From contig JBJTOP010000227.1 of NCBI GenBank assembly GCA_046074645.1, positions 40,590 through 104,589 of the forward strand: a stretch of DNA of 64,000 nt. Direction: 5' to 3'. Shown here one piece after another: positions 1 through 64,000 of the stretch; position 1 is the first letter of the stretch, and each line of letters begins with the position of its first letter. The translations under genes were made by a program, and so were the position numbers. Below the pieces are notes generated by a model, which had not been told where the DNA came from, searched no databases, and saw only the letters and a program-made list of their open reading frames with translations. Source of the DNA: Planctomycetaceae bacterium. Its GTDB lineage: Bacteria; Planctomycetota; Planctomycetia; Planctomycetales; Planctomycetaceae.

Positions 1-1410
1 ATCGTGGACTTCGATGACGATGCGTTTGACGGTTTCGCTGGAGGCGGCAGCGAGGACGAGTCGCATGACTTCGATAGAGAGGCTTTCGGCGGTTTTTACC
101 TGTCCGACGCCGTTGCACGACGGGCAATTTTCGTAGACGCTTCGTCGGAGCGAGGGTCGGATGCGTTGTCGTGTCATTTCGATGAGTCCAAAGGGACTGA
201 TGCGAAGGACACGAGTGCGTGCGCGATCGCGAGCGACGGCATCACGGAGGGCACGTTCGACTCCGCGGCGATGTTTTTCTTCGCGCATATCGATGAAGTC
301 ATTGACGATGACACCGCCGAGGTCACGGAGTCGAATTTGTCGGGCGATGGCATCAGCGGCACGGAGATTCATCTGGTAGGCGCTTTTTTCAGCATCCGAA
401 TCTGCGCGGAAGCTGCCGCTGTTGACGTCGATGGCGACGAGTGCTTCTGTTTGGTCGATGACGAGTGATCCACCGCCCTGGAGGGGTACGTAGCGGTCGT
501 GGATGCGGGCGATTTCGTCTTCGATGCCATACTTGTTGAAGATGGGTTCTGAGCCGGAGTATCTCTGGACGCGGTTGATGTGCGTGGGCATGACGATTTT
601 CATGAATTCACGAGCACGTTCCCAGGCGCTGTCTTCGTCGATGAGCACGGAATCGATTTCCGTGGTGTAGATATCCCGCATCGTGCGGATGATCATATCA
701 CTTTCTTCGTAGATGCCGGCAGGGGAGGGTGTTTTGCGGAGTTTGTTGACGATGGTTTCCCAGAGTCTGAGCAGGTAGCTGAGGTCACGTCGGAGGTCAG
801 ATTCCTCGCGGTCGATACCGGCAGTGCGGATGATGAAGCCGAGTCCTTCGGGGGGTTGCAGGGCTTTCATGGTTTGTCGGAGACGTTTGCGAGTTTTTTC
901 GTCTTCGATTTTGCGACTGACGCCGACGCGCTGGAGACCTGGCATGAGTACGAGGTAGCGGCCGGGGATGGAGATGTAGGTGGAGAGGGTTGGGCCTTTG
1001 TTGCCAATACCTTCCTTGATGACCTGGACGAGGACTTCGCTGCCGCGCTGGAAGATTTTCTGTATTGGGGGTTTGTTGCGGGCGTTGCGTTCATTGAGGT
1101 ATTTTGGTGGACGTCCGCCGTGGTCGTCGTCGTCATCGTCGTCTTCGGGGTCGCGGTCCTTTACGAGGTGCCGGTAGTACTGGTATTCGACATCGCTGAC
1201 GTGGAGGAATCCGTTGCGTCCGACGCCGAAATCGACGAATGCGGCCTGGATGCTGGGTTCGATATTGACGATGCGACCTTTGTAGATATTACCGACGTAG
1301 TTTTCGGCGCTGCTGCGTTCGACGTAGAGTTCTTCGAGGACACCGTCTTCGACGATTGCAATCCGGCTTTCTTCCGGTTGCAGGACATTGATGAGCATTT
1401 CCTTTTTCAT
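1..1410 (-). CDS. Ribonuclease E/G family endoribonuclease (3' end runs off window start; partial)
   Basis: Minus-strand frame starting ATG at 1410 (rc of cat 1408-1410) translates MKKEMLINVLQPEESRIAIVEDGVLEELYVERSSAENYVGNIYKGRIVNIEPSIQAAFVDFGVGRNGFLHVSDV. This is the classic RNase E/G S1 N-terminus (GNIYKG, AAFVD, GFLH). Near the window start the same frame gives CPSCNGVGQV, the CPxCxGxG Zn-link motif. No stop occurs in the window, so the ORF track missed it. The + ORFs 4..468 and 580..1443 are its D/E/G/F-rich antisense shadows. Confidence 0.75.
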   Translation of the reverse strand, partial: MKKEMLINVLQPEESRIAIVEDGVLEELYVERSSAENYVGNIYKGRIVNIEPSIQAAFVDFGVGRNGFLHVSDVEYQYYRHLVKDRDPEDDDDDDDHGGRPPKYLNERNARNKPPIQKIFQRGSEVLVQVIKEGIGNKGPTLSTYISIPGRYLVLMPGLQRVGVSRKIEDEKTRKRLRQTMKALQPPEGLGFIIRTAGIDREESDLRRDLSYLLRLWETIVNKLRKTPSPAGIYEESDMIIRTMRDIYTTEIDSVLIDEDSAWERAREFMKIVMPTHINRVQRYSGSEPIFNKYGIEDEIARIHDRYVPLQGGGSLVIDQTEALVAIDVNSGSFRADSDAEKSAYQMNLRAADAIARQIRLRDLGGVIVNDFIDMREEKHRRGVERALRDAVARDRARTRVLRISPFGLIEMTRQRIRPSLRRSVYENCPSCNGVGQVKTAESLSIEVMRLVLAAASSETVKRIVIEVHD

Positions 1411-1504
1411 GATGGGCCTGGTCTGACTGGTTGGTGTTTGTGATTGTTTTGTGACAGCCGGCGAACGTCGCGGGCTGTTGTACGGGATTTTTGGGGGCAG
1501 TGGT

Positions 1505-3265
1505 TCAGAAGCCGCTGCCCTCATCAAGATCAGGGCAGAGTCTGACGAGCTCTCCCTGGAGAAAATGTTCGACGTCGCGCGCCAGATCGAGCGAAAGGGC
1601 GTGCTGAGCAATTTTTTTTGCATCGTCCAAAGAGAGACTGCGGACGACTTCCTTGAGCCGTGAGATGGCCTGGGGAGTGGCGCTGAGGCTTTTGAGTCCG
1701 AGACCGATCAGGAGCGGAATGAACCGCGGCTCGGAACTCATTTGTCCGCAGACGTTGACTGGTTTTTTATGTTTATCTGCCGCCTGCACGACCATCTGGA
1801 TGAGCCGGAGGATGGAGGGGTCTCCGGAGCGATACAGATTGGCAACGGTCGGATCAGAACGGTCGCAGGCAAGAGTGTATTGGATGAGATCGTTGGTACC
1901 AATTGAGAAGAAGTCGACTTCTTTTGCAAATTCGGGAGCGAGGATTACGGCGGAGGGAACTTCGACCATCATGCCGACGGGGATGTTTCTTTGGAACGGA
2001 AGTCCTTCCTCTTCGAGGTCTTCCATGACGTCCATGAGGATCATTTTTGCCTGACGGAATTCGAGGAGAGAGGAGACGAGTGGAAACATGATGCGGACGT
2101 TGCCGCGGACGGAGGCCCTGAGAATGGCTCGGAGCTGCCGTTTGAACATTCCCGTGCTGCGGAGGCTGAGGCGGATACTGCGGAGCCCGAGCATGGGATT
2201 TGGGGATTCTGAGAACTGGTGTTCCAGCACTTGCGGGACTTTGTCGGCGCCGAGATCGAGGGTGCGAATGACGACGGGCAGATCTCCGCAGGCATCGAGC
2301 ACACGGCAGTAGGCTTCGAAGTGATCAGCTTCGGAGGGTTCTCTGTTACCGCTGAGGAAGAGGAATTCAGTGCGATAGAGTCCAATTCCGTCGGCTCCGC
2401 GGCTGATACACTGGCTCACTTCTTCGGGGAATTCGATATTTCCACCGATGGTGATTCGATGTCCATCGACGGTTTCGGCTGGGAGTCGTTCGACTTGTCT
2501 GAGTCGTTCGCGGACGCGCAGGTTGCGGGCCTGGGAATCACGGACGCGGGCGAGCGAATCGGCGTCGGGGTCGATCAGTATCTGTCCGTGGTCGCCATCG
2601 AGAATTGCGTTTTCACCACCGGAGATTTTGCTGAGGCAGCGACCGAGTCCGACGATGGCGGGGATTTCCAGAGCACCGGCAAGAATGGCGGTATGACTGG
2701 TTTTTCCGCCGACCTCGGTAGCGAAGCCAAGTACGAAGCGCGTGTCGAGATCGGCTGTTTCGCCCGGGGTGAGTTCGTGGGCGAGGAGAATCACGGGTTC
2801 GGTGAGGTTTCGCAGTTCTTCTCGGCTTTCGCCGAGGAGCTGTCGGAGGAGGCGTTTTTCAAGGTCGAAGATGTCGAGGGCTCGTTCGGAGAGGTAGCGA
2901 TCGCCCAGTTTTTCCAGTTGTTCGGCATAGCCACGAAGGACGCGACTGACGGCAGATTCCGGGGAGCGGCAGTGATCGCGGATCAGGCTTTCGACTTCGC
3001 GAATGAGTCGCGGGTCCTGGGCCATCTGCAGATGTGCGGAGAAGATAGCGCCGTATTGCTGACCGAGCTGGGAGGTGACGAGTTTTTCGTTGGCCTGGAT
3101 GTCGTTGCAGACGTGTTCCAGGGCAAGATGGAAGCGGTGCAGTTCTGTATCAACGGCGTCCCGCGCGACATAGCGTCCGGGGATGCGAAAGTTCTCGGAA
3201 CCCAGCACCAGCACCGGGCCCGTGACAATACCGGGCGAAACTGCAATTCCAGCGAAAACCTTCAT
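1505..3265 (-). CDS. ptsI: Phosphoenolpyruvate-protein phosphotransferase (PTS enzyme I)
   Basis: 640-aa ORF. The likely true start is the internal [21 protein letters not shown] (ATG at 3265). It has the phospho-His region [23 protein letters not shown] and the C-terminal PEP-utilizing motif CGQMSSEP. No adjacent HPr or EIIA gene is seen. Confidence 0.85.
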
Positions 3266-3641
3266 CCCGCTGATTCTAGCGGGAATTCCGGCCAACGGAA
3301 ATGAACTTGAAGTGCTGACGAGGAACGACCGCAGCAGAAAGCCAATCCGGATGAAAAACAGGTGATTTGGGAATAACGGGCAGTTTGAGCTGACTGATTG
3401 AGACAGCGTTGGAGTGTGGAATTTCAATTCGGATCGGCTGTTCTCGGCAGGCGCATCCCTGCAATGACTTGAATCAGAATCCGCGTTATCAGCGATTTTT
3501 CACGCGGAATCGGCAGCCTTTCCCCAATCGGAATTTTTGATGAAGCGATTTTGATGAACCGCCCGATAAAGAGGGCAACGCCGATGTCGCCGGGGGAAAC
3601 CGGCCGGGTTTGTTCGGTCGGACTGTGACAATCGGCAGGCA

Positions 3642-3887
3642 TTGCAGTTCAGGGGATCAAGGATGCGTCCCAGACTTCGTCTTTTCGTCGGCTCAGATGA
3701 CACCGATACCGTTGCGTTTCCTGAGCCCGAAGTCTCCATGAAGCTCGGTGAATTCACAAAGATACTGGCGGACGCGATTATCTGGGACCGCACATGGGTG
3801 AGTGATTTTGCGGATGAAGACGTGCGGGTCTCTGCGGACCTGTACGAGATTCTGACGATGTATTCGCAGATGCGTCCGAGCGCCTGA
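3642..3887 (+). CDS. Hypothetical small protein (81 aa) in a long intergenic region; uncertain
   Basis: It is the only non-overlapping ORF in the 637-bp gap 3266..3902. Codon third-position composition is mixed. It has no recognisable motif. Confidence 0.2.
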   Translation: MQFRGSRMRPRLRLFVGSDDTDTVAFPEPEVSMKLGEFTKILADAIIWDRTWVSDFADEDVRVSADLYEILTMYSQMRPSA

Positions 3888-3902
3888 GGTTGGGGATGGT
3901 GG

Positions 3903-5606
3903 TCAGGGCGCGGGTGCGGGTGCGGGCCTGGTGGCAGGGGGAAGCCCGGCGGCCTGCCGCAACTTCTGCAGTTCGTCTGCTTCCTTCACTCGCTTGTCTG
4001 CCGCGAAGAATTTGTCCACTGATTCTCTCATTTTTGTAATGAGCGATTCGATGCGGCGTTTAGCGGCGGCGTTACGAACGGCGTCGGCCTTTTGGAGTGC
4101 CGGGCTGCGGATGGCATCGAGTCGATCACTGAACTGCTGACGTGCGGGCAGAGCATCGATGCTGGTGACGGCGTTTTCGAATGCGGGCTTATCTCCGGCC
4201 GCCGAAGCCTTCTTCGCGATACTCATGTAGACAGCCTTTTCGGCAACCATATCGACGAGCTCATCGCGGAGCAGGTACAGGTCGCCTTCGACTCCGAGAC
4301 GAATGGAGTCATCGGGGAGCTTGACAGTTTCCCTGGGCATGACTCCCGGAGCATAGGGGATTCTTGCAAGGAGTGTCGAGCCACTGAAGGCGTAGAGCCA
4401 GAAAGTGGGTTTGGCGGGATCGACAGACAGTTGCAGTTCCCCGCTGCGATCAGTGAGGTGACGAACTCGCATTTCCGGTGGTGAATCGCGTTCCGGAACC
4501 TGATCGACACGGATGCAGACGAGCGGCCGATCGGGGCGGTCTCGCAGGACGAGTTTGACGCGGCTGGAGGAGGCCATCGGCCGCTGGCGAATGGCAATTT
4601 GCTGCAAGTTTCGACTTCCTTTGCCGCCATAGGGAACCGGACCGTGGGAGAGCAGAAGTCCGCGGACGCGAGCGGTATCGGTGTAGCTGGTGGAGGGTTC
4701 GGCAGCATCCGGCAGCGAGACGGGGGCGTCATCCTGGGAGAATCCTGCGGTGCCGAGAACGCGATTGAAATCGGTTATCTGAATGTAGCAGAGATCGAGC
4801 CGCTGGAGGATTTTGACTTTGCCTGGATTTTTGCGGTCCATTTGGCGAAGGAAGGTGCGGAGCACATCACCTTTGGCAATTTGAGCGGCCGAGGGGTCGG
4901 GTGGCAGGAGGTTGCCGGCCTGAAGGGTGAATTCGAGCTGTGATTTATCGATGGTAGGGCCGGAGAAGAGCAGGAGGGGGCGGAAGCAGTCGCGACCGAG
5001 TTCGCAGGCGGCATGAGCGACACTTTGGGAGGTGAACACGCTGCGTGAGAGGCTGGGAGAGAGTTCCTCGATGCGGGTGTCGTATTCGCGGCAGCTGACT
5101 GTGAATCCGGCCTGTCCACATTCGATGGAGACGAGCAGGAGTTTTTCGGTGGCGGCTTCCGGCCAGGTTTCGCGGAGATCGTTTTCGGTGAGTCGCTCCA
5201 GTTGGAGTTGAGTGCCGGGTCGGAACCATGCGGATTCACGAACCTGAGTGCGCCACATGCTGCCGTACATCCGCTGGAAGCCATCGCGGATTTGATCGAC
5301 GAGTTTGTATCGGAGATGTGGAGCGGCAGCGGCGGGGCCACTGAAGGCCACTTCGACGGCCACGCGGTAGGGACGATCCTGAAGGGGGATCACAGGTTCA
5401 GGTGTGGTCGCGGGTTGAGGTGAGCCGGCCGGAACTGCGGTGGGGGCGGGGGCGGGGGCGGGTGATGCGGGGGTGTTCTGAGCAGGTGCTCCCGAGGTTG
5501 CCGGCTGGGCAGTCGGGGGCGCGGGCGTATCCTGGGCTGCGGCGAAGGGCAGCACGGAGACGAACACCGGCAGGAGCATTGAGAGCAGGTTCCGTAGAAG
5601 TTTCAT
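3903..5606 (-). CDS. Secreted hypothetical protein with Pro/Ala/Thr-rich N- and C-terminal regions
   Basis: Signal-peptide-like N-terminus MKLLRNLLSMLLPVFVSVLPFAAAQ, followed by PAPPTAQPATSGAPAQNTPASPAPAPAP. The C-terminus ends ...ATRPAPAPAP. Its start overlaps the stop of the upstream gene by 4 bp (ATGA at 5603-5606), which suggests translational coupling. Confidence 0.6.
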   Translation of the reverse strand: MKLLRNLLSMLLPVFVSVLPFAAAQDTPAPPTAQPATSGAPAQNTPASPAPAPAPTAVPAGSPQPATTPEPVIPLQDRPYRVAVEVAFSGPAAAAPHLRYKLVDQIRDGFQRMYGSMWRTQVRESAWFRPGTQLQLERLTENDLRETWPEAATEKLLLVSIECGQAGFTVSCREYDTRIEELSPSLSRSVFTSQSVAHAACELGRDCFRPLLLFSGPTIDKSQLEFTLQAGNLLPPDPSAAQIAKGDVLRTFLRQMDRKNPGKVKILQRLDLCYIQITDFNRVLGTAGFSQDDAPVSLPDAAEPSTSYTDTARVRGLLLSHGPVPYGGKGSRNLQQIAIRQRPMASSSRVKLVLRDRPDRPLVCIRVDQVPERDSPPEMRVRHLTDRSGELQLSVDPAKPTFWLYAFSGSTLLARIPYAPGVMPRETVKLPDDSIRLGVEGDLYLLRDELVDMVAEKAVYMSIAKKASAAGDKPAFENAVTSIDALPARQQFSDRLDAIRSPALQKADAVRNAAAKRRIESLITKMRESVDKFFAADKRVKEADELQKLRQAAGLPPATRPAPAPAP

Positions 5607-8251
5607 GGTCGAATGATCCAGCGTTCCACGTTGTGGTAGGTGGACATTAGTTTGGGTGGGAGTCCGGAGACATTTTTTCGAAACACGGCATAGTCGTCCA
5701 CTTCCCAGAGCGGGATGAGGAAGGCCTGAGCGGCGATGTGGTTATGGATGCGGAAGAGTTTTTCCTGGGCATCGACGAAGCTGGCGGCATAGTCGAGTCC
5801 GACGAGTTCCTGTCGCATCCAGTCGGGGAAGAGCTGCAGTCGTTTCATATCGAGCGTGGGGTCGTTGGTGAGGACGGGCCAGAGTTCAAGCAGGGGTTCT
5901 TCCATGCGGAGCTGTCGATAGCAGATGTCCCATTCGGTATCTGCGAGCGGCTGTCCTTCACGATCGCCTTTAATGACATCGATTTCGAAGCCAATTTTTT
6001 GCCAGTAGGTAACGATGCGGTCGGCGGCTGCGGTGGAGATTGTGTCGGGTTCGACTACGAAGCGGAGCCTTGGGAGTTTGATATAGTCGACTTTGGTATT
6101 TTTGCGGAAGACTTCGGAGTCGAAGTTGACTTTGTCTTTGGTTGCCTGGGCTCGAGCGGCATCGGTGAGTTTTGTGAGTTCCGCGATTTTGAGTTGGCTT
6201 TCGGCAGCGAAGCGGAGGGCATAGGCGAGTTTGAGATTAAAGGCGGGCGGTTTTTGTCGGGGTTCGGTGGCGTAGCTGGAGAGGTGCCAGGCGGCGCTGG
6301 TGGGACGACCATGGCGAGCTTCGGGGTCTCGGAGCACGGTGGAGCGGAGAATTCCATCGCGATTGACGGCAAAAGACAGAGCGCGGCGAAGCTGAGCATT
6401 GGTGATGCGGTCTGAGAGCGGATTAAAGACGATGACGTGGGTCAGGGGGAGTGCGTAGGGGACAACCTGATGAGTGGACGCTTTGAAGGATTCGATTTCC
6501 CATGGAAGCAGATGTGGAATGCAGTCGATGTCACCGCGAATGAATGCCTGGATCATGTTGGAGCGATCGGCAAAGCGACGTTCGTGGATTTCGGCGATAT
6601 GATATTTGCCGGCGTCGAAGCCATCGGGTTCGGGAATGGCACGCACCCAGCGGGATTCGTCTGTGGTGGCTGCGGTTTGAACAAAGCGAGTGGAGACGAC
6701 GGCAGGTTTGGTTTCCGCCGATGGAGTGGTGGGAGCGGGTGGCTCTGACGGGGAAGCGTCGGTTGTGCTGGAATTTTGAGCGGCGTCACGAGCGGTGCTG
6801 GTGACAGGGAATCGCAGGAGCGATTCGATGCTGAGTGGGACTCGGGAGAAGCGGATGCGGAGTTGGGACGGGGAGCGGACGGCGACTTCGGAAACGAAGG
6901 AAGCGAGTCGGGTGTCGAAGAGTGGGTTTTGGGGGTCGATGCGGTGGCCGATGGCGTCGGCGACAGAGGCGGCGGTGAAGAGCGGCTGAGTCTGCCAGGA
7001 GGGTCGGGTTTCGCGGAGTGTGAAGAGCACTTCGCGGCCGAGGTCGGCGGGGTCCCAGATTTCGAAGAAGCCGGAGCGAAAGTAGGTGAGTTCGTCGGCG
7101 GAGGAAGGTTCGAAGAGGGAGGCTTCGACGAGTTCTTTCAGTCGTTCGCGTGATTCGAGTGGTGCGGGGTGAATACTTTGGCCGGTGAATTCATTGATAC
7201 CCATTCTGAGCGTCTGGTGGCGGGCGAAGTACTGGGTGTAGGCAGCGCGGGAGTTGCCTTCGGTGGGCCAGATGAGTTCGGCGCGTCGGGCGAGTTCGGC
7301 GGCGGCGGAGAAGTGGCGGGCGTTGAATTCGGTGGTGGCTTGTTCAAGCAGAGCAGTGCTGGACTGGAGCAGGCGGTTGCTGGTGGCCTGGACGAGTGGA
7401 TGTTGTGGGAAGAGTTTTTGTATGCGGCCGATGAGATAGCGAGTTTTGCGGAAGTCTTCTGCGGCAACAGCGGTATCGATCATGGGACCGACGATGGCAC
7501 CCATGCGATCGGGGAGTTCGGGGTTGCTGTTATTTCGCTGGTGGACTTCGTCGAGCATAGCGAGAGCGGCGTAGATTTCGCCGGCTTGAGCGCGTTGAGC
7601 AGCTTCGACCATGAGGAGTCGTTCGAAGCGAGGTGTGGATTTGTCCCAACCGGGGATTTCGGTTTCGACGCGGAGCAGGAGTTCGTAGGCGGTGCGGAAG
7701 TCGTTGATTTCAAGCAGCTTGTCAACTCGGAGCAGCATCAGGTCTTCGAAGTACATGATCTGCTCGACCTGCTCAACGGGGAGCGCGTATTCGGTGAGGT
7801 CCCCTGGGAGCGTGAAGACGAGTTTTTTGAGGCTTTTGAGTCGATTGGCGCGTGTTTCACGTTCTTTGGCATTTTGTGGGCGGGAGGCTTCGAGTTTTTT
7901 GTATTCGGCTTCCTGTCTGGCGAGTGTTTCGGGTCGAGGGAAGAGGGGATTGACGACGGCGACACGGCGGTCGGCTTCGTTGGCGGCCTTGATGACGACC
8001 CAGTCGAATTCCTTGTCGCTGGCGTCAGCGCGCAGCAGAGCGTCTGCTTCGGGGATGGGGAGTTCGGAGAGTCGCGGGAGTTCTGTGCGAGTGACTTTTT
8101 CGTCGGCCGTTGCGTGGCTGCAGAGGCAGATCAGCAGAGCGGTGGTGATCGCGAGGATGCCTGAGGCTGAGCCGCGCTGCGGGCCGACTTTGGAGTGGGC
8201 GGAGCGAGGGTTTGCGGTGGAGCGATGAAATGCGGACAGATTGCAGAACAT
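5603..8251 (-). CDS. Large exported protein whose C-terminal half resembles a family-5 extracellular solute-binding protein (SBP_bac_5-like)
   Basis: N-terminal signal peptide. The C-terminal segments IVTYWQKIGFEIDVIKGD, WDICYRQLRMEEPLLELWPVLTND, YAASFVDAQEKLFRIHNHIAAQAFLIPLWEVDDYAVFRKNVSG and NVERWIIRP match, from memory, the conserved C-terminal lobe of Opp/Dpp/Nik-type SBPs. No ABC permease or ATPase genes are adjacent. Confidence 0.5.
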   Translation of the reverse strand: MFCNLSAFHRSTANPRSAHSKVGPQRGSASGILAITTALLICLCSHATADEKVTRTELPRLSELPIPEADALLRADASDKEFDWVVIKAANEADRRVAVVNPLFPRPETLARQEAEYKKLEASRPQNAKERETRANRLKSLKKLVFTLPGDLTEYALPVEQVEQIMYFEDLMLLRVDKLLEINDFRTAYELLLRVETEIPGWDKSTPRFERLLMVEAAQRAQAGEIYAALAMLDEVHQRNNSNPELPDRMGAIVGPMIDTAVAAEDFRKTRYLIGRIQKLFPQHPLVQATSNRLLQSSTALLEQATTEFNARHFSAAAELARRAELIWPTEGNSRAAYTQYFARHQTLRMGINEFTGQSIHPAPLESRERLKELVEASLFEPSSADELTYFRSGFFEIWDPADLGREVLFTLRETRPSWQTQPLFTAASVADAIGHRIDPQNPLFDTRLASFVSEVAVRSPSQLRIRFSRVPLSIESLLRFPVTSTARDAAQNSSTTDASPSEPPAPTTPSAETKPAVVSTRFVQTAATTDESRWVRAIPEPDGFDAGKYHIAEIHERRFADRSNMIQAFIRGDIDCIPHLLPWEIESFKASTHQVVPYALPLTHVIVFNPLSDRITNAQLRRALSFAVNRDGILRSTVLRDPEARHGRPTSAAWHLSSYATEPRQKPPAFNLKLAYALRFAAESQLKIAELTKLTDAARAQATKDKVNFDSEVFRKNTKVDYIKLPRLRFVVEPDTISTAAADRIVTYWQKIGFEIDVIKGDREGQPLADTEWDICYRQLRMEEPLLELWPVLTNDPTLDMKRLQLFPDWMRQELVGLDYAASFVDAQEKLFRIHNHIAAQAFLIPLWEVDDYAVFRKNVSGLPPKLMSTYHNVERWIIRP

Positions 8252-8257
8252 GGAATG

Positions 8258-11200
8258 TTACCGCTGGAGGTCGGGTTTGACGGAGTAGAGGCTGCCGTCG
8301 AGTCCTGGGATAATGATCTGCTCACCCAGCTTCAGAAAACCTGCCTGCAGTTGCTGGGCGAGGTTGAGTGATTTGTCAGACGGTGAGCCATCGGGATTCA
8401 GTTTGAAGATACGACCATCGGAGCGGGCGACGAGGAACCCGTCGGGCACGGGGAAGGGGTTGCCGACAAGTGAGTACCCATCGAGGGGAATTGTGCCGGC
8501 GGGTGCCAGCCCATTTTCGGTGCGGAAGATGGCGGCACGTTCGCCGCCGATTTCGGCGAGGACGATATTTCCGGCGGCTTTGGGGGGAGCGGAGGCGACG
8601 CCGCCGAGGTCCTGTTGAGCGAGGAGTTCGAGGGTGGCGGTTTGCAGGACCAGCAGTTTTCCGGTGGTACTGGCGGCGTACAGGAAGTTCCCGGCGACAG
8701 TTGGAGAGAGTTCCACGGGTTGTGGGAGTCGAGTGACACCGACTTCGGCGAGTTGTGGTTTTGGAGTTGGGCGATATTCGACGCGGACGAGATCATTTGC
8801 GGCGGAGAGCGCGAGGACCTGTGTGTCGTTGAGTGCGACGAGGGCCTTCCAGGGCTGCTGTTGAGTCTGGTTCTGAGATGCGCGGTATTCTTCGGCTGTT
8901 TTTCCTTCTGCCATGGCGGTCAGGTGGAGTCGTCCGGAGGAGGCGAAGACGGCGCCTGCTGCGATGGCAACCGGGGGGACTTCGGGGGCATCTGGGAGTG
9001 TCCAGCGTCGTTCGAGTTGCCCGGTGGGTGTGAAGGTCCAGAGGGAGGGTTCGGGAGCGCCGGTCCAGGCGGCGGGCCTGCCGTCAGCGAGTACGAGCCC
9101 CTGAATGGGTGAGGCAAGTTTGTCGGGGAGTCGGAAGCGGCTGACACTTTCGATGACGAACGTGCCTTTGGCGATATCGGGGGCTGGCAGGCGATAGATT
9201 TCCCCATAGTCGGCGAGAGCGAGGACGGAGTTTCCGCCGGCTGAGGGTGCGAGGGCAATGATGCGAGTGCCGATAACGGTGCGCCAGATGCCCAGCATTT
9301 GTTCGCGGTCGGTTCGAGTGAAGAAGGTGGAGTCAGACTGGGCGGAGCGAGTGGTGAGGAAGGCGGACTCGTCGAGCACCTGAATGGGTTGGGAATGAAT
9401 GCCTTCTGCGGCGACAGCGGAGTCGAGTTCGACGGAGTTGGTGCGTGTGCGGAAGCGGCGGAGATCGCGACCTGCCAGCCAGAGTTGTCCTCCGGGGCCT
9501 GCGAGGAGGAACATTTGAGTCTGGAGGCCTTCTTCGAGTTGGTTGGCACCGATGCTGGCAAGCGGAGGCTGACCACGTTCGTCTCCAACGCGGAAGGCAG
9601 AAATTCGTTGCGGGGTGGACGGGACGAACAATTCGTAACCACGGAGGAGCGGGGGATCAAGGATCTGTCCATCGACTTCGTTTGAAGCGACGATGGAGAG
9701 ACGGCCATCGGATTCCGTTTGGAGGGTTTGAATGCGTCCTTTGGCTGAGGAAGCGTTATCGCAGAGGAGGAGGTAGCGGCCGGCAGCGAGCATGGGAACG
9801 CGAACGCTGTCCGGTCGATGGGGAATGTGGGAGACGGTTTCGCAGGCAAAGGGGTTGAGAGAGAGTGTGTAGACCATGGCCTGATCGCCTGGGAGCACAA
9901 GTTTCTGGCCATCGCCGGTCATGGCCGGCGGGCCGATGACGGTTTGAGGGAAGGCGAGTTTGGCGAGTGCGCGACCGTTGACAGCGGCGATCTGCCAGAG
10001 TTCCTGATTGTCGGTGGGTACGAAGACATTTCCGGCGATCAGGATGGGTTTGGCGGAGGGGCGGCTTTCGAGGGATTGGCGCCAGAGTGGCTGTCCGGTG
10101 GCTTGTGAGAGGAGCAGGAGTTCTTCGGAGAGAGTGCTGTAGACGAGAACTCCTTTTTCGGAGCCATCAACTTCGATGGGTTCGAAGGGTGCTTCTGTGC
10201 CGAGAACGGTTCTCCAGCGGGGGTCACCGGTATCTGCATCGACGGCCCAGCAGGAGTCGATGCCGATGGTGAAGATGAAGCGTCCCTGGGATGTGAGATC
10301 GGTGCGGCCCTGGGTTCTGAGTGCGAGCGTGGCGGCGGGGAGCGGGGAATTGGCGGGGTCGATGGGCGGGGCATCGCGGCCGAGATCAGTGCGGACGACG
10401 AGTTCTTTTTCGCGGTTGAGGATATCCGCGAGCATTTTAGTGACGTCTTTGTCGGTACTGAGCGAGGGGAAGCGATCGATGAGTGCCTGTCGTGTTTCGA
10501 GAGCGGGGACGGTTTCGCCGGCGGCGAGTTGGCTGGTGATTTTTTCGATGGTGGCTTTGAAGGATTGTTTGCGGGCGATGGCGCCTTCGGCGATTCGCTG
10601 GCGATCGACGAGGAATTCTTCGCGGGACTGGGGGATGCCGGTTTCGCCGGAGAAGCGTCGGAGAAGTTCAACAGCTTCGCGGCTGACGCGGAGGGCGTCC
10701 TCGGAGGCCGCCTGTTCGGCGACGATGGCACCGGCGTAGGCGAGTCTGTCGGAGTAGCGTCGGAGTGTATCGGTGAGTTCGTTGTAGCCTGGGAGATCGC
10801 CGCATTCGCTCATCAGATTCCGCAGTTCGGTCATACCGCGGATCACATCCGGAGTCGTGGTTTGAATGTATTTTTCGACGAGTGTGCGGTGGAGACCGAT
10901 ACGGGCTGCGGGAGTGGATTCGGTTTTGATGTAGACTTTGAGGAACTGAGTGAAGCGGGCTTCGGCGTCGAGATATTTCTGTTGTTCGAGGAAGGTTTGG
11001 GCTTCCTTGAGCATTCGGGATTCCGCATTCCGCTGATTGATGAACCAGAAGATAGCGGCGAGCACGAGGCAGACGATTGTGGTGCCGGAGAGGAAGAGGA
11101 CGACAGGGGATCGGGTGATGGACTGTTGTCCGGGGCGCTGCGGTCCGCCGGTGAGTCGATCGGACAGCAGTGCCATGCGACCGCGTTTGAGCTGCTGGCG

Positions 11201-11275
11201 GGCTTTCTGCTGGACGGCCTCCAGAGCTGCGTCGCTGGACGAGTCTTCCTGGCTGGGTTTAGAGGGGGTTACCAT
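8258..11275 (-). CDS. Membrane-anchored protein with a single N-terminal TM helix and a large beta-propeller-like (PQQ/BamB-like repeat) periplasmic region
   Basis: 1005 aa. TM segment VVLFLSGTTIVCLVLAAIFWFI. It is followed by a TPR-like helical stretch, then repeated motifs of hydrophobic strands followed by G/D turns (e.g. VFVPTDNQELW, LVLPGDQAMVY, LFVPSTPQRISAFRVGD), consistent with PQQ-type beta-propeller blades. Its start overlaps the kinase gene stop (11269-11275). Confidence 0.55.
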   Translation of the reverse strand: MVTPSKPSQEDSSSDAALEAVQQKARQQLKRGRMALLSDRLTGGPQRPGQQSITRSPVVLFLSGTTIVCLVLAAIFWFINQRNAESRMLKEAQTFLEQQKYLDAEARFTQFLKVYIKTESTPAARIGLHRTLVEKYIQTTTPDVIRGMTELRNLMSECGDLPGYNELTDTLRRYSDRLAYAGAIVAEQAASEDALRVSREAVELLRRFSGETGIPQSREEFLVDRQRIAEGAIARKQSFKATIEKITSQLAAGETVPALETRQALIDRFPSLSTDKDVTKMLADILNREKELVVRTDLGRDAPPIDPANSPLPAATLALRTQGRTDLTSQGRFIFTIGIDSCWAVDADTGDPRWRTVLGTEAPFEPIEVDGSEKGVLVYSTLSEELLLLSQATGQPLWRQSLESRPSAKPILIAGNVFVPTDNQELWQIAAVNGRALAKLAFPQTVIGPPAMTGDGQKLVLPGDQAMVYTLSLNPFACETVSHIPHRPDSVRVPMLAAGRYLLLCDNASSAKGRIQTLQTESDGRLSIVASNEVDGQILDPPLLRGYELFVPSTPQRISAFRVGDERGQPPLASIGANQLEEGLQTQMFLLAGPGGQLWLAGRDLRRFRTRTNSVELDSAVAAEGIHSQPIQVLDESAFLTTRSAQSDSTFFTRTDREQMLGIWRTVIGTRIIALAPSAGGNSVLALADYGEIYRLPAPDIAKGTFVIESVSRFRLPDKLASPIQGLVLADGRPAAWTGAPEPSLWTFTPTGQLERRWTLPDAPEVPPVAIAAGAVFASSGRLHLTAMAEGKTAEEYRASQNQTQQQPWKALVALNDTQVLALSAANDLVRVEYRPTPKPQLAEVGVTRLPQPVELSPTVAGNFLYAASTTGKLLVLQTATLELLAQQDLGGVASAPPKAAGNIVLAEIGGERAAIFRTENGLAPAGTIPLDGYSLVGNPFPVPDGFLVARSDGRIFKLNPDGSPSDKSLNLAQQLQAGFLKLGEQIIIPGLDGSLYSVKPDLQR

Positions 11276-12864
11276 TCGATGACCTTATTGCGGACGCGCG
11301 TGAAACCGGCCTGAGTGGCGGCATCAATCACGATGACTCGGGCTTCATGGTTGGAATCGGGATGGAGTTCCAGCTGGATGTCGGTGACGTCCGGGCTGGC
11401 GCTTTTTTCAGCTTTGAGGAGTTCGAGCAGTTCTCGGTAATTGGTGGCGCGTTTGGAGTCCTGCTCTTCGACGATCATGGTGTTGTCGGCGTCAACCTGA
11501 ACCTTCACGGCAGACTGTGACTCGTCCTGAACAACGACAGCAACGGAGACACCTTCGGTTTGTTTGGCTGGTGGGACGTCGAAGGCTTTCTGCATACTGA
11601 ATGAAGCGGTGACCATGAAGAAGATGAGCAGCTGGAAGGTCACATCGACGGCGGGTGTGAGGTCGATGGCGGCATTTTCCTGGGGGCGAGGGCGGCGTGG
11701 GGGTGGGTCGTCATCATCATCATTGTCGGCAGGGGCGACGGCGGCGGTCTGGAGCTGGAAGGGGGCGCGGGCGGAGCGGCGAGTTTCGGCGAGGTTAGCG
11801 GCTGCCATGGCTGCTGCCGAAGCGGGTTCGACGGAGTCTTCACCGAGGTCACGTTCGCTGGCGTCTGAGGCTTTGCCGGGCTTTTTGCGTTCCTGTTCAG
11901 ATTTGCGTTCGAGTTCTTCGAGACGGGGGAGACGAACGAGATCAAGAGAACGGCCCTGTTTGTGGGCAGCACTGAGGATGCGGATGTCTTCGAGGACTTC
12001 TTCGGCGGACTGATATCGCAGGGAGCGACGCTTGGCCATCATGCGGTGCACAAGCCGACAGACGATCTTCGGGAGTTCGGGATTTTTGTCTTCGAGTCTT
12101 GGGGGTGGATTATCGACGTGCTGAATGGCAATCTGGGCAGGTGTGGTGCCGCGAAAGGGAGTTTCTCCGCAGAGCAGCTGGTAGCAGGTGATGCCGAAGC
12201 TGTAGATATCGGAGCGAGGATCAAGTTCGCTCCCGTTTACCTGCTCGGGACTCATATATAGAGGTGTGCCCATGGTGACACCTCTCAGCCGGTCAGCGGA
12301 CTCACCCAGCTGGGCGAGCCCGAAGTCGGCGACTTTGATTTCACCCTTTTTATTGACGAGCAGATTTTCGGGTTTGATGTCCCGGTGCACGATTCCGGCC
12401 TGGCCGGAGGCTTTCAGAGCAGCCGCCACCTGTTTCATGACATGGAAGGCGGAGGTGAGATCGAGTTTGCCGCGTTCGCGGAGCAGGGTTGCCAGGTCCT
12501 GTCCCTGCACGAATTCCTGAGCGATGTAGTGATACTCGCCTTCCTGTCCGATTGTGTAGACCTGAACGATGTTGGGGTGATTCAGTCCCGCCGCCATCAT
12601 GGCTTCCTGGCGGAAACGTTTCAGCATGTCTTCACCGGAGAGGGCCATGAGTGAGGGTTTCATGACCTTGACGGCAACATATCGCTGCAGCGACGTCTGC
12701 TCGGCCAGAAACACTTCGGCCATACCGCCGCTTCCAAGCCTGCGAAGCAGGTGAAATTCGCCGAGCCGTTTGTCAGTCAGATCGCTCATGGAAGGGGCGT
12801 CAGGGGCTAGGGGCCAGGGTTTATTTTTCAGTGGTTCAGTGGTTGGTGTTGATGCGTGGATCAC
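11269..12864 (-). CDS. Ser/Thr protein kinase fused to a C-terminal ExbD/TolR (biopolymer transport) domain
   Basis: N-terminal Hanks-type kinase: GSGGMAEV (G-loop), VAVK (Lys), HRDIKPENLL (catalytic loop), DFGLA, and SPEQ (APE-like). It is followed by a Pro/Asp-rich linker DNDDDDDPPPRRPRP. The C-terminus AIDLTPAVDVTFQLLIFFMVTASF... is near-identical to the TM and start of the standalone ExbD at 12909..13361 (ITPMIDVTFQLLIFFMVTST). Confidence 0.8.
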   Translation of the reverse strand: MIHASTPTTEPLKNKPWPLAPDAPSMSDLTDKRLGEFHLLRRLGSGGMAEVFLAEQTSLQRYVAVKVMKPSLMALSGEDMLKRFRQEAMMAAGLNHPNIVQVYTIGQEGEYHYIAQEFVQGQDLATLLRERGKLDLTSAFHVMKQVAAALKASGQAGIVHRDIKPENLLVNKKGEIKVADFGLAQLGESADRLRGVTMGTPLYMSPEQVNGSELDPRSDIYSFGITCYQLLCGETPFRGTTPAQIAIQHVDNPPPRLEDKNPELPKIVCRLVHRMMAKRRSLRYQSAEEVLEDIRILSAAHKQGRSLDLVRLPRLEELERKSEQERKKPGKASDASERDLGEDSVEPASAAAMAAANLAETRRSARAPFQLQTAAVAPADNDDDDDPPPRRPRPQENAAIDLTPAVDVTFQLLIFFMVTASFSMQKAFDVPPAKQTEGVSVAVVVQDESQSAVKVQVDADNTMIVEEQDSKRATNYRELLELLKAEKSASPDVTDIQLELHPDSNHEARVIVIDAATQAGFTRVRNKVIEW

Positions 12865-12908
12865 GAGTCAGATGCAGACTGGCTGACCAGCTGTCCAGCT
12901 GACCGGCA

Positions 12909-13361
12909 TTATTCGCGGCGATCCTGGACGGCGTAGTGGAAACCGACATTTGGAATTTCGGAGATCATTGTTTCGAGTTCGCCGGTGAAGCGATTGGGGA
13001 CATCGCGGTCGCCCATGATCATGAGGTCGATGCCGTTGGGCCTGGTTGTGGATTCTTCGTTGAGGCGGATGCGAAGTTCTTCGATGGTGATGGGTTTCTT
13101 GTCGATTTCCATTACGGGATCGGTATTGGCATCGACGGGGGCTTTGATGACGAGTTTGAATGCGATTTTATTGAGTTCTGTGGAGCCACCGGAGACGGAG
13201 CGAGGGACGATAGCAGGGGGGTTGCCCTGCATTGTGGAGGTGACCATGAAGAAGATGAGCAGCTGGAAGGTGACGTCGATCATTGGCGTGATGTCGATTT
13301 CGGTGTCTTCCGATGGCCGTTTTTTCTTCTGGAACGGTGCGTCTTCTTCTTCGGCGCTCAT
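12909..13361 (-). CDS. exbD: ExbD/TolR family biopolymer transport protein
   Basis: 150 aa, ExbD-type topology: N-terminal TM helix ITPMIDVTFQLLIFFMVT followed by a periplasmic domain, a typical ExbD/TolR signature. Confidence 0.8.
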   Translation of the reverse strand: MSAEEEDAPFQKKKRPSEDTEIDITPMIDVTFQLLIFFMVTSTMQGNPPAIVPRSVSGGSTELNKIAFKLVIKAPVDANTDPVMEIDKKPITIEELRIRLNEESTTRPNGIDLMIMGDRDVPNRFTGELETMISEIPNVGFHYAVQDRRE

Positions 13362-13425
13362 CGTCCGCTGGCTCCGGGGACGTCAGGATTGAGGGGGACG
13401 GGACAGGAATGGGGGAGAAACTGGA

Positions 13426-14142
13426 TCAGCGGGGAGCCTTCGCGGTGGCGAGTTCGTCGAGGAAAGCGCCGGTACCTTCATCGATGCGTTCCTGGAGCTT
13501 TTTCATGCTGTTGGAGGCGGCTCCCTGCATGACGATGAGGGGAATGGAGATGGCCATTCCGGCGGCGGTGGTCCAGAGGGCAAAGCTGATGTCGGCGGAG
13601 AGTTCCTTGGGATCGACGCCGGTGGCTGCGGCGCCGGCGATTTTGGCGAACGCGTTGATCATCCCGAGAACTGTACCGAGCAGTCCCAGCTGGGGTGCGG
13701 TTTTGATGCTGGTCCCGACCCATGAGTTGAGTCGATCGAGGTTGGAGAGGATATCACGTTCGAATCGTTCACCGACAATCTGACGAATTTTTTTCATGGG
13801 TTCTTCGCGGGCCTGCAGAGCCAGCATGGCCAGTTGCGGAAGGGCCATATTCCAGATGGAGGGATTATCACAAACCTTGATGGCACCATCGAAGTCACGA
13901 CGTTCGAGACAATCTCCGAGTTCGTTGAGGAAGGCCTGTTCGGCCGCATCACCGGGGAATTGTTTTTGTTTGATGCGTCGCATGAGCAGGATGCCGGTCC
14001 ACATGCCACCGGCGGCGCAGATTGCGATGCCGCCCCAGATGGAGTTTTCGATCACCTTCATGAAGGTGGAGGGACCAGCAGCAGGTGCAGCTTCCTGTGC
14101 GAGCAGAGTGATGGAATTCAGAAAACTGAATATGCTCATCAT
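13426..14142 (-). CDS. exbB: MotA/TolQ/ExbB proton channel family protein
   Basis: 238 aa with three TM regions. The conserved C-terminal motifs TAPQLGLLGTVLGMINAF and ALWTTAAGMAISIPLIV are typical of ExbB/TolQ. Confidence 0.85.
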   Translation of the reverse strand: MMSIFSFLNSITLLAQEAAPAAGPSTFMKVIENSIWGGIAICAAGGMWTGILLMRRIKQKQFPGDAAEQAFLNELGDCLERRDFDGAIKVCDNPSIWNMALPQLAMLALQAREEPMKKIRQIVGERFERDILSNLDRLNSWVGTSIKTAPQLGLLGTVLGMINAFAKIAGAAATGVDPKELSADISFALWTTAAGMAISIPLIVMQGAASNSMKKLQERIDEGTGAFLDELATAKAPR

Positions 14143-14205
14143 GGTTAATCACCACCGAATATCGAAAGCGGAAAAGAGGAGAGGATGAAGAGACGGAAGG
14201 GGGTG

Positions 14206-15120
14206 TTATTTGAGAACCTGGCGAGTGACGACAAATTCGAAGCCGCTGCCTGCTCGGCGGACCTGAAAATAGGTTCGGCGAATGGCAGACGCCTGCTGGT
14301 TGCCGTAGGCGAATTCGAGCTGAGCCAGCATCTGTTCGGTGGCTGGCGGGTAGAAGTGCAGAATCAGGCCGGAGCTGCCATCGAGGCCCGCGCGTTTGAA
14401 GAGTTCGAGGTCGGCTTTGATGCGTTCCTGACTGCCGTCCTGCCACGCGAGGAACAGGCGTTTTTCAGCATCACCGGTGCGAACTTCGCGGCGGGTTGGC
14501 TGGGGCTGAGAGAAGTTGCTGAGGTAGATGAGGCGGGATTCTTCCTTGAGCATCAGTCCGAGTTCGATGCCGAAGAAATCGAGCTGGGCAGCATAGGTGT
14601 CGATGTCGCCTTTTTCGGCGAATTCGACAATCCAGCCCTGTTCTCGTTTAGCACCGCCACGACCCGGCCCTCCGGAACCGAGCGGACGTCCACCGGTCCC
14701 ATCAGCACTGCCGGGGATCCCGGAGTTTTCTCGTTGGGTGTTTTCGTTGGGGGCTTCGATGACCGCGGCATTTTCAGCCACCTCGACCACCTGTTCGATG
14801 ACTTCTTCGATTTCCGTCACGTCGGTTTCCTCGTTTGCCATCGAGGGATCGGGGACGGCGTCTTCGGGGGATTCGACGTTGGGGGTGGCGTCCGGGGTGC
14901 CATCTTCCCAGCCTCCGTCACCGGCTGGCATGAGTTCGACTTTTTTGGAAATCGGTGTGGGCAGCAGATTGGACAGCCAGATGGCGAGCATCACCATGAA
15001 GGCGAGCCCTGCGATCAGAGCGGAGGTCTGCATCACAGACACGGCGATGTCGTATCGTGTGAGCTTGATATGGGGGCCGGCCGGGCGACTGCGTTTGCCA
15101 GCGGGATGCGCAACAGACAT
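14206..15120 (-). CDS. Membrane-anchored hypothetical protein (acidic linker plus C-terminal globular domain), first gene of the ExbB/ExbD operon
   Basis: Start assigned to MSVAHPAG (ATG at 15120), which is preceded by AGAGG about 7 nt upstream on the minus strand. The longer ORF runs to 15177. TM helix ALIAGLAFMVMLAIWLSNLL, followed by an E/P/D-rich segment. It might be a TonB-like transducer, but no recognisable TonB C-terminal domain is seen. Confidence 0.5.
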   Translation of the reverse strand: MSVAHPAGKRSRPAGPHIKLTRYDIAVSVMQTSALIAGLAFMVMLAIWLSNLLPTPISKKVELMPAGDGGWEDGTPDATPNVESPEDAVPDPSMANEETDVTEIEEVIEQVVEVAENAAVIEAPNENTQRENSGIPGSADGTGGRPLGSGGPGRGGAKREQGWIVEFAEKGDIDTYAAQLDFFGIELGLMLKEESRLIYLSNFSQPQPTRREVRTGDAEKRLFLAWQDGSQERIKADLELFKRAGLDGSSGLILHFYPPATEQMLAQLEFAYGNQQASAIRRTYFQVRRAGSGFEFVVTRQVLK

Positions 15121-15446
15121 GGTAACCTCTGGAGTTGTTGACCAGTGAGGCTGTTTTTTACCGGATTCCGGAAACAAAAAACAAGCAACCGGAAGAGAAT
15201 CGGCGGTTGTCGGCGGAGATTTGGTGGCTGAAGAGGGTATGGGCAGGTATGAACTTCATGCACTTCATCGATTTGACGAATCAGCGAAATATTCTGTTTG
15301 GGATGAAAAACCCGAATTTGTGTGTGTTTCGGAGTTGCTAAACCGATAGTACTCTGAGAAATTTCGTGGCAGAAAATTTTCCTTTTCTGGTGATTTGCGA
15401 CTGGTAAGGCAACTGGTTGCTGGTTTCAGCATTCGGATGGATCCGT

Positions 15447-16274
15447 ATGTACCGCGTTGGCCGCACTGCTGTGTCTGTGGTGATTGCAGCCCATAATGAA
15501 GCTGCCAACCTGCCACAGTTGTTGAATGAAGTGAAAGACGCACTTGAGGGTCGTTTCACGTTCGAGATTGTTGTGGTGGACGACGGGAGTACGGACGATA
15601 CGCCGCAGGTGCTGTTTTCGCTGCGGTCTTCGCTGCCTACGTTGCGGTATCTGCGGCACGCGAAAAGTGCTGGTCAGAGCCTCGCGATCGTGACCGGCAT
15701 TGACCACGCTCAAAGTGCGCTGATCGCCACACTGGATGGTGATGGGCAGAATGATCCTGCGGATCTTCCTGCGATGATCGACCTGCTGCTGCAGCCTCGC
15801 TTCGGCGGTCGTGTGCGGATGATTGCCGGGCATCGCACACGCCGTCAGGACTCGTGGTGGCGGTTGTTTTCCTCGCGCATTGCCAACGCTGTCCGCCGAC
15901 GAATTCTGGCTGATGGAACTCCGGATACCGGCTGCGGGATCAAGGTATTTTACCGCAGCGTGTTTTTACAGCTGCCCCGATTTAATCACATGCATCGTTT
16001 TCTGCCCGCGCTGATTGTTCGGGCTGGTGGCGAGGTGCTTTCGATGTCGGTTAACCATCGTCCGCGTCTGCATGGACGATCGCATTATGATACGCTGCGA
16101 CGGCTGTTCAACGGTCTGCTGGATCTGGCAGGCGTTGCGTGGCTGATTCACCGCGGAGCGGTACCGCAGATTGAGATGGACAGTGAGGATCAGCATGAGC
16201 GAGACGTTCTGGATCGGCTTCGGCTTTCTGGGTCAGACAATCTTCATGGCCAGGTTTCTCGTGCAGTGGCTTAG
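15447..16274 (+). CDS. Family-2 glycosyltransferase, polyprenol-phosphate sugar transferase type (ArnC/GtrB/DPM1-like)
   Basis: VSVVIAAHNEAANLPQL...VVVDDGSTDDT...DGDGQNDP are classic GT2 DxD-region motifs of undecaprenyl-phosphate glycosyltransferases. The ORF could start at 15417 or at 15447 (MYRVGRT). Confidence 0.8.
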   Translation: MYRVGRTAVSVVIAAHNEAANLPQLLNEVKDALEGRFTFEIVVVDDGSTDDTPQVLFSLRSSLPTLRYLRHAKSAGQSLAIVTGIDHAQSALIATLDGDGQNDPADLPAMIDLLLQPRFGGRVRMIAGHRTRRQDSWWRLFSSRIANAVRRRILADGTPDTGCGIKVFYRSVFLQLPRFNHMHRFLPALIVRAGGEVLSMSVNHRPRLHGRSHYDTLRRLFNGLLDLAGVAWLIHRGAVPQIEMDSEDQHERDVLDRLRLSGSDNLHGQVSRAVA

Positions 16275-16569
16275 CAGCGAGCGGCAGAGACGCAGTGTCA
16301 TTCCAACAGCTTTCTGGTATCTGAGTCTGCTTGGCGGGGGGATGCTGCTGACCTATGCGCTGCAGCGTCGTGACCCGGTGTTCATTTTCGGCCAGTGTTT
16401 CGGGACGATTGTGTACGTCCGAAATCTGCAGTTGATTCACAGGGAGCGGCGGCAGCAGGAAGCCGCCGCGAAGGCCGAGCAGGCTGCTGCGGTCACTGTG
16501 GGGCATGCGGCCGCCGAGCCGATGCCTGAGACGCTGCGGTATCCCGGTCAGCAGCGGCGGGCAGCCTGA
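16195..16569 (+). CDS. Lipid-A-disaccharide synthase N-terminal (LAB_N) domain membrane protein
   Basis: MSETFWIGFGFLGQTIFMARFLVQWLSSERQRRSVIPTAFWYLSLLGGGMLLTYAL matches the small LAB_N/DUF membrane domain usually found fused to or beside GT2 polyprenol-P glycosyltransferases. It overlaps the GT2 ORF end (16274) in another frame. Confidence 0.6.
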   Translation: MSETFWIGFGFLGQTIFMARFLVQWLSSERQRRSVIPTAFWYLSLLGGGMLLTYALQRRDPVFIFGQCFGTIVYVRNLQLIHRERRQQEAAAKAEQAAAVTVGHAAAEPMPETLRYPGQQRRAA

Positions 16570-16584
16570 GGAAGGCTTTCCGCC

Positions 16585-18285
16585 ATGAAGACTGCACTGT
16601 GGTCCGCAGCATTGCTCCTGCTGCTGAGCCTGCTCACAGTCGTGGTGCGGCCACCGCTGCCTGTCGATGAAACACGTTATCTGGCGGTTGCCTGGGAAGC
16701 GCACGAACGTGGTGATCTGCTGGTGTCACATCTCAACGGCGACACGTACGCTCACAAGCCACCGCTGCTTTTCTGGCTGATCAATTTGATGTGGCAGCTG
16801 ACGGGTGTGAGTGAGTTTTCGGCGCGTCTGGTGGCTCCGCTGGCAAGTGCTTTCGGGGTACTGCTCACGTGGCGAACAGCGAAGCTGCTTTTGCCGCAGG
16901 ATCAGCAGACAGCGGCGACAGCTGCGGCGGTGCACGCAGGTTGCCTGCTGTGGCTGTTTTACGGTCCATTGACCATGTTCGACACTCTGCTGGCACTGGC
17001 AGTGGAAGTGGCGGTGCACGGAGTTCTGCTGGCGGGAGCAGGTCGCCCGATCCGTGGCTGGCTGCAGGTCGGTTCCGGAGCCGGGCTGGGTATTCTCTGC
17101 AAGGGCCCTGTGGTGCTGCTGTGGGTACTCCCAGTGGCTCTTGCGGGACCGTGGTGGCTGCAGGGGCGACAATCGGGCGGCTGGTGGCGATGGTATGCGG
17201 GGCTTTTGGGAGCAATTGTGCTTGCGGCAGTTGTGGGACTTGCATGGGCCCTGCCCTCGGCAGCGGCGGGTGGTTCTGCGTATGCAGAGGAGCTGCTGTT
17301 TGGTCAGACTGCCGGGAGGATGGTGAATTCGTTTGCTCATCGAGAACCGCCGTGGTGGTATCTGCCAGTGGCTCCACTTTGTCTGCTGCCATGGCTGTTA
17401 TGGCCTGCCGTATGGCAGGGACTTAAGAATTATTGGCTGTTGAAGTCTGACAGGACGATTGCGATCAGATGTTCGCTGGCGCGTGCGGGAGCGGGGTTTG
17501 TGTTTCTGAGTCTGACAAGCGGCAAGCAGACGCATTATTTGATTCCTCTGATTCCCCCCTGTGCTGTGCTGCTGGCGAGTCTGGTGCAGTGTTCGGGTTG
17601 CTCGCCGACGCGCTGGCAGTTGTCTCCTGTGGCGTTTGGAACCGTGCTGCTGGGTGCCTTTCCGTTGATTGTGAATCATTTGCCGGCAGCTGCTGATTCG
17701 GGATTGCCGGGATTGGTTTCGGATGCTGTCGCGGTTCTGCTTATCGGCTGCGGCGGAGCTCTGCTGGTTCCTCATTTTCGCTCGCTGACCGCGGCAGCAG
17801 TGGCAGTCAGCACGGCGGCTGCACTGTTCGTGGGGATCGTCACGGCTGCTCTTGGCCCAACCATGTGGTCGGGCTTTGATGTGCGACCGCTGGCGACGGC
17901 TGCAGCTGGTTCCGGGGTGCCTGCCGGATGGCTGGGCGGGTATCACGGTCAGCTGAATTTTGCGGGTCGGATGCTGCGTGTGGAAGAGTTGGCGGACGAG
18001 TCTGCTCTGAAGACGTGGCTGGCGAAATGCGGCGAGGTGGTGGTGACAGTTCGTTTGCCTCGTGGTGAGCCGCTGACAGCGTCTCTGCTGGTGGAGCTGG
18101 GAGATCTGGATCGTCGTCGGCCGGACAGCGAATCAGGTATCAGGCTGGCAGAGGAGTTGCGGCGGACAGGCGTTCTTCCTGGCGTATCGAAAGCTGTCGT
18201 CAGCATTGAATTTGTGCAGCGACTGCGGACGGGCCTGCGGGATTCGTTTTTTGTGCTGGTGCGTTATCGAGGGCTGTCCGGCTGA
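16585..18285 (+). CDS. Family-39 glycosyltransferase (ArnT/PMT-like undecaprenyl-phosphate-sugar:acceptor transferase)
   Basis: 566-aa polytopic membrane protein. Its N-terminal motif PVDETRYLAVAWEAHERGDL matches the DE-x-RY...GD signature of ArnT/GT39 enzymes. Confidence 0.8.
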   Translation: MKTALWSAALLLLLSLLTVVVRPPLPVDETRYLAVAWEAHERGDLLVSHLNGDTYAHKPPLLFWLINLMWQLTGVSEFSARLVAPLASAFGVLLTWRTAKLLLPQDQQTAATAAAVHAGCLLWLFYGPLTMFDTLLALAVEVAVHGVLLAGAGRPIRGWLQVGSGAGLGILCKGPVVLLWVLPVALAGPWWLQGRQSGGWWRWYAGLLGAIVLAAVVGLAWALPSAAAGGSAYAEELLFGQTAGRMVNSFAHREPPWWYLPVAPLCLLPWLLWPAVWQGLKNYWLLKSDRTIAIRCSLARAGAGFVFLSLTSGKQTHYLIPLIPPCAVLLASLVQCSGCSPTRWQLSPVAFGTVLLGAFPLIVNHLPAAADSGLPGLVSDAVAVLLIGCGGALLVPHFRSLTAAAVAVSTAAALFVGIVTAALGPTMWSGFDVRPLATAAAGSGVPAGWLGGYHGQLNFAGRMLRVEELADESALKTWLAKCGEVVVTVRLPRGEPLTASLLVELGDLDRRRPDSESGIRLAEELRRTGVLPGVSKAVVSIEFVQRLRTGLRDSFFVLVRYRGLSG

Positions 18286-18448
18286 ATTCCCGGATGCATT
18301 CAGGGAACCTGGGAAATCGGTCTGCCCCGATTTCCGGCAATTGGCTATTTTTCGGAGGTCTGCGGGGTTTGCTGCCCGTTGCGAAGGTTTTGAAGCCGGC
18401 CTCTGCAGGCTGAATTGAGCATCTCTCTAAGGTATTCGGATCCGCGCC

Positions 18449-19981
18449 ATGGAAATTCGCTTTTTCAATACTCTGACTCGTTCGACGGATGTTTTTCAGC
18501 CGGTGCAGCCGGACTGCGTGCGGATGTACAGCTGCGGTCCGACCGTTTACGACTTTGCTCACATCGGCAATTTCCGCTCGTTCCTGTTTGCAGACCTGAT
18601 TCGGCGGACGCTGGAATTTTTCGGGCACCGCGTGCATCACGTAATGAACATCACGGATGTGGGTCACATGACGGATGACGCCAGTCCGGACGGTGGTGGC
18701 GAAGACAAGATGCAGGCGGCAGCGCGTCGATTGAAGGAAGACAAGAAGTCGGGCAGGGTTCCGGAGGGAGCCGTGCAGAATCCGGACGATCCGTGGCAGA
18801 TCGCCAGCTACTATACCGACGCATTTCTTGAAGACGCCAGAACGCTGGGGGTCAAGGTCGCCTTTGAGTATCCGGAGAACGTGCTGCACGCGACTCAGCA
18901 TATCGATGCGATGCTGGAGATGATTGGCCAGCTGATCAGCAATGGTCATGCGTACGTGGGTGGCGACGGGGTTGTGTATTACAGTGTGGAGAGTTTTCCG
19001 CGTTACGGACAACTGAGCGGCAACACACCTGACAGCACACTGATGGGCGCTGGTGGCCGAATCAGCGAAGAGAATCAGGCGGCGAAGCGTCACCCGGCCG
19101 ATTTTATGCTCTGGAAGCCCGATCCATCACACATCATGAAATGGGATTCACCGTGGGGAGCCGGCTATCCTGGCTGGCACATTGAATGTTCCTGCATGGC
19201 GCGGCGGCGTCTGGCGGCCGATGTGATTGATATTCATACGGGCGGAGAGGATTTGATATTTCCGCACCACGAATGCGAGATTGCACAGACGTGTGGCGCG
19301 ACCGGTAAGGATCAGTTTGCCCGTTTCTGGATGCACGCCCGATTCCTGCTGGTGGAGGGCGAGAAGATGTCGAAGAGCAAGGGCAATTTTTACACGGTTC
19401 GCGACGTGCTGCAGGGTCGAGTTCGAGACGAGAAGGGGCAGCCGACCGGCGTTTCCGTGCACCCGGCCGTACTCAGGCTGGAACTCATCAAAACCCACTA
19501 CCGCGGAAATATGAATTTCACGCACAAAGGGCTGATTGATTCGGCTGGCGTTGTTCGTCGTCTGCAGGACTTCCGCGGCCGTCTGGAGGCGGCCTGTGGT
19601 GGCCGGGCGGAGGCTGTGGATTTCTCACATCCGGTGCTGCGGGACTTCGCTCAGGCAATTGGCGATGATCTCAACATCGCGGGTGCGCTGGGAGTGATTC
19701 TGCCGTGGGCGTCGGGAACGCCAACGGACGCCGGAGCTGCCCTTGGAGTGCTCAACCGAGTCAACGAAGTGCTGGGGGTTGCACCGCTCACGCCGACAGT
19801 GGAGGCCGCAGGCGCTGATACGGAAGCGGATGAAATCCTGGAACTCTGTCGGCAGCTGGATGATGCTCGCAAACGAAAGGACTTTGCGGCTGCTGACGGA
19901 ATTCGGGGACAAATTCAGAAACGCGGCTACGATGTAAAAACGTCACCTGCCGGTACCGTGGCTGAAAAGCGGCTGGCGTGA
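18449..19981 (+). CDS. cysS: Cysteine--tRNA ligase
   Basis: Class I aaRS motifs HIGN ([17 protein letters not shown]) and KMSKS ([11 protein letters not shown]). The Zn-binding Cys pattern and anticodon-binding C-terminus are consistent with CysRS. Confidence 0.95.
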
Positions 19982-20009
19982 CCGGGTTCTGACTGCTTCG
20001 GGAACGCTT

Positions 20010-20810
20010 ATGACTGCTGTGCTTTTGTGGTGCCTTGCTGCGGCTGTCGGTGGCGGGATTTTCGTTTGGCTGTTGAGCCTTTTGGCGGGTCGCGTGTGCA
20101 TTATTGATGCCTTCTGGGGTCCGGGCTTCGGCTGGCTCACTGCGGTCGCTCTGCTGCAGGTTCCAGCGGAAGCTCGGCAGTGGCCGGAATGGCTGCTGCT
20201 GGGTCTTGTGCTTGCGTGGGGGCTGCGGCTGGGACTTCATCTGGGAATTCGAATTCTGCGAGCCGGAGAAGAAGACCGACGCTACGCCGCCATGCGCGCG
20301 AAGTATGCTCCCAACTTTCACCTGAAAAGCCTTGGAATTGTGTTCCTGCTGCAGGCGTTGATCATGTGGTTTGTGAGTTTGCCGCTGACGACGGGGATCG
20401 CTGTTTTCGCGAGTGAACTATCCTGGGGCTGGCAGTTGTCGATGGCCGCGTCAGGAGCCACGTTGTGGGCTCTCGGCGTCATCTTCGAGGCTGTCGGTGA
20501 CTGGCAGTTGGCGCGATTTCGCGCGAATCCGGAAAATGCTGGTCGTGTTCTTGACAGTGGGCTCTGGGCGACCACACGACACCCGAATTACTTTGGCGAC
20601 TTTTGTGTGTGGTGGGGACTGTGGCTGGTTTCCATTTCGGCTGGTGCGCCCTTATGGACCATCGTCTCGCCGCTGGTGATGGCCTTCTTTCTGATGCGAG
20701 TGTCCGGGGTACCGATGCTGGAGCATGACATTGCCGAGCGTCGTCCTGGTTATGCTGATTACGTGCGGCGGACGAATGCGTTTTTTCCAGGCTGGAAGCG
20801 GCAGCGTTGA
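20010..20810 (+). CDS. DUF1295 / steroid-5-alpha-reductase-like polytopic membrane protein
   Basis: 266 aa, multiple TM helices, and the conserved TRHPNYFGDF motif typical of the DUF1295/ICMT-like methyltransferase/reductase membrane family. Confidence 0.7.
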   Translation: MTAVLLWCLAAAVGGGIFVWLLSLLAGRVCIIDAFWGPGFGWLTAVALLQVPAEARQWPEWLLLGLVLAWGLRLGLHLGIRILRAGEEDRRYAAMRAKYAPNFHLKSLGIVFLLQALIMWFVSLPLTTGIAVFASELSWGWQLSMAASGATLWALGVIFEAVGDWQLARFRANPENAGRVLDSGLWATTRHPNYFGDFCVWWGLWLVSISAGAPLWTIVSPLVMAFFLMRVSGVPMLEHDIAERRPGYADYVRRTNAFFPGWKRQR

Positions 20811-20848
20811 TCGGTCGTGAGCAGACTGGGGAATCAGTCGTCGCCAGT

Positions 20849-21355
20849 TCAGCTATTGCTGCTCTTCAGCCTGCGGAGTGCGAGTACTGTGAAGAGCGCT
20901 GTAACAAGGATTCCGGCGGGCCGTGTGGGGCCGGCTTCAAAGATGACCGCTCCGTTGAAGGCAATGAAGAACAGCCATGCATGCAGGGCGAGAGTGACTT
21001 TGGGGCGACGATTGAGCCATGATGAGGGCTGGATCCAGGACGAGGCGGCATCGGCAATCCAGAGCATCAGGAAGAGGTAGCTGAACCAGAGCCCCTCACC
21101 GAAGGGGATTCCGATGATCTGTTCTGTCTGGATGGCGGTGCTCTGCACGGCCTGTGCATGGCTCCAGTGATGCTGGAAGTGAAACGCAGCGGCCACGTGT
21201 GCGACGAACATCAGGGCTCCTGCGGTCCACAGTGGTCTCACGATTCGCAGGCGTTGGATCGTATCTGGCTGAAGCAGATTGATAACGGTCGCGACTGTGT
21301 AACACAGCAGTGCGATGCGGACGGTCCATGAGATCAGAAGCGGTCCGACTGACAT
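20849..21355 (-). CDS. Hypothetical integral membrane protein
   Basis: 168 aa with about 5 predicted TM helices. No motif recognised. Confidence 0.45.
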   Translation of the reverse strand: MSVGPLLISWTVRIALLCYTVATVINLLQPDTIQRLRIVRPLWTAGALMFVAHVAAAFHFQHHWSHAQAVQSTAIQTEQIIGIPFGEGLWFSYLFLMLWIADAASSWIQPSSWLNRRPKVTLALHAWLFFIAFNGAVIFEAGPTRPAGILVTALFTVLALRRLKSSNS

Positions 21356-21381
21356 GGCGGGAGGCAGGAGACGAAGGGAGC

Positions 21382-23199
21382 TTAGTGTGAGGGATTGAGC
21401 GAGAACATCAGGACGGCGATGTCGGCAGGCGTAATGCCGCTGACACGACTGGCCTGACCGACGGTGGCGGGCCGGTGTCGGCCGAGTTTTTCGCGGGCTT
21501 CCATGCGAAGCTGGGTGACGGATCGATAGTCAAAAGTCTCAGGAATCCGGATGGAGTCTACTTTCCGGAGTCGAGCAATTTCGGCTTCCTGTCGGCGGAC
21601 ATAGCCGGCGTACTGGGCCTCGATCTGCATTTGTCGTCTGGCAGCGGCGGAAAGTTCCAGTTCGCCAATCGCGGGGAACACGGCCAGCAGTTCGTCCCAT
21701 GGGGGCAGTCGGCGCATCCATTCTTCGAGGCTGGCCCCCTGTGAGCGGAGAGTTTTCATGGCGTGGAAGCCGCGTTCGAGTTCTGATTGATAGGCGAGGA
21801 ACCTGGCTTTGCGTTCGGCGGAGACGGTTCCGAGTTCGATGCCGAGAGGCGTGAGTCGGCGATCTGCGTTGTCGTGTCGCAGGAGCAATCGATATTCGGC
21901 GCGGGATGTGAACATGCGATAAGGTTCATCGACACCTTTTGTGACGAGGTCATCGATGAGGACACCGAGGTAGGCCTGGCTGCGGTCGAGCACAAAAGGT
22001 GGTTTTCCCTGCAGTTTTCGAGCGGCATTGATACCGGCGATGAGTCCCTGTCCGGCAGCTTCTTCGTAGCCGGTGGTGCCGTTAATCTGGCCGGCAAAAT
22101 ACAGTCCCTGTACGAGTCGAGTTTCGAGGGTGGCATGAAGTTGGGTGGGTGGTGCGAAGTCGTATTCGACGGCGTAGCCATAGCGCATGATGTGCGCATT
22201 CTCGCAGCCGGGTATCCTGCGAATGATCTGATCCTGGACGTCCCGCGGGAGACTGGTGGAGATGCCGTTGCAGTAGACTTCCTGGGTATTTCGGCCTTCG
22301 GGTTCCAGAAAGATCTGGTGTGTTTGTTTTTCTGCGAAGCGAACGACTTTGTCTTCGATGGAGGGGCAGTATCTCGGGCCGGTGGACTGGATCTGGCCGG
22401 AATACATGGGTGCCCGGTGCAGATTTGCGCGGATGATATCGTGAATTTCAGGAGTTGTGGATGTGAGATAGCAGTGGATCTGTGGCTGGCTGATGTGATC
22501 GGTCAGAAAGGAGAAGGGTTCGGGTTCGGGATCACCGGGCTGAGGTTCGCAGCGTGAAAAATCGATGGTACGCCCATTGAGTCGCGCGGGGGTGCCGGTC
22601 TTGAAGCGGCGAAGTTCGAAGCCGAGGTTGCGAAGTGAAGCGGACATTCCGTGAGCGGCTTTGTCACCGGCGCGGCCACCTTCGGCCTGCTGTTCGCCGG
22701 TATGCATGACTGCTTTCAGAAAAGTGCCGGTGGTAAGGATCACAGCGTGGGTTCGATAGAGGGCATTGCCGGCCACACGAATCCCGGTGACGCGGCCGGC
22801 TTCAGTTTCGAGTGAATCGACGGTTTCCTGGCAGAGTGTGAGTCCGGGCTGTTGTTCGATCCGATGCTTCATCTCGAATTGATAGGCTTTTTTGTCAGCC
22901 TGAGCGCGGGGGCTGTGCATGGCGGCCCCTTTGCTGGAATTGAGCATTCGGAAGTGAATTCCGGCAGCATCGATGACACGGCCCATTTCTCCGCCGAGGG
23001 CATCAATTTCGCGGACAATTTGTCCCTTGGCCACCCCGCCAATAGCGGGATTGCAGCTCATTTGAGCGACGGTATCGCAGTTCATCGTGAGCAGTGCCGT
23101 GCGGGCACCGATGCGAGCGGCGGCGAGCGCGGCTTCGACACCGGCATGGCCGGCACCGACCACCACGACGTCGTAATCATAAATGCAGGATGGAGACAT
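21382..23199 (-). CDS. mnmG: tRNA uridine-5-carboxymethylaminomethyl modification enzyme MnmG (GidA)
   Basis: FAD-binding N-terminus YDVVVVGAGHAGVEAALAAARIGA and conserved MnmG core (GQINGTTGYEEAAGQGLIAGINA). The start is set at the internal MSPSCIYDYD (ATG 23199); the ORF track extends to 23271. Confidence 0.9.
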   Translation of the reverse strand: MSPSCIYDYDVVVVGAGHAGVEAALAAARIGARTALLTMNCDTVAQMSCNPAIGGVAKGQIVREIDALGGEMGRVIDAAGIHFRMLNSSKGAAMHSPRAQADKKAYQFEMKHRIEQQPGLTLCQETVDSLETEAGRVTGIRVAGNALYRTHAVILTTGTFLKAVMHTGEQQAEGGRAGDKAAHGMSASLRNLGFELRRFKTGTPARLNGRTIDFSRCEPQPGDPEPEPFSFLTDHISQPQIHCYLTSTTPEIHDIIRANLHRAPMYSGQIQSTGPRYCPSIEDKVVRFAEKQTHQIFLEPEGRNTQEVYCNGISTSLPRDVQDQIIRRIPGCENAHIMRYGYAVEYDFAPPTQLHATLETRLVQGLYFAGQINGTTGYEEAAGQGLIAGINAARKLQGKPPFVLDRSQAYLGVLIDDLVTKGVDEPYRMFTSRAEYRLLLRHDNADRRLTPLGIELGTVSAERKARFLAYQSELERGFHAMKTLRSQGASLEEWMRRLPPWDELLAVFPAIGELELSAAARRQMQIEAQYAGYVRRQEAEIARLRKVDSIRIPETFDYRSVTQLRMEAREKLGRHRPATVGQASRVSGITPADIAVLMFSLNPSH

Positions 23200-23610
23200 G
23201 TGATTGACTGAATGAGCTTGAAAATGACAGGAAGCGGCGGAATTGATGCGAAAACGCAGCAATTCATGCACGGAAAGGCAGCAAAGCCTGCAGGAATGAG
23301 CAGAGGTACGAGGTTATCAGCATTCGCAGTGGCTCCATTCTGCACGCATTTCTGTACCGATCAAGCTGAACCCTGGCTTTTCGCAGCACAGTCCCGATGG
23401 TGCGAGGTGGTGACGCGGGAGTTGGTTTCGAGGTGGCCGCATGGGTGAATGTGACAATGCGGGCGCAGTTGAAATCTGGCGTTTTCTGCCCGTTCCGGGA
23501 AGTGTGAGTCGCTGTTTGGTGCCGTCTGCGGTGGGTGTTCGGCAGCGTGTGCCGAAGTGATTTGGAGCTGAAAAAAACGGGAGAATTTTGAGTTTTTGTC
23601 AGATCGTGGC

Positions 23611-23648
23611 CGTCTTGACCCGCCTGGCCTGCCCCGGTTATCAAGACG
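23611..23648. promoter_or_regulatory. Perfect 8-bp inverted repeat (cgtcttga N22 tcaagacg) containing a TTGACC -35-like hexamer, in the mnmG/secretin divergent intergenic region
   Basis: Seen directly: cgtcttgacccgcctggcctgccccggttatcaagacg. It is a candidate operator/promoter; there is no experimental support. Confidence 0.25.
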
Positions 23649-23786
23649 TGTAATCGCCGTCGAACCGCGCCGTCAGCGTGGCTCAACACGCGGCGGCAGA
23701 CGGCTTCGATCACAACGTTCAAATCATGGATGAACGCCTGGCGGGTCATTCGACCCCGAACGGCATTCCTGAAGGAGGATCCTCAA

Positions 23787-26700
23787 TTGCACAAGGCCAT
23801 CGGACTCATCACGTGCGCTTCGGTGATGGCCGTGTCGCTGTATTTGTTCAGCGGCGGCGATCCGTCACGAACGCTATCAGCCCAGACCGAACCCGGTGAC
23901 GGGTACGGCTCTGTGGCCCGACAGTTCCTTCAGGATGCTCGGGAACAGGCGCGGCAGGGAAATCCGGAGGAGGCTCGGCGGCTTGCCGAAACGGCGGCCT
24001 CAATGTCCTCCGACTGGGGTTCTGCAGAGGAATCTCCAAAGCAGTTCCTCGCCGCACTCGACAACCCGAAGAAGGGACAACCAACAGAACTGAATTTCCC
24101 GGACACGTGGAGCAGCAAATCTCCGAAACCAGGTCCGGCGAAAGCCCAGGCTTCGGCGAAGGAGAAGGCCGCAGCGAAGGTGGAAGTTCCCGAAGACGCT
24201 GCCGACTTCATGGCGGATCTTGATGAAGTTGCCACCGAGGCGGCTGGCACTGAGAAGGCCGCTGGTGGGGACATGGTCAAGCGCCGGGAAGCTCAGCGTC
24301 TGGTTCGTGAAGCCCGCGCCGCGATGAAATCCGGCGACTTCGCCACCGCCCGCTCCCGCGCCCTGCAGGCTCGGCAGCTGAAGGCTTCGTGGCAGTTGTG
24401 GGATGATCGTCCCGAGCACGTGCTCGCTGACCTCGATGCCCGCGAGAAGTCTGAGACATTTATCGCGGATGCCGGCAAACCAATTAAACAGGCTGCCGAA
24501 AAAGTTCGTCAGGCCGACCAGAAGACAGTGGAGGCCGCTGAGAAGCTGAAGAAGGCTCGCGCCGCCATGGACGCGGGTGATCTTGAAGGTGCGGCAGCAC
24601 TCGCCGGCCAGGCAGATAAGCTCAACGCCGCCTGGGCAATGTTTGAAGACAGCCCATCGCTCGTGCAACGCGATATTCGCCGTTTGCAGCAGGCCGGTGC
24701 TGCTGCAGAGGAGACGTTTGCTGCCATGGAGGAGACGGCAGAGTCCGAGGCCGATGAGGCTCGCATTCTGCTCCGCGAAGCCCGTGATGCCATGGCTCAG
24801 GGACTCGTCGACGAAGCTCGGGAAAAAGCTCAGGCTGCTGCTGAGCTGAATGTTGCCTGGAATGTCACCGATGACCGTCCGGAACTGGTGATGGAGGAAA
24901 TTGAAGCTGGCAGCAGCAGCCGCAGTTCGGCTGTCGCTCGCGGAGAACCGTCGGAAGCTGCCCGTGACCTGCTCGCTCAGGCCCGCCAGGCTCTTGCCGC
25001 CGGTGACCATCAAACCGCAGCCAGCCTCGCTGAAGAAGCTCAGACAGAAGATGCCGCCTGGGATCTGCTCGACGATCGCCCGGAACTTGTGATCGAAGAA
25101 GCCCGGATCATGGCTCAAAACGAATCCGGTCCCCGCGGTCGCCGCGGGACACGCGTCGCTCGAGCTGCCGTGGAAGAGCCTGCATTCGCAGCCATATCTC
25201 CAGATGGATCCTCCGCTTCGGAATCGTATCGCCACGGCATCGCACTGATGCGTCGCGGTGATCGAGCGGGTGCGAAAGCATCCTTCCAGGCGGCGTGGAA
25301 GAATGCCGGTGAACTGAGTGCGATTGAGCGCCAGCAGCTGCATGACTTCCTTCAGGAACTTGCAACGCCCCGGTCCGTTCGGCTCGCCAGTGGCTCGACT
25401 GCTGATGAAGCGGAACCAATGATCGAGGCCGCCGAAGGTCAGGACGCAGAAGTCGCTGCTGACCGTGACGTGCTCGCAGACGCCGCCCAGCGGTCTGATG
25501 TGCAGTACGACCGTCTGCGGACGGAAGTCATGAACAGCGTCTTCCGCGCAGAGAAGATGAAGACATCCAACCCGGATGAAGCTCTGCAGATCCTTGACAA
25601 CACACTCGCCACCGTCGAAGCCGCTCCACTTGAAAAAGAATCCCTCGAAACCCTCGCCGGCTACGTTCGACGCAGCCAGACGACCATCCGTGAGTATCGT
25701 GAGCAGCTGGCACCGAACATCGAGCGAGCTGAACGCAATCGCAATGTGATGGAAGAGATTCGCCGGGAAACAGAAACCAAAATCCGGATCGAACAGGAAT
25801 TCGCTGAGCTGGTGGATCAGTACAATCAGCTGATGAAGGAACGTCGCTACGCAGAAGCTCAGCTCATCGCCCGCAAGGCGAAGGATCTGAATCCGGATCT
25901 GCCGGAAGCCACGATCATGGTTGAGAAGGCGAAGCTGCAGAAGCAGATTGCCTTCAATGAAGACATTAAGGAACGCAAGGCTGACAGCTTCCTTGAGCAG
26001 CTGAATGATGTCGAAGAAGCCATTATCGCACCGGGTCGCGACTATGCCATGCCCGACGCTCGATCATGGGAAGAGCTGAAGAAACGTCGTGAGCGATTCG
26101 GTCGAGTCGATAGTCGCGACCGTTCTGAAAGCGAACTGCAGATTGAAAAGAGCCTCGGCGAGAAAGTCTCGCTGCACTTCCACGACATGCCGCTGACTGA
26201 CGTCATTCGCCAGATTGCCGTTGACCATGGCATCAACATCACCATGAAAACTCGGGCCATCGAAACGGAAGGCCTCTCAGTCACTCAGCCTGTGAGCATT
26301 GATGTTGATGGCATCACGCTCCGCAGCGCCCTGAATCTGCTCCTTGAACAGGCCGGCGGACTGGTTTACTCCATCGAGAACGAAACGCTGATGATCACCA
26401 ATCGGCTTGAGCAGGAAACCAAATTCGTCAACGTTGCCTACAACGTGGCGGACCTTGTGATCCCTGTCGGCAATGGCAATGCAGCTTCGATGTCTCAGCT
26501 TGGTGGCCTCGCGCCGCAGGCCAACGCTCCTCAGCCGAATGGCAACGGTCTGTATCAGGTCAACGATGACCTCGCGGTCTCCATCAGTGGCAATGGACGT
26601 ACCGGCTCCGGTGGCTCCACCGGCAGCAAGGTTAACTCTGCCGCAGACTTTTCCGGCCTGGTCAATCTGATCACAACAACGGTCGAGCCCGGCTCATGGG

Positions 26701-28088
26701 ATGTCGATGGTGGTCAGGGCACGATCGGCCAGGAAGAAAACACGCTCAGCCTTGTGATTCGCCAGACAACGTCTGTTCACGAACAGATCGTGGACCTGCT
26801 TACGCAGCTTCGCAAACTGCAGGACCTGCAGGTCACTGTTGAAGTTCGCTTCATCAGCGTGTCTGACCGATTCTTCGAACGCATCGGTGTGGACTTTGAC
26901 TGGAATGTCAATGACACCCTCGGCGATCCTCCGGGCGTACCCGCCTTCGGCTCCCGTCAGCTCCAGTTCCCAGGTGGTGGTGGACAGGGTGGCGGTGGTG
27001 GTGGTGGCAACAACCAGGGTGGTGACCTTCGCGGTAACCAGCAGGGTCAGGGCGGTGGCGGTCAGCAGGGCCAGCAGGCTCAGCAGGGCGGTCAGAGGCT
27101 GTTTGACCCGATTAACCGCGTGAACTCCCCACGCGATGACTTTAACAGCACGGTCGTCGGGATGTCCGGTCCCAACCAGTTCACCCAGGACTACGATGTT
27201 CAGTTCCGCCAGGGCTCCTTCGAAATCGGTGTGCCCGACTTCGGCGGTTTCCAGCCCAACGCTGGTATTCAGGTCGGCATGGCCATTCTGAGCGACATCG
27301 AAGCCTTCTTCTTCATCCAGGCCGCTCAGGGTGATTCCCGGTCGAACATCCTGTTCGCTCCGAAAGTCACGATGTACAACGGTCAGACAGCGTCGATCTC
27401 CGACTTCACTCAGCGATACCTCGTCGTGGGCCAGGTTCCAAACATCGCTCCGGGTGCCGTTGGCTTCTCACCTCTCGTTCAGCCCTTCCCGGACGGTATC
27501 TTCCTGTTCGTGAACGGCGTGGTCTCCGCGGACCGTCGCTATGTGCGTCTGTCCATGTCACCTTCGTTCATGAACATCATTGACGTGCAGACCTTCACCA
27601 ACGTCAACGCCGGCGGTGCTGGTATCGGCGGTGGTGGCGGTGGTGGGTTGGGTGGTGGCGGCTTCGGTGGCGGTGGTGGTGCCGGTGGCGGCTTTGGCGG
27701 TCTCGGTGGCATCGGCGGCGGCTTCGGTGGCGGCGGTGGCGGTGGCGGTGGCTTCGGTGGTGGAGGCGGTGGTGGCGGCGGTCAGCAGGGACAGCAAGGT
27801 GGCGGGCAGTCCGGCACCGTTCAGCTGCCTGTGATCGCTCAGATCTCCGTCAGCACAGTCGTGAGCGTTCCTGACGGCGGCACAGTGCTCCTTGGCGGTA
27901 TCAAACGACTCCGCGAAGGTCGCAAGATGGCCGGCGTGCCGATCCTGAACAAGATTCCCTACATCAGCCGACTCTTCAAGAACAGCGGTGTTGGTCGTGA
28001 AACGGAAAGCATCATGCTTATGGTCACGCCCCGCATCATCATTCAGGAAGAAGAAGAAGAACTGATCATCGGAACCGCTGCTGAATAA
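23787..28088 (+). CDS. Giant secretin (GspD/PilQ-type outer-membrane channel) with long N-terminal repeat region and Gly-rich low-complexity inserts
   Basis: C-terminal secretin domain (VLLGGIKRLREGRKMAGVPILNKIPYISRLFKNSGVGRETESIMLMVTPRII) and secretin N-domains (ITLRSALNLLLEQAGGLVYSIENETLMITN). Start proposed at TTG 23787, 7 nt after a perfect AGGAGG (23774-23779); the ORF track begins at 23730. Hydrophobic signal-like segment AIGLITCASVMAVSLYLF. Confidence 0.85.
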   Translation: MHKAIGLITCASVMAVSLYLFSGGDPSRTLSAQTEPGDGYGSVARQFLQDAREQARQGNPEEARRLAETAASMSSDWGSAEESPKQFLAALDNPKKGQPTELNFPDTWSSKSPKPGPAKAQASAKEKAAAKVEVPEDAADFMADLDEVATEAAGTEKAAGGDMVKRREAQRLVREARAAMKSGDFATARSRALQARQLKASWQLWDDRPEHVLADLDAREKSETFIADAGKPIKQAAEKVRQADQKTVEAAEKLKKARAAMDAGDLEGAAALAGQADKLNAAWAMFEDSPSLVQRDIRRLQQAGAAAEETFAAMEETAESEADEARILLREARDAMAQGLVDEAREKAQAAAELNVAWNVTDDRPELVMEEIEAGSSSRSSAVARGEPSEAARDLLAQARQALAAGDHQTAASLAEEAQTEDAAWDLLDDRPELVIEEARIMAQNESGPRGRRGTRVARAAVEEPAFAAISPDGSSASESYRHGIALMRRGDRAGAKASFQAAWKNAGELSAIERQQLHDFLQELATPRSVRLASGSTADEAEPMIEAAEGQDAEVAADRDVLADAAQRSDVQYDRLRTEVMNSVFRAEKMKTSNPDEALQILDNTLATVEAAPLEKESLETLAGYVRRSQTTIREYREQLAPNIERAERNRNVMEEIRRETETKIRIEQEFAELVDQYNQLMKERRYAEAQLIARKAKDLNPDLPEATIMVEKAKLQKQIAFNEDIKERKADSFLEQLNDVEEAIIAPGRDYAMPDARSWEELKKRRERFGRVDSRDRSESELQIEKSLGEKVSLHFHDMPLTDVIRQIAVDHGINITMKTRAIETEGLSVTQPVSIDVDGITLRSALNLLLEQAGGLVYSIENETLMITNRLEQETKFVNVAYNVADLVIPVGNGNAASMSQLGGLAPQANAPQPNGNGLYQVNDDLAVSISGNGRTGSGGSTGSKVNSAADFSGLVNLITTTVEPGSWDVDGGQGTIGQEENTLSLVIRQTTSVHEQIVDLLTQLRKLQDLQVTVEVRFISVSDRFFERIGVDFDWNVNDTLGDPPGVPAFGSRQLQFPGGGGQGGGGGGGNNQGGDLRGNQQGQGGGGQQGQQAQQGGQRLFDPINRVNSPRDDFNSTVVGMSGPNQFTQDYDVQFRQGSFEIGVPDFGGFQPNAGIQVGMAILSDIEAFFFIQAAQGDSRSNILFAPKVTMYNGQTASISDFTQRYLVVGQVPNIAPGAVGFSPLVQPFPDGIFLFVNGVVSADRRYVRLSMSPSFMNIIDVQTFTNVNAGGAGIGGGGGGGLGGGGFGGGGGAGGGFGGLGGIGGGFGGGGGGGGGFGGGGGGGGGQQGQQGGGQSGTVQLPVIAQISVSTVVSVPDGGTVLLGGIKRLREGRKMAGVPILNKIPYISRLFKNSGVGRETESIMLMVTPRIIIQEEEEELIIGTAAE
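27611..27808 (+). repeat. Intragenic (GGY)n simple-sequence tract encoding poly-Gly (GGGGFGGGGG...) inside the secretin gene; a second tract lies at about 26977..27090
   Basis: Runs of ggtggcgg/ggcggtgg triplets are seen directly in the sequence. Confidence 0.6.
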
Positions 28089-28195
28089 GCAGTCATCAAG
28101 GTTCTGCCCGGTGTCGGAGACCATCCCTCTCCGACACCCGGCTCAGATCGGGTGCGGTCCGACTGAAGCTGAAACGCAGAGTCCAATTCAGAAAG

Positions 28196-28233
28196 GCCGT
28201 CGCGAAATGCGGGTTTCGCGGCGGCTTTTTTTT
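28196..28233 (+). terminator. Rho-independent terminator downstream of the secretin gene
   Basis: gccgtcgcgaaa-tgcggg-tttcgcggcggc (12-bp stem) followed by T8. A further 13-bp hairpin lies upstream at 28107..28141 (cccggtgtcggag...ctccgacacccgg). Confidence 0.6.
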
Positions 28234-28358
28234 GCGCCGCCAGCGGCCACGAATTCCCCGCAAATCCCGACGATTCGCTAATTTGGATATTGATATCCAC
28301 TAATCGAGTGATAGTCTACCCGGGGCGTATCCAGCTCATCCGTCAAAAGGCGCGCCCG

Positions 28359-29654
28359 ATGAAACCCGTTTTGTCCGCAGCAATCGTGATCATGACGTCA
28401 GCGGCGTTCGTGTGTGCGGGTTCCTGTTGCCGCGGCCAGGATGACTTCGAAGCTGCTCCGATTCTCTACAGCCAGACTGCCCCTGCCAATCGCATTACAC
28501 AGCTGCAGCAGTCACTTCAGGAAGGTCAAGTCAGCCTGCAGCATGAAGCGGGCACGGGTTATCTCAGGTCGCTTTTGACGGCCCTGCAGATCCCACCCGA
28601 GTCGCAGTGCCTGGTATTTTCCAAAACCAGTCTGCAGCTGCGGCGAATTTCTCCCGCGACACCTCGAGCGATCTACTTTTCTGACGATCTGTACGTGGGG
28701 TTTTGTGTCGCTGGCGACGTGCTGGAAATCTCGGCTGCAGATTCACGACTGGGCACGGTCTTTTACACGCTGAGCCAACAGCCACCGGCTTCCGGACCGC
28801 CCGTGTTTCAGCGTCAGACGGACAATTGTCTGGTCTGTCACAGCTCTTCGCGCACGGAAGGCATTCCCGGGCATCTGGTGCGGTCGCTGATGGTGGATCC
28901 TTCCGGTCAGCCACTGCTGGCCGCCGGCAGTCGCAATGTGAATCACACGACGCCACTGGCTGACCGCTGGGGAGGCTGGTACGTCACGGGCCTGCACGGG
29001 GCTCAGAAACATCTCGGCAACCTCGTAGTCGAACGCGACGAATCGTTTGATTCCGTGGACAACTCTGCCGGGCTCAACCAGACCGACCTCAGCGGCCGCT
29101 TCCACACAAATTCATATTTGTCCGGCCACAGCGACATTGTGGCCCTGATGGTACTCGAACATCAGGTGCTGGTGCACAACCGCATCGCCCGCGCTGCGTT
29201 TACAACGCGCGAGGCACTGCATTATGAGAAGGCCCTCAACGAGGCCTTGCAGAATGCTCCGGGGACACGCCTGGAAAGCACAACACGACGCATCCAGAGC
29301 GCCGCTGACAAACTCGTCGAAGCGCTGTTGTTCTGTGGCGAAGCTCAGCTTGTGGCCCCCATTCGCGGCACTTCAGGATTCACCCGGCAATTCGCCCTGC
29401 CCGGTCCCCGCGATGCTCAGGGACGCTCACTTCGCGATCTCGACCTGCAAACCCGCATGTTTCGCTACCCCTGCAGTTACCTTGTCCATAGCCAGGCGTT
29501 TCGGGACCTGCCTGAAGAAATGCGGGACGCAGTCAGAGCGCGATTGCAGGCCGTGCTGAGCGGCCAGGACCAGTCGCCGAAATTTGCCCACCTGACTCCC
29601 GATGACCGCCAGGCGATCCGCGAAATCCTTCAGGAAACGGAACCAGCACTGTGA
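28359..29654 (+). CDS. Exported hypothetical protein with a single CxxCH (c-type haem-binding) motif
   Basis: Start at MKPVLSAAIVIMTSAAFVCAG (signal peptide). CLVCHSS motif at about residue 170. No other recognisable domain. Possibly related to planctomycete PSCyt-type proteins. Confidence 0.55.
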   Translation: MKPVLSAAIVIMTSAAFVCAGSCCRGQDDFEAAPILYSQTAPANRITQLQQSLQEGQVSLQHEAGTGYLRSLLTALQIPPESQCLVFSKTSLQLRRISPATPRAIYFSDDLYVGFCVAGDVLEISAADSRLGTVFYTLSQQPPASGPPVFQRQTDNCLVCHSSSRTEGIPGHLVRSLMVDPSGQPLLAAGSRNVNHTTPLADRWGGWYVTGLHGAQKHLGNLVVERDESFDSVDNSAGLNQTDLSGRFHTNSYLSGHSDIVALMVLEHQVLVHNRIARAAFTTREALHYEKALNEALQNAPGTRLESTTRRIQSAADKLVEALLFCGEAQLVAPIRGTSGFTRQFALPGPRDAQGRSLRDLDLQTRMFRYPCSYLVHSQAFRDLPEEMRDAVRARLQAVLSGQDQSPKFAHLTPDDRQAIREILQETEPAL

Positions 29655-29884
29655 AGTTCAGGGCCTTCCATATTCACAGGGACAAGTCAATAAAATCCCA
29701 TCTATTTTGCGCAAATTCTCCATAATAACATCAGTCCGCCTTCTGAATCCGCCCTTCAAACCCTTTCCAGCGAGCTGCATGACTCGTTAATTTCCCCACG
29801 TTTTTTCGGTTCACCGCATGGATTTGAGCGTTCGTCAGAGTGTTGTATACTTGTGACTGGGATCCAGAAGCTCCGCGGTGACTC

Positions 29885-30724
29885 ATGACTCGCCTTCCAG
29901 ATTACATGCCTTCTTCACGTTCCGGCACTCCCCGCATCGGTGCAGTGACCTACCTGAATTCGCGTCCCCTGGTTCAGCACCTTGGGCGACTGCTCCCAGG
30001 CGCGTCGATCAGCCTTGACTACCCCAGCAGACTGGCGGACCAGCTGGCCAGCGGGCTTCTCGATGCTGCTCTGATTCCCTCGGTCGAATATTTTCGTCGT
30101 CCCGGTTACGAAGTGATTTCCGATGCCTGCGTCGCGGCTCGTGGTGAAGTTCTCAGCGTGCGTCTCTATTGTCGCGTGCATCCCGGGGACATTCGCACAC
30201 TGGCTCTTGATGAAGGTTCCCGCACCAGCGCCGCATTGACTCGTGTGATCCTTGCCGAGCACTTTGGCGTGTTTCCCGAATCCACCGCGCTGCCGCTCGA
30301 ACATTCCACCGCTGATACTTCAGCGGATGCAGTTTTGCTGATTGGCGATCGTGCCATGCACGCTCCCCCGGAACACTTTGTCCGAGTGATTGACCTTGGC
30401 CAGTTCTGGAACGACTGGACGGGGCTGCCGTTTGTATTCGCCATGTGGGTCACTCGGCAGGATGCCTTCACGGATGGTCTGGACGAGGCGCTTTCGCAGG
30501 CGCGGGATCTGGGAGTTGACGACATCCCTGCCATCGCCCGCAGTGAAGCGCCCCGGCTGGGGCTTTCTGAGACTACTGCTCGACGCTACCTCGCGAAAAA
30601 TCTGCACTACCACCTGACTTCCGCCGAACGCAGCGGTTTGCGACTGTTTTGCGAACTGGCTGCTCAACATCACTTGGTGAACCCCGATGTCGAACTCCGT
30701 TTCAGAGATCTCGTTACTGCTTGA
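29885..30724 (+). CDS. mqnA: Chorismate dehydratase MqnA (futalosine pathway of menaquinone biosynthesis)
   Basis: N-terminal RIGAVTYLNSRPL matches the MqnA/MqnD (VitK2_biosynth) family signature. 279 aa, periplasmic-binding-protein-like fold. Confidence 0.75.
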   Translation: MTRLPDYMPSSRSGTPRIGAVTYLNSRPLVQHLGRLLPGASISLDYPSRLADQLASGLLDAALIPSVEYFRRPGYEVISDACVAARGEVLSVRLYCRVHPGDIRTLALDEGSRTSAALTRVILAEHFGVFPESTALPLEHSTADTSADAVLLIGDRAMHAPPEHFVRVIDLGQFWNDWTGLPFVFAMWVTRQDAFTDGLDEALSQARDLGVDDIPAIARSEAPRLGLSETTARRYLAKNLHYHLTSAERSGLRLFCELAAQHHLVNPDVELRFRDLVTA

Positions 30725-31826
30725 CAAAGCCGTTGCCGGCGTCCGCCTGACTCCGGCTGAAGGCCTTGTGCTGCTTCAATCCCACGACCTGACTGCAATT
30801 GGTGCTGCCGCTGATGCTGTGACAAGGCGGTTGCATCCCGAACCGTTTCGCACGTACAACATTGACCGCAACATCAATTACACCAACGCGTGCACGGCGG
30901 TCTGTGATTTCTGTGCGTTCTATCGACCGCCCAGTCATCCGGAAGTTTACGTGCTTCCGATGGATGTGCTGTTGAAGAAAATCGAGGAGACGGTGGCGCT
31001 CGGCGGTGACCAGATTCTGCTTCAGGGTGGTCTGCACCCCAAATTGCCGCTCGAATGGTACGAAGATATGCTGAGAACGCTCCGCAGCCACTTCCCCAGG
31101 GTCAACATTCACGGCTTCAGTCCACCGGAAATTCATCATTTCACCAAGATCAGCCACCTGCCACTCCGCACAGTACTTGAACGTCTTCAGGCTGCCGGGC
31201 TGGGCAGCCTCCCGGGTGGTGGCGGAGAAATTCTGGTGGATCGGGTCAGAACCTCGATAACCCGCGGTAAGGTGCTCACGGACGACTGGCTGAACGTCAT
31301 GCGTGTCTGGCATCAGCTCGGAGGTCGCTCATCCGCCACGATGATGTTCGGCCATGTCGAAACGCTCGCTGAGCGCATCGAACACCTTGAGCGGATCCGC
31401 CAGCTGCAGGATGAGACAGGCGGTTTCACCGCCTTTATTTGCTGGACCTTTCAGCCGGATCACACGGAGATGTCCCACATCCCTCCTGCAGGCGCCTTCG
31501 AGTATCTGAAGACTCAGGCTGTAAGCCGTCTTTACCTTGACAACGTTCCCAATATCCAGTCCTCATGGGTGACACAGGGGGAAAAGGTCGGTCAGCTGGC
31601 ACTCCTCTTCGGTGCGAACGACATGGGCAGTCTGATGATTGAAGAAAACGTGGTCTCTCAGGCTGGCACCGTGCATCATCTCACAGTGGACACGATCCGC
31701 CGCTGCATCGAGAATGTCGGCTACATTCCGCGGCAGCGAAATGTGTTTTACGAATACATTGACGGTGGTGTCGCAGCTTCCCGGCCTGCCGCCTCTTCGC
31801 CGCTGCTCTCCGTGCTGCCTACCTGA
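30687..31826 (+). CDS. Radical SAM menaquinone biosynthesis enzyme, MqnC/MqnE family (cyclic dehypoxanthinyl futalosine synthase or aminofutalosine synthase)
   Basis: CxxxCxxC cluster NACTAVCDFCAF. The length and the conserved GGEIL and TFQPDHTE regions are consistent with MqnC/MqnE. The gene overlaps the mqnA end by 38 bp. Confidence 0.75.
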   Translation: MSNSVSEISLLLDKAVAGVRLTPAEGLVLLQSHDLTAIGAAADAVTRRLHPEPFRTYNIDRNINYTNACTAVCDFCAFYRPPSHPEVYVLPMDVLLKKIEETVALGGDQILLQGGLHPKLPLEWYEDMLRTLRSHFPRVNIHGFSPPEIHHFTKISHLPLRTVLERLQAAGLGSLPGGGGEILVDRVRTSITRGKVLTDDWLNVMRVWHQLGGRSSATMMFGHVETLAERIEHLERIRQLQDETGGFTAFICWTFQPDHTEMSHIPPAGAFEYLKTQAVSRLYLDNVPNIQSSWVTQGEKVGQLALLFGANDMGSLMIEENVVSQAGTVHHLTVDTIRRCIENVGYIPRQRNVFYEYIDGGVAASRPAASSPLLSVLPT

Positions 31827-31837
31827 TCGATTCCATT

Positions 31838-32719
31838 ATGCTTCATCAGTTTGACACTGAAACCTCAGTCGCTGCAGCGCACCTTGCGGAACTATCTCTA
31901 CAGGAAGACCTGCAACAAGTCGGTGATCTGACGTCTCGGGCGACCATCCCGGAACATCTGTCGGCGGCTGTTCGGATTGTGGTGCGTCAGCCAGGAGTGA
32001 TCGCGGGGCTGGGCGTTCTTCCACTCGTGTTTCGGCTGTTGCCCGGTCAGGTTCGTTCTGAGGTATTTCTGGCGGATGGCGATTCGGTGTTTTCGGGCAG
32101 TGCAGTGGCAGAGCTGCACGGCCCGGTTCGCACTTTGCTGACAGGCGAACGCACCGTGCTGAATTTCCTGACACACCTCAGCGGGATCGCCACACGCACT
32201 GCAGAATTTGTTCGCGCCGTGCGTGGCACTTCCGCACAGATCCTCGATACCCGCAAAACTCTGCCCGGTTACCGTCTGCTTCAGAAATACGCCGTCCGCT
32301 GCGGCGGAGGTGTCAATCATCGAATCGGTCTCTACGACGGGATGCTTATCAAGGACAACCACCTGGCTGCTCGCGGTTCGAGTTCCTGTGCAGGAGCGGT
32401 CAAGGCTGCTCGCGATTTTCTGCAGGAACATCGCCTGACGGTTCCCGTCGAAATCGAAGTAGACACTCTGGAGCAGCTCGAGGACGCGCTCACCGAACGC
32501 CCCGAACTTGTGCTGCTGGATAACATGTCCTGTCCCCAGCTTTGCGAGGCGGTCCAGTTGCGAAATCGCCTTGCCCCCGCAACAGGGCTGGAGGCGTCCG
32601 GAGGAGTGACGCTGCAGACTGTGCGAGCGATTGCGGAAACGGGTGTTGACCGGATCAGCGTTGGCAGTCTGACACATTCGTCACCGGCGCTCGACATCGC
32701 GTTCGACTGGCCGTGGTAG
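31838..32719 (+). CDS. nadC: Nicotinate-nucleotide pyrophosphorylase [carboxylating] (quinolinate phosphoribosyltransferase)
   Basis: TRKTLPGYRLLQKYAVRCGGGVNHRIGLYDGMLIKDNH matches the conserved NadC core. Confidence 0.85.
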   Translation: MLHQFDTETSVAAAHLAELSLQEDLQQVGDLTSRATIPEHLSAAVRIVVRQPGVIAGLGVLPLVFRLLPGQVRSEVFLADGDSVFSGSAVAELHGPVRTLLTGERTVLNFLTHLSGIATRTAEFVRAVRGTSAQILDTRKTLPGYRLLQKYAVRCGGGVNHRIGLYDGMLIKDNHLAARGSSSCAGAVKAARDFLQEHRLTVPVEIEVDTLEQLEDALTERPELVLLDNMSCPQLCEAVQLRNRLAPATGLEASGGVTLQTVRAIAETGVDRISVGSLTHSSPALDIAFDWPW

Positions 32720-32954
32720 TCTGATCTGCCCGGTGCGTGGGCCGCTGCATGACGGGCAGGATGAGTGTATCAGCGAAAACAGTCAGATTCTCGAAAGACT
32801 ACCATCTTTCGAAAAACCGCCTGAACCTTTACCCCGGCTCGCTGTCTTTTCTTCGCCAACACACGCTGCCATTTCTGTCCAGCGACATTCCCGGCACCTG
32901 AGTAAGGTTTGTCGGCGACTGTTTCGAACATGGATTCCAACGGAGATGCAGATG

Positions 32955-33045
32955 TGCCGGTTAGCTCAATGGAAGAGCCCCAGTTTACCACTGGTTGTTG
33001 CGGGTTCGAATCCCGCACCACTCGCCGGTCACGCACCGGCACCCA
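32955..33045 (+). ncRNA. tRNA-like element with canonical D-arm and T-arm but non-canonical anticodon arm and an 18-nt insertion before the 3' acceptor strand (pseudo-tRNA or unusual tRNA)
   Basis: 5' acceptor tgccggt, then U8A9. D-arm gctc-aatggaa-gagc (A14, G18G19, A21 present). T-arm gcggg-ttcgaat-cccgc (canonical T54-psi-C-G-A-A-U, G53:C61). The perfect 7-bp complement accggca lies only at 33035-33041 and is followed by C + CCA. The 18 nt accactcgccggtcacgc intervene. The anticodon region cccagtttaccactggttgtt is 1-2 nt short; the best loop is tttacca (anticodon UAC, C37). Confidence 0.35.
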
Positions 33046-33337
33046 AATTAAACTCACCCGGGGGGCGGACGCTTGTGAAATCAGTCCACGCGGCACTGGA
33101 TTGCCGTGTGGACAGCTTGTTGAAATTGCCCTGCAGTTCTGTGCCCCGCCGCGGGCCTCTTCAGGCGTGGACAAGACACGAAAGACTCGGACCGTCGCGG
33201 AGAAATCCCCGCACTGTCAACAGTGGCTCGTGACTGTTGCTGCCTGGCACACCCCGGCTGTCACATGACTCCGCAGTTTCCCTGTGACAGGCAGGCGTTC
33301 CGTCTTCCATGAGTTGTTTTGACAGAGGAGGTATCAG

Positions 33338-34444
33338 ATGTTTGTTTTTCGTCGTTTTCGAATTCGTACATGGGAAATGGGACTGCTGTTCCGTGACGGC
33401 GAGTTCCAGAGATTGCTGCCCGCAGGAACGCACTGGCACTTCGACCCACTGCATCGACTGCAGGTGGATATCGTCAGCCAGCGCGAGCCATGTCTGACGC
33501 ATGAGAAGCTGGATTTGATCATCCGCTCCGGAGCTCTTGCCGGCCACGCGGCGGTTCTGGATCTGCAGGACACTCAGCGAGCACTCGTGTGGATCGACAA
33601 TCGTTTCAGTCACATGCTTCCGCCTGGCCAGTATGCGTACTGGACCGGCGTGCGTCAGGTGCGAGTCGAGGTCGTGGACGCTGGATCGGTGCGTTTCGAA
33701 CATCAGCACCTGCGGTCGATCATTCGGTCACCGCTTGCGGCACGGCTGCTGGAGATCTGCACGGTGCAGCGTGATCGAGTTGGTGTGCTGTTCATCGACG
33801 GTCGCTGCACCGATTTGCTGCAGCCAGGGGAGTATGCGTTCTGGAAGGGAGCCGGTGAGGTAAAGGTGGTGGAGGTGGATCTCCGCGAGTCGATCCTCGA
33901 TGTGGCAGGTCAGGACATTATGACGGCCGATAAGGTCACTCTGCGAATCAACGCAGTGGTGACGTGGAAGGTCATTGATGCCCGCAGAATGCTCAGCCAG
34001 ACCGACGATGCTCGCCAGTCGCTCTACCGCGACACTCAGCTGGTGCTTCGCGGCGTTGTCAGCTCACGAGAACTGGACGGCTTCCTTGCGGACAGGGACG
34101 GAATCTCGAAGGAGCTGATGGAAGGCGTTCGGGGACGCGCTGCTGCTCTGGGAGTGGAAGTGACTGCGGTGGGGATCCGCGACGTGATACTGCCGGGCGA
34201 TATGAAGGAGCTGATGAACAAGGTGACGGAGGCCCGCAAGGCTGCTGAAGCCAACCTCATCGCGCGGCGGGAGGAAACTGCGGCCATCCGCAGTCAGGCC
34301 AACACAGCGAAGCTGCTTGCCGACAGCCCTGCACTGATGCGTCTTCGTGAACTTGAAACGCTGGAAAAGATCGCTGCCACCGGAAAGCTCAATGTCGTTC
34401 TTGGCGACAAGGGGCTCATTGAACGAGTTACAACGATGCTGTAA
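33338..34444 (+). CDS. SPFH/band-7 (stomatin/HflC-like slipin) family protein
   Basis: The C-terminal half (ITADKVTLRINAVVTWKVID...LVLRGVVSSREL...EARKAAEANLIARREETAAIRSQA) matches the band-7 core plus coiled-coil tail. The N-terminal approximately 150 aa contain duplicated beta-rich segments. Confidence 0.75.
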   Translation: MFVFRRFRIRTWEMGLLFRDGEFQRLLPAGTHWHFDPLHRLQVDIVSQREPCLTHEKLDLIIRSGALAGHAAVLDLQDTQRALVWIDNRFSHMLPPGQYAYWTGVRQVRVEVVDAGSVRFEHQHLRSIIRSPLAARLLEICTVQRDRVGVLFIDGRCTDLLQPGEYAFWKGAGEVKVVEVDLRESILDVAGQDIMTADKVTLRINAVVTWKVIDARRMLSQTDDARQSLYRDTQLVLRGVVSSRELDGFLADRDGISKELMEGVRGRAAALGVEVTAVGIRDVILPGDMKELMNKVTEARKAAEANLIARREETAAIRSQANTAKLLADSPALMRLRELETLEKIAATGKLNVVLGDKGLIERVTTML

Positions 34445-34455
34445 GCACTTCAGAA

Positions 34456-34493
34456 GCCCGCCTTCGAGCAATCGGAGGCGGGCGTTTTTTTTT
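34456..34493 (+). terminator. Rho-independent terminator after the SPFH gene
   Basis: gcccgcct...aggcgggc stem followed by g + T9 (34485-34493). Confidence 0.6.
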
Positions 34494-34513
34494 GACGCTC
34501 CGGCAAGTGCCTG

Positions 34514-35947
34514 TTATTTGATGACCTCTTCAAGCTGTGTTGGAGCGGCAATCAGGGTTCGTTGATGCTCCGCCACGGCACTGCGGATCTGTTCGAGCAC
34601 CGCGGGGTGCTGAGCCGCCATGTTCCATTTCTCCCCCGGATCCACTCGCAGTTCAAACAGCAGCGGCGGGTCATGAGCATCAGGTTTGGGAGCGCCGTAG
34701 CCGGGACGCGTCAGGAAGTGCGCTTTCCATGGACCAAGTCGGCAGGCGTAGAGTGTGCTCCCGCGATAATACATGAACGCACCGCGATCAACTTTCCCGG
34801 TACCAAACATCAGAGGCGTGATATCCGTGCCGTCCAGTTGTGTTTCAGGAATCGCTGTTCCGGTGATGGCTGCAATGGTGGGCAACAAGTCCATGGTCAG
34901 CCCCATTTCGTGCTGCACGCGTCCGGTGGGAATTTTTCCCGGCCACCACATGAGTCCTGGCACACGCATGCCGCCCTCCCACGTGGAACCTTTGCCGTCC
35001 CTGAGCATTCCTGCGGAACCGCCATGGGAATCAAAGATCAGCCACGGACCGTTATCACTGCTGAAGACCACCAGCGTCTGCTCGGCAAGCCCTTCATCTC
35101 GGAGCGTCTGCAGGATCTGCCCGACACTCCAGTCCAGTTCCTCGACAACATCCCCATAAATGCCGGCTGGACTTCTGCCACGAAACTGCTCGGAGGCAAA
35201 CAGCGGCACATGCGGAAAGTTGTGGGCCATGTAAAGAAAAAAGGGCTTTGATTTGCTGGATTTGATGAAGGAGGTTGCTTCATCGGTGTAACGTTTCGTC
35301 AGTTGCCTCTGGTCCGGCCGCTCCTCGACGATTTCGTTCCCCCGGATCAGCTGCGTCTGCCAGAACTCCGTCTGCTCCGCAAAAAACTTCGCACGATCCT
35401 TCGGTGCATCCGGAGCCGGACGCATGTCGTTGGAATACGGCATGCCGAAATAGCTGTCAAATCCATGCTGGAGTGGCAGATGTTCGGGCAAATGCCCCAG
35501 ATGCCACTTGCCGACGATTGCTGTGGCGTAGCCAGCCGTTTTCAGCATCTCAGCGATGGTGACTTCATTCGCCGGCAGGCCACCTTTAGAGTTATTGCGG
35601 AGCACGCGAAACTGGTCATGACACATCCCACTGCGAATCGGGTATCGCCCTGTCAGCAGTGCAGTGCGGCTTGGCGTACACACTTCGGCCGCGGAATAAA
35701 ATTCCGTAAACCGCATGCCCTCTGCGGCCATCCGATCCAAATACGGCGTTCGAATCGAAGGATGCCCGTAACATCCCAGATCACCGTAACCCAGATCATC
35801 AGCATAGATTATCACCACATTCGGCCGCTCTGCTGCCGGCAGCGAGCTGACGCATGCGGCGATCAGTGCACAGGTCAGCAGAACCGAGATTCCAGAGCTG
35901 AATGTCCGGGAGAGCATGTGAGCCGCTTTCGTAAATGGAGATTTCAT
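34514..35947 (-). CDS. Arylsulfatase A-family sulfatase
   Basis: Sulfatase signature CTPSRTALLTGRYPIRSGM (C/S-x-P-x-R, fGly site) and N-terminal DDLGYGDLGCYGH, plus a signal peptide. The start is either MKSPF (35947) or MLSRTF (35917). Confidence 0.85.
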   Translation of the reverse strand: MKSPFTKAAHMLSRTFSSGISVLLTCALIAACVSSLPAAERPNVVIIYADDLGYGDLGCYGHPSIRTPYLDRMAAEGMRFTEFYSAAEVCTPSRTALLTGRYPIRSGMCHDQFRVLRNNSKGGLPANEVTIAEMLKTAGYATAIVGKWHLGHLPEHLPLQHGFDSYFGMPYSNDMRPAPDAPKDRAKFFAEQTEFWQTQLIRGNEIVEERPDQRQLTKRYTDEATSFIKSSKSKPFFLYMAHNFPHVPLFASEQFRGRSPAGIYGDVVEELDWSVGQILQTLRDEGLAEQTLVVFSSDNGPWLIFDSHGGSAGMLRDGKGSTWEGGMRVPGLMWWPGKIPTGRVQHEMGLTMDLLPTIAAITGTAIPETQLDGTDITPLMFGTGKVDRGAFMYYRGSTLYACRLGPWKAHFLTRPGYGAPKPDAHDPPLLFELRVDPGEKWNMAAQHPAVLEQIRSAVAEHQRTLIAAPTQLEEVIK

Positions 35948-36057
35948 GGCAGTGCCAGGTTGGCATACTGGATTTCAGATGGCCTTCCGTCAAGGCTGCT
36001 GGCGCTGCATCAGCCGGAATGGGGCACATCTCGCCCGTCCGCTCGTCACTTCAGGCG

Positions 36058-36195
36058 AATGGGCGGCAGCTCAATGGCAGTCACTTTGTCGCCTTTCGCT
36101 CTGCGAAAGGACTTCCAGCGCCGTTCTTTCGCGGAGCGAAAGACGACTATCGCAGCCCCCCGACGGCGAAAGTGACTGCCAATGGGCGGCAGCTC
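36058..36195. repeat. Compound repeat in a divergent intergenic region: 15-bp direct repeat aatgggcggcagctc (36058-36072 and 36181-36195) flanking an imperfect inverted repeat (cagtcactttgtcgcc / ggcgaaagtgactg) and two internal palindromic hairpins (cctttcgctctgcgaaagg; tctttcgcggagcgaaaga)
   Basis: Seen directly in the sequence between the sulfatase start (35947, minus strand) and the isochorismatase-like gene (36400, plus strand). Confidence 0.5.
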
Positions 36196-36399
36196 GCGGG
36201 CCGAGGTCACTGACAACGTGTCGACGCGTTTAACTCAACGCACTGTGACACCGGCTTGCCTGCTGCAGTCTGTTTGTCGATACTTCACGAGGAACAGAAG
36301 ATATCTCAAAGCTCGCCCTTGAATGCTCGCATCGACCGTCAGGCAGCCCATGCCCAGCGAAAGAGCAGAGTGTCCCTTTTTTTGACGAGGGGTTCCACG

Positions 36400-37494
36400 A
36401 TGCAGTCTCTCCGTTTCTTCGGCATCCCAGCCATCGCAAGGCTGCTGATCCTTGCTGCACTTTTCGCCTCATGCAGCACCTCCACCGGTCAGGATCCCCC
36501 TGGCCGGCCACCGCGGCTCTACGACAACCGACTGCAGCGAATCGCTCATCCCAAACCACTGCTCGCAGATTTCCCCGAGTTCTTCGAGCCGATTATTGAA
36601 CAGGCTCACTTCGAAGCGCCGGCGATCGTCACAGACGAAGGCGCGGATCTGCATGTCCGAGCCTGGCGGTTCTCCTATAACGCTCGCGGCATCATAGAGA
36701 TGCCCAATCACCTGGCCGCCAGTGACACCGCCGTCATTATGGTGCATCCGTGGGCAATCGATGACAGCTGGGGGTGGAAATCGCCGCAGCCAGCCGGTGT
36801 TGCTGACTTCTGCACCCCCGAAAAAAATGCACTCGCAGCTCGGCACACAAAACAGGTGATCGATCCCCTTCTGAAACGCCTGAGGGACAGAGTAGCGTTT
36901 GTGATGTACAGTCTGCCCGGATCCGCCGATCCCATTCGTACACAGGTCTATCGGTCCTTCAAAAAAACGCCTGCGGCAGAAGAACGAGCAGCTGGCGAAA
37001 AGCAACTGCGAAAGGTGCTTTCCGATTTCGATTACAGTGGCCAGCCTCTGCCGGCCACGTTCACTCTCAATATGCAGCTGCCAGTCTCCGACTACTTCCG
37101 CCAGTTCCCCGGGCTCGATGCCGGTGCCCGATTCAACGGTGAAGGCTTCTGGAAGCTGCCGATTCCCGTCAGCGATTCGGTTTCCGTGCAGCCAAACGAT
37201 GTGGTGATCTTTGATGACGAAGGCTATCCGCCACTGCGTGACTTCCTGCGACAGCATGGTGTCAGACATGTGCTGCTGACGGGTTATGCCACGGATATGT
37301 GCTACTGCCGCACCACCGCTGGCTATGAAAACCTTTCGAAGGACTTCAATGTGTTCCTTGTCGCTGATGCCTCGCTGGCCACGTTTCCCGCAAATACCTC
37401 ACCGCGTTTCGCGGTGAATGCTTCGATTTCCTACGCGGCACTCAACCAACTGATTACTCAGGTTTCATGGGTACAGACTGACAGGGCCAAATAA
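36400..37494 (+). CDS. Secreted isochorismatase-like (cysteine hydrolase) family protein
   Basis: Start at MQSLRFFGIPAIARLLILAALFASCS (signal/lipoprotein-like). C-terminal VRHVLLTGYATDMCYCRTTAGY...NVFLVADASLATF resembles the isochorismatase-family catalytic Cys region. Confidence 0.55.
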   Translation: MQSLRFFGIPAIARLLILAALFASCSTSTGQDPPGRPPRLYDNRLQRIAHPKPLLADFPEFFEPIIEQAHFEAPAIVTDEGADLHVRAWRFSYNARGIIEMPNHLAASDTAVIMVHPWAIDDSWGWKSPQPAGVADFCTPEKNALAARHTKQVIDPLLKRLRDRVAFVMYSLPGSADPIRTQVYRSFKKTPAAEERAAGEKQLRKVLSDFDYSGQPLPATFTLNMQLPVSDYFRQFPGLDAGARFNGEGFWKLPIPVSDSVSVQPNDVVIFDDEGYPPLRDFLRQHGVRHVLLTGYATDMCYCRTTAGYENLSKDFNVFLVADASLATFPANTSPRFAVNASISYAALNQLITQVSWVQTDRAK

Positions 37495-37497
37495 GCA

Positions 37498-38514
37498 ATG
37501 AATGCTTCGAAACGTTTCTCACGCCGCCACCTGCTGCAGGCGGCTGCCGTTACTGCCATGGTTCCACGTCTGAACGCGGCGGCGAAAACGGCAGCTTCGG
37601 TTCGAGGCTGTGCGCAGATCGCCATCACGCTGGATCTGGAGATGAGCCGCAATTTTCCGGTTTGGGATGCCACTCACTGGGATTACGAAAAAGGGAACCT
37701 GAATGAGGAGACGAAGCAGTATTCCCTGGAAGCGGCGCGGCGAGTGAAGGCCGCCGGTGGAGTGCTGCATTTCTTCGCCGTTGGGCGAGTCCTTGAACAG
37801 CCCGATGTCAGCTGGCTGAAAGAGCTGGCAGCGAACGGCCACCCGATCGGCAACCACACCTATGACCACGTGAATCTGCTGGCAACCCGCATAGAGGATC
37901 TGCAGTTTCGTTTCCAGCGCGCCCCATGGCTGCTCAGGGGAATGCCCGTGCAGGACGCCATTCGAGAAAACATTCGGCTGGCGAGCGAGGCGATGCAGTC
38001 ACGTCTGGGAATTGAGCCTTCCGGCTTTCGCACACCCGGTGGCTTCGGTGACGGACTGAGACAACATCCTGCCATCCGCGGCATGCTTCAGGAACTGGGT
38101 TATACATGGGTGAGCAGCCTCTATCCGCCTCATCCAAATACTCAGCCAATGCAGGAGCCGAGTGACTCCGTACTGGAGGGAATTCTTGAAGCGCACAAAC
38201 TGGCTCAGCCCTTCGCTTATCCGGATGGGCTGATTGAAGTTCCAATGAGTCCCATCAGTGACATCGGCGCCTTTCGCACCGGCCGCTGGAAGCTGGACTG
38301 GTTCCTTAAATCCATCCGCCAGTGCGTGCAGTGGACGATCGAGAATGCCGCAGTGTTTGACTTCCTTGCGCACCCGTCGTGCCTGTATGTGGTGGACCCG
38401 GAGTTTCAGGCGATTGAGCTGATTTGTGAACTGGTGCGCAAGGCGGGTGATCGCGCGGCGATCGTGGACCTGAGCAGAATCTCGGCGAGCATCACAGCAG
38501 GAGCCGGGAAGTGA
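37498..38514 (+). CDS. Polysaccharide deacetylase (CE4/NodB homology) family protein with Tat signal
   Basis: Twin-arginine motif SRRHLLQAAAV. CE4 His-His motif GNHTYDHVNL. Divalent-metal ligand pattern typical of NodB domains. Confidence 0.75.
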   Translation: MNASKRFSRRHLLQAAAVTAMVPRLNAAAKTAASVRGCAQIAITLDLEMSRNFPVWDATHWDYEKGNLNEETKQYSLEAARRVKAAGGVLHFFAVGRVLEQPDVSWLKELAANGHPIGNHTYDHVNLLATRIEDLQFRFQRAPWLLRGMPVQDAIRENIRLASEAMQSRLGIEPSGFRTPGGFGDGLRQHPAIRGMLQELGYTWVSSLYPPHPNTQPMQEPSDSVLEGILEAHKLAQPFAYPDGLIEVPMSPISDIGAFRTGRWKLDWFLKSIRQCVQWTIENAAVFDFLAHPSCLYVVDPEFQAIELICELVRKAGDRAAIVDLSRISASITAGAGK

Positions 38515-38551
38515 GATACGGCAGGGAAACTGAATACCTGGCGGCCGAACA

Positions 38552-39880
38552 CTAATTTCGGGCGGCCGTACCCGGGGTAATGGAATGTGCGTGTTGTGGA
38601 AAGTCAAAGGTCAGCACCAGCGGTTCAGTTCCGGTGTTTTCGATTTCAACGCCGCCATTTGCGAGAGCAGCCTGGGTGATGAAGCCGATCTCGGGATAGA
38701 TTTCGCCGAGAATCATATTTCGGTGATATCGCACTTCAAGCCCGCCAACGCGGCCGCTGCCGCCATTGGTGTGGAACAGAGCGGGACTTTCCGGGCAAAA
38801 CCTGGTTTTTCCGCCGGGCTGTACGGTGAGCCGCAGAATGGAACACTTCTGATCGCCGAGGAAGTCTCCGTAGATGATCCATTTTGCATCGACGCCGTCG
38901 CCGGCGAATTGTTCTGCGGCGATTGCCGGGCGTGAATTCTTCAGCACGAAATCCGGGTCCTGATTTGCGGCAAAGTCGAACTTATCGACGAGGAATTCCC
39001 AGTCTTCGTGGCGAGCTTTGGGATAGTCCTCTTCCCTGCACGCATAAAAGGCATCCGCGGCTCCGATGCGGCCGTCAAGTGTGAGGTCTTCCGCGAGGAA
39101 GTGTTCATCCATCGTCACGTGCAGTTCGTGCGTGCAAAGATTCGTCGGCGAATGCAGAACTCCGTTGGGCATCACAAAACCATTGTCAAGCTGCATCATC
39201 ACGTGAGGCGCCAAGTGCCGGATGCCGTTGTATTCGCCCTTCCCGAATCGCTTCATGCACGCGAGGAACTGGTCCTTTGTCACAAAGGAGTACAGGCCCA
39301 TGGCCGTGGTGTGATAATGCGACGCACTGACTCCGGGATTGTCAAACGAATTGATGTCATAAACTTCCCACTTCGACCAGTGAAGATGGTCGGGAATTGG
39401 GTTCAGGTTATCGAATTTTTTCGATACGATCGGCCACGTGGGTCTGCCGAACATGGCATTTGCAAATGCGGTCAACTTCTTTCCCATGACAGCGTCTGGA
39501 TTGGCAACGATCAGGTCCTGCAGTGAGATCACCTGCCCGTCCGGTGTGAGCACGTGCGCTTCGCCTTCTCGAAACGGCGCCTTTTTTGTGCGAGTATCGA
39601 TGACTCCGGTGACGATGGGCACCGTGCAGCACATCCAGATTTCGTCGAGGCCTGTGCCATTCATGTAGTCCGGATAGTAAGACTCCGCTGCCAGCCGCAG
39701 GCGTTTTCCAGGGGTGCAGAAAGTACGACCAGCGTAGCGATGCAGCAGCTGCAGGACTCCGCCGGATCTGTTCAGGCAATCATCCAGGGCTGCGCCCGAA
39801 TTTCCGCTGGTTCCGTCGATCACAGCCTGTCGGGGATACTCGTGCAGACGCTCTGCGAGAACGGACGTTGAAGCAGCCAT
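38552..39880 (-). CDS. Hypothetical protein with a possible C-terminal cupin-like domain
   Basis: Start set at MAASTSVLAERL (ATG 39880); the ORF track extends to 39934. C-terminal GGVEIENTGTEPLVLTFDFP resembles a cupin beta-barrel strand pair. No confident family call. Confidence 0.5.
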   Translation of the reverse strand: MAASTSVLAERLHEYPRQAVIDGTSGNSGAALDDCLNRSGGVLQLLHRYAGRTFCTPGKRLRLAAESYYPDYMNGTGLDEIWMCCTVPIVTGVIDTRTKKAPFREGEAHVLTPDGQVISLQDLIVANPDAVMGKKLTAFANAMFGRPTWPIVSKKFDNLNPIPDHLHWSKWEVYDINSFDNPGVSASHYHTTAMGLYSFVTKDQFLACMKRFGKGEYNGIRHLAPHVMMQLDNGFVMPNGVLHSPTNLCTHELHVTMDEHFLAEDLTLDGRIGAADAFYACREEDYPKARHEDWEFLVDKFDFAANQDPDFVLKNSRPAIAAEQFAGDGVDAKWIIYGDFLGDQKCSILRLTVQPGGKTRFCPESPALFHTNGGSGRVGGLEVRYHRNMILGEIYPEIGFITQAALANGGVEIENTGTEPLVLTFDFPQHAHSITPGTAARN

Positions 39881-40100
39881 GACTGATATCCCTTTATACC
39901 TCAATAATTCACCAGAACCTCTTGTTGCGGACACTGTGGCGGGCAGTTTAGAAAAACCGCAGCCGGAATGGAATGGATTGAAATCTCGACTCGCTCAGGT
40001 TTCGCGACCTTTCCCTGTGATCGCAACGCTGGTACAATTCAGGACGAAAGTTCGGGTTCCGTCGGCGTCTGAGTTTCGATCCTTTTTGTTTGAGCAAATC

Positions 40101-40580
40101 ATGTCCATTGAAGAGCTGCTTCAGCACTACGAACAGGGGGCTCAGGAACTTGTCAACGCTGTGTGCCAGACTGTTCCGGAAAACTGGAGCAGCCATCCAG
40201 TACCGGGGAAGTGGTCGATTCAGCAGGTTGTCTGTCACCTCGCGGATTTTGAGCCAATTTTTGCGGATCGGATGAAGCGAATCCTTGCGGAAGACAATCC
40301 GACTCTGTTCGGCGGCGACCCGGATGCGTTTGCGGCGAATCTGCAGTACGACAAGCGGGATGTCGAGCAGGAGCTGCAGCTGATTGTGCTGGTACGACGT
40401 CAGATGTCGCGGATTCTTCGCAGCATCGACATCGAGGCTTTTCAGCGGACAGGTGTGCATTCCGAAGCCGGCCCTCTCACGCTCGAAACAATCCTCGAGC
40501 GATCAGCCCGCCACATCAGTCATCACATTCCTTTCATCCACGAAAAAACCGCCGCGCTCAAGGCTCAGCGGTCACCCTGA
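40101..40580 (+). CDS. DinB/YfiT-like (DinB_2) metal-dependent hydrolase family protein
   Basis: Start at MSIEELLQHYEQGAQEL. Conserved His triad positions (HLADFE..., ...HISHH at the C-terminus) typical of the DinB_2 four-helix bundle. Confidence 0.65.
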   Translation: MSIEELLQHYEQGAQELVNAVCQTVPENWSSHPVPGKWSIQQVVCHLADFEPIFADRMKRILAEDNPTLFGGDPDAFAANLQYDKRDVEQELQLIVLVRRQMSRILRSIDIEAFQRTGVHSEAGPLTLETILERSARHISHHIPFIHEKTAALKAQRSP

Positions 40581-40594
40581 AGGACGCCGCGGCC

Positions 40595-40879
40595 ATGCTC
40601 CAGCTGCCCTCCGCAGAACTGCTGGAAACTCGCCACCAGTTCCCCTGCTCGTTCACCTTCAAAGTGATCGGTTACGCCGACTCCAACTTCACTGCTCGAG
40701 TGGTCTCGTGTGTCCGTGACGAACTGCAGCTGGCTACTGACCCTCAGTTCTCGCTCCGCAGCACTGCCCACGGTCGCCATGTTGCCGTCACCCTGGAGCC
40801 ACTCTGCACATCCTCCCAGCAGGTGCTCGCCGTCTACGCCAGGCTCTCGGGCCTCGATGGTCTGGTAATGCTGCTGTGA
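40595..40879 (+). CDS. YbeD/UPF0250 (DUF493) family small protein
   Basis: FPCSFTFKVIG motif near the N-terminus and an approximately 90-aa length match the YbeD family. Confidence 0.6.
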   Translation: MLQLPSAELLETRHQFPCSFTFKVIGYADSNFTARVVSCVRDELQLATDPQFSLRSTAHGRHVAVTLEPLCTSSQQVLAVYARLSGLDGLVMLL

Positions 40880-41154
40880 ATGGGCTGTGTGAGTGCGCTG
40901 TGTGAGTGGTCTGATCGTCATCGAGGTTGCTCAGGCCATCCACGACTGGCGATCAAATCACTTCAGGTCGCGGTTGCAAAGTTCCGGCAATCTGCCTTGT
41001 CAGAGTTCGTCGGTGGCGGACTGCCGGCCAGCAGCTCACTGGTCACATATTGGACTTCCGCTCCTGCCTTTGCCCTGAGAGACGCGACACGATAAACTTT
41101 CGAGGCTGCTGCTGAGGTTTGTCTTCTTCAACGGTCCCCAACTGAGTTCGTATC

Positions 41155-43263
41155 ATGCTGCTCAGGCACCTCTCCACGATTTTTCTTGTTCCCTCCCTTC
41201 TCTGCTCTGTCACCTTTGCTGACGGTCCGCAGGACAACATTCCCGAAAACGTGCGGCGGATTCCGGCGGAGGGAATCGCGGTGCCGGAGGATCGTGCGGC
41301 TGCCATGCGTGCGTCGCTGGGCGGGCTTCAGCAGAAGCTTGACCAGATCCGTGGTCTGCAGCGTGCGGACGCCACTGCTCTGCTCCCGGACGTCATGATC
41401 TTCGAGCGTGCCGTTCGCTGTGCTCTGGACTACAACGAATTCTTTGACGTCAAGGAATTCGACCGCGGTGACGAGCTGCTTGCCGAAGGGCACCGCCGCG
41501 CTGATGAATTGCTGGCAGGTCAGCCCGCCTGGCCTTTCCGCCGAGGCCTTGTGGTGCGTGGGTATATCAGTCGGATCGACCAGACTGTGCAGCCTTACGG
41601 GATGGTCATTCCACCAACCTATGACCTGGATCACAGCGTCCCCACTCGCTGCGATCTCTGGTTCCACGGCCGCGGCGAAAAGCTCACTGAAGTCAATTTC
41701 CTGTGGGAACGAATGCGCAACCCCGGCGAATTCACACCGGATCACACCATCGTCGTGCACCCCTACGGCCGCTATTGCAACGCATTCAAGTTTGCTGGTG
41801 AAATCGATGTGCTCGAAGCCCTGCGGGACGTGCAGGCACGGTATCGCATCGACGAGGACCGGATCAGTGTCCGGGGGTTTTCGATGGGTGGAGCTGCGTG
41901 CTGGCAGTTCGCCACTCACTACTCAGACCGCTGGTTCGCTGCCAACCCCGGTGCCGGGTTTTCTGAAACCCCGCAGTTTCTGAAGGTCTTTCAGAAGGAA
42001 GAACTTTCTCCACTTCCGTGGGAGCGAACGCTCTGGAATCTCTATGACTGCGACAAGTGGGCGCTCAATCTCACCCATTGCCCCACCATCGCTTACAGCG
42101 GCGAAAACGATTCGCAGAAACAGGCGGCTGACGTCATGGAGCAGGCGCTCGCAACTCACGGCATCCGCCTTCGTCACGTTATTGGCCGCGGCATGGGGCA
42201 TCGCTACGACCCTGAGTCCAAAAAAATCGTCGAAGACAGCCTCAAATCGCTTGCCAAAGCTGGCCGTGATCATTCACCACCGCTCATTCATCTCACCACA
42301 TACACGCTGCGTTACAACACGATGCGTGCCGCCCGCATTGATTCGCTTATCGAACACTGGAAACCTGCCACACTAACCGTCTGGTGCCGCGAAACTGAAA
42401 AACCGGGGCATCCCGCCCATCTGGTCATCGACACGTCCAACGTCGCCGCCTTCTCTGTCGATTTTTCCGCTGAAGAACTGCCGCTCTCCCCTGAAACGCT
42501 CAATCGCCTCCACCATCCCCCCAACCGTGGACTGCTGGTAGAAGTTGTCTCTAGTGAAGATCAGCCGAAGACTCCGGGAGCCCGACTGCAGATGGGCTTT
42601 CTGCACGCCACCGGACCACTCTCTGACGGCACCATGCATATCACCGGACATCGCACAGCCGAAGGCAAGTGGGCCGAAGGTCCGCTCCCGGACGGCCTTC
42701 GCAAACGTCACGGACTGCAGGGGCCGATTGATGACGCCTTCATGGACACCTTTGTCTTCGTTCGCCCCACCGGCACACCGCGGCATGAACTTGCCGCGAA
42801 ATGGGTCGATACCGAACTCAATCGCGCCATCGAACACTGGAGACGACATTTCCGCGGTGATGCGCGGGTGGTGAATGATACCGATGTCACTGAAGAGCTC
42901 ATTCAGAACGCCAATCTCGTGCTCTGGGGTGACCCAGGCTCCAATCAGCTGTTGAGCCGCATCGCTGACCAACTGCCAATCACGTGGAAATCGGATGTGA
43001 TCACAGTCGGAAAGCAGTCCTTTGATCCGGCCCACCATGCCCCAATCCTGATCGCCCCCAATCCGCTCAATCCCAACCGCTATGTGGTGCTCAACAGCAG
43101 CTTCACATTTCGTGAGTTTGCATATCTGAACAATGCCCGTCAGGTCCCAATGCTGCCCGACTGGGCGATTATTGATCTCCGCACACCCCCCAACGCCGTT
43201 CGACCGGGCGGAATTGCTGCTGCGGATTTCTTTGACGAGCAGTGGAAGGTGAAGGAACAGTAG
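41155..43263 (+). CDS. Secreted alpha/beta-hydrolase (esterase/peptidase-type) protein
   Basis: Signal peptide. Nucleophile elbow GFSMGG, with flanking hydrophobic strands typical of the alpha/beta-hydrolase fold. Large C-terminal extension of unknown function. Confidence 0.65.
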   Translation: MLLRHLSTIFLVPSLLCSVTFADGPQDNIPENVRRIPAEGIAVPEDRAAAMRASLGGLQQKLDQIRGLQRADATALLPDVMIFERAVRCALDYNEFFDVKEFDRGDELLAEGHRRADELLAGQPAWPFRRGLVVRGYISRIDQTVQPYGMVIPPTYDLDHSVPTRCDLWFHGRGEKLTEVNFLWERMRNPGEFTPDHTIVVHPYGRYCNAFKFAGEIDVLEALRDVQARYRIDEDRISVRGFSMGGAACWQFATHYSDRWFAANPGAGFSETPQFLKVFQKEELSPLPWERTLWNLYDCDKWALNLTHCPTIAYSGENDSQKQAADVMEQALATHGIRLRHVIGRGMGHRYDPESKKIVEDSLKSLAKAGRDHSPPLIHLTTYTLRYNTMRAARIDSLIEHWKPATLTVWCRETEKPGHPAHLVIDTSNVAAFSVDFSAEELPLSPETLNRLHHPPNRGLLVEVVSSEDQPKTPGARLQMGFLHATGPLSDGTMHITGHRTAEGKWAEGPLPDGLRKRHGLQGPIDDAFMDTFVFVRPTGTPRHELAAKWVDTELNRAIEHWRRHFRGDARVVNDTDVTEELIQNANLVLWGDPGSNQLLSRIADQLPITWKSDVITVGKQSFDPAHHAPILIAPNPLNPNRYVVLNSSFTFREFAYLNNARQVPMLPDWAIIDLRTPPNAVRPGGIAAADFFDEQWKVKEQ

Positions 43264-43328
43264 ACCGCACCAGCCACTCCGGACTCAGAGTTCGACCTCA
43301 CAACAGGTTCCGGGCGAAGGCGGGCGTT

Positions 43329-44198
43329 TCACGCCGCGCGTTTCCCGGGATCCTGTTTCCGCATCGCCTCCATGGCCTCTGCTGCGGCTGCCAGTCTGCG
43401 TTTGCGACCATTGCGGCTGAAGTGGTTGGCCCAGTCGATCAGGGAGGGGATGCAGCGTTTCAGAAGGTAAAGGAAGTGGGCGAGTGGAGTGATGAGTACC
43501 TGTCGTTCGTTTCTGCGGATGGCTTTGAGTGTTCGCGTGGCGACGGCTTCGGGGGTGGCACACAGCCATGCTGGGGGCATAGGAACGGCTGCACCACTGC
43601 GGGAGTTCTGTGCGGAATGGTACAGTGAGGTGAGAACAGGGCCGGGACAGATGGCTGTCACACCCACACCGCGGCGGCCGAATTCCGCCCGCAGTGCCTC
43701 AGTAAATCCCACCAATCCGAATTTGCTGGTGTGATAAGCGGTAAATCGACCTCCGGCCACCAGCCCTGAGATGCTGCACATATTCACGATATGCGGATCT
43801 TCCTTCAGCAGCAGTTGTGGGAGGAGCAGGCTGGTGATTCGAACGGGAGCCAGCAGATTAATCTGGAGGACACGATCCCACTGTTCCTGAGTCATTTCGT
43901 TGGTGGGGCCGTAGAGGGCGATGCCGGCGTTGTTGATGAGCAGATCGGGGCCATCGGAGAGTTTTGAGGCTGTCTGCACCATTGGCGGGATGGCTTCAGG
44001 GTCCGCCAGATCGCAGACGATTGTGTGAACGGGTCGGGAGGCATTTGCGAGGCTGGCAGCGGCGGCCTTCAGGGCATCGGCATTGACATCGACGAGGATC
44101 AGGCTGCAGTTTTCGCGGGCGAGGGCTTTGGCGATCGCCAGTCCGATGCCGCTGGCGGCGCCGGTAATCAGAGCGGTGTGGTTGGCGAATGATTTCAT
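43329..44198 (-). CDS. Short-chain dehydrogenase/reductase (SDR) family oxidoreductase
   Basis: TGAASGIGLAIA Rossmann motif, NNAG, and catalytic YHTSK (YxxxK). Confidence 0.85.
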   Translation of the reverse strand: MKSFANHTALITGAASGIGLAIAKALARENCSLILVDVNADALKAAAASLANASRPVHTIVCDLADPEAIPPMVQTASKLSDGPDLLINNAGIALYGPTNEMTQEQWDRVLQINLLAPVRITSLLLPQLLLKEDPHIVNMCSISGLVAGGRFTAYHTSKFGLVGFTEALRAEFGRRGVGVTAICPGPVLTSLYHSAQNSRSGAAVPMPPAWLCATPEAVATRTLKAIRRNERQVLITPLAHFLYLLKRCIPSLIDWANHFSRNGRKRRLAAAAEAMEAMRKQDPGKRAA

Positions 44199-44225
44199 CC
44201 GTGAAATCCAGCGGAGGGTTACTTG

Positions 44226-45011
44226 TCAACGTTTACGGAGCACAAACACGACGTCTTCTGAACGTGGAGTAATCACGTGCGGTCTTGTGATGCGGTACTG
44301 GAAGTCATAGGTTTCAGCGATTTGCAGCGAAGGAACCTTCTCCAGCAGCGACAGGAATTCCTCATGCTTGTACGTGCGGTATTCCATGTGATCGACAATC
44401 CGCAGTCGGCTGGTGGGGGTGAAGACATCGATATGAAGTCCGAGGTGTTCAAGTCGAGTCCTGCGATCGATGCCTTTGGACCACATGTGTGAATTGACAA
44501 CGAGATCACCTCTGCGAGCGGACCAGCTTTCTTCCTGCATGGGAACGCCGACCGTTGGTTCGAGGTGGATCCCCAGGACATACAGACCGCCGCGAACGAG
44601 TCCTGCGGCCATGCATTGAAGATGTGCCTGAGCCTGTTCTTCGGTGGCGAGGTGGCGGAAGGTGTTGATCATGTTGAACGCAGCGTGGAATTTGCGTTTG
44701 ACGGTGAAGTCCGCCATGTCCCCCACGCTGACGGTGGCTGGCAGCTTGTGGCGATGCAGGCGTTTGTTGCAGAATTCGACAGCTTTCGGATTCAGGTCAT
44801 TTCCGGACACCTGATAGCCGTCTCGGCCGAGTTTCACCAGCAGACGGCCGGTACCGCAGGCGGGTTCGAAGATGGATCGAACTTCGCATTTTGCGTGTTT
44901 GGCAAAACACTCCTTCAAAAACCGAAACTCTGCTGCAACGTCGGAACCGAACAGCAGGTCGTAGTATTTGGGGTAGTCGTAGATGCTTGCAGTTTCGACC
45001 TGAGTCGTCAT
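44226..45011 (-). CDS. Class I SAM-dependent methyltransferase
   Basis: Motif I FEPACGTGRL followed by acidic motif II region (SGNDLN). Confidence 0.8.
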   Translation of the reverse strand: MTTQVETASIYDYPKYYDLLFGSDVAAEFRFLKECFAKHAKCEVRSIFEPACGTGRLLVKLGRDGYQVSGNDLNPKAVEFCNKRLHRHKLPATVSVGDMADFTVKRKFHAAFNMINTFRHLATEEQAQAHLQCMAAGLVRGGLYVLGIHLEPTVGVPMQEESWSARRGDLVVNSHMWSKGIDRRTRLEHLGLHIDVFTPTSRLRIVDHMEYRTYKHEEFLSLLEKVPSLQIAETYDFQYRITRPHVITPRSEDVVFVLRKR

Positions 45012-45152
45012 GGGAAGCCTGGCGTGGCGGGAGTTGCTGACGCGTGGGCGAACAGTGACTCGCCCTGCACGAGTCGAATCGTGGCGTGGTTCGGGTCAGC
45101 TGGCAAGTGCCACGGATCAGTTTTCTCCGAACGGGGCTCAGAGAAGATTCAG

Positions 45153-46208
45153 TCAGCGAATGCGGGGAACTTCGAGAATTTGCGGCGTTCCGTCGAAGAC
45201 CCACGAATCCTGCGGCAGCTGGCCACGGCGGGTCACTTTGGGAATCGCGAAGGTTTCGCCGACGAGCACTTCTGCGCCAGTTCGGGGATTGCGAGAGGGT
45301 TTACCTGAGAATTGTGCGATGAGCGGCCGAATGCGCGGGTCCTCTCTGCTTTCAAAGGAGCCGATGGCTACGAGTGATCGGTATTTTTCGTGGAGCACCC
45401 AGGCTTCGTAGTCACGGTCGTAGCCATGTTTTTTGGCACTTCGCAGTGCATCCGCCAGCTGCATGGCTCGAAGGGCGCAGTCATCAAGGCTCTTGCCGAA
45501 GTTCCTTTCGAAGAATCCCATCGCGCGAGCGGAATCGTTGCCGCTGACCTGCATCACGCTGCCGCCGAAGAAAGTGGCCACAACGAGTGTATAGCGAGAT
45601 TTGTTCTGGAGCAGTGAATACTTCTGCCCGGAATTCAGATCCACAAGGAAGTTGTCTTCCTCGCCATCGCGAACTTCACCATCGAACAGAGGATTGGCGG
45701 TGAGGAAGGCGCGGCTGAGCGGACTGGGGCGGCCGGGAGTGCGCGGCAGGATACCGCCGTTTTTCGGGTCCGACAAAAAGTCGGGCTTGAACTTCGTCTT
45801 GATGTACTGCAGCACTTTTTTGGCTTCAGCATCGGTGTTGGAGGGAAAGTTGCCGGCAAGCACCGAGATATAGCCGTGCTGGGCAACGAACTTCCGCGAA
45901 CTGCTGTCACCGGTCGAAGAAATCTCGCCCAGCTTCTCTTCCAGCTGATAAGTATACGCTGGAATGCCAAGAAGTCTCAGCTGATAGACCAGCTCATTCG
46001 CCGCCTCTTCCGCTGACAAACCATCCTTCACACGGCGATCTTCCTCCACGTCCCGGATTGAAGCCACCATCACCATCCACGGGCCGTGTTTTTTGGTGAG
46101 CGGGTACTGTTTCCCGCGCACGGCTTCCACATCGGCAGATGCCGACGGGATCAGCACAGACAGCAGCAGCAGACAGGCGGGCAGTGTTGCAGAGAGCTTC
46201 GCAGACAT
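45153..46208 (-). CDS. Secreted hypothetical protein
   Basis: Start at MSAKLSATLPACLLLLSVLIPSASA (signal peptide; ATG 46208). No recognisable domain. Confidence 0.5.
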   Translation of the reverse strand: MSAKLSATLPACLLLLSVLIPSASADVEAVRGKQYPLTKKHGPWMVMVASIRDVEEDRRVKDGLSAEEAANELVYQLRLLGIPAYTYQLEEKLGEISSTGDSSSRKFVAQHGYISVLAGNFPSNTDAEAKKVLQYIKTKFKPDFLSDPKNGGILPRTPGRPSPLSRAFLTANPLFDGEVRDGEEDNFLVDLNSGQKYSLLQNKSRYTLVVATFFGGSVMQVSGNDSARAMGFFERNFGKSLDDCALRAMQLADALRSAKKHGYDRDYEAWVLHEKYRSLVAIGSFESREDPRIRPLIAQFSGKPSRNPRTGAEVLVGETFAIPKVTRRGQLPQDSWVFDGTPQILEVPRIR

Positions 46209-46509
46209 CCGAGCATCCTCGTGGGTCAAACCAGTCTTCCCGGCCAACAACCGGGTAGATCGCAGGGGGCGGAGTATGTCCTGGCATGCTCCTGTTGGCT
46301 GAGGCAATTTCCTGAAATCCTGCATTCACCCGCGGTCGGATCCTGCAGCAGCTCCTGCCAGTCGGCAGTTTCTGCCATGTGAATTCGCGAGGCTGCATGT
46401 TCTGCCAGAGACATTCCTGACTATTTTGCGGCAACTCCCTTTTCACTCTCAAAACGCTCGATATGCTTCCACCCTGTTTCTGCCTGCACGCGGAGGTTTT
46501 TTGCAATCC

Positions 46510-47100
46510 ATGGAGTCACACGTCATGACGACGGCTGGTGCAGAGTTTCAGGATCGCGTTCAAAGCTGGATTGGTACGGCCCTGATGATTGCCGCGTCCA
46601 TTCTGGCAGTGCTCATTTTCTGCGATCGCACCGGCTTCAGTGCGCTTGATATGCCTCGAATCTGGCATGCCAGCCGCGGTATCCATCTGCTGCTTTGCGG
46701 CGCGATGTTTCTGACGGCCGCGATGCTCCTCAAATCGCCCGTCCCTGACAGACTTGCCGAACGTCAGGGCCGGCCGCTCTTTAATTCCTGCAGACTGCTC
46801 ACTCGCCGCGACTGCAAACTTTGTGACGAAGCCCTGGAGACGCTGCTGCATTTCCAGCATGCGCTGCCGTCCATCGACGTCGTGGATATTGATGGTGACG
46901 CGCAGCTGATCAGACAGTTTGGCGAATCGATTCCTGTCGTGGAGATTGACGGCCGTGTCCGTTTTCGTGGCCGCATTGACTGGAGATTGCTGCAGCGAAT
47001 GATTGACGCCGCAGAGCTCCGATGCGCTGTCCAGGAAAACGCTGTCCCTGCAAGTGACCTGCGGATGGAAGCATCACCAGCACGGAATCTGGATGGCTGA
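46510..47100 (+). CDS. Membrane-anchored glutaredoxin-like (DUF836/thioredoxin-fold) protein
   Basis: Two TM helices followed by CRLLTRRDCKLCDEA (CxxC) ... IPVVEIDGRVRFRGRIDWRLL, typical of glutaredoxin-like DUF836 proteins. Confidence 0.55.
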   Translation: MESHVMTTAGAEFQDRVQSWIGTALMIAASILAVLIFCDRTGFSALDMPRIWHASRGIHLLLCGAMFLTAAMLLKSPVPDRLAERQGRPLFNSCRLLTRRDCKLCDEALETLLHFQHALPSIDVVDIDGDAQLIRQFGESIPVVEIDGRVRFRGRIDWRLLQRMIDAAELRCAVQENAVPASDLRMEASPARNLDG

Positions 47101-47103
47101 AGT

Positions 47104-47478
47104 TCAGCGGGATTCCTGCCGCATCAGATGTTCGACGACGGCGGCCGCGGTCGCCACGTTGGTGGCGAGCGGCACATTATGAACGTCGCAGACTCGCATG
47201 AGTGCTGCCACATCGGGTTCATGGGGCTGGGCGGTGAGCGGATCCCGCATAAAGAGCACCGCCTGAATGAGGCCCTCGGCCACGCGACCACCGATGATCA
47301 GGTCCCCGCCGCTCGGACCGTGTGCCACGCGTTCCACGTCCAGCCCCAGTTGCTCCTGCAGCATGCGGCCCGTGTTTCCGGTGGCTACCAGCCGCTGCAT
47401 GGAAAAGAAATCTTTTCTTCGCCCCACGAAGTGCAGCATCGTGTCCTTTTGGGCATCGTGAGCAATCAGCGCGATCAT
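47104..47478 (-). CDS. mgsA: Methylglyoxal synthase
   Basis: IALIAHDAQKD...LVATGNTGRML...HGPSGGDLIIGG match MgsA signatures. Confidence 0.85.
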   Translation of the reverse strand: MIALIAHDAQKDTMLHFVGRRKDFFSMQRLVATGNTGRMLQEQLGLDVERVAHGPSGGDLIIGGRVAEGLIQAVLFMRDPLTAQPHEPDVAALMRVCDVHNVPLATNVATAAAVVEHLMRQESR

Positions 47479-47520
47479 CGGTTTGGATCCTGAGACGTCT
47501 ATTCGCGTGACGAACTGCGG

Positions 47521-48471
47521 TTACTTTGCCGCGGCTTCATAGGGTGCCCTGGGGTTGCGGCGGCGGGGTGGGTCGATGTAGTGGTAGCCGGTATTGGGAT
47601 TGGTGCGGTCGTAGGCGAAAGCATCGCGATTTTTCAGAAAGTGCCGGAGGTAAGAGACGGGGATAGCAAAGCCAAGTCCCTCGCCAAAGGTGAGTTTCAT
47701 ATTGATGACTCCGACAACCTGTCCGCGATCATTGAACAGTGGTCCGCCGCTGTTGCCAGGATTGATCTGAGCTGTCGTCTGAATGTAGACAACGCCTTCC
47801 ATGTTGCGGTTGCGGGTACTTACGATGCCTTCGGACACGGAACGTTCCAGTCCGAGCGGGCTGCCGATGGCGAATACGGTGTCACCTTCGCGATGTGAGT
47901 CATCTTCGGCGATAAACACTGGCTGAAATGCCAGTTTATCCTGCGGAGGGATTTCCAGCAGGGCGAGATCGAAATGGGGGTTGAGGGCAAGGATTTTTAC
48001 GTCGCGGATGGAGCAGCGTTCGAAGTCACCTTCCGGACTGCGGTGAAAGATGGTGACGGCAACGCGAGTCTGGCCTTCGACAACGTGATAATTAGTGACG
48101 CACCAGCCGCGATCATTGATAATGAAGCCCGATCCCAGTCCACCTGGAGTTTCGATGAGTACCACACCTTCGCCGAAGGTGGAGACGAGTTCCTTGACGG
48201 TTCGTTCGGGAAGTTCGGCTGTCTGGAAGACGGCACCCTCGGCGTCTTTGGCAGCGGGTTTGGCGGGTTCGGAGGTTGTACGTTCCTGAATCTGATCGAC
48301 GGGAACTTTGATTATGTCCACGCCGATATCGACGAACAGCGTATCGCGGCTGACTTTGAGCACTTCGCCTTCGATTCGCTGACCTGAGCGGAGCACGATG
48401 ACATCGGCGGGAAGAGTGGCGGCGGAGTTCAGGAGCACACAGCCGGCAAAAGTGAGTATCAGACCGCGCAT
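47521..48471 (-). CDS. Trypsin-like serine protease (S1C/HtrA-like, no obvious PDZ)
   Basis: Catalytic triad context: TNYHVV (His), D in FDLALLEI, and GNSGGPL (Ser). Signal peptide present. Confidence 0.8.
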   Translation of the reverse strand: MRGLILTFAGCVLLNSAATLPADVIVLRSGQRIEGEVLKVSRDTLFVDIGVDIIKVPVDQIQERTTSEPAKPAAKDAEGAVFQTAELPERTVKELVSTFGEGVVLIETPGGLGSGFIINDRGWCVTNYHVVEGQTRVAVTIFHRSPEGDFERCSIRDVKILALNPHFDLALLEIPPQDKLAFQPVFIAEDDSHREGDTVFAIGSPLGLERSVSEGIVSTRNRNMEGVVYIQTTAQINPGNSGGPLFNDRGQVVGVINMKLTFGEGLGFAIPVSYLRHFLKNRDAFAYDRTNPNTGYHYIDPPRRRNPRAPYEAAAK

Positions 48472-48482
48472 CAGTTGGGTTC

Positions 48483-49958
48483 CTAAGAGAGGATATCCTG
48501 GATGACGGTGCCAGCAACGTCTGTGAGGCGGAAGCGGCGGCCGTTGTATTTGTAGGTGAGTCGTTCGTGGTCCATACCAAGGAGATGCAGGATGGTTGCG
48601 TGGAGGTCGTTCAGGTGGACGCGATTCTCGGCGGACTTATAGCCGATTTCGTCTGAACTGCCGTAGCTGATTCCGCCCTTCACTCCGCCACCGGCCAGCC
48701 AGCAGACCATGTGATGGGGGTTGTGGTCTCGTCCGGGTTTACCACCAGTTTGAGCGATGGGGAGGCGGCCGAATTCCCCGCACCAGATCACAAGCGTGTC
48801 CTCCAGCAGTCCACTGGCGGCCATATCGGTAAGCAATGCGGCGACGGGTTTATCAGTTTCGCCAGCGAACTGGCGATGATTGCCCTCGATGTCGTTATGG
48901 CCGTCCCAGGATCGCTGATTTTCCATGCCGCCGGAATAGATCTGTACGAAGCGAACGCCGCGTTCCACGAGCCGGCGGGCGGTGAGACATTGTCTGGCGA
49001 AATGTTCGCACTGGGGATCGTCGATGCCGTAGAGAGTCTGGGTGGCCAGAGTTTCCTGGGAGAGGTCGAGGGCTTCCGGGGCAGCGACCTGCATACGGTA
49101 GGCCAGTTCGAAGCTTTCGATGCGTGCCGTCAGTTCAGAATCACCTTCCCGCTGCTGCTGGTGGAAGGTATTGAGTTGTTTGAGGAGGTCGAGGCTGGAG
49201 CGCTGGGACTGGGGGGACAGATCACCCGGTCGATTGAGGTTGTCGATGGGGTCGCCCGAGGGCTTGACCCAGGTGCCCTGGAATACACCAGGAAGAAAAC
49301 CGGCGCTCCAGTTGGCAGCGTGTCCTTTGGGGAGTCCACGACCTTTGGGATCGCTCATCACCACAAAGCCCGGAAGGTTGGCGCTTTCACTGCCGAGTCC
49401 GTATGTCACCCATGAGCCAACACAGGGGAAGCCCATGCGGGGCAGACCGGTGTTGATGGCAAAGAGTGCGGGTGAGTGGTTGTTGGATTCGGTGAAGGCG
49501 GACTGGATGACCGCCATGCGATCTACGTGTTCACCGAGATACGGAAAGATGTCCGGCACCATCTTTCCGCATTGTCCTCGTGGCGTGAATTTAAACGGCG
49601 ACTGCATCAGGTTGCCGACGGCGTGCTTGAAGAATCCGGTCGTGTCGCTGAAGCTGGAGTCGAATTCGCGGATGGACTTACCGTCCCAGCGACTGAGTTC
49701 GGGACGGTGGTTCCATGTATCCACAGGGCTGGGGCCACCGTTGATAAAGATCCAGATGACGCGTTTGGCACGGGCCGGGAAATGGCTGGGTTGCGGGGCG
49801 AGCGGGTTGATGGACCGATTGCCAAGGCCGTCAGCAGCTGAGGCGGTTTCCAGAAGCCCCTGATCGTGCAGGAGTCCTGCCAGGCCCAGCAATCCAAATC
49901 CGCAACCCGTACGCTGGAGGATGCTGCGGCGGGACGGAATTGCAGGGTGGTGGTTCAT
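48483..49958 (-). CDS. DUF1501 domain protein (sulfatase-like fold, Tat-exported)
   Basis: Start at MNHHPAIPSRRSILQRTGCGFGLLGLAGLL (twin-Arg). The rest matches the planctomycete DUF1501 family (e.g. DGHNDIEGNHRQ, WCGEFGR). The ORF track extends to 50270. Confidence 0.8.
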   Translation of the reverse strand: MNHHPAIPSRRSILQRTGCGFGLLGLAGLLHDQGLLETASAADGLGNRSINPLAPQPSHFPARAKRVIWIFINGGPSPVDTWNHRPELSRWDGKSIREFDSSFSDTTGFFKHAVGNLMQSPFKFTPRGQCGKMVPDIFPYLGEHVDRMAVIQSAFTESNNHSPALFAINTGLPRMGFPCVGSWVTYGLGSESANLPGFVVMSDPKGRGLPKGHAANWSAGFLPGVFQGTWVKPSGDPIDNLNRPGDLSPQSQRSSLDLLKQLNTFHQQQREGDSELTARIESFELAYRMQVAAPEALDLSQETLATQTLYGIDDPQCEHFARQCLTARRLVERGVRFVQIYSGGMENQRSWDGHNDIEGNHRQFAGETDKPVAALLTDMAASGLLEDTLVIWCGEFGRLPIAQTGGKPGRDHNPHHMVCWLAGGGVKGGISYGSSDEIGYKSAENRVHLNDLHATILHLLGMDHERLTYKYNGRRFRLTDVAGTVIQDILS

Positions 49959-50250
49959 GGCGGTGCTTTCGGCAGGCGTGGGCCGGAGGGTGCCGGAACG
50001 GGGATTGAGGGCAGCCGAAATTCTACTCTTTTGAGCGTCCCAGGCAAATGCGAATGCCTGTCCCGGACTGGGAATCATCGGATGTTCCCTGAGTTCCAAA
50101 ATACAGGATCTGCAGATCCTTTTCCCGGTTTCATTTGAGTTTGCTCTGCTGACACCTTCAAATACGGACCCACCAGCCAGTGCGGTGCATTTACCGTCGA
50201 AAGACCTCACGCACGCATTCCCGCCCCTGCCCCAGATTCGGACGCCTTCC

Positions 50251-50916
50251 ATGACTGTGACCGATTCCAATCAACCGGCACCCGACAGTCCTGCTGACTC
50301 TTCTGCTGCAAACTGCTGCCACAATCCCGGCTCCTGCACACCTCGCCGAAGCCTGCTTTACCAGGGCCTGACGGCACTGATCAGTACGATCATCGTCGCG
50401 ATTCCGGCAAGCCTTGGAGGCTTGTTTTTTCTCGACCCCATCCTGCGTCGACAAAAGTCCTCCAACAGCAGTCAACCCGGAGCTGCTGCTCGAAAAGACG
50501 AAAACGGCTTTATCCGACTGGATGTCACTCGCGAAGCAGTGCCTCAGGATGGTACGCCGGTGTCCGTCACGGTGTTTGACGACATCGAGGACGCCTGGAA
50601 CCGCTTTCCGAATGTTCCCGTCGGCAGCATCTGGCTTCGAAAGGTTGGCGATGGCCCAATTCTGGCATTCAATTCCATTTGTCCTCATCTGGGCTGTTCT
50701 GTGAACTATCGCCGGGCAGAGAATGACTTCTTCTGCCCATGTCACACCAGCGCGTTTGCTTTGGATGGAAAGAAATCCAACGAGGTACCTCCGCGAGACA
50801 TGGATGCTTTGGAAGTTGCCATGCGAACCGGTGGCAAGGATGATCCGGCTGGAAGTGAGATCTGGGTGAAGTTCCAGAACTTTCGCCGGGCGACTTCAGA
50901 GCGAATCCCAATCTGA
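50251..50916 (+). CDS. Rieske [2Fe-2S] iron-sulfur subunit of a cytochrome bc-type complex
   Basis: Rieske boxes CPHLGC and CPCHTS, and an N-terminal TM anchor. Start set at MTVTDSNQ (50251). Confidence 0.8.
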   Translation: MTVTDSNQPAPDSPADSSAANCCHNPGSCTPRRSLLYQGLTALISTIIVAIPASLGGLFFLDPILRRQKSSNSSQPGAAARKDENGFIRLDVTREAVPQDGTPVSVTVFDDIEDAWNRFPNVPVGSIWLRKVGDGPILAFNSICPHLGCSVNYRRAENDFFCPCHTSAFALDGKKSNEVPPRDMDALEVAMRTGGKDDPAGSEIWVKFQNFRRATSERIPI

Positions 50917-50991
50917 ACCACCGGCCCACAGCAACTCCTGCCCGAACACCCACCGCAAGTCACCCGTTCCCGCCTCGGAAAGTTCCCGTCG

Positions 50992-52938
50992 ATGAACGCT
51001 CTGCTTAACTGGTTTGATGACCGTACCGGCGTCCGCAAACTTCTGCATGAAGCCCTCTACGAATCTGTTCCTGGCGGTGCTCGCTGGCGCTACGTCTGGG
51101 GCAGCACCCTTGTGTTCACATTCGTCGTTCAGGTGATCACCGGCTTCATGCTCTGGTCCGCCTACAGCCCCAGCACTCGCACGGCGTGGGAAAGCGTCTT
51201 CTACATCCAGTACGAAATGACTCTGGGCAGCGTCATTCGTGGCCTGCACCATTACTCCGCCCAGGCCATGGTGGTGCTCATGGCAATTCACCTCATGCAG
51301 GTCGTGATCGACGGCGCCTACAAAGCGCCGCGCGAAATGAATTTCTGGCTGGGAATCGTGCTGATGATGATCGTTCTCGGATTGTCTCTCACCGGCTACC
51401 TGCTTCCCTGGGACCAGAAAGGCTACTACGCAACTCAGGTAACCACCAACATCATGAGTGCCACTCCGGTAGTTGGGGCCGAAGTTCAGACACTGGCCCA
51501 GGGCGGCCGTGACTACGGCCATCTGACACTCACCCGATTCTTTGCCATGCACGCCGGTATCCTTCCCGCAATGCTGGTGGGGTTCCTTGCGCTTCACATC
51601 TATGTCTTTCGCCGACACGGGCTCACGGTACACGATCCCAAACATGCGCCCGATGCTCAGTTCTGGCCGGATCAGGTGCTGAAGGATGCCGTAGCCTGTC
51701 TGGGAGTGCTCTCTGTGGTGCTCATGCTGGCAGTGCTGCGCCCCGCTGAGCTCAGCGCCCCTGCCGACCCTGCGGTGAAATTCGACGCCGCCCGGCCCGA
51801 ATGGTACTTCCTCTTCCTCTTCCGGTTCCTCCGATTCCACGCCGTCGAAGCTCTGGGACTCACCTTCGGAGCCATCATTGTGCCAGGAATCATCATGGGA
51901 ATCATCGCGGTCATGCCGTTGACCGAGCGAGTTCTTGGGCGGGCCGGACACTTCCTCAACAAAGCCTTCATGTGGTCACTCGCCGTCGGCGTCGTGGTGC
52001 TCACCGTGATGGCCTTCTACGAAGACGCCAACGATCCAGGTCACCAGGCTGCTCTTGCAGAAGCTCATCGCGATGCAGGGCGAGCGATTGAGCTGGCGAA
52101 GAGCCCGGATCGGATTCCCGTGGACGGCGCTGTGGCTTTGCTGCGCCGCGATCCATTCACTCAGGGACCCCGCCTGTTCGCTCAGCACTGCGCCAGCTGC
52201 CACCGCTGGAATGGCCACGACGGCCGCGGAACTCTCGTCACTGACGCACTCAAACCCGGCGAATCCGGTGCCCCTCCCGTCACGCCCCCCACGGCAGCAG
52301 ACCTTGGCAACTTCGCAAGTCGTGACTGGATGAAGGCGATCCTCGTCGATTATTCAAACCACTTCCGCTGGCTGAAAAACGCCAGCTGGTACTCCGTCGC
52401 CAAAGAACAGCAGAGCAAAGGTGAATCCGTCGAGTTTCTCGATCCCGACGCATCCGAAATGGCCGACTGGACATCCGGCAACGCTGAGTCGCTCAAATCG
52501 CCCGAAAACGCGGACAATGTGACCGCGCTGGTTGAGTTTCTGTTTGCTGAAGCTGCACGCCCCGGGGCAGAATTAGATGCGGCACTTGTGGCCAAAGGAA
52601 AAGCCCTTGCCACCGAAGGCAACTGGGCAGGCGCACTCAATGGGACGTCCTGCAGTTCCTGTCACGACACGATCGGCCAGCCCTTTCCAGCGGAAGTCGA
52701 CGAGTCCAGCGGCAACGGATATCCAACCTTGGCAGCATACGGTTCAGGGGCCTGGCTGAAGGACTTTATCCGTCATCCGGATGCCCTGAGGCACTATGGT
52801 GCGAAGAACCGCATGCCGGCGTACTCCGCTAAGCAGCTTACCGACACCGATCTGGAGCTGCTTGTGCGCTGGATGACCGGAGACTATCCGAAGTCCACCG
52901 TAGCGGACTATCCTTCGATGCTGGAGCGAATTCCCTGA
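50992..52938 (+). CDS. Cytochrome b (b6-like) fused to a C-terminal dihaem cytochrome c domain
   Basis: N-terminal cytochrome b core with haem-ligand His in helices (RGLHHYSAQAMVVLMAIHLMQ..., FFAMHAGILP...ALHIYVF) and the PEW-like LPWDQ motif. The C-terminal soluble part has two CxxCH motifs (CASCH, CSSCH). Confidence 0.85.
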   Translation: MNALLNWFDDRTGVRKLLHEALYESVPGGARWRYVWGSTLVFTFVVQVITGFMLWSAYSPSTRTAWESVFYIQYEMTLGSVIRGLHHYSAQAMVVLMAIHLMQVVIDGAYKAPREMNFWLGIVLMMIVLGLSLTGYLLPWDQKGYYATQVTTNIMSATPVVGAEVQTLAQGGRDYGHLTLTRFFAMHAGILPAMLVGFLALHIYVFRRHGLTVHDPKHAPDAQFWPDQVLKDAVACLGVLSVVLMLAVLRPAELSAPADPAVKFDAARPEWYFLFLFRFLRFHAVEALGLTFGAIIVPGIIMGIIAVMPLTERVLGRAGHFLNKAFMWSLAVGVVVLTVMAFYEDANDPGHQAALAEAHRDAGRAIELAKSPDRIPVDGAVALLRRDPFTQGPRLFAQHCASCHRWNGHDGRGTLVTDALKPGESGAPPVTPPTAADLGNFASRDWMKAILVDYSNHFRWLKNASWYSVAKEQQSKGESVEFLDPDASEMADWTSGNAESLKSPENADNVTALVEFLFAEAARPGAELDAALVAKGKALATEGNWAGALNGTSCSSCHDTIGQPFPAEVDESSGNGYPTLAAYGSGAWLKDFIRHPDALRHYGAKNRMPAYSAKQLTDTDLELLVRWMTGDYPKSTVADYPSMLERIP

Positions 52939-52959
52939 CCGAAACAGGGAACTCGAATT

Positions 52960-53589
52960 TCACGGAAGCGACGTCAGCCGCTCTACGGACAGCACTTCAT
53001 GGAAGAACCACGGTTTGCCTGCCATCTTTTTCCAGATAGCGGTCTGCGATGGAAAACCGGTTCCGTCGACTTCGCGCCACTCACTGAAGCGGTAGATGTC
53101 GTCACGCCAGTCGATGCGGATAAGGCGAAAAGTCTGAGAGTCAAAGTGCAGGTCCATTGCGGGAGTCACGGTACCTGAAGCACGAACAGCCTGCGTGGTT
53201 GCCCCGGATTCCTGAACGCCGGGGATTTTTTGCAGCTGTGTGGCGGGGTCGTTAAGCAATCCCAGAGTCCAGGCCCAGACCACAAATTTTGCCGGTTCTG
53301 CTCCACGTTCTTTGCCTTCCACCGTCCAGATTTTCGGGGGCTGCAGGATGGAGTTGCGTGACTGAGATTTTGTTGAGGGTGCTTTTTCGGCGCCAGCATT
53401 GTAACGCTCGACCATTTTGAAGGTCGTGAGCAGCTTTTCGCGGCCACCGGCAGCCGCATTGACAGACTGTACCAGTTGTTTTGTGTCATCGCTGCCGGGT
53501 GTTCCGTTGCTGGTTTCCTGGGCAGCAGCAAACGGCGTCAGAACACAGATGCCAATGGCAATAAAGAAACAGTGATGGACTGCAATCAT
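52960..53589 (-). CDS. Secreted hypothetical protein
   Basis: Signal peptide MIAVHHCFFIAIGICVLTPFAAAQ. No recognised domain. Its start overlaps the stop of the HEPN gene by 4 bp. Confidence 0.5.
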   Translation of the reverse strand: MIAVHHCFFIAIGICVLTPFAAAQETSNGTPGSDDTKQLVQSVNAAAGGREKLLTTFKMVERYNAGAEKAPSTKSQSRNSILQPPKIWTVEGKERGAEPAKFVVWAWTLGLLNDPATQLQKIPGVQESGATTQAVRASGTVTPAMDLHFDSQTFRLIRIDWRDDIYRFSEWREVDGTGFPSQTAIWKKMAGKPWFFHEVLSVERLTSLP

Positions 53590-54353
53590 GCGGGGCCGCC
53601 AGCTCGAAAGGGGGGTGGGACAACGACTTCGTCGGCAGGTCGGACGGCGCGGGCGACAGAGTCGCCAGCGAGTTCCGGAGCTTTAAGCTGGATCTGAACA
53701 GAAGGTTCGCAGTAGGGGCAACTGGCGGTGTAAATGATACAGCCGCAGTTTGAGCATTCGCGGGGGCCGTGCTGATGCAGGGATTCCCGGGTGACCTGCC
53801 ACCATGCAATTCGCATGAGTGCGAGGAACACCAGAAAGGCCATCAACCATGACCATGGAGCGTGGCCAAATGCGATGATTGCGGTATCGAGTGCGATACC
53901 GCTGGCTCCGCAGAGCAGAAAAGGCCAGAGTTTTCCGAAGAAATCAGGTGCTTCGGGAGGACCGATTTCGTCGCGCCAGAGTCGTCCGAGTGATTCGCGA
54001 CGGAGTCGAGCGGCACGCTGAGCGGCGGGACTGCCAACGGCCACCAGGAGTCTTTCGATGCCGTCGGTGATGCGGTAAACATCGTTTTCGTGGATGTGCT
54101 GCTGATGAGCCCAGCGGTTGCGGTATTCGCGAAGTTCACTCACGAGACTGCGTTCGACGAAGCTGAGTTGGAAGCGGAAGACGTCGTTCCAGTGATCCCA
54201 CATGAAAACGAGGAGCGACTGGGCGTCCCACGACTGAATATCGGTGCGTGTCTGTTGATTTTCGGCCAGCAGTTCATCCGTAACGCAGCGAGCCACATAC
54301 GGCCTGAGGCCGATGGCAAGAACATCGAGTGCGTTGGAGACGGGATCGATCAC
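53586..54353 (-). CDS. Swt1-like HEPN domain protein with C-terminal TM hairpin and zinc-ribbon
   Basis: WDHWNDVFRFQLSFVERSLVSELREYRNRWAHQQHIHENDVYRITDGIERLL: the Rx4H HEPN motif (RNRWAH) in the conserved Swt1-HEPN context. It is followed by two TM helices and CSNCGCIIYTASCPYCE. Confidence 0.6.
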   Translation of the reverse strand: MIDPVSNALDVLAIGLRPYVARCVTDELLAENQQTRTDIQSWDAQSLLVFMWDHWNDVFRFQLSFVERSLVSELREYRNRWAHQQHIHENDVYRITDGIERLLVAVGSPAAQRAARLRRESLGRLWRDEIGPPEAPDFFGKLWPFLLCGASGIALDTAIIAFGHAPWSWLMAFLVFLALMRIAWWQVTRESLHQHGPRECSNCGCIIYTASCPYCEPSVQIQLKAPELAGDSVARAVRPADEVVVPPPFRAGGPA

Positions 54354-54703
54354 GGGATTGACTCATCGAGACTGAAGAACGGGCGGACCGAAAATTTCGG
54401 AGCCTTTGCGGAGTTGTGGTCATGTCGAGGTGCTGACAGTCAACAGATGTTGCAGGAGTAAGCGCAAGGTGAGAGGCAACTCGTCCCAATTAGACGTTTC
54501 AAATCTTCAAATGTCTGAGTCGGAAAACAGGATTCCGATCGATGTTATAGGAATCTGCGGAAGACTTTGTCGATTGTACGGGTAGGGTAATCTGTAGTGG
54601 AGCTGATTGGGGTTCAGGATGCCCGACGTTGTTGATTCGCCATCCCGTCAACATCTCGCTAAGATCCCTGCAACCCTGCAGTTCGGTCAGTCAGAGAAAC
54701 TGG

Positions 54704-55354
54704 AACATGGCAGAGCAACTGGCGTCCACCGATTATTCTTCCTTTGAAGACGATCAGCGAATGATCCGTCTGCAGGAGGGGGATGCGCGGGCGTTTGCAG
54801 AGATTGTGGCGGTCTGGCAGGCCCCGCTGCTGCGGTTTTTTTATCGCAGTACCCGGGATGCAGCGATATCTGAGGACCTGGTCCAGGAGACTCTGTTAAG
54901 GCTTTACCGCACCGCATGGGACTACCTTCCCCAGGGGCTGTTTCGCGGTTTCCTGTTCCGTATTGCCCGCAATCTGCTGATCGATCATTGTCGCAGGCAG
55001 GTTTCAGACCTGCTGGTGCGTTCCGTCCGCCACCGTCCGGGGTTTGGTGATGACGGCGACAGCAGCTGGCTATCAGAGCTGCCAGGATCTGCGCGGACAG
55101 CAGAATCGACCGCGGAGGACCATGAGGTGGACTTGCTTGTCCGCAGACTGCTGCAGGATTTCCCGGAGGAGCAGCGGGTGACATTCACTCTATATCACTA
55201 CGATTCTCTGACACTGCCGGAAATCGCGGACGCGACCAATTCCGGCCTTTCCACCACCAAGAGCCGATTACGTCTGGCCCGTGAAAAGCTGCGAGAGCAA
55301 TTGACAGCACGGGGCTTCGGTGAGGGATACCGCGAACCATTCGGCTCTATCTAG
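54704..55354 (+). CDS. ECF-subfamily RNA polymerase sigma-70 factor
   Basis: Region 2 (EDLVQETLLRLYR, FRIARNLLIDHCRR) and region 4 (LTLPEIADATNSGLSTTKSRLRLAREKL). Start set at MAEQLAST (54704). Confidence 0.8.
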   Translation, partial: NMAEQLASTDYSSFEDDQRMIRLQEGDARAFAEIVAVWQAPLLRFFYRSTRDAAISEDLVQETLLRLYRTAWDYLPQGLFRGFLFRIARNLLIDHCRRQVSDLLVRSVRHRPGFGDDGDSSWLSELPGSARTAESTAEDHEVDLLVRRLLQDFPEEQRVTFTLYHYDSLTLPEIADATNSGLSTTKSRLRLAREKLREQLTARGFGEGYREPFGSI

Positions 55355-55396
55355 TTGACCCACTCTTTATTTCCTTACACGCACGCGAAGCCCGTC

Positions 55397-55939
55397 ATGC
55401 CACACTTCAGCCGACTCACAGACATCATCACCTGCAGCCTCACTGACATGCTCAGGTCCGCTGAGAACCCTCGTCAGCTGCTGCAGGAAGTTCTTGCGGA
55501 AATGCAGGAGGGTCTGGCAGCCTGCCAAAGAAATGTGCGTTCCAGCACTGCCAACCACCAGCGACTTGAACGGGAAATTCAGGACTGTCTGTCGCAGATT
55601 GAAGACTGGCGCAACCGAGCTCGCCAGGCTCTGCAGAACGGCAGCGAATCAAGTGCTCGCCAGGCCCTGCAGCGTAAAGCCGAAATTGAAGCGCTCGTGG
55701 AAGGGCTCCGCCCGGAGCTCGAGGCGGCCGCATCCACCTGCCAGAATCTCATTCGCATCCGCAATGCACTCGATGCCCGATTTGCAGAGGCGCTGCGTTG
55801 CATGGAGGAACTCACCGGTACATCACTGCACCTGACCGCTGACAATTCGGTTGAAGCCGCACTGGCTCCAGCAATCACTCGCCGTAACGATGCCCTCGAA
55901 GCCGAACTCGAAGCACTCCGACGTGAACTTGGAAACTAA
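55397..55939 (+). CDS. pspA: PspA/IM30 family protein (phage-shock protein A / Vipp1-like)
   Basis: MPHFSRLTDIITCSLTDMLRSAENPRQLLQEVLAEMQEGL aligns with the PspA N-terminus ([28 protein letters not shown]...). Coiled-coil composition throughout. Confidence 0.7.
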   Translation: MPHFSRLTDIITCSLTDMLRSAENPRQLLQEVLAEMQEGLAACQRNVRSSTANHQRLEREIQDCLSQIEDWRNRARQALQNGSESSARQALQRKAEIEALVEGLRPELEAAASTCQNLIRIRNALDARFAEALRCMEELTGTSLHLTADNSVEAALAPAITRRNDALEAELEALRRELGN

Positions 55940-55991
55940 ACACACACCGAACTTTTTCCCACCTTTTCCGGCCCTGCAGGGGTTCCACGAC

Positions 55992-58112
55992 ATGCCGCAA
56001 TTTTCCGGAACACTGTCTTTACTGCTCTGCCTGTGGCTGCCTGCATCAGCCGCTCCATGCCCTCGTGCAGCTGAACCTCCAGCGATTGATTCGGTCGCGC
56101 TGACCCAAAACGTCGCTGGCCTCAATCAGCTTATTCAGCAGGGACGAATCTCCGGTTTTGTCACAGCAGTGCAGCACGGCAATTCGGAACCACTGGGATC
56201 CACAGGAGGAGACGCGGACATTGCCGGCAAACGTCCAATGCAGCAGGATACCATCTTCCGCATCGCCTCGCTCACCAAAACCCTTACAGCCACCGCGCTG
56301 CTGCTGCTTGTCGCCGACGGCCGCTGCGGCATCGACGATCCAGTTTCGCAGCATCTGCCCGCGTTCGCCCATCCCAGACTGGCAGACGGCAGCGAAGTTC
56401 GCGTACCGACAATCCGCGAGATTCTGACACATACCGCCGGCCTGCCAAACAATTCCGGACTGGATGGAGATCGCACTCTGGCACAGGAAGTGGATGCACT
56501 CGCAGGCCGGCCTTTTCAATTCTCGCCAGGCTCGAGGTGGCAGTACAGCAGCGGTCTGACGGTCGCCGGAAGACTGGTGGAAGTGCTCTCGGGTAAACCA
56601 TTCGAAGACTACCTCCGCGAGTCCATCACTGAACCACTCGGCATGCATGACACCACTTTCACGCTCAATGCTGCTCAGGCGGCCCGACTGGCAGTGACCT
56701 ACCAGCCCGGAGATGCTCGAGGAAGTCTTAAACCCGTTACGATTCCTGATCCCACAGTTCACCGTCTGCCCAATCCATCGGGCGGGCTGTATTCAACTGC
56801 GTCAGACATGCTGAAGTTCTACAACGCGGTGCTGAATGCTTTTCACGGTCGAGCAAATCGGCTGAAGCTGTCACAGCAAACGGCCCGGCAAATGCTCACA
56901 CCACACACCGGCAGTCTTGAAACCGGCTTCACTCCAGGCAACGCGTGGGGGCTGGGCTGGTGCCTGGTTCAGAAACCCCAGGGAGTGACTCGACTGCTCT
57001 CGCCGGACACCTTCGGCCACGGCGGCGCCTGGGGAACTCAGGCATGGATAGACCCTCACCGCAATCTGATACTGCTGCTGATGATTCAGCGGTCCGGGTT
57101 TGGCAACAGCGATGCATCCGAAGTTCGTGATGCGTTCAACGAGGCGGTGCTGAAGTCGTTCCGTGGCAACAGCCATCCCACCGCTCGAATCACCCCCTGG
57201 AACGGCCACGAGCAGGCGGTCGAGCTGACTAAAGGCAGCACGCGTGTCGTTCTGGGGCCGGAGACGGGTGGCCGAGTGCTCGAGTACACCATTGCGGGAC
57301 GCAACCTGCTCCATCTCGACGATCGTGAGTCTGCATGGAAGCCTGGCATGCCACCGCAGTCGTCTGCGGGACGGTTCGACTTTGGTCCAGAGCTGGTAGT
57401 CCCGCGTCATACGGCCATCTGGTCGGGACCCTGGACAGCAGAGATCACCGGTCCGCATTCGGCGCGACTGGTGAGCGTTCGTGATGCGGATTCCGGCGTG
57501 CAGCTGATTCGTGATTTTTCGCTGACAGAGGAAGCAGACCGCGAGTGGTCCGGGGCCGTCCTTGTCTGTCGGCAGGTCCTGATGAACACCGGCACTTCGG
57601 TCGTTGAGTACTGTCACTGGGGGCGATCGTTCCATCCGCAGCCGGGTATTTGTGTCATTCCGCTGGGGGATCGTCCGAGCCGTTTTCCTTCGAAGTATGT
57701 GATGTATGAAGAAGATGGCGGCATCAATCCGAAGGCGGTGGACCCACAGATCCGGGAACGCGACGGAGTGCTGGAAATTCTCGGCCCACCGCGACGTCCT
57801 AAGCTGGGCTTCGACAGCTATGCCGGATGGCTGGCCTTCGCAATGCCCGACAATCGGCTGTTTGTCAAGCGTTTTCCGGCGGATCCGGATCGGGTTTACA
57901 ACGAAGCTGCCGGTCTGACGATTTCAGTCTGGTATCCGCAGGGAAAGATGGTGGAGCTGGAGCCGATCGGCCCGCGGGAGCGACTGGTTCCGGGAGCAGT
58001 TGCGGAGTTCACGGAAACGTGGAGTGTGGCGGAGTTGCCATTCCCGGCGGCTGGCGAAAGCCTGGATCTGGCTCGTGTTCGCCAGCTGGTTGCTCCGGCA
58101 GGTGCGCGATGA
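55992..58112 (+). CDS. Secreted serine hydrolase of the beta-lactamase/PBP4-like family with large C-terminal extension
   Basis: Signal peptide MPQFSGTLSLLLCLWLPASAA. SxxK motif in FRIASLTKTLTATALL. YSS (Y-x-N-like) and HGG (K/H-T/S-G-like) motifs downstream. Confidence 0.7.
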   Translation: MPQFSGTLSLLLCLWLPASAAPCPRAAEPPAIDSVALTQNVAGLNQLIQQGRISGFVTAVQHGNSEPLGSTGGDADIAGKRPMQQDTIFRIASLTKTLTATALLLLVADGRCGIDDPVSQHLPAFAHPRLADGSEVRVPTIREILTHTAGLPNNSGLDGDRTLAQEVDALAGRPFQFSPGSRWQYSSGLTVAGRLVEVLSGKPFEDYLRESITEPLGMHDTTFTLNAAQAARLAVTYQPGDARGSLKPVTIPDPTVHRLPNPSGGLYSTASDMLKFYNAVLNAFHGRANRLKLSQQTARQMLTPHTGSLETGFTPGNAWGLGWCLVQKPQGVTRLLSPDTFGHGGAWGTQAWIDPHRNLILLLMIQRSGFGNSDASEVRDAFNEAVLKSFRGNSHPTARITPWNGHEQAVELTKGSTRVVLGPETGGRVLEYTIAGRNLLHLDDRESAWKPGMPPQSSAGRFDFGPELVVPRHTAIWSGPWTAEITGPHSARLVSVRDADSGVQLIRDFSLTEEADREWSGAVLVCRQVLMNTGTSVVEYCHWGRSFHPQPGICVIPLGDRPSRFPSKYVMYEEDGGINPKAVDPQIRERDGVLEILGPPRRPKLGFDSYAGWLAFAMPDNRLFVKRFPADPDRVYNEAAGLTISVWYPQGKMVELEPIGPRERLVPGAVAEFTETWSVAELPFPAAGESLDLARVRQLVAPAGAR

Positions 58113-58624
58113 CGGAGTTCCCTGGGGGCAGGTCATTCGGCGTGCTCCTGTCGTGGGAACTGCTGTTTCTGCTGGCAGCGCTGGTGGCGTGGTGCTTCGG
58201 AGGCTGGCCTGCACTGCTCCTGCTGCTGGTCATGCGTTGTCTCCGGGAAATCGCGGCACCCATCGGTCGAGAACTGGCCCTGCTCTCAATTCCTGGCTTC
58301 TGGCTGATGCTGCAGTGGTATTCAGCAGATCGGCGACTGTTCTTTTCGTGGACGATGGGACTGGCGGCCTGTGTGCTGACGTCGGGAGTGAATCGCAGGT
58401 GGGCAATACGGCTGGTCAGCGGCGCTGGGGTGGTCGCTGTCTTTCTGGCAATTCGTGTTCAGCAGCGGGCTCTGCCGCGGGTGCTGCTGATTGAAACGCT
58501 GTCCGCAGTCGGGATACTGGCCGCGTCCGCTCTGCTGCACGGAGGCAGGCCCGGGCATTTGTTTGCCGATGCAGTGGTGGTTGCGGCAGCATCGATTCTG
58601 GCTTGTTTTTCGCTGGCGATTTGA
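58109..58624 (+). CDS. Hypothetical integral membrane protein (about 5 TM)
   Basis: ATG 58109 overlaps the upstream stop (ATGA). Highly hydrophobic throughout. Confidence 0.5.
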   Translation: MTEFPGGRSFGVLLSWELLFLLAALVAWCFGGWPALLLLLVMRCLREIAAPIGRELALLSIPGFWLMLQWYSADRRLFFSWTMGLAACVLTSGVNRRWAIRLVSGAGVVAVFLAIRVQQRALPRVLLIETLSAVGILAASALLHGGRPGHLFADAVVVAAASILACFSLAI

Positions 58625-58636
58625 GGGGGCACACGA

Positions 58637-59989
58637 ATGCATCGTCGATATTTTCTGCAGTCTTCTGCCGGAGCTTCTTCATTTCTGCCGGCCGCATTTC
58701 AGGTCGATCGCGCGACGGCCGCAGCAGGTACTCCGGCGCTTGCTTCCGACCCTGCCGACGTCGTACAGGAAATGACAGAAAATCTGCCACCTGCGATGCA
58801 GCAGGCCCGCAATATCGCTCTTGATCTGCTCAAGCCCAGCCCTGCCCAGCTGGAACGCGGGCTGAGGTTGCACGCGGAATCAATCGTTTTCGACTCCTAT
58901 GGGTTTTCACCGCGAGCAGCCATCGATGGGACAACGCTCGGTTCCGTAATCGAAGCCGGAGGATCACAACAGGAGGTTGAAGACCTTCAGGAAGATATGA
59001 CGATGACGCGTTACGTCACTGACGCTTTGGAGCAGCGGGAGTATTTGGATGCGTGGCGAGTTTCGGGAGTGACCTGTGTGTTTCAAAATGCCGGTCAGGA
59101 GTGTCAGGATCCGCTGCGACTGCTGAAACGTCTGGCCCGCTTTACGTGGGTTACCGATATGCTCCGCAGCGACCTGAGCAAAGCAGTTGTTCCTGCTGAC
59201 ATTGAAGCTGCCAAACGCGATGGTCGTCGCTGCCTGTATTTCACGGGGAATGGCATTCCACTGACGCAGGAGTGGTCTACGCCGGAGGATGAGCTGGCAA
59301 ATGTGCGAATCTTCTTTCAGCTGGGTATCCGCATGATGCACCTCACTTATCAGCGGCGAAACATGATCGGTGACGGCTGCGGAGAACCCGGCAACGCGGG
59401 TCTGAGTGAGTTTGGCAGTACTGCAATCAGGGAGTTGAACCGGCAGGGTGTCATCCCTGACTGTGCACATTCGGGCTGGCGTACCAGTCTTGAGGCAGCG
59501 AGGGCATCAGCGAAGCCGGTGGTTGCCAGTCATTCCACCTGCGCAGCACTTCATCCGCATATCCGCAGCAAACCTGATGAGGTCATTCGCGCGATCGCCG
59601 ATACCGGCGGCTACATCGGAATCTGTTGTATATCTTCGTTTCTTCGCGGTACCGGAGATATCAGAGCTTTTCTGGATCATCTGGAATATGCGGTCAAAAC
59701 ATTCGGGGCGGAACACGTCGCCATCGGGACCGATACAGCGTGGTCCTCATCCAATTCCCGCGCTCAGTCCGCCCTGCTTCCCAAACGACCACGTGCCCGT
59801 CAACCATTCCGCAGTCTCTGGCCGGCTGATGATTTTCAAACGACGGAATTGATGACATCCAGCCTGAGCTGGATCAACTGGCCTGTATTTACTGTTGGAA
59901 TGGTCATAAGAGGCTTCAGCGATGATCAAATCCGGATGATTCTGGGAGGAAACGTGATGCGAGTTGCCCGGGAGACGCTGGCAGGTTGA
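58637..59989 (+). CDS. Membrane dipeptidase (peptidase family M19), Tat-exported
   Basis: Twin-Arg MHRRYFLQSSAG. M19 motifs HLTYQRRNMIGDG and DCAHSGWRTSLEAARASAKPVVASHS. Confidence 0.8.
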   Translation: MHRRYFLQSSAGASSFLPAAFQVDRATAAAGTPALASDPADVVQEMTENLPPAMQQARNIALDLLKPSPAQLERGLRLHAESIVFDSYGFSPRAAIDGTTLGSVIEAGGSQQEVEDLQEDMTMTRYVTDALEQREYLDAWRVSGVTCVFQNAGQECQDPLRLLKRLARFTWVTDMLRSDLSKAVVPADIEAAKRDGRRCLYFTGNGIPLTQEWSTPEDELANVRIFFQLGIRMMHLTYQRRNMIGDGCGEPGNAGLSEFGSTAIRELNRQGVIPDCAHSGWRTSLEAARASAKPVVASHSTCAALHPHIRSKPDEVIRAIADTGGYIGICCISSFLRGTGDIRAFLDHLEYAVKTFGAEHVAIGTDTAWSSSNSRAQSALLPKRPRARQPFRSLWPADDFQTTELMTSSLSWINWPVFTVGMVIRGFSDDQIRMILGGNVMRVARETLAG

Positions 59990-60020
59990 CCATTCTTTCA
60001 CTTCGATACCGACCGCTGAA

Positions 60021-61319
60021 TCACCTGCCTGCATTCTCAAACAAATACAACCCGGACTTGCCGGGACAGACGAGGTCGAGGTCGCCGTCGGCGTCGATAT
60101 CCACGGCGGACATCTGCAGTCCGGTTCCCGCGGAACCCTTCGGAAAGTCCTTCAGTGCCCAGCGATCTTTTGCATCAGCCGGGGCATTGACTGCGGGATC
60201 ACCGTGGAAGATGGTGCTGCGTTTCCATTGTGCAGCCCCGCGATCGTACTGAAATGCATACACCACCGACGCATCGGTTGCCCCGGCCTCGGTTTCGTGG
60301 GCATACACCCGCTTACCTGTGATCAGTTCCGGTTCGCCTTCACCATCGAGGTTTGCACGGAGCAGTGTGTGAACCTGAGAAAAGGTGTCGTCAATCGCCT
60401 TCTTTTCCCACGCTCGCGTGCCATCTGCTGCAGTGGACTGCCGAAGCCACTGCAGACCGAAGCCGTGCCCATTGCCCCAAACGATATCCGTCAGGCGATC
60501 ACCATCCACGTCATATCCTAAAATGAAGATGCCGGCAGCACCCAGCTGAAATTCACCGTGAAACACCCACTTCGCACTGGCGTCGGCCGGTTGTTCGTAC
60601 CAGCCTTTCGGAGTGATCACGTCGGGGCGACCGTCGGCATTCACATCGCCTGCACCGACACCGTGCCCTGCGCCTTCCTTCCCGCATTCGTGCCGCTTCC
60701 ACTGCACCGGTTTGCGTGATGTGAGTTCATAGAAGACGACAACGTTGCCGGGGTTTGGGAGAAATTCGGGCTGAGCGTCGCCGATGAGATTCACAAGCTC
60801 ACCGGTCTCCATATTACCCGGCAGATCGATCTCATGCTCGGTCCATTTCGCAGTGGCATCTCCGCCAGGATTCTCTACCCAGCCAACGCGTTTGCCGAAG
60901 TAATTGCAGGTGACGATGTCCGGTCGCCCATCACCGTTCACATCCAGCACCGCATCGCAGAAGTCTTCGTAATAATGGGGATTCGGAGCACTGGCGGGGA
61001 CGTTGCGAACCTGGTGACGTTTCCATGAAGGAGCTTCGTACCACGAGTCGCCGCAGAAGATATCGATACGACCGTCCCCATTGAAGTCCCCAGTGCCGCA
61101 GGCTTCGTAAGGTGACTGATCGTTAATCGTGTGCTGCTTCCACTTCAGATCGCCGGCTGCCTGACCGAGAGCTGTGGCACGGCAGAGCAGCATCAGCGAG
61201 GCAAGAGCAAAAAGGAGGGCGCGTGGGGCACTCATGAAAGCGATTCCTGTCATGTCAGAGCTGAACTTTGGAAGCCGGGCGGTGTTGTTGAGTGTCTGAA
61301 AAATCCGGGCCAAAGGCAA
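60021..61319 (-). CDS. Secreted FG-GAP/VCBS-repeat beta-propeller protein
   Basis: Repeated FNGDGRIDIF, VNGDGRPDIV, VNADGRPDVI, DVDGDRLTDIV and DIDADGDLDLV Ca-binding FG-GAP-like blades. Signal peptide. Confidence 0.7.
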   Translation of the reverse strand: MPLARIFQTLNNTARLPKFSSDMTGIAFMSAPRALLFALASLMLLCRATALGQAAGDLKWKQHTINDQSPYEACGTGDFNGDGRIDIFCGDSWYEAPSWKRHQVRNVPASAPNPHYYEDFCDAVLDVNGDGRPDIVTCNYFGKRVGWVENPGGDATAKWTEHEIDLPGNMETGELVNLIGDAQPEFLPNPGNVVVFYELTSRKPVQWKRHECGKEGAGHGVGAGDVNADGRPDVITPKGWYEQPADASAKWVFHGEFQLGAAGIFILGYDVDGDRLTDIVWGNGHGFGLQWLRQSTAADGTRAWEKKAIDDTFSQVHTLLRANLDGEGEPELITGKRVYAHETEAGATDASVVYAFQYDRGAAQWKRSTIFHGDPAVNAPADAKDRWALKDFPKGSAGTGLQMSAVDIDADGDLDLVCPGKSGLYLFENAGR

Positions 61320-61344
61320 ATGAATTCAAGTTTTCCGGAAGGAT

Positions 61345-62643
61345 TCAGACATGCGGCCGACGCTGGATACTGGCACCGAGCTGTTGCAGCTTGATGTCCA
61401 TCTGCTCATAGCCGCGATCAAGGTGCTGGATTTCGTGAATTTCTGTGGTTCCGTGTGCCGTCAGGGCGGCAATGACCAGCGCGGCACTGGCGCGGAGGTC
61501 TGTGGCGCGTACGGTGCCACCGTGGAGTCGGGGAACTCCGTGAATTCGGGCTGTTCCGTTTTCGAAAGCGATGGATCCGCCAAGTCGATTGAGCTCGTGG
61601 ATGTGTTGAAAACGTTCCGGGAATACTCGATCAGTAACCGTGCTGGTTCCCGGAGCGATGCAGAGCAGGGCTGTCATCTGAGCCTGCAGGTCGGTGGGGA
61701 GCCCGGGGTAAGGTTCGGCAGTGACGTTTTTGGCCCGAATCACACCGGGGCTTCGGATACGAAGGCCATCTGCTGCATGGGTTACCTGGACTCCGACGTC
61801 GCAGATCCAGTCGAGAAAAGCGACGAGATGATCGACGGGAGCGTTGGAGATCCGAATATCGCCGAAAGTTGCTGCAGCGGCAATTGCAAGCGTGGCAGCT
61901 TCGATGCGATCGGGGACGACCGTGTAGTCGGGAGCCGTGAGCTGTTCGACGCCCTGGATTTCAAGGATACCGGGTTCCGGGAATTCGATGCGTGCACCAG
62001 CAGCATTGAGGAAGCGTGCGAGTTCCGAGACTTCAGGCTCCTGAGCTGCGTTTCGGATGACGGTGGTACCATGAGCGAGCACTGCGGCGGAGAGCACATT
62101 GCAGGTGCCTGTGACGGTGGGGCCGGCGGGGCCGGCGAGGTCGAGATCGGCGGCAGTGAGTCGATCAGCGCGGGCGTGGACCCAGCCGTCGTTGACTTCG
62201 AGGTCGGCGCCAAGTGCAGCAAGTCCGCGGAGATGCAGATCGATGGGTCGAGGGCCGATTCGGCAACCACCGGGGAGCGGGATTGTGGCGGTGCCAAACC
62301 TGGTGAGCAGTGGTCCAAGCAGGCAGATCCCGGCACGCATGCGGCGGACGAGTGATTCATTGGCAGGAGCGGGCGCGGATGCTGGGGGAAGGACACGGAC
62401 GGAGTGAGGAATGGAGTTGGGTTGCGAGCTGCGATCATCAGGTGGGAGGATTTGAGCGCCGGTTGACTGCAGCAGCAGCAGCATTGTCTGGACGTCAAGC
62501 AGCGCGGGAAGGTTGCGAATGACGGAGCAGCCGTCGATGGCGAGCGATGCTGCGAGGATCGGCAAAGACGCATTTTTGCTGCCACTGACCGTGACCGTCC
62601 CGGCCAGCGGCGTTCCTCCGTGAATGCAAAAGTAGTGCCGCAA
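61345..62643 (-). CDS. murA: UDP-N-acetylglucosamine 1-carboxyvinyltransferase
   Basis: TVTVSGSKNASLPILAASL N-terminus. Active-site loop LPGGCRIGPRPID (catalytic Cys present). EPSP-synthase fold repeats. Confidence 0.9.
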   Translation of the reverse strand: MRHYFCIHGGTPLAGTVTVSGSKNASLPILAASLAIDGCSVIRNLPALLDVQTMLLLLQSTGAQILPPDDRSSQPNSIPHSVRVLPPASAPAPANESLVRRMRAGICLLGPLLTRFGTATIPLPGGCRIGPRPIDLHLRGLAALGADLEVNDGWVHARADRLTAADLDLAGPAGPTVTGTCNVLSAAVLAHGTTVIRNAAQEPEVSELARFLNAAGARIEFPEPGILEIQGVEQLTAPDYTVVPDRIEAATLAIAAAATFGDIRISNAPVDHLVAFLDWICDVGVQVTHAADGLRIRSPGVIRAKNVTAEPYPGLPTDLQAQMTALLCIAPGTSTVTDRVFPERFQHIHELNRLGGSIAFENGTARIHGVPRLHGGTVRATDLRASAALVIAALTAHGTTEIHEIQHLDRGYEQMDIKLQQLGASIQRRPHV

Positions 62644-62690
62644 GAAGGGCCTCCGAGGAGCAGCGAGCTGTATTCCATTCGTTCAATGCT

Positions 62691-63608
62691 TCAGCCGGCA
62701 CTTTCAAGAACAGCCTGCACAATTCGATCGCGGCCAGCCATGTCCTGACGAACGGAGATCTCTTTGAAGGAAGCGTCTGCCAGCAGTGAAGAGACAGCAG
62801 CGCACTGCAGCGGATCCAGCTCGAAAGCGATGAAGGCGCCGGGTTTCAGCAGCGAAGGAGCGTGGGTGATTATGGAGCGAACGACATCCAGCCCGTCAGA
62901 GCCGCCGTAGAGCGCCACAGCAGGTTCATGAAGATCGATTTCGGGTTGCAGCACCCCGCGCTCTCCATCAGTAACATAGGGCGGGTTGCTGACAAGTCCG
63001 TCATAGAGAATACCGGCAGAGAGCAGCGGTTGCAGAGCGTTGCCTTCAAGCAGTGTGATGCGGTCAGCCACCTCGTGGCGTGCTGCGTTGCCGGCGGCGA
63101 TCTGAAGGGCCGCAGGTGATACGTCTGTTGCCGTGAGCCGACAGAACGGACGCTGACGGGCAAGAGTGATCGCGATGCAGCCGGAACCAATGCCAACTTC
63201 AATCAGCTGTGCAGGGTGATCGGCAGGTATCAATTCGAGACACACATCGATCAGTGTTTCGGTTTCGGGGCGGGGAATGAGCACTGCAGGGGTGACGTGG
63301 AAGGAGCGACCGTAGAATTCGCGGTGACCAACAAGGTAGGCGATCGGTTCGCGGCGCGACCGGCGAGTAACCAGTTCACGCATGACGGAACGTTCGGCGT
63401 CGGTCAGCGCCGTGTTGAAGTCGGTGTAGAGACGAATCCGCGGGCAGCCGCGGGCGTGCGCAAGAAGGATTTCTGCTTCCAGACGAGGAGATTCAATGCC
63501 TTTTTGACGCAGAAAGCCAGTGGTCCATTCGAGTATCCGCCGAACTGTCCAAATGTCCTGTTCAGCGGCCGCAGATTCGGCGGAAGGTGCAGCAGACGAG
63601 GCGGACAT
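62691..63608 (-). CDS. prmC: Release-factor glutamine N5-methyltransferase PrmC (HemK)
   Basis: NPPY motif (LVSNPPYV), SAM motif I (IEVGIGSGCIAITLA), and N-terminal HemK helical domain. Confidence 0.85.
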   Translation of the reverse strand: MSASSAAPSAESAAAEQDIWTVRRILEWTTGFLRQKGIESPRLEAEILLAHARGCPRIRLYTDFNTALTDAERSVMRELVTRRSRREPIAYLVGHREFYGRSFHVTPAVLIPRPETETLIDVCLELIPADHPAQLIEVGIGSGCIAITLARQRPFCRLTATDVSPAALQIAAGNAARHEVADRITLLEGNALQPLLSAGILYDGLVSNPPYVTDGERGVLQPEIDLHEPAVALYGGSDGLDVVRSIITHAPSLLKPGAFIAFELDPLQCAAVSSLLADASFKEISVRQDMAGRDRIVQAVLESAG

Positions 63609-64000
63609 GGGCGCGTTAGCCTGTGACAGAGGGAGGTGAAAGTCGCCAGTCCGGCGACAGTGGGTCGGATGATAGCAGGTTGTGAAACGGCGGGAAGCTG
63701 GGTTGGAATCCGGCGGCAGCTTACGTGTTCCATGAAGTGAAAGTCAATTATTATTTAGTGGTTTATTCCAAAGCACCTGACAATCGTTGTTGAGAGACCA
63801 GTTTTTCGCCCCATTTTTGGCGAATTCCAGCCACAGAAGGCGAAGCAAGGTGCCATGTACCTGTAGTCAATTCGACACCGGGGACAGTCCCTGCAGGCAC
63901 GGTGGCCGGGGAACCGGGTGGGGCGGCCGCCGAGAAATGGGGCCGGATACTGCCTCAAGGTGCATGGCACTTTGAGCCCAAATCACGCTTTAACACGTTT

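Follow-up and report, generated by a model that had tools for sequence, protein, structure and literature searches.

Proton-driven motors of the 5:2 type include ExbB5-ExbD2, TolQ5-TolR2 and MotA5-MotB2, and the members of this class (MotAB, ExbBD, TolQR, GldLM and ZorAB) deliver mechanical work outward. In none of the 5:2 motors known to us, or found in the searchable literature, does the pore subunit bear an enzyme at its cytoplasmic end. A gene on a 64-kb stretch of DNA from a Planctomycetaceae bacterium, referred to here as the window, encodes a protein of this kind in the form of a Ser/Thr kinase joined to an ExbD/TolR domain. The locus raises the questions of whether the fusion is real, whether its ExbD part belongs to a motor, how the two parts came together and what a kinase might do at such a position.

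Positions 11269..12864 of the minus strand form one open reading frame of 531 amino acids, in which Pfam places a Pkinase domain at the N-terminus (PF00069, residues 37-291, E 7.6e-53; 180 bits, cut-off 31.7; positions 1-258 of the 263-position profile) and an ExbD domain at the C-terminus (PF02472, residues 395-524, E 2.2e-18; 67 bits, cut-off 25.4; positions 3-121 of the 128-position profile), bearing out the kinase-ExbD fusion that a first-pass annotation of this DNA had proposed. This longest form starts at GTG 12864; the true start is most likely ATG 12789 (MSDLTDK...), because a length of about 506 aa is shared by more than 100 homologues, which align over 95% of the query, and residue numbers below refer to this 506-aa protein unless stated otherwise. 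Both domains lie on a single protein of about 456-521 aa in all of the 120 best clusters at 90% identity. At least 120 clusters combining Pkinase and ExbD come from independent assemblies in four sources (JGI, NCBI, ENA and Logan), with the length and the junction region of the single-ORF fusion conserved among them, and the fusion is again one ORF at 11 further loci (L001-L009, L081 and L085). The first-pass annotation had named a frameshift or assembly error joining two separate genes as the case against its own reading; nothing was found in favour of such an artefact, and the recurrence of the same architecture across these sources excludes it for practical purposes, so that we give it virtually no credence. 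The features of the locus are collected in Table 1.

Table 1. Features of the kinase-ExbD2 locus, in window coordinates
Feature	Position	Strand	Basis
p323, likely 304 aa from ATG 15120, first operon gene	14206..15120	-	
ExbB/TolQ/MotA-family proton-channel subunit, 238 aa	13426..14142	-	Pfam MotA_ExbB E 3.6e-20
ExbD1, standalone ExbD/TolR paralogue, 150 aa, 22-aa cytoplasmic N-terminus	12909..13361	-	Pfam ExbD E 4.2e-15
Kinase::ExbD2 fusion gene, likely true CDS, 506 aa	11269..12789	-	domains by Pfam
Predicted Hanks-type (PknB-like) Ser/Thr kinase domain	11992..12756	-	Pfam Pkinase E 7.6e-53
Low-complexity cytoplasmic linker, ~100 aa	11683..11991	-	conservation profile, composition
ExbD/TolR domain, ExbD2 type (pore helix + periplasmic domain)	11293..11682	-	Pfam ExbD
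Single transmembrane/pore helix IDLTPAVDVTFQLLIFFMVTASFSM	11593..11667	-	hydropathy
PQQ-like β-propeller protein, 1005 aa	8258..11275	-	Pfam PQQ_2 E 5.5e-14
SBP_bac_5 (solute-binding protein family 5) protein, 882 aa, exported or anchored	5603..8251	-	Pfam E 1.3e-14, residues 399-776
p567, secreted, last conserved operon gene	3903..5606	-	TolB-N-terminal/FlgT/PelC-like folds

The kinase domain has its full set of catalytic motifs intact and is a predicted Ser/Thr kinase, with the G-loop (GSGGMA, residues 19-24), the catalytic Lys41, the αC Glu62 and the HRD (135-137), DFG (155-157) and SPE (180-182) motifs in place and Thr172 and Thr175 in the activation loop. All of the catalytic motifs are at least 98% conserved across 127 family members. 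The best solved relatives of the domain are PknA, StkP and PknB (E about 1e-51 to 1e-48), which the fusion also resembles in its layout of cytoplasmic kinase, juxtamembrane linker, single transmembrane helix and extracytoplasmic domain and in its activation-loop threonines. It departs from them in that it crosses the membrane by a motor pore helix containing a charged Asp and in that its extracytoplasmic part is ExbD rather than PASTA; Pfam detects no PASTA domain in the fusion protein, which reaches 333 of the 450 bits that the NCBIfam PknB_PASTA_kin model (NF033483) requires at equivalog level. The fused kinase is close to a Planctomycetaceae membrane STK family, and its nearest kinase-only relatives (about 55% identity) are membrane STKs whose C-terminal parts differ.

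The linker that follows is conserved over its first ~25 aa, variable in its middle and closed by an acidic patch (DNDDDDD) and then PPPRRPRP right ahead of the membrane; the acidic/Pro-rich sequence DNDDDDDPPPRRPRP to which the first-pass annotation had drawn attention occupies residues 380-394 in the numbering of the 531-aa ORF. Hydropathy gives residues 375-399, N-terminal to the periplasmic ExbD domain, as the sole hydrophobic segment of the protein, and ExbD topology is N-in. The fusion protein is predicted on these grounds to be bitopic in the inner membrane, with a cytoplasmic kinase and a periplasmic ExbD domain, as had been anticipated. Within the helix, Asp382 (Asp407 of the 531-aa ORF) stands in a TPAVDVTF motif, and we take it, from an alignment with the E. 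coli sequences, to be the equivalent of Asp25 of ExbD and Asp23 of TolR; this pore Asp, the proton relay in the ExbD/TolR/MotB family, and its flanking residues are at least 98% conserved in the 127 family members. The Pfam ExbD match, the N-in pore helix with its Asp, the periplasmic domain and the ExbB/TolQ-family neighbour thus liken the fusion to ExbD, TolR and MotB, but where the canonical proteins have about 20 N-terminal cytoplasmic residues the fusion has about 380, kinase included.

Sequence comparisons of the surrounding genes identify the fusion as ExbD2 of a seven-gene envelope operon that is conserved in Planctomycetaceae and as yet uncharacterised, in the order p323, ExbB, ExbD1, ExbD2, PQQ β-propeller protein, SBP_bac_5-like protein and p567. 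The placement of the fusion with ExbB/ExbD genes had been noted before and is upheld, the MotA_ExbB gene adjoining the ExbD genes in syntenic position in all loci examined. Upstream of it, p323 combines an N-terminal transmembrane anchor, a disordered but conserved Gly/Pro/acidic linker of ~100 aa and a C-terminal α/β domain in a TonB/TolA-like topology, with no His/SHLS motif in its transmembrane helix and no detectable TonB/TolA fold in its C-terminal domain. The propeller protein consists of a cytoplasmic tail of ~55 aa, one transmembrane helix (53-81), a helical region and the PQQ-like β-propeller(s), and p567 of a signal peptide, a Pro-rich spacer, α/β and β domains and a C-terminal helical bundle; sequence searches of solved structures with p567 and the SBP-like protein gave no significant match. 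The start of the propeller gene overlaps the stop of the kinase gene by 7 nt and the p567 gene overlaps the preceding gene by 4 nt, and these overlaps, together with the short gaps elsewhere, indicate one transcription unit. A promoter and terminator scan at the operon boundaries returned counts at chance level. Within the window the operon is set among housekeeping genes, and a search of about 45 window ORFs, those of the operon included, found no FHA protein, PP2C phosphatase or other obvious phospho-partner. p323, the propeller protein and ExbB have motifs in their cytoplasmic tails that were considered as kinase-specific substrates and set aside, being equally conserved without the kinase; for the p323 juxtamembrane Thr/Ser and the propeller-tail motif this holds in the kinase-less operons described below.

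The seven-gene order is found again at L001-L009 (33-96% identity), L081 and L085, the propeller and SBP_bac_5-like genes are syntenic in all related loci, and the same operon occurs without a kinase, with an ExbD2 that is zinc-ribbon-bearing or long, at L080, L082, L083 and L084. At 12 of 12 kinase-carrying loci (the window and the 11 others, among them L008, whose sequence ends downstream) the fusion gene stays in the ExbB-ExbD1 operon. This bears on whether the ExbD part might be a mere membrane anchor or periplasmic sensor of an ordinary receptor kinase acting outside the ExbB motor, comparable to PASTA or PQQ in other STKs. Over 100 accessory domains are known as partners of planctomycete STKs (PMC11032199), and the membrane STKs nearest to the fused kinase carry other C-terminal parts, both of which would suit such a role. 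An anchor of this kind nonetheless fits poorly with a pore helix and Asp that are at least 98% conserved, with an ExbD2 signature common to the kinase-less orthologues, with the unbroken operon context and with the co-inheritance of ExbD1 and ExbD2 set out below, and we consider it unlikely.

As judged from its gene content, the operon is neither a canonical Ton nor a canonical Tol-Pal system. Its ExbB protein does not reach the equivalog level set in NCBIfam for TolQ (48 against 221 bits) or ExbB (TIGR02797, 33 against 206), and the scores for ExbD (NF008429, fused domain, 25 against 216) and tolR (39 and 29 bits against 127) are likewise far too low. Searches of the operon found no TonB (SHLS/His transmembrane motif, TonB_C) and no TonB-dependent receptor, and no TolA, TolB (N-domain and propeller in one periplasmic protein), Pal or CpoB. 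There is a likeness to Tol-Pal in the motor, the membrane-anchored long-linker protein, the β-propeller, the TolB-N-terminal-like fold and the compactness of the operon. The differences are that the operon is without a Pal/OmpA-like protein and without a sequence match to TolA or TolB, that its propeller is of PQQ type, membrane-anchored and on a separate protein, and that it has an additional SBP_bac_5-like protein and a second TolR-like subunit.

Paired ExbD genes have precedents elsewhere. In the tonB-exbB-exbD1-exbD2 cluster of Xanthomonas campestris and in Flavobacterium psychrophilum, two heterologous ExbD genes likewise follow exbB in tandem, but these belong to bona fide TonB systems; the planctomycete pair resembles them in arrangement. 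The ExbD2 proteins of these organisms are, as far as known, short and without a cytoplasmic domain. The exbD2 gene of X. campestris is dispensable for iron uptake and has been implicated in trans-envelope signalling (PMC3551730). Published motor operons of planctomycetes and Verrucomicrobia also contain a pair of differing TolR-like genes, along with a candidate transducer that is not TonB, but they include a vWA domain, which was not detected in any protein of this operon, and the word "kinase" has 0 occurrences in the paper that describes them.

With regard to the origin of the fusion, the first-pass annotation had proposed a tandem duplication of the adjacent exbD followed by joining of one copy to a kinase, and had described the beginning of the fused ExbD part as nearly identical to the N-terminus of the adjacent ExbD. 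The paralogy of the two is confirmed by BLASTP, which matches residues 382-498 of the kinase protein to residues 4-115 of ExbD1 (119 columns, 39% identical, E 3e-14), far more than chance would give. Near-identity, by contrast, applies to the pore helix only (16 of 24 residues) and not to the domain as a whole, which is 27% identical (26.9%) in a trimmed whole-domain alignment. Since 13-16 of 24 helix residues are shared by ExbD1 and ExbD2 at every related locus, including the kinase-less L080, the match reflects conservation of the helix rather than recency. In a neighbour-joining tree, the ExbD1 proteins form one clade (184 of 200 bootstraps) and the ExbD2 proteins another (198 of 200), in which the fused domains lie among kinase-less ExbD2s, and the fused domain has a higher mean identity to kinase-less ExbD2s (36.8%) than to its own neighbour. 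A recent local duplication would draw on the adjacency of the two genes, on the helix and BLASTP identities and on the occurrence of Gln in both helices of the window's lineage where most relatives have Leu; set against the two distinct clades, the closer kinship to foreign ExbD2s and the presence of ExbD1 with a long ExbD2 in the kinase-less operons L080, L082 and L083/L084, it is very improbable.

Instead, ExbD1 and ExbD2 are, on this phylogenetic evidence, ancient paralogues, and the pair is older than the kinase because the two fall into separate clades and because kinase-less operons have the same seven genes. Helix signatures specific to ExbD1 and to ExbD2 are conserved at all loci, as expected if both subunits are needed, for example as a heterodimer, and the ExbD1 and ExbD2 trees mirror one another, indicating co-inheritance. 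By the same evidence, the kinase was joined to, or took the place of, an N-terminal extension that was long in ExbD2 from before.

The wider ExbD2 family, sampled as the 150 best representatives of the fused ExbD domain at 50% identity, is consistent with this order of events. At least 50 aa precede the pore helix in 95% of the complete proteins (median 110), and of these 108 long complete representatives 74 have a CxxC...CxxC motif indicative of a zinc ribbon and only 3 a kinase. Over the 25 residues ahead of the pore-helix motif, the net charge in the family is -5 at the median. Taxonomy is given for almost none of the kinase-less ExbD2s in the cluster-member look-up. Most versions of the seven-gene operon have a zinc-ribbon N-terminus on a long acidic linker, its place being taken by a kinase in the window's lineage and in two others (L081 and L085). 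The kinase-less orthologues (L083, L082, L080; P0127-P0270) share with the fusion the operon, the position, the ExbD2 clade (198/200) and the acidic stretch, and differ in having the CxxC...CxxC zinc ribbon instead of the kinase; they too are uncharacterised. The lineages of Planctomycetaceae with a PknB-like kinase at the ExbD2 N-terminus number one or a few. Fused kinases of the window type form a monophyletic group (100/100), whereas the complete set of fused kinases groups together in 47 of 100 replicates and the fused ExbD domains form a single clade in 0 of 200, so that the kinase may have been acquired once or several times, the trees being compatible with either.

What might a kinase do in this position? 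We lean towards a stator subunit to which a signalling module is tethered, reading outward-in, in line with the first-pass suggestion that motor state is coupled to phosphorylation, which is plausible. The ExbD2 helix, probably together with that of ExbD1, would insert into a pentamer of ExbB to give a proton-driven 5:2 motor, and this would power a Tol/Ton-like periplasmic apparatus in which the propeller and SBP-like proteins act together with p567 and p323. The N-terminal chain would leave through the cytoplasmic mouth of ExbB and keep the kinase at the motor, and the folded 30-kDa domain would have to sit outside the ExbB cytoplasmic funnel. In the favoured outward-in direction, the load or engagement state of the ExbD2 periplasmic domain and pore helix would alter the proximity or orientation of the kinases and with it autophosphorylation of the activation loop at Thr172/Thr175, after which the kinase would phosphorylate cytoplasmic targets, possibly including the tails of the system's own membrane proteins.

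The signal might also run the other way, with cytoplasmic cues leading the kinase to phosphorylate the ExbB loop, its own linker or the p323 and propeller tails and so switch the machine on or off. PknB/StkP-type kinases, to which the closest solved relatives of the domain belong, regulate envelope and division machines through phosphorylation of membrane components; the cytoplasmic faces of five membrane proteins from the same operon lie within reach of the kinase, and the long Ser/Thr-containing linker could serve as an autophosphorylation and docking site. Such an input role is possible but rather doubtful, given that the candidate motifs, in p323 and in the tail of the propeller protein, show the same conservation alongside a zinc-ribbon ExbD2 and that Pfam finds no sensor domain for cytoplasmic cues in the fusion protein. 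An anti-phage defence role, as a MotAB-type system akin to Zorya or through a defence kinase resembling PD-T4-6 or PglW, would draw on strong kinase-domain scores against the PADLOC PD-T4-6 and mad6 models, with NCBIfam MADS6 and PglW matches far below their cut-offs. These matches are confined to the generic kinase fold, however; PADLOC finds no match for ExbB, either ExbD domain or the other four proteins and no ZorA/ZorB-type or other defence-specific component in the seven, and the operon is vertically inherited, as the mirrored trees indicate, amid housekeeping genes. A defence role is therefore highly improbable.

A kinase held at ExbD would report the state of the motor, or control it, directly in biochemical terms, and the coupling of proton flow, periplasmic engagement and cytoplasmic signalling becomes testable with phospho-specific assays. 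The analysis also brings to light a conserved, uncharacterised envelope system in Planctomycetes, whose cell-envelope biology is still debated. In this phylum the Tol-Pal machinery is reported to be largely reduced (PMC8871954). We tentatively entertain, with considerable doubt, a broader reading in which an unrecognised, Planctomycetaceae-wide proton-driven machine replaces the reduced Tol-Pal/Ton systems, ExbD1 and ExbD2 form an obligate stator heterodimer, and the ExbD2 N-terminus is a built-in port for signalling across the envelope, occupied mostly by a zinc ribbon and in some lineages by a Hanks kinase; if true, the kinase variant would be the first 5:2 rotary motor known to have its protonation or mechanical state read directly as protein phosphorylation.

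No paper discussing a Pkinase-ExbD fusion was found in the searchable literature. The architecture is already present in databases and as one count in supplementary table S7 of a published study (PMC11032199), in which the single ExbD-bearing STK belongs, by column count, to Symmachiella dynata. This makes S. dynata a cultured candidate carrier, in which genetics looks feasible.

Pfam searches bore out the reading of the first-pass annotation that a Ser/Thr kinase and an ExbD domain are encoded in one gene: in the 531-residue open reading frame, residues 37-291 match the protein kinase family (E 7.6e-53) and residues 395-524 match ExbD/TolR (E 2.2e-18), each with a score well over the curated threshold. 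Because more than 100 homologues are about 506 residues long and cover 95% of the query, we place the start most likely at the ATG at 12789 (MSDLTDK...), and this numbering is used from here on. An origin by frameshift or misassembly is ruled out, as PF00069 and PF02472 lie in a single protein in all 120 of the 120 best clusters (90% identity), which were drawn from JGI, NCBI, ENA and Logan assemblies, and the kinase-ExbD junction region can be aligned over 127 sequences.

The kinase retains all of its catalytic motifs (G-loop 19-24, Lys41, Glu62, HRD 135-137, DFG 155-157 and SPE 180-182) and has activation-loop threonines at 172 and 175, and within the family these motifs and both threonines are at least 98% conserved. 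Its nearest solved relatives are PknA, StkP and PknB (E about 1e-51 to 1e-48). C-terminal to the kinase, a conserved segment of approximately 25 residues is followed by a linker of low complexity and variable sequence that has DNDDDDD-PPPRRPRP at its end, and the sole hydrophobic segment of the protein spans residues 375-399. Within this segment, the essentially invariant Asp382 of the motif DLTPAVDVTFQLLIFFM aligns with the Asp that relays protons in E. coli ExbD/TolR. Judged at the sequence level, both the kinase and the pore helix with its Asp are intact. ExbD proteins adopt an N-in orientation, which, given a single hydrophobic segment, puts the kinase in the cytoplasm and the globular domain of ExbD in the periplasm, as had been anticipated.

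Genes of the kinase-ExbD operon, in order of transcription
Feature	Position	Strand	Basis
p323	14206..15120/15177	-	
ExbB (MotA/TolQ/ExbB protein), 238 aa	13426..14142	-	E 3.6e-20
ExbD1, 150 aa, upstream of fusion	12909..13361	-	E 4.2e-15
Kinase-ExbD fusion, longest ORF 531 aa	11269..12864	-	ORF call
PQQ-type β-propeller protein, 1005 aa, cytoplasmic tail, one TM helix	8258..11275	-	
SBP_bac_5-like protein, 882 aa	5603..8251	-	
p567, 567 aa, secreted	3903..5606	-	

The fusion is a predicted pore subunit of a 5:2 motor with a Hanks kinase attached, and it resides in an uncharacterised, widespread planctomycete operon in which p323, ExbB, the short standalone ExbD1, the fusion, the PQQ propeller protein, the SBP_bac_5-like protein and p567 follow one another, separated by 6-120 nt or overlapping by 4-7 nt. 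Each of the seven genes encodes an envelope protein; five of the products are TM-anchored and two bear a signal sequence or N-terminal anchor. This gene order is kept, at 33-96% protein identity, in eight of nine fusion loci (L001-L009) from Planctomycetaceae, 'Planctomyces sp.' and Fuerstiella sp. MAGs, the ninth (L008) being cut off downstream, and also in the kinase-carrying locus L081. In L085 (GCA_027622115.1), a third kinase-ExbD lineage, the order holds apart from p567, whose place is taken by a hybrid histidine kinase bearing GAF, HATPase_c and receiver domains (11737-13806 of that locus), and a separate HisKA kinase lies upstream; these histidine kinases hint at connections between the system and additional signalling proteins. 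The flanking ptsI and GT2 glycosyltransferase genes are conserved in close relatives only. L001 (CAZLOQ010000016.1), whose whole operon shares 85-95% protein identity with that of the window, was deposited as an 'uncultured Chitinophaga sp.' MAG and is probably mis-binned, since every other relative belongs to Planctomycetota.

In its logic the operon is Tol/Ton-like, combining a motor with a propeller, a TolB-N-like protein and an anchored protein that has a long linker, but its equivalog scores fall far under the cut-off and it has no TonB_C, TBDT, TolB or Pal, which rules out membership in either system. The linker of p323 (residues 59-157), predicted to be disordered and periplasmic, is unusually well conserved; because invariant runs (GDGGWEDG, VESPED..DPS and GSADGTGGRPLGSGGPGRGG) persist among proteins merely 50% identical overall, its sequence suggests a binding or structural role as opposed to that of a passive spacer.

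We then asked how the two ExbD proteins are related. Aligned by BLASTP, the C-terminal part of the fusion and ExbD1 share 39% identity over 119 columns (E 3e-14), which upholds their proposed paralogy. The near-identity claimed for them holds for the pore helix, where 16 of 24 residues match, but not for the whole trimmed domain alignment, which is 27% identical. Helix identity between ExbD1 and ExbD2, the paralogue type comprising the fused domain and its long kinase-less relatives, is 13-16 of 24 in every related locus examined, including the kinase-less L080. In a neighbour-joining tree with 200 bootstraps, the short ExbD1 neighbours form one clade (184/200) and the fused domains together with the kinase-less long proteins form another (198/200); the two subtrees mirror one another, and the paralogue-specific helix signatures (DITPMIDV...MVTSTMQ and DLTPMVDV...MITASFS) are kept throughout.

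With the fused ExbD domain alone as query, 1295 proteins were recovered at E<=0.001 among 1.84 billion representatives. Among the best 150 of these, the stretch N-terminal to the pore helix is 50 residues or longer in 95% of complete proteins (median 110), a CxxC...CxxC zinc ribbon occurs in 74 of 108 long proteins, the 25 residues preceding the helix are acidic (median net charge -5), and a kinase is present in only 3. The kinase-less loci L083 and L084 encode p303, ExbB, a 165-residue ExbD, a 208-residue ExbD2 with a zinc ribbon, a 1174-residue PQQ protein, SBP_bac_5 and a 483-residue protein; L082 and L080 hold partial versions of the same operon, and all seven operon proteins of the window match positional counterparts in kinase-less loci. 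Because ExbD1 and ExbD2 form separate clades and kinase-less operons contain both, we judge their duplication to be old and earlier than the kinase; the same findings contradict the initial proposal, taken as a recent tandem duplication followed by kinase fusion. One pore-helix position co-varies between the paralogues (window 11593-11667 and 13245-13300), being Gln in both in the window, L001, L002 and L004, Leu in both in L003, L005, L006, L009, L080 and L081, and mixed in L007; such a pattern would fit either direct contact between the two packed helices or gene conversion.

On these comparisons, the kinase itself replaced, or was added to, a pre-existing cytoplasmic extension of ExbD2. Its closest kinase-domain family, at about 50-57% identity, consists of kinase-plus-TPR-like membrane STKs found away from ExbB genes in Planctopirus, Schlesneria, Gimesia, Planctomicrobium and Maioricimonas. 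Fused kinases of the window type are monophyletic (100/100); all fused kinases, including those of L081 and L085/P0392, group together in 47 of 100 replicates of the kinase tree, and the ExbD tree did not recover the fused ExbD domains as a single group.

ExbD2 is co-inherited with ExbB and ExbD1, both paralogues are maintained with distinct signatures, and in nearly all versions of the system the N-terminus of ExbD2 bears a cytoplasmic module. ExbD2 would sit in the pore of the ExbB pentamer, probably as a heterodimer with ExbD1, such that one long N-terminal chain would exit via the cytoplasmic mouth; the acidic patch beside the helix may contact the ExbB vestibule, and the kinase, on its tether of roughly 100 residues, would serve as the signalling module of the motor. 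The coupling of motor to phosphorylation signalling put forward in the first-pass annotation is plausible. We favour outward-in signalling, whereby periplasmic engagement or proton flux would govern kinase activity, because the orthologous ExbD2 position otherwise holds a non-enzymatic binding module and because a tandem second ExbD in Xanthomonas is genetically linked to trans-envelope signalling, not transport (PMC3551730). A serious rival is the reverse direction, in which the kinase regulates assembly or activity of the motor, as envelope machines are what its closest characterised relatives control. The 64-kb window encodes neither an FHA nor a PP2C partner, and the conserved tail motifs of the neighbouring operon proteins are not kinase-specific. 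That the operon is a defence system is unlikely, its PADLOC matches being confined to the generic kinase fold.

Some members are annotated by JGI as 'serine/threonine protein kinase/biopolymer transport protein ExbD', and supplementary table S7 of a planctomycete STK survey lists one ExbD/TolR accessory domain on which the main text is silent (PMC11032199); by column count, this entry belongs to Symmachiella dynata. A paper on planctomycete and Verrucomicrobia motor operons that have two distinct TolR-like genes and a candidate transducer other than TonB (PMC12204202) does not mention kinases, and the searchable literature yielded no other paper linking ExbD with a kinase or zinc-ribbon extension. 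Public annotation thus already contains the domain combination, and its biology is directly testable in cultured relatives.

Elsewhere in the window, all genes between 1505 and 23271, in either orientation, have a plus-strand GC skew of +0.11 to +0.32, which falls abruptly to about 0 from 23730 on, with mnmG/gidA (21382..23271) adjoining the switch; the change may mark a skew boundary related to replication, or else a junction in composition or in the assembly. A 1452-residue protein at 23730-28088 (+) has as its sole Pfam match a secretin domain at its extreme C-terminus (residues 1360-1437), with no Pfam domain detected in the approximately 1350 residues N-terminal to it. A 209-residue ORF assigned to no known family (52960..53589, -) shares a 4-nt overlap with the gene for a Swt1-like HEPN domain protein (53586..54353, -; E 8.6e-25), and the two, which adjoin an ECF sigma factor gene, are a possible toxin/antitoxin-like or defence pair. 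Typical planctomycete genes at 48483-50270 (-) and 34514-35947 (-), for a DUF1501 protein (E 4.6e-142) and a sulfatase, support the assignment of the window to Planctomycetota.

Follow-up and report, generated by a model that had tools for sequence, protein, structure and literature searches.

Results

Organization of the locus

The window, a 64,000-nucleotide stretch of a Planctomycetaceae bacterium contig (GCA_046074645.1, JBJTOP010000227.1:40590-104589), was analyzed around a minus-strand gene for a 255-residue protein with an N-terminal HEPN domain. The start position of this protein is common to its relatives, as either GTG or ATG. The stop codon of the HEPN gene and the ATG of an open reading frame for 209 residues share the tetranucleotide ATGA at 53586..53589, the 4-bp overlap on which the initial annotation had remarked. 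The N terminus of the 209-residue product is a hydrophobic, signal-like segment ending in AAA/QE. On the other side of the HEPN gene lies an operon read in the opposite direction, and its description as a divergent ECF sigma operon was borne out by Pfam sigma domains in the first product, with a PspA/IM30 gene next. The features of the locus are collected in Table 1.

Table 1 Coordinates of the genes, protein segments and intergenic region at the HEPN locus, numbered from the first nucleotide of the window
Feature	Residues	Position	Strand	Basis or remark
209-residue signal-peptide protein, LolA/LolB-superfamily fold		52960..53589	-	ATGA overlap with the HEPN stop
HEPN-TM hairpin-zinc ribbon gene	255 in all	53586..54353	-	ORF list; GTG start, TGA stop at 53586-53588
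C-terminal tail, low confidence	217-255	53589..53705	-	AlphaFold block pLDDT 52-63
Zinc ribbon, G-P-x-x-C200-x2-C203-x4-Y208-x3-C212-P-Y-C215	196-216	53706..53768	-	Conservation, AlphaFold
Predicted transmembrane helix 2	~167-186	53796..53855	-	Hydropathy; AlphaFold helix 167-195
Predicted transmembrane helix 1	~142-162	53868..53930	-	Hydropathy; AlphaFold helix 138-162
Swt1-type HEPN domain, all alpha-helical	1-130	53964..54353	-	
Rx4H catalytic motif, R78-N79-R80-W81-A82-H83	78-83	54105..54122	-	Sequence reading
Divergent intergenic region, 353 bp		54354..54706	.	Between the HEPN and ECF sigma genes
ECF sigma factor gene		54707-55354	+	Pfam Sigma70_r2, Sigma70_r4_2, Sigma70_ECF
PspA/IM30 protein gene, directly after ECF sigma		55355-55939	+	PspA_IM30, E = 1e-20

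The 12 kb on either side of the HEPN gene encode an SDR, methyltransferases, an HtrA-like protease, Rieske/cytochrome b-c components, a beta-lactamase-fold protein, an M19 dipeptidase, EPSP synthase and PrmC. GC content is even across the HEPN locus and no tRNA was found in the window. A search of Rfam over 52500-55500 returned a single sub-threshold match cut by the edge, int-alpA (E = 0.059), which was taken as chance.

Domain structure of the HEPN protein

The Pfam profile PF18731 (HEPN_Swt1) matched the 255-residue protein with E = 8.6e-25 and 87.7 bits against a curated gathering cut-off of 27.5 bits. The match aligns residues 9-107 with positions 3-115 of the 115 in the profile. PF18731 was the only Pfam model to match, with no anti-sigma and no Abi_2 domain, and an NCBIfam scan of this protein and its 209-residue neighbor gave no match. 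The predicted fold of the domain is an all-alpha helical bundle like that of solved HEPN domains. RNRWAH conforms to the superfamily pattern Rx4-6H, in which a polar residue follows the R and the motif opens the last core helix. Family alignments of 25 and 99 members were used to measure conservation. In the larger, no substitution occurs at N79, R80, W81, A82, H83 or Q84, and conservation of R78 is at least 90%. R60, R68, R75, R94 and R101 are likewise invariant, which fits an RNA-binding surface. An RNRWAH-type motif is present in 40 of the 44 cluster representatives inspected and is exactly RNRWAH in 32; two divergent members have lost the catalytic R or H (CNRWAR in P0393 and RTRWAQ in P0396).

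Two hydrophobic segments, with 19-residue Kyte-Doolittle means above 1.6 and a loop of 4 residues between them, follow the HEPN domain. The pair is present in 92 of 99 relatives, with a family median of 1.65 for helix 1. Block pLDDT in the AlphaFold model is 92-98 over residues 141-190 (mean for the whole protein, 86.3). In the relatives the hairpin loop has at most 4 residues and contains no K or R, and K and R occur at both outer flanks. By the positive-inside rule this charge pattern indicates a predicted N-in/C-in topology with the HEPN domain and the ribbon, the two globular domains, both on the cytoplasmic side.

The cysteines of the C-terminal ribbon are arranged as C200-x2-C203-x8-C212-P-Y-C215. 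P213 never varies (n = 99), conservation is at least 90% at G196, P197, C200, C203, Y208, C212, Y214 and C215, and the model has short strands at 198-199 and 206-207. Conservation is highest in the HEPN core and the zinc ribbon, lower in the transmembrane helices and essentially nil in the tail, where the mean top-residue frequency is 0.16 with 35% gaps. A PDB sequence search with the family profile returned insignificant zinc-ribbon look-alikes alone (Spt4, Nop10 and eIF2-gamma; E = 0.26-0.7), and Foldseek comparison of the AlphaFold model with the PDB gave no match below E = 1. These results agree with the initial annotation in its Swt1-type HEPN domain, RNRWAH motif, two membrane helices and CxxC...CxxC ribbon.

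Distribution and inheritance of the family

A search of 5.8 billion proteins yielded 376 homologues. Query coverage among the best 120 of these is 55-100%, mostly 84-100%, and the organism names given by the source among the matches listed are all planctomycete, mostly Planctomycetaceae. When 1.84 billion cluster representatives were searched exhaustively with a profile, about 35-45 of them matched over most or all of the length. The weaker matches of that search cover the HEPN part alone (positions 3-135) in other architectures, HEPN-DUF499 AAA+ fusions among them. Relatives were located in 218 species genomes by a scan of one genome per GTDB species. The best 80 of these loci come from 80 different assemblies, none represented twice, and nearly all are labeled Planctomycetaceae or their genera, with a few evidently mislabeled MAGs. 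Named relatives belong to Gimesia maris, G. algae, Thalassoglobus neptunius and Planctomicrobium species; the NCBI name for relatives such as that of Gimesia maris is 'Swt1 family HEPN domain-containing protein'. Judged by these searches, this is a single-gene family limited to Planctomycetaceae.

Divergence was compared at the 15 syntenic loci that share the ECF sigma and PspA genes. Identity to the window's proteins rises and falls together for HEPN and ECF (r = 0.90) and for HEPN and PspA (r = 0.95), with means of 68% for HEPN, 64% for ECF and 65% for PspA. The HEPN gene is therefore no more divergent than its neighbors, which argues for co-divergence and against a fast-evolving or transferred defense gene. 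From its sequence record the family looks vertically inherited, apparently single-copy and chromosomal, and not like a mobile anti-phage or toxin module.

Neighborhood of the gene in relatives

Neighbors were clustered for the 82 related loci with called neighbors, and the recurrent ones were annotated. No gene accompanies the HEPN gene at all 82. Fifteen species, with 58-93% HEPN identity, have the ECF sigma-PspA pair upstream in divergent orientation, and 67 of the 82 loci are without an ECF neighbor. A gene for a receiver-domain-like protein takes the divergent upstream position in 15 species, RNase HII is encoded upstream in 6, and miaA is downstream in 19; neighbors at the remaining loci are unrelated. 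The adjacency to ECF-PspA (15/82 loci) may reflect nothing more than inherited synteny. At most loci the HEPN gene is separated from the genes on both sides by more than 100 bp, so it behaves as a stand-alone unit.

Pfam annotation placed relatives in housekeeping contexts on a 1.2-Mb MAG contig, on the Planctomicrobium sp. SH664 chromosome and on an 810-kb contig carrying the Gimesia maris protein, as well as at another four loci, on MAGs and a JGI metagenome contig. Genes in these contexts include citrate synthase, ribosomal protein S20, PcrA/UvrD, flagellin, the cytochrome bc complex and DUF1501. The initial annotation had framed the gene as part of a defense or toxin-antitoxin system and had set beforehand, as the observation that would refute this, orthologues embedded in housekeeping contexts with no mobile or defense association. 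That is the arrangement found among the relatives, and the framing is not supported.

Tests for defense, mobility and an antitoxin

The HEPN protein and its 209-residue neighbor were compared with the 5027 models of PADLOC-DB 2.0, and neither gave a match even at E <= 1. Flanking genes gave domain-level matches only, to generic methyltransferase or trypsin models. A tblastn search of 72,556 plasmids detected no full-length copy, the matches being confined to the HEPN domain and to at most 49% of the query. The IMG/VR viral contigs likewise held no full-length copy, with two HEPN-only and two ribbon-only matches. The patchy distribution and the defense-island or mobile-element context of defense genes were not seen in this family.

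No MNT or other antitoxin-like gene adjoins the HEPN gene in the window, and no conserved small ORF is present in the upstream intergenic region. In the search there for an antitoxin-like small ORF, translations of several frames matched close relatives equally and the matches broke across frames, as expected of conserved DNA and not of coding sequence. The initial annotation was thus right that no MNT partner is evident in the window, and none of the neighboring genes is common to all 82 loci. The HEPN gene is not half of a toxin-antitoxin pair. Its closest HEPN-only relatives sit in defense-type systems, so a defense origin or a retained defense role is conceivable.

The downstream 209-residue protein

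The LolA/LolB-like fold is a periplasmic lipid- or lipoprotein-binding scaffold, and we know of no tie between it and RNases. The family of the 209-residue protein has 201 detected members, among them proteins of Verrucomicrobiota (Brevifollis and Prosthecobacter), whose genes have unrelated neighbors and no HEPN gene alongside. The 209-residue gene adjoins the HEPN gene only at four loci (L001, L002, L009 and L011), all in relatives with at least 75% identity. At L009 and L011 the two genes do not overlap but lie 109-115 bp apart, and at L010, which is 78% identical, the gene is absent. In the window, it is the non-conserved C-terminal tail of the HEPN protein that creates the overlap. A consensus scan found a single terminator-like site, inside the HEPN coding sequence, and none between the two genes. 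Co-transcription of the two genes in this genome is plausible. Adjacency confined to the closest relatives, together with Verrucomicrobiota copies that lack HEPN, means that the 209-residue protein is not a conserved partner. The two-gene module proposed by the initial annotation is thus not supported by the sequence comparisons.

The divergent intergenic region

An alignment of 16 intergenic regions revealed conserved blocks among close relatives in the region between the HEPN and ECF sigma genes. The repeat scan located a palindrome, GATTCCGAT-N7-ATAGGAATC, at 54531-54555, and in the alignment its arms are kept and its spacer varies. A conserved AACGTCTAAT block lies ahead of the HEPN gene. 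It was considered as part of an ECF-type promoter (GGAAC/CGTC-like), but AACGTCTAAT has no convincing -35 partner at 16-17 nt and no promoter is claimed. A consensus scan found no sigma-70-like promoter in the region, and no Rfam family matched within it. Neither PspA nor HEPN neighbors come up in the ECF classification paper.

Comparison with known systems

Anantharaman, Makarova, Burroughs, Koonin and Aravind (2013, Biol Direct 8:15) described three groups of membrane-associated bacterial HEPN proteins (PMC3710099). One of these has a HEPN domain followed by two transmembrane helices and a zinc ribbon, and the published example is gi 325108440 from the planctomycete Planctomyces brasiliensis (PMC3710099). 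The role proposed for these proteins was stimulus-dependent degradation or processing of RNA at the membrane (PMC3710099). The window protein equals this group in domain order, intact motif and phylum. It comes from an uncultured lineage and has a 39-residue non-conserved tail, and its architecture does not differ. The protein fits the 2013 description feature for feature, so the architecture, called unusual in the initial annotation, was already known. We infer kinship with gi 325108440 from the identical architecture and from members in cultured Gimesia, Thalassoglobus and Planctomicrobium, the match being one of description. As an orthologue, the window protein belongs to a family that has been described but is uncharacterized: literature searches found no later paper characterizing it and no biochemical or genetic data on its members.

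The C-terminal HEPN domain of eukaryotic Swt1 (PDB 4pqz, PF18731) is 8% identical to the window protein in structural alignment. The Swt1 domain is thought to be inactive, with a partly conserved motif (PMC3710099). Yeast and other eukaryotic Swt1 proteins are soluble and nuclear and have a PIN nuclease domain, whereas RNxxxH is intact in the planctomycete protein, which lacks a PIN domain and is predicted to be membrane-anchored. The closest HEPN outside the family is that of the HEPN-DUF499 AAA+ ATPases (Ava_2192 type), exemplified by WP_014677588.1 of Thermus thermophilus HB8 plasmid pVV8. This type of domain is about 40% identical over residues 5-124, is also N-terminal and has an RNRWAH-type motif. 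WP_014677588.1 itself is a plasmid-borne, 1084-residue soluble ATPase fusion that lacks the hairpin and the zinc ribbon, and the setting of its gene on pVV8 is restriction-like, with genes for a DUF1156 protein and a helicase-related protein nearby.

HEPN-MNT type II/VII pairs and the lactococcal AbiD/AbiF/Abi2 proteins have the HEPN superfamily and the Rx4-6H motif in common with the window protein, but it has no adjacent antitoxin, no PADLOC or Abi_2 match and no mobile or island context. The zinc-binding anti-sigma factors (ZAS, zf-HC2) have an N-terminal HxxxCxxC domain that is absent here, where the cysteines form a C-terminal CxxC-x8-CxxC; the HEPN gene is also divergent from the sigma gene and not co-transcribed with it. 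The KEN-domain RNases Ire1 and RNase L, and C6orf70, all eukaryotic and membrane-associated, share a principle by analogy only: a membrane-held HEPN RNase that cleaves on the cytoplasmic side in a stress setting. Likening membrane-held HEPN RNases that cleave cytoplasmic RNA to these proteins is an idea of the 2013 paper (PMC3710099). The planctomycete protein belongs to another HEPN family than Ire1 and RNase L and lacks a kinase domain and a lumenal or periplasmic sensor domain.

Discussion

The protein is probably a Swt1/Abi2-type HEPN endoribonuclease tethered by its hairpin at the cytoplasmic face of the inner membrane, with the ribbon on the same side, from a single-gene Planctomycetaceae family. 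RNase activity, dimerization and membrane insertion of family members are predictions from their sequences. Conservation of the catalytic residues supports the metal-independent, dimeric endoribonuclease activity predicted for a HEPN superfamily member. Like other HEPN RNases, the predicted HEPN dimer would cleave RNA, in this case near the membrane. The hairpin would serve mainly as a membrane anchor, given the weak conservation of the transmembrane residues and the lack of an outer domain. The zinc ribbon may help bind RNA or a partner, or may control dimer formation. A response to membrane or envelope stress would be the most plausible setting in the window's clade because the HEPN gene and the ECF sigma-PspA operon have a control region of about 350 bp in common. 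Most family members are without this neighbor, so the link to membrane stress is kept as a hypothesis of low probability. A bolder form of the proposal, by analogy with Ire1, would have the hairpin dimerize on membrane perturbation and trigger cleavage of specific membrane-proximal RNAs in the ECF sigma-PspA response; we regard it as distinctly unlikely. If it were true, a domesticated defense-type RNase would serve as a core stress regulator.

One alternative is a single-gene effector of abortive infection or anti-phage defense, of the Abi2/AbiD/AbiF kind and now fixed in Planctomycetaceae, whose HEPN RNase would stay inactive at the membrane until infection released or activated it. Abi2/Swt1-group HEPN domains are typical of defense systems (PMC3710099), the nearest HEPN-only relatives are DUF499 ATPase fusions in restriction-like plasmid operons, the catalytic motif is intact, and an antitoxin would be unnecessary if the membrane gated activity. 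This reading is nevertheless unlikely given the silence of all the PADLOC models, the confinement of the family to one bacterial family with no assembly appearing twice among the best 80 loci, a divergence in step with the neighbors and no faster, housekeeping neighborhoods free of defense or mobile genes, and the lack of full-length copies on plasmids or viral contigs. Alternatively, the protein could be a regulatory partner of ECF sigma-PspA, a membrane-bound binder of sigma factor or mRNA that acts as an unconventional anti-sigma or feedback element with HEPN mainly as a binding module. The divergent arrangement persists across 15 species with HEPN identities as low as 58%, mostly with a spacer of about 340-380 bp, while the genes farther out differ: one flank has miaA or cytochrome bc and the opposite flank GNAT or beta-lactamase. 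The ECF operon has no recognizable anti-sigma gene, and the common intergenic region contains the conserved blocks and the palindrome. We consider a partnership of this kind very unlikely: an ECF neighbor is missing at 67 of 82 loci, the strongly conserved catalytic residues would be unneeded for a pure binding role, neither a zf-HC2 signature nor a Pfam anti-sigma match is present, and a loop of 4 residues offers no extracytoplasmic sensing domain.

A module with the overlapping secreted protein, for example a toxin with an envelope partner, draws on the ATGA overlap, which suggests translational coupling here and in a 93%-identical relative, and on the absence of a terminator-like site between the genes. 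Comparative genomics largely refutes it and leaves it hardly credible. The genes adjoin in four close relatives only, two of them with the 109-115 bp gap, and the downstream gene is missing at L010; its family ranges independently into Verrucomicrobiota among unrelated neighbors, its fold has no RNase tie that we know of, and the overlap itself stems from the non-conserved HEPN tail.

HEPN RNases have mostly been studied as toxins and immune effectors. In genome scans, a HEPN domain alone is not evidence of a defense or toxin-antitoxin locus. A catalytically intact, vertically inherited, apparently single-copy and family-wide HEPN protein with a predicted tie to the membrane suggests a nuclease taken over for a cellular task. 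The presence of the family in culturable species such as Gimesia maris makes an experimental test of a membrane-side RNase role feasible.

Conserved blocks in the divergent intergenic region

The intergenic region between the HEPN gene and the ECF sigma-PspA pair contains blocks that are conserved among relatives with protein identities as low as about 73%. One block is the palindrome GATTCCGAT-N7-ATAGGAATC. Its TTCC/GGAA arms are constant among relatives while the spacer varies, a pattern that makes the palindrome look like an operator. A second conserved block, AACGTCTAAT, lies on the HEPN strand. Searches of the intergenic region detected no Rfam family and no sigma-70 consensus promoter.

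Features of the HEPN locus and of a related plasmid locus
Feature	Location	Strand	Detail
Divergent intergenic region with conserved blocks	window 54354-54706		notably 54531-54555 and 54489-54498
ECF sigma factor gene and PspA/IM30 gene	window 54707-55939	+	
753-aa protein with beta-lactamase-fold domain	window 55851-58112	+	
HEPN-DUF499-type AAA+ protein	5977-9231		L096, Thermus thermophilus HB8 plasmid pVV8

Genes flanking the intergenic region

The sigma stop codon is located at 55352-55354 and the PspA/IM30 ORF follows directly from 55355. The pairing is kept in 15 species, and no recognizable anti-sigma gene accompanies the pair in the window. The operon could be a membrane-stress module by itself, and PspA is perhaps the regulator of the neighboring sigma factor. 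The beta-lactamase-fold domain of the 753-aa protein is confined to residues 93-422, and there is no Pfam match over the C-terminal ~330 residues. The listed start of this ORF falls within the end of the PspA ORF and was probably called too far upstream.

The HEPN protein encoded at locus L001 (GCA_053538655.1, labelled UNVERIFIED_CONTAM) is 93% identical to that of the window. At this locus the LolA-like gene is broken into two ORFs of 140 and 69 aa (8765-9393) and the cytochrome b-c gene is in fragments (9651-12104). Both disruptions are probably MAG frameshifts or assembly errors rather than biology.

HEPN relatives and genomic associations

The closest HEPN domains beyond the family are N-terminal in AAA+ proteins of the DUF499 type, which are about 1000-1100 aa long. 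The pVV8 representative has DUF1156, helicase-related and Fic proteins and a HicAB pair nearby, defence-type surroundings that are carried on a plasmid.

A large share of the family has miaA (tRNA isopentenyltransferase) downstream of the HEPN gene on the same strand, 50-420 bp away (19 species; loci L016-L019, L022, L026, L027, L032 and L040-L048). The adjacency may be inherited synteny or, alternatively, a hint of a tRNA-related substrate.

Two divergent full-length metagenomic family members, P0393 and P0396, retain the TM hairpin and zinc ribbon and have lost catalytic residues, with CNRWAR and RTRWAQ, respectively, in place of RNRWAH. Retention of the hairpin and ribbon after loss of these residues is a hint that in some lineages the scaffold is used in the absence of RNase activity.

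What the first reader, a model, noticed from the sequence alone, without database searches (positions are those of the whole stretch)
54704..59989. ECF sigma factor followed directly by PspA/IM30 (no recognisable anti-sigma) and an envelope hydrolase trio
Same-strand, closely spaced genes: ECF sigma, PspA (the TTG at 55355 immediately follows the sigma stop; the more likely ATG is at 55397), a beta-lactamase-fold serine hydrolase, a 5-TM membrane protein (ATGA overlap), and a Tat-exported M19 dipeptidase. ECF sigmas are normally followed by their anti-sigma. Here the position is occupied by a PspA homologue, raising the possibility that PspA/IM30 acts as or with the anti-sigma in an envelope-stress circuit controlling peptidoglycan/peptide hydrolases.
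Basis: inference. Interest (0 to 1): 0.5.

Follow-up and report, generated by a model that had tools for sequence, protein, structure and literature searches.

The report
ECF sigma paired with short PspA
An alternative sigma factor and a shortened membrane-repair protein (PspA) form a strictly conserved gene pair across the bacterial family Planctomycetaceae. It looks like an undescribed membrane-stress switch in which PspA may take the place of the usual anti-sigma factor.

Summary
The genes are real and tightly packed on the + strand:
- ECF sigma, 54707-55354.
- 180-aa PspA/IM30, 55397-55939.
- Beta-lactamase-fold hydrolase, 55992-58112.
- Orphan multi-TM protein, 58109-58624.
- M19 dipeptidase, 58637-59989.

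The conserved unit is the sigma + short-PspA pair, not the five genes.
- All 80 PspA-anchored genomic loci carry the sigma immediately upstream.
- Every sigma-anchored family member checked has PspA at +1, against 0 of 61 outgroup ECF sigmas.
- No anti-sigma-like gene is conserved beside the pair.

Fifty of the 81 loci examined (the window plus 80) carry an exact T(G/C/A)ATCC-N16-CGTT motif at the sigma stop codon, 25-141 nt before pspA. Only 7 exact copies occur in the remaining ~1.9 Mb. pspA therefore looks like the sigma's dedicated target.

The window's own clade lacks this motif. Here pspA sits 42 nt after sigma and is probably co-transcribed with it.

The hydrolases are lineage-specific cargo. 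The membrane protein occurs only inside such operons and is a likely PspA partner.

PspA acting as the anti-sigma is plausible by analogy with PspA-PspF and PspA-ClgR, but it is untested. I found no description of this module in the literature searched.

The parts
54634..54670 (+). Clade-conserved block upstream of the sigma gene (GATTCGCCAT(C/T)CCG..CAAC..CTCG.TAAGATCC). It is a candidate promoter or operator of the operon in this lineage. Its function is unknown.
   Evidence: Invariant columns in the alignment of six related upstream regions. Unique in the window at up to 3 mismatches. It does not score as the family's T(G/C)ATCC-N16-CGTT motif above random windows.
54707..55354 (+). ECF (group 4) sigma factor, 215 aa, RpoE/SigW-like. 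It has no N- or C-terminal regulatory extension.
   Evidence: Pfam Sigma70_r2, r4_2 and Sigma70_ECF. TIGR02937 is above its cut-off. Closest solved structures are SigW 5wuq (E 3e-16), AlgU 6in7 and RpoE 1or7. 100% identical to P0001.
55355..55396 (+). 42-nt sigma-pspA spacer. It lacks the pspA-proximal promoter motif found in most other clades, which implies co-transcription here.
   Evidence: The best PWM score in the 260 nt before the pspA ATG is 0.9, against 14-21 in 56 other loci. The spacer sequence is not conserved with L001.
55397..55939 (+). Short PspA/IM30 paralogue, 180 aa. It has amphipathic helix a0, the a1-a2/3 hairpin, a disordered linker and a short C-terminal helix with the EVEAELEALR motif. 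Helix a4 (~40 aa) is missing.
   Evidence: Pfam PF04012, E 1e-20. Gapless profile alignment to Vipp1/PspA residues 1-152. AF2 model with pLDDT 83.4. Foldseek match to E. coli PspA(1-144) 4whe, rmsd 2.1 A, TM 0.89. Helix a0 hydrophobic moment 0.43, against 0.42 for E. coli PspA.
55992..58112 (+). Beta-lactamase-fold serine hydrolase with an SLTK motif and a signal-peptide-like N-terminus. A ~300-aa C-terminal domain matches DUF4380 only weakly. Lineage-specific cargo.
   Evidence: PF00144, E 4.4e-73. AmpH and class C models hit below their cut-offs. DUF4380 E 0.0011, below cut-off. Among the 80 genomic loci it is present only in L001-L004. It is also present in two metagenomic relatives and absent in L005 and L086.
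58109..58624 (+). Orphan 171-aa membrane protein with 5-6 hydrophobic segments. Its start overlaps the preceding stop (ATGA). Candidate membrane partner of the short PspA.
   Evidence: No Pfam or NCBIfam hit. Only 13 homologue clusters in 5.8 billion proteins, all at 54% identity or more. Every context examined is a sigma-pspA operon, either directly after pspA (L005, L086) or after the hydrolase. Hydropathy.
58637..59989 (+). M19 membrane dipeptidase homologue with an RRYFLQ twin-arginine-like N-terminus. It is the last gene of the cluster and is lineage-specific cargo.
   Evidence: PF01244, E 1.1e-57. Among the loci it is found only in L001, L003 and L004. It is absent after the membrane protein in the P0253 locus and in L086. 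The Tat motif was read from the sequence only.

Best explanation
The window holds a lineage-specific elaboration of a conserved two-gene module of Planctomycetaceae. The module is an ECF sigma factor followed by a short PspA/IM30 paralogue. I read it as a Psp-type membrane-stress system whose dedicated transcription factor is an ECF sigma.

Shown:
- The pair is inherited as a unit in every locus examined.
- In most clades pspA carries its own bipartite ECF-type promoter-like motif, T(G/C)ATCC-N16-CGTT. In the commonest arrangement its -35 box includes the sigma stop codon.
- The sigma gene itself almost never carries this motif.
- No anti-sigma is co-encoded.

Inferred:
- The adjacent sigma reads that promoter, so PspA is its main product.
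- PspA keeps helix a0 and the ESCRT-III hairpin, so it binds damaged membrane as an effector.
- When PspA is not engaged at the membrane it holds the sigma inactive. This would be the same negative-feedback logic as PspA-PspF in E. coli and PspA-ClgR in mycobacteria, and it would replace a conventional anti-sigma.

In the window's own clade the pspA-proximal promoter is gone. Sigma, pspA, a beta-lactamase-fold hydrolase, an orphan membrane protein and an M19 dipeptidase are packed with gaps of 42, 52, -4 and 12 nt, probably as one transcript.
- The orphan membrane protein occurs only in such operons. It is probably the PspA membrane partner, analogous to PspM, PspBC or LiaI.
- The two hydrolases are recent add-ons.
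For: Conserved pairing:
- 80/80 PspA-anchored loci from species-representative genomes have the sigma ortholog immediately upstream on the same strand.
- Sigma-anchored contexts agree. All 3 family members in an independent metagenome scan have PspA at +1, against 0 of 61 outgroup ECFs.
- The link holds to the edge of the short-PspA subfamily (P0300, P0314). It is lost just outside it (P0377).
- Flanking genes differ between clades.
- Sigma and PspA pairwise identities correlate at r = 0.93, so the two genes have not been swapped between lineages.

Promoter-like motif:
- Exact T[GCA]ATCC-N16-CGTT occurs in 50 loci from 21 clades in the sigma-stop-to-pspA zone. Only 7 copies occur in the other ~1.9 Mb scanned on both strands.
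- The T, A and T of T.ATCC were not imposed in the search, yet they are invariant.
- The motif sits in several registers relative to the stop codon, so coding constraint does not explain it.
- 56/81 loci pass a PWM threshold set at the 99.99th percentile of background. Only 3/81 pass upstream of sigma.
- The motif is also present in independent loci L090-L092 and, with one mismatch, in L081 and L088.

PspA identity and paralogy:
- A related genome (L015) also has a canonical 219-aa PspA, so the short form is a specialised paralogue.

No conserved anti-sigma.

Membrane-protein linkage.

Precedents:
- The mycobacterial clgR-pspA-pspM operon with a PspA-ClgR complex, and phylum-specific Psp regulators (PMC13622631).
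- B. subtilis pspA depends on the ECF sigma W (PMC3498285).
- PspA-PspF sequestration is textbook knowledge and rests on my own knowledge.
Against: - No direct evidence of sigma-PspA binding.
- pspA is not translationally coupled to sigma, unlike typical anti-sigma genes. This fits a pure target as well as it fits a feedback inhibitor.
- The window's own clade lacks the promoter motif both before pspA and before sigma. The wiring in this particular window is therefore unknown.
- That the motif is read by the adjacent sigma is an assumption.
- The short PspA keeps all the elements of an effector, so nothing in its sequence demands a regulatory role.
- An unlinked anti-sigma elsewhere in these genomes cannot be excluded from flanks of 7 kb or less.
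Confidence: 0.6

Rival explanations
1. PspA is only the sigma's dedicated effector target. Sigma activity is set by something else, such as an unlinked anti-sigma, transcriptional control from the upstream genes, or proteolysis. PspA has no regulatory contact with the sigma.
For: - pspA has its own ECF-type promoter and a 12-217 nt gap from sigma, unlike the -4/-1 overlaps of true anti-sigma genes in the same scan.
- The short PspA retains a0, the hairpin and the C-terminal motif of a membrane effector.
- B. subtilis sigma W drives pspA while being controlled by RsiW (for the regulon; RsiW rests on my own knowledge, and 5wuq appears).
Against: - A sigma that is not autoregulated and has no co-encoded regulator needs some post-translational control. 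None is conserved nearby.
- A canonical full-length PspA coexists in at least one related genome, which points to specialisation of the short one.
- Two unrelated Psp systems use PspA as the feedback inhibitor of their own regulator (the PspF case rests on my own knowledge).
Confidence: 0.33
2. One reading: an envelope-stress circuit whose purpose is to control peptidoglycan/peptide hydrolases, with the five genes as the functional unit.
For: - Tight packing of the five genes in the window.
- The B. subtilis sigma W regulon also contains a beta-lactamase-fold PBP gene, pbpE, alongside pspA.
- L081 has M19 and M28 peptidase genes upstream of the pair.
Against: - The hydrolase gene is present in only 4 of 80 genomic loci and M19 in 3.
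- Close relatives have sigma-pspA-membrane protein with no hydrolase (L005, L086) or lack M19.
- 22 of 69 loci have a GNAT gene at that position instead.
- The substrates of the hydrolases are unknown. The AmpH and class C models are not met.
Confidence: 0.08
3. The motif before pspA is read by a different sigma or regulator, and the adjacent sigma has another regulon. The adjacency would then reflect PspA acting on the sigma only, or shared ancestry of the locus.
For: - The motif is absent in the window's clade although the pair persists.
- The motif was not matched to any published ECF promoter.
- No regulon members were identified elsewhere.
Against: - The motif has ECF-type bipartite geometry with a fixed 16-nt spacer and a CGT-containing -10 element.
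- Its location tracks the sigma stop codon in 21 clades.
- Only 7 copies occur elsewhere in 1.9 Mb.
Confidence: 0.1

Closest known systems
E. coli Psp system (pspF || pspABCDE): PspA as effector and as inhibitor of its own activator PspF
   Same: - The regulator gene lies next to pspA.
- The regulator is not itself driven by the pspA-type promoter, while pspA has a dedicated alternative-sigma-type promoter.
- The PspA fold, amphipathic a0 and hairpin are the same.
   Different: - The regulator is an ECF sigma, not a sigma-54 enhancer-binding AAA+ protein.
- The genes are co-oriented, not divergent.
- There are no PspB/PspC homologues.
- PspA is 180 aa and lacks a4.
- The inhibitory contact is unproven here.
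Mycobacterial clgR-pspA-pspM(-pspN) operon
   Same: - Same gene order: transcription factor, then PspA, then a lineage-restricted integral membrane protein.
- A PspA-regulator complex has been proposed there, and the regulators are described as phylum-specific (PMC13622631).
- The window's sigma-pspA-(hydrolase)-membrane protein operon and the sigma-pspA-membrane protein operons of L005 and L086 mirror this.
   Different: - ClgR is a Cro-like HTH activator, not a sigma factor.
- The orphan membrane protein has no detectable similarity to PspM.
- The mycobacterial PspA is full length.
B. subtilis sigma W-dependent pspA-ydjGHI, with RsiW as the anti-sigma
   Same: - An ECF sigma drives a pspA operon.
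- SigW is the closest solved relative of the window's sigma.
- The sigma W regulon also includes a beta-lactamase-fold PBP gene.
   Different: - sigW is followed by its transmembrane zinc anti-sigma gene rsiW, and pspA is unlinked.
- Here pspA occupies the +1 position and no RsiW-like gene is present.
ECF groups without a canonical regulator in the 2021 re-classification (for example ECF286/ECF292 with Asp23, ECF58 of Planctomycetaceae)
   Same: - An ECF sigma with a conserved non-anti-sigma neighbour that could be a regulator and/or a target (PMC7826278).
- ECF58 is also confined to Planctomycetaceae and lacks an anti-sigma.
   Different: - No group description there mentions PspA, IM30, PF04012 or phage shock, and none lists an ...ATCC-Xn promoter.
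- The ECF58 context is a DUF3470/4Fe-4S protein, not PspA.
- I could not assign the window's sigma to a numbered group because the group HMMs were not available.

Membership tests
ECF (group 4) sigma-70 factors | Only regions sigma-2 and sigma-4, about 200 aa, matching ECF profiles above threshold | tested here: met
   Pfam r2, r4_2 and Sigma70_ECF are above their cut-offs. TIGR02937 scores 74.2 against 42.9. The protein is 215 aa.
ECF (group 4) sigma-70 factors | Cognate anti-sigma factor co-encoded, usually at +1 (typical, not obligatory) | tested here: not met
   The +1 product hits only PspA_IM30 and generic coiled-coil families. No HxxxCxxC protein is conserved within 3 kb in 81 loci. No conserved small ORF follows pspA.
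PspA/IM30/Vipp1 (bacterial ESCRT-III) | Profile match above the gathering score and an a1-a2/3 helical hairpin fold | tested here: met
   PF04012 scores 74.7 bits against 33.9. Matches to PDB Vipp1/PspA at E 2.7e-20 to 2e-18. The model superposes on 4whe at rmsd 2.1 A, TM 0.89.
PspA/IM30/Vipp1 (bacterial ESCRT-III) | N-terminal amphipathic helix a0 | tested here: met
   Residues 2-19 have a hydrophobic moment of 0.43. E. coli PspA gives 0.42. Only 2% of shuffles reach the observed value. The helix is predicted at residues 2-21.
PspA/IM30/Vipp1 (bacterial ESCRT-III) | Full a0-a5 architecture of about 220 aa | tested here: not met
   The protein is 180 aa. The profile covers PspA positions 3-156 of 220. 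After residue ~142 come a disordered linker and one short helix carrying the a5/a6-like EVEAELEALR motif. The subfamily is uniformly 171-196 aa.
PspA/IM30/Vipp1 (bacterial ESCRT-III) | Assembly into rings or rods and membrane remodelling | not testable with these tools
   Needs purified protein with EM or liposome assays.
Anti-sigma factors (ASD class I-III, zf-HC2, RskA, FecR and others) | Sequence or fold of an anti-sigma domain | tested here: not met
   No anti-sigma Pfam or NCBIfam family hits the PspA homologue at E up to 0.1. Its fold is a PspA hairpin.
Anti-sigma factors (ASD class I-III, zf-HC2, RskA, FecR and others) | Conserved +1 position next to the cognate sigma | tested here: met
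   80/80 loci, plus sigma-anchored loci.
Anti-sigma factors (ASD class I-III, zf-HC2, RskA, FecR and others) | Binds and inactivates the sigma | not testable with these tools
Two-hybrid, pull-down or multimer prediction is needed.
Classical proteobacterial Psp system | PspF-type bEBP regulator and PspB/PspC partners | tested here: not met
   None of the neighbouring products matches these families. The adjacent regulator is an ECF sigma.
Class C beta-lactamase / AmpH DD-peptidase | PF00144 fold with an SxxK motif, and equivalog-level score | tested here: inconclusive
   PF00144 at E 4.4e-73 and an SLTK motif are present. AmpH scores 119.8 against a cut-off of 266, and class C 66 against 415. 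The fold is met but the specific function is not.
Peptidase M19 (membrane dipeptidase) | Profile match above threshold | tested here: met
   PF01244 scores 196 bits against a cut-off of 26. Tat export rests only on reading HRRYFLQ at the N-terminus.

The most novel reading that the evidence does not exclude
The short PspA is a new class of anti-sigma factor. It would be a soluble ESCRT-III-fold protein that sequesters its ECF sigma. It would release the sigma when helix a0 engages a stressed membrane and the protein polymerises. Membrane damage would then be coupled directly to transcription with no transmembrane anti-sigma and no proteolytic cascade.
Probability: 0.4. Interest if true: 0.8.

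Novelty: new variant of a known kind. Interest (0 to 1): 0.62.

Why it matters
ECF sigma factors are a major bacterial signalling family. A minority of groups have no known regulator. Psp systems, in turn, are known to recruit phylum-specific regulators.

This module would link the two fields. It would be the first Psp system with a dedicated ECF sigma, and possibly the first anti-sigma built on the PspA/ESCRT-III fold.

It comes with what is needed to test it:
- more than 240 related stretches in representative genomes
- a sharply defined candidate promoter, T(G/C)ATCC-N16-CGTT
- a cultured carrier, Thalassoglobus neptunius KOR42 (L075)
- natural variants that lack the pspA-proximal promoter or add a membrane partner.

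It could also provide an orthogonal sigma/promoter/inhibitor set for synthetic circuits.

Tried and rejected
1. Fused sigma-linker-PspA structure prediction.
- The read-through translation was rejected because of the stop codon.
- MAFFT mis-aligned sigma-4 rows onto the PspA N-terminus.
- A clean block alignment was obtained with 30 sigma and 6 PspA rows.

2. Promoter discovery upstream of the sigma gene.
- Exact bipartite k-mer counts, seeded EM and MEME-like EM gave only clade-level conservation or drifted into coding sequence.
- A CATTCCG lead was not general.
- The clade-conserved block at 54634-54670 does not resemble the family motif beyond chance.

3. A conserved small zinc-ribbon ORF after pspA, suggested by L082, was not found in other loci.

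4. A scan for regulon members with the motif PWM found no strong site in the 64-kb window. The best score was 15.7 with a -10 mismatch. There were 45 hits at score 10 or more, against 21 expected from shuffles, and none near 54-60 kb.

5. The Rfam scan found only a tRNA.

6. Sigma-70 promoter and terminator scans of 53.5-60.5 kb were at chance level.

7. Mirror-tree correlation (r = 0.93) shows co-inheritance only. It is not evidence of contact.

8. I first argued that invariance of the PspA N-terminus pointed to sigma binding. I dropped this because a0 is conserved in PspA/Vipp1 generally.

9. Literature searches found no prior description: ECF + PspA + Planctomycetes, PspA_IM30, ECF58, phage shock + Planctomycetes. 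Jogler 2012 and Wiegand 2020 were not available.


Full report
**Observation**

The five + strand ORFs exist as described. Pfam and NCBIfam assign them as follows:
- ECF sigma: r2 and r4_2 domains, with TIGR02937 above its cut-off.
- PspA_IM30: 74.7 bits against a cut-off of 33.9.
- Beta-lactamase-fold serine hydrolase: PF00144, E 4.4e-73. A further ~300-aa C-terminal part has only a sub-threshold DUF4380 hit.
- 171-aa hydrophobic protein with no family.
- Peptidase_M19: E 1.1e-57.

Reading the sequence gives gaps of 42, 52, -4 (ATGA) and 12 nt. A convergent gene follows M19.

Two coordinates need correction:
- The sigma ATG is at 54707, not 54704. The 215-aa product is identical to a database protein from a Planctomycetaceae MAG.
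- The hydrolase probably starts at ATG 55992.

The PspA start at ATG 55397 is confirmed by an invariant N-terminus, MPHFSRLTDI, in 24 homologues. The +1 product has no anti-sigma profile hit.

**What is conserved**

I scanned one genome per species (GTDB representatives) with a profile of the short PspA. This returned 240 related stretches, of which 80 loci were kept. They come from Planctomycetaceae, including Fuerstiella, Schlesneria, Gimesia, Planctomyces and the cultured Thalassoglobus neptunius KOR42.
- In 80 of 80 loci the sigma ortholog lies immediately upstream on the same strand. The gap is 12-217 nt, which leaves no room for another gene.
- The flanks differ between clades. Upstream genes include NAD kinase, a PQQ-type propeller, LptE, LarA-N and a HEPN protein. 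Downstream genes include GNAT, pyruvate kinase and RraB.
- The hydrolase, membrane protein and M19 genes are found only in the four closest loci. L005 has sigma-pspA-membrane protein with no hydrolase.

Sigma-anchored look-ups gave PspA at +1 in three further contexts.

An independent sigma-anchored metagenome scan gave 3 family members, all with PspA at +1. It also gave 61 outgroup ECFs (26-36% identity) with enough downstream sequence, and none of these has PspA. Eighteen of the outgroup ECFs have an HxxxCxxC anti-sigma at +1, mostly overlapping by 1-4 nt.

The short-PspA subfamily is discrete. There are 52 clusters (50% identity) at E 1e-30 or better, nearly all 171-196 aa. Scores then fall to canonical 220-230-aa PspAs. 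Two edge members (P0300, P0314) are still sigma-linked. A protein just outside the subfamily (P0377) is not.

Sigma and PspA identities co-vary at r = 0.93, so the pair is inherited as a unit.

**No hidden anti-sigma**
- No conserved small ORF follows pspA.
- The common neighbours have ordinary domains.
- An HxxxCxxC scan of all ORFs within 3 kb found only a separate sigma/anti-sigma pair on the opposite strand, in one clade.

**The PspA**
- The profile aligns without gaps to residues 1-152 of Vipp1 and PspA. The C-terminal EVEAELEALR resembles the a5/a6 end motif.
- The AF2 model (pLDDT 83.4) has helices at 2-21, 25-80, 84-140 and 153-179, with a disordered linker.
- The model superposes on E. 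coli PspA(1-144) at 2.1 A.
- Helix a0 is as amphipathic as that of E. coli PspA.

It is therefore a genuine PspA that lacks roughly helix a4. One related genome (L015) also encodes a canonical 219-aa PspA 5 kb away, so the short form is a paralogue.

**A promoter-like motif**

I inspected the sigma-pspA spacers anchored on the pspA ATG. This revealed T(G/C)ATCC-N16-CGTT at or just after the sigma stop codon.
- The exact pattern occurs in 50 loci from 21 of 30 sigma clades, 25-141 nt before the pspA ATG. Only 7 copies occur in the remaining ~1.9 Mb scanned on both strands.
- Three of its invariant bases were not imposed by the search.
- It occupies several registers relative to the stop. In the commonest register the stop codon TGA or TAA is itself part of the -35 box.
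- With a PWM, 56 of 81 loci pass the 99.99th-percentile background score before pspA. Only 3 of 81 pass before sigma.
- The motif recurs in the independent loci L090-L092. It appears with one mismatch in L081 and in the edge member L088.

Its geometry is that of an ECF promoter: a fixed 16-nt spacer and a CGT-containing -10 element. The simplest reading is that the adjacent sigma transcribes pspA from it, while the sigma gene itself is not autoregulated.

**The window's own clade differs**

WIN, L001-L006 and the other clades with a divergent HEPN_Swt1 neighbour lack the motif before pspA. Their sigma-pspA gaps are mostly short: 12-66 nt in the window's clade and its closest relatives, but 86-140 nt in two of the other HEPN-neighbour clades (clade 7 and L052).

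A block conserved upstream of sigma in this clade (54634-54670) does not match the motif better than random windows do.

In the window, pspA is therefore probably co-transcribed with sigma. The promoter is unidentified.

**The downstream genes**
- The orphan membrane protein has only 13 homologue clusters, all at 54% identity or more.
- Every context seen is a sigma-pspA operon. It sits either directly after pspA with a 4-nt overlap (L086, L005) or after the hydrolase (P0253 locus, L087). M19 is absent in those loci.
- It is therefore the most faithful third component in this sub-lineage. The hydrolases are variable additions.
- In 22 of 69 other loci a GNAT-domain gene overlaps the pspA stop instead.

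**Mechanism**

Shown: a dedicated, co-inherited sigma-PspA pair. pspA has an ECF-type promoter in most clades. No anti-sigma is co-encoded.

Inferred: the sigma reads that promoter, and PspA is both the membrane effector and the feedback inhibitor of the sigma.

The inference rests on analogy:
- PspA inhibits PspF in E. coli (my own knowledge).
- A PspA-ClgR complex modulated by the membrane protein PspM is proposed for the mycobacterial clgR-pspA-pspM operon. The authors stress that Psp regulators are phylum-specific (PMC13622631).
- ECF control of pspA has a precedent in B. subtilis sigma W (PMC3498285). SigW is also the closest solved relative of this sigma.

The main rival is that PspA is only the target. 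I give the direct anti-sigma role about 0.4. I give the broader claim of a dedicated ECF-PspA stress module about 0.85.

**Novelty**
- The ECF re-classification paper and its supplementary group descriptions (1.3 million characters) contain no mention of PspA, IM30, PF04012 or phage shock, and no ...ATCC-Xn promoter.
- A review of non-canonical ECFs does not mention PspA.
- The survey of Psp genomic contexts does not mention ECF sigmas or a PspA-linked sigma.
- Full-text searches found nothing on this pairing.
- Two planctomycete genomics papers could not be read.

I rate it a new variant of known kinds: a Psp system with an ECF sigma as regulator, or equally an ECF group whose +1 partner is PspA. 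It becomes a new class of anti-sigma only if binding is shown.

Noticed in passing
window 53586-54353 (-): Divergently transcribed protein with a Swt1-like HEPN domain (Pfam E 8.6e-25), two hydrophobic segments and a C-terminal CxxC...CxxC ribbon. The same neighbour is seen in 17 of 80 loci and in L084-L087. These are largely the clades that lack the pspA-proximal promoter motif.
   Followed up: partly
L015 11947-12606 (-): A canonical full-length PspA (219 aa, MGLFQRFNDIITANL...) lies about 5 kb from the sigma/short-PspA pair in a related MAG. The short PspA is therefore an additional paralogue.
   Followed up: partly
22 loci, e.g. L032 7591-8589 and L083 7400-8458: A ~330-aa protein with a C-terminal GNAT acetyltransferase domain and an unassigned N-terminal half overlaps the pspA stop by 4 nt, or follows it by 2 nt, in 8 of 30 sigma clades. 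It is a third, translationally coupled gene that the window lacks.
   Followed up: partly
L070 5079-6227, also L072 and L073: A receiver domain fused to an RsbW/SpoIIAB-like HATPase_c_2 domain is encoded directly upstream of the sigma, on the same strand, in the Schlesneria-like clade. That clade also lacks the exact pspA motif.
   Followed up: no
L010 3747-5279 (-) and L013 994-2529 (-): A ~510-aa protein with a typical zinc anti-sigma motif (HLSACSECRECL) sits next to another ~195-aa ORF on the opposite strand. This looks like a separate ECF/anti-sigma pair near the module, in one clade only. The 195-aa ORF was not scanned, so its identity as a sigma is an assumption.
   Followed up: no
L082 5560-5787: A 75-aa Zn_ribbon_8 (FmdB-like) ORF lies 6 nt after pspA in one locus. 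It is not conserved in the other loci.
   Followed up: yes
window 54707-55939: The sigma stop codon (TAG at 55352-55354) is in frame with pspA, so read-through would fuse the two proteins through a 14-residue linker. The same frame is seen in 37 of 81 loci, against 27 expected by chance. No fused protein appeared among the database hits.
   Followed up: partly
L081 1-845 and 4508-5959: In one distant family member, M19 and M28 peptidase genes lie upstream of the sigma-PspA pair. This may be coincidence or a loose association with peptidases.
   Followed up: no
window 32959-33019 (+): The only Rfam hit in the 64-kb window is a tRNA (39.4 bits).
   Followed up: no
window 50992-52938 (+): A 648-aa ORF looks, by eye, like a cytochrome b-like membrane domain fused to a C-terminal part with two CxxCH haem-c motifs. 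No tool was run on it. It is conserved as a neighbour in L002-L004.
   Followed up: no
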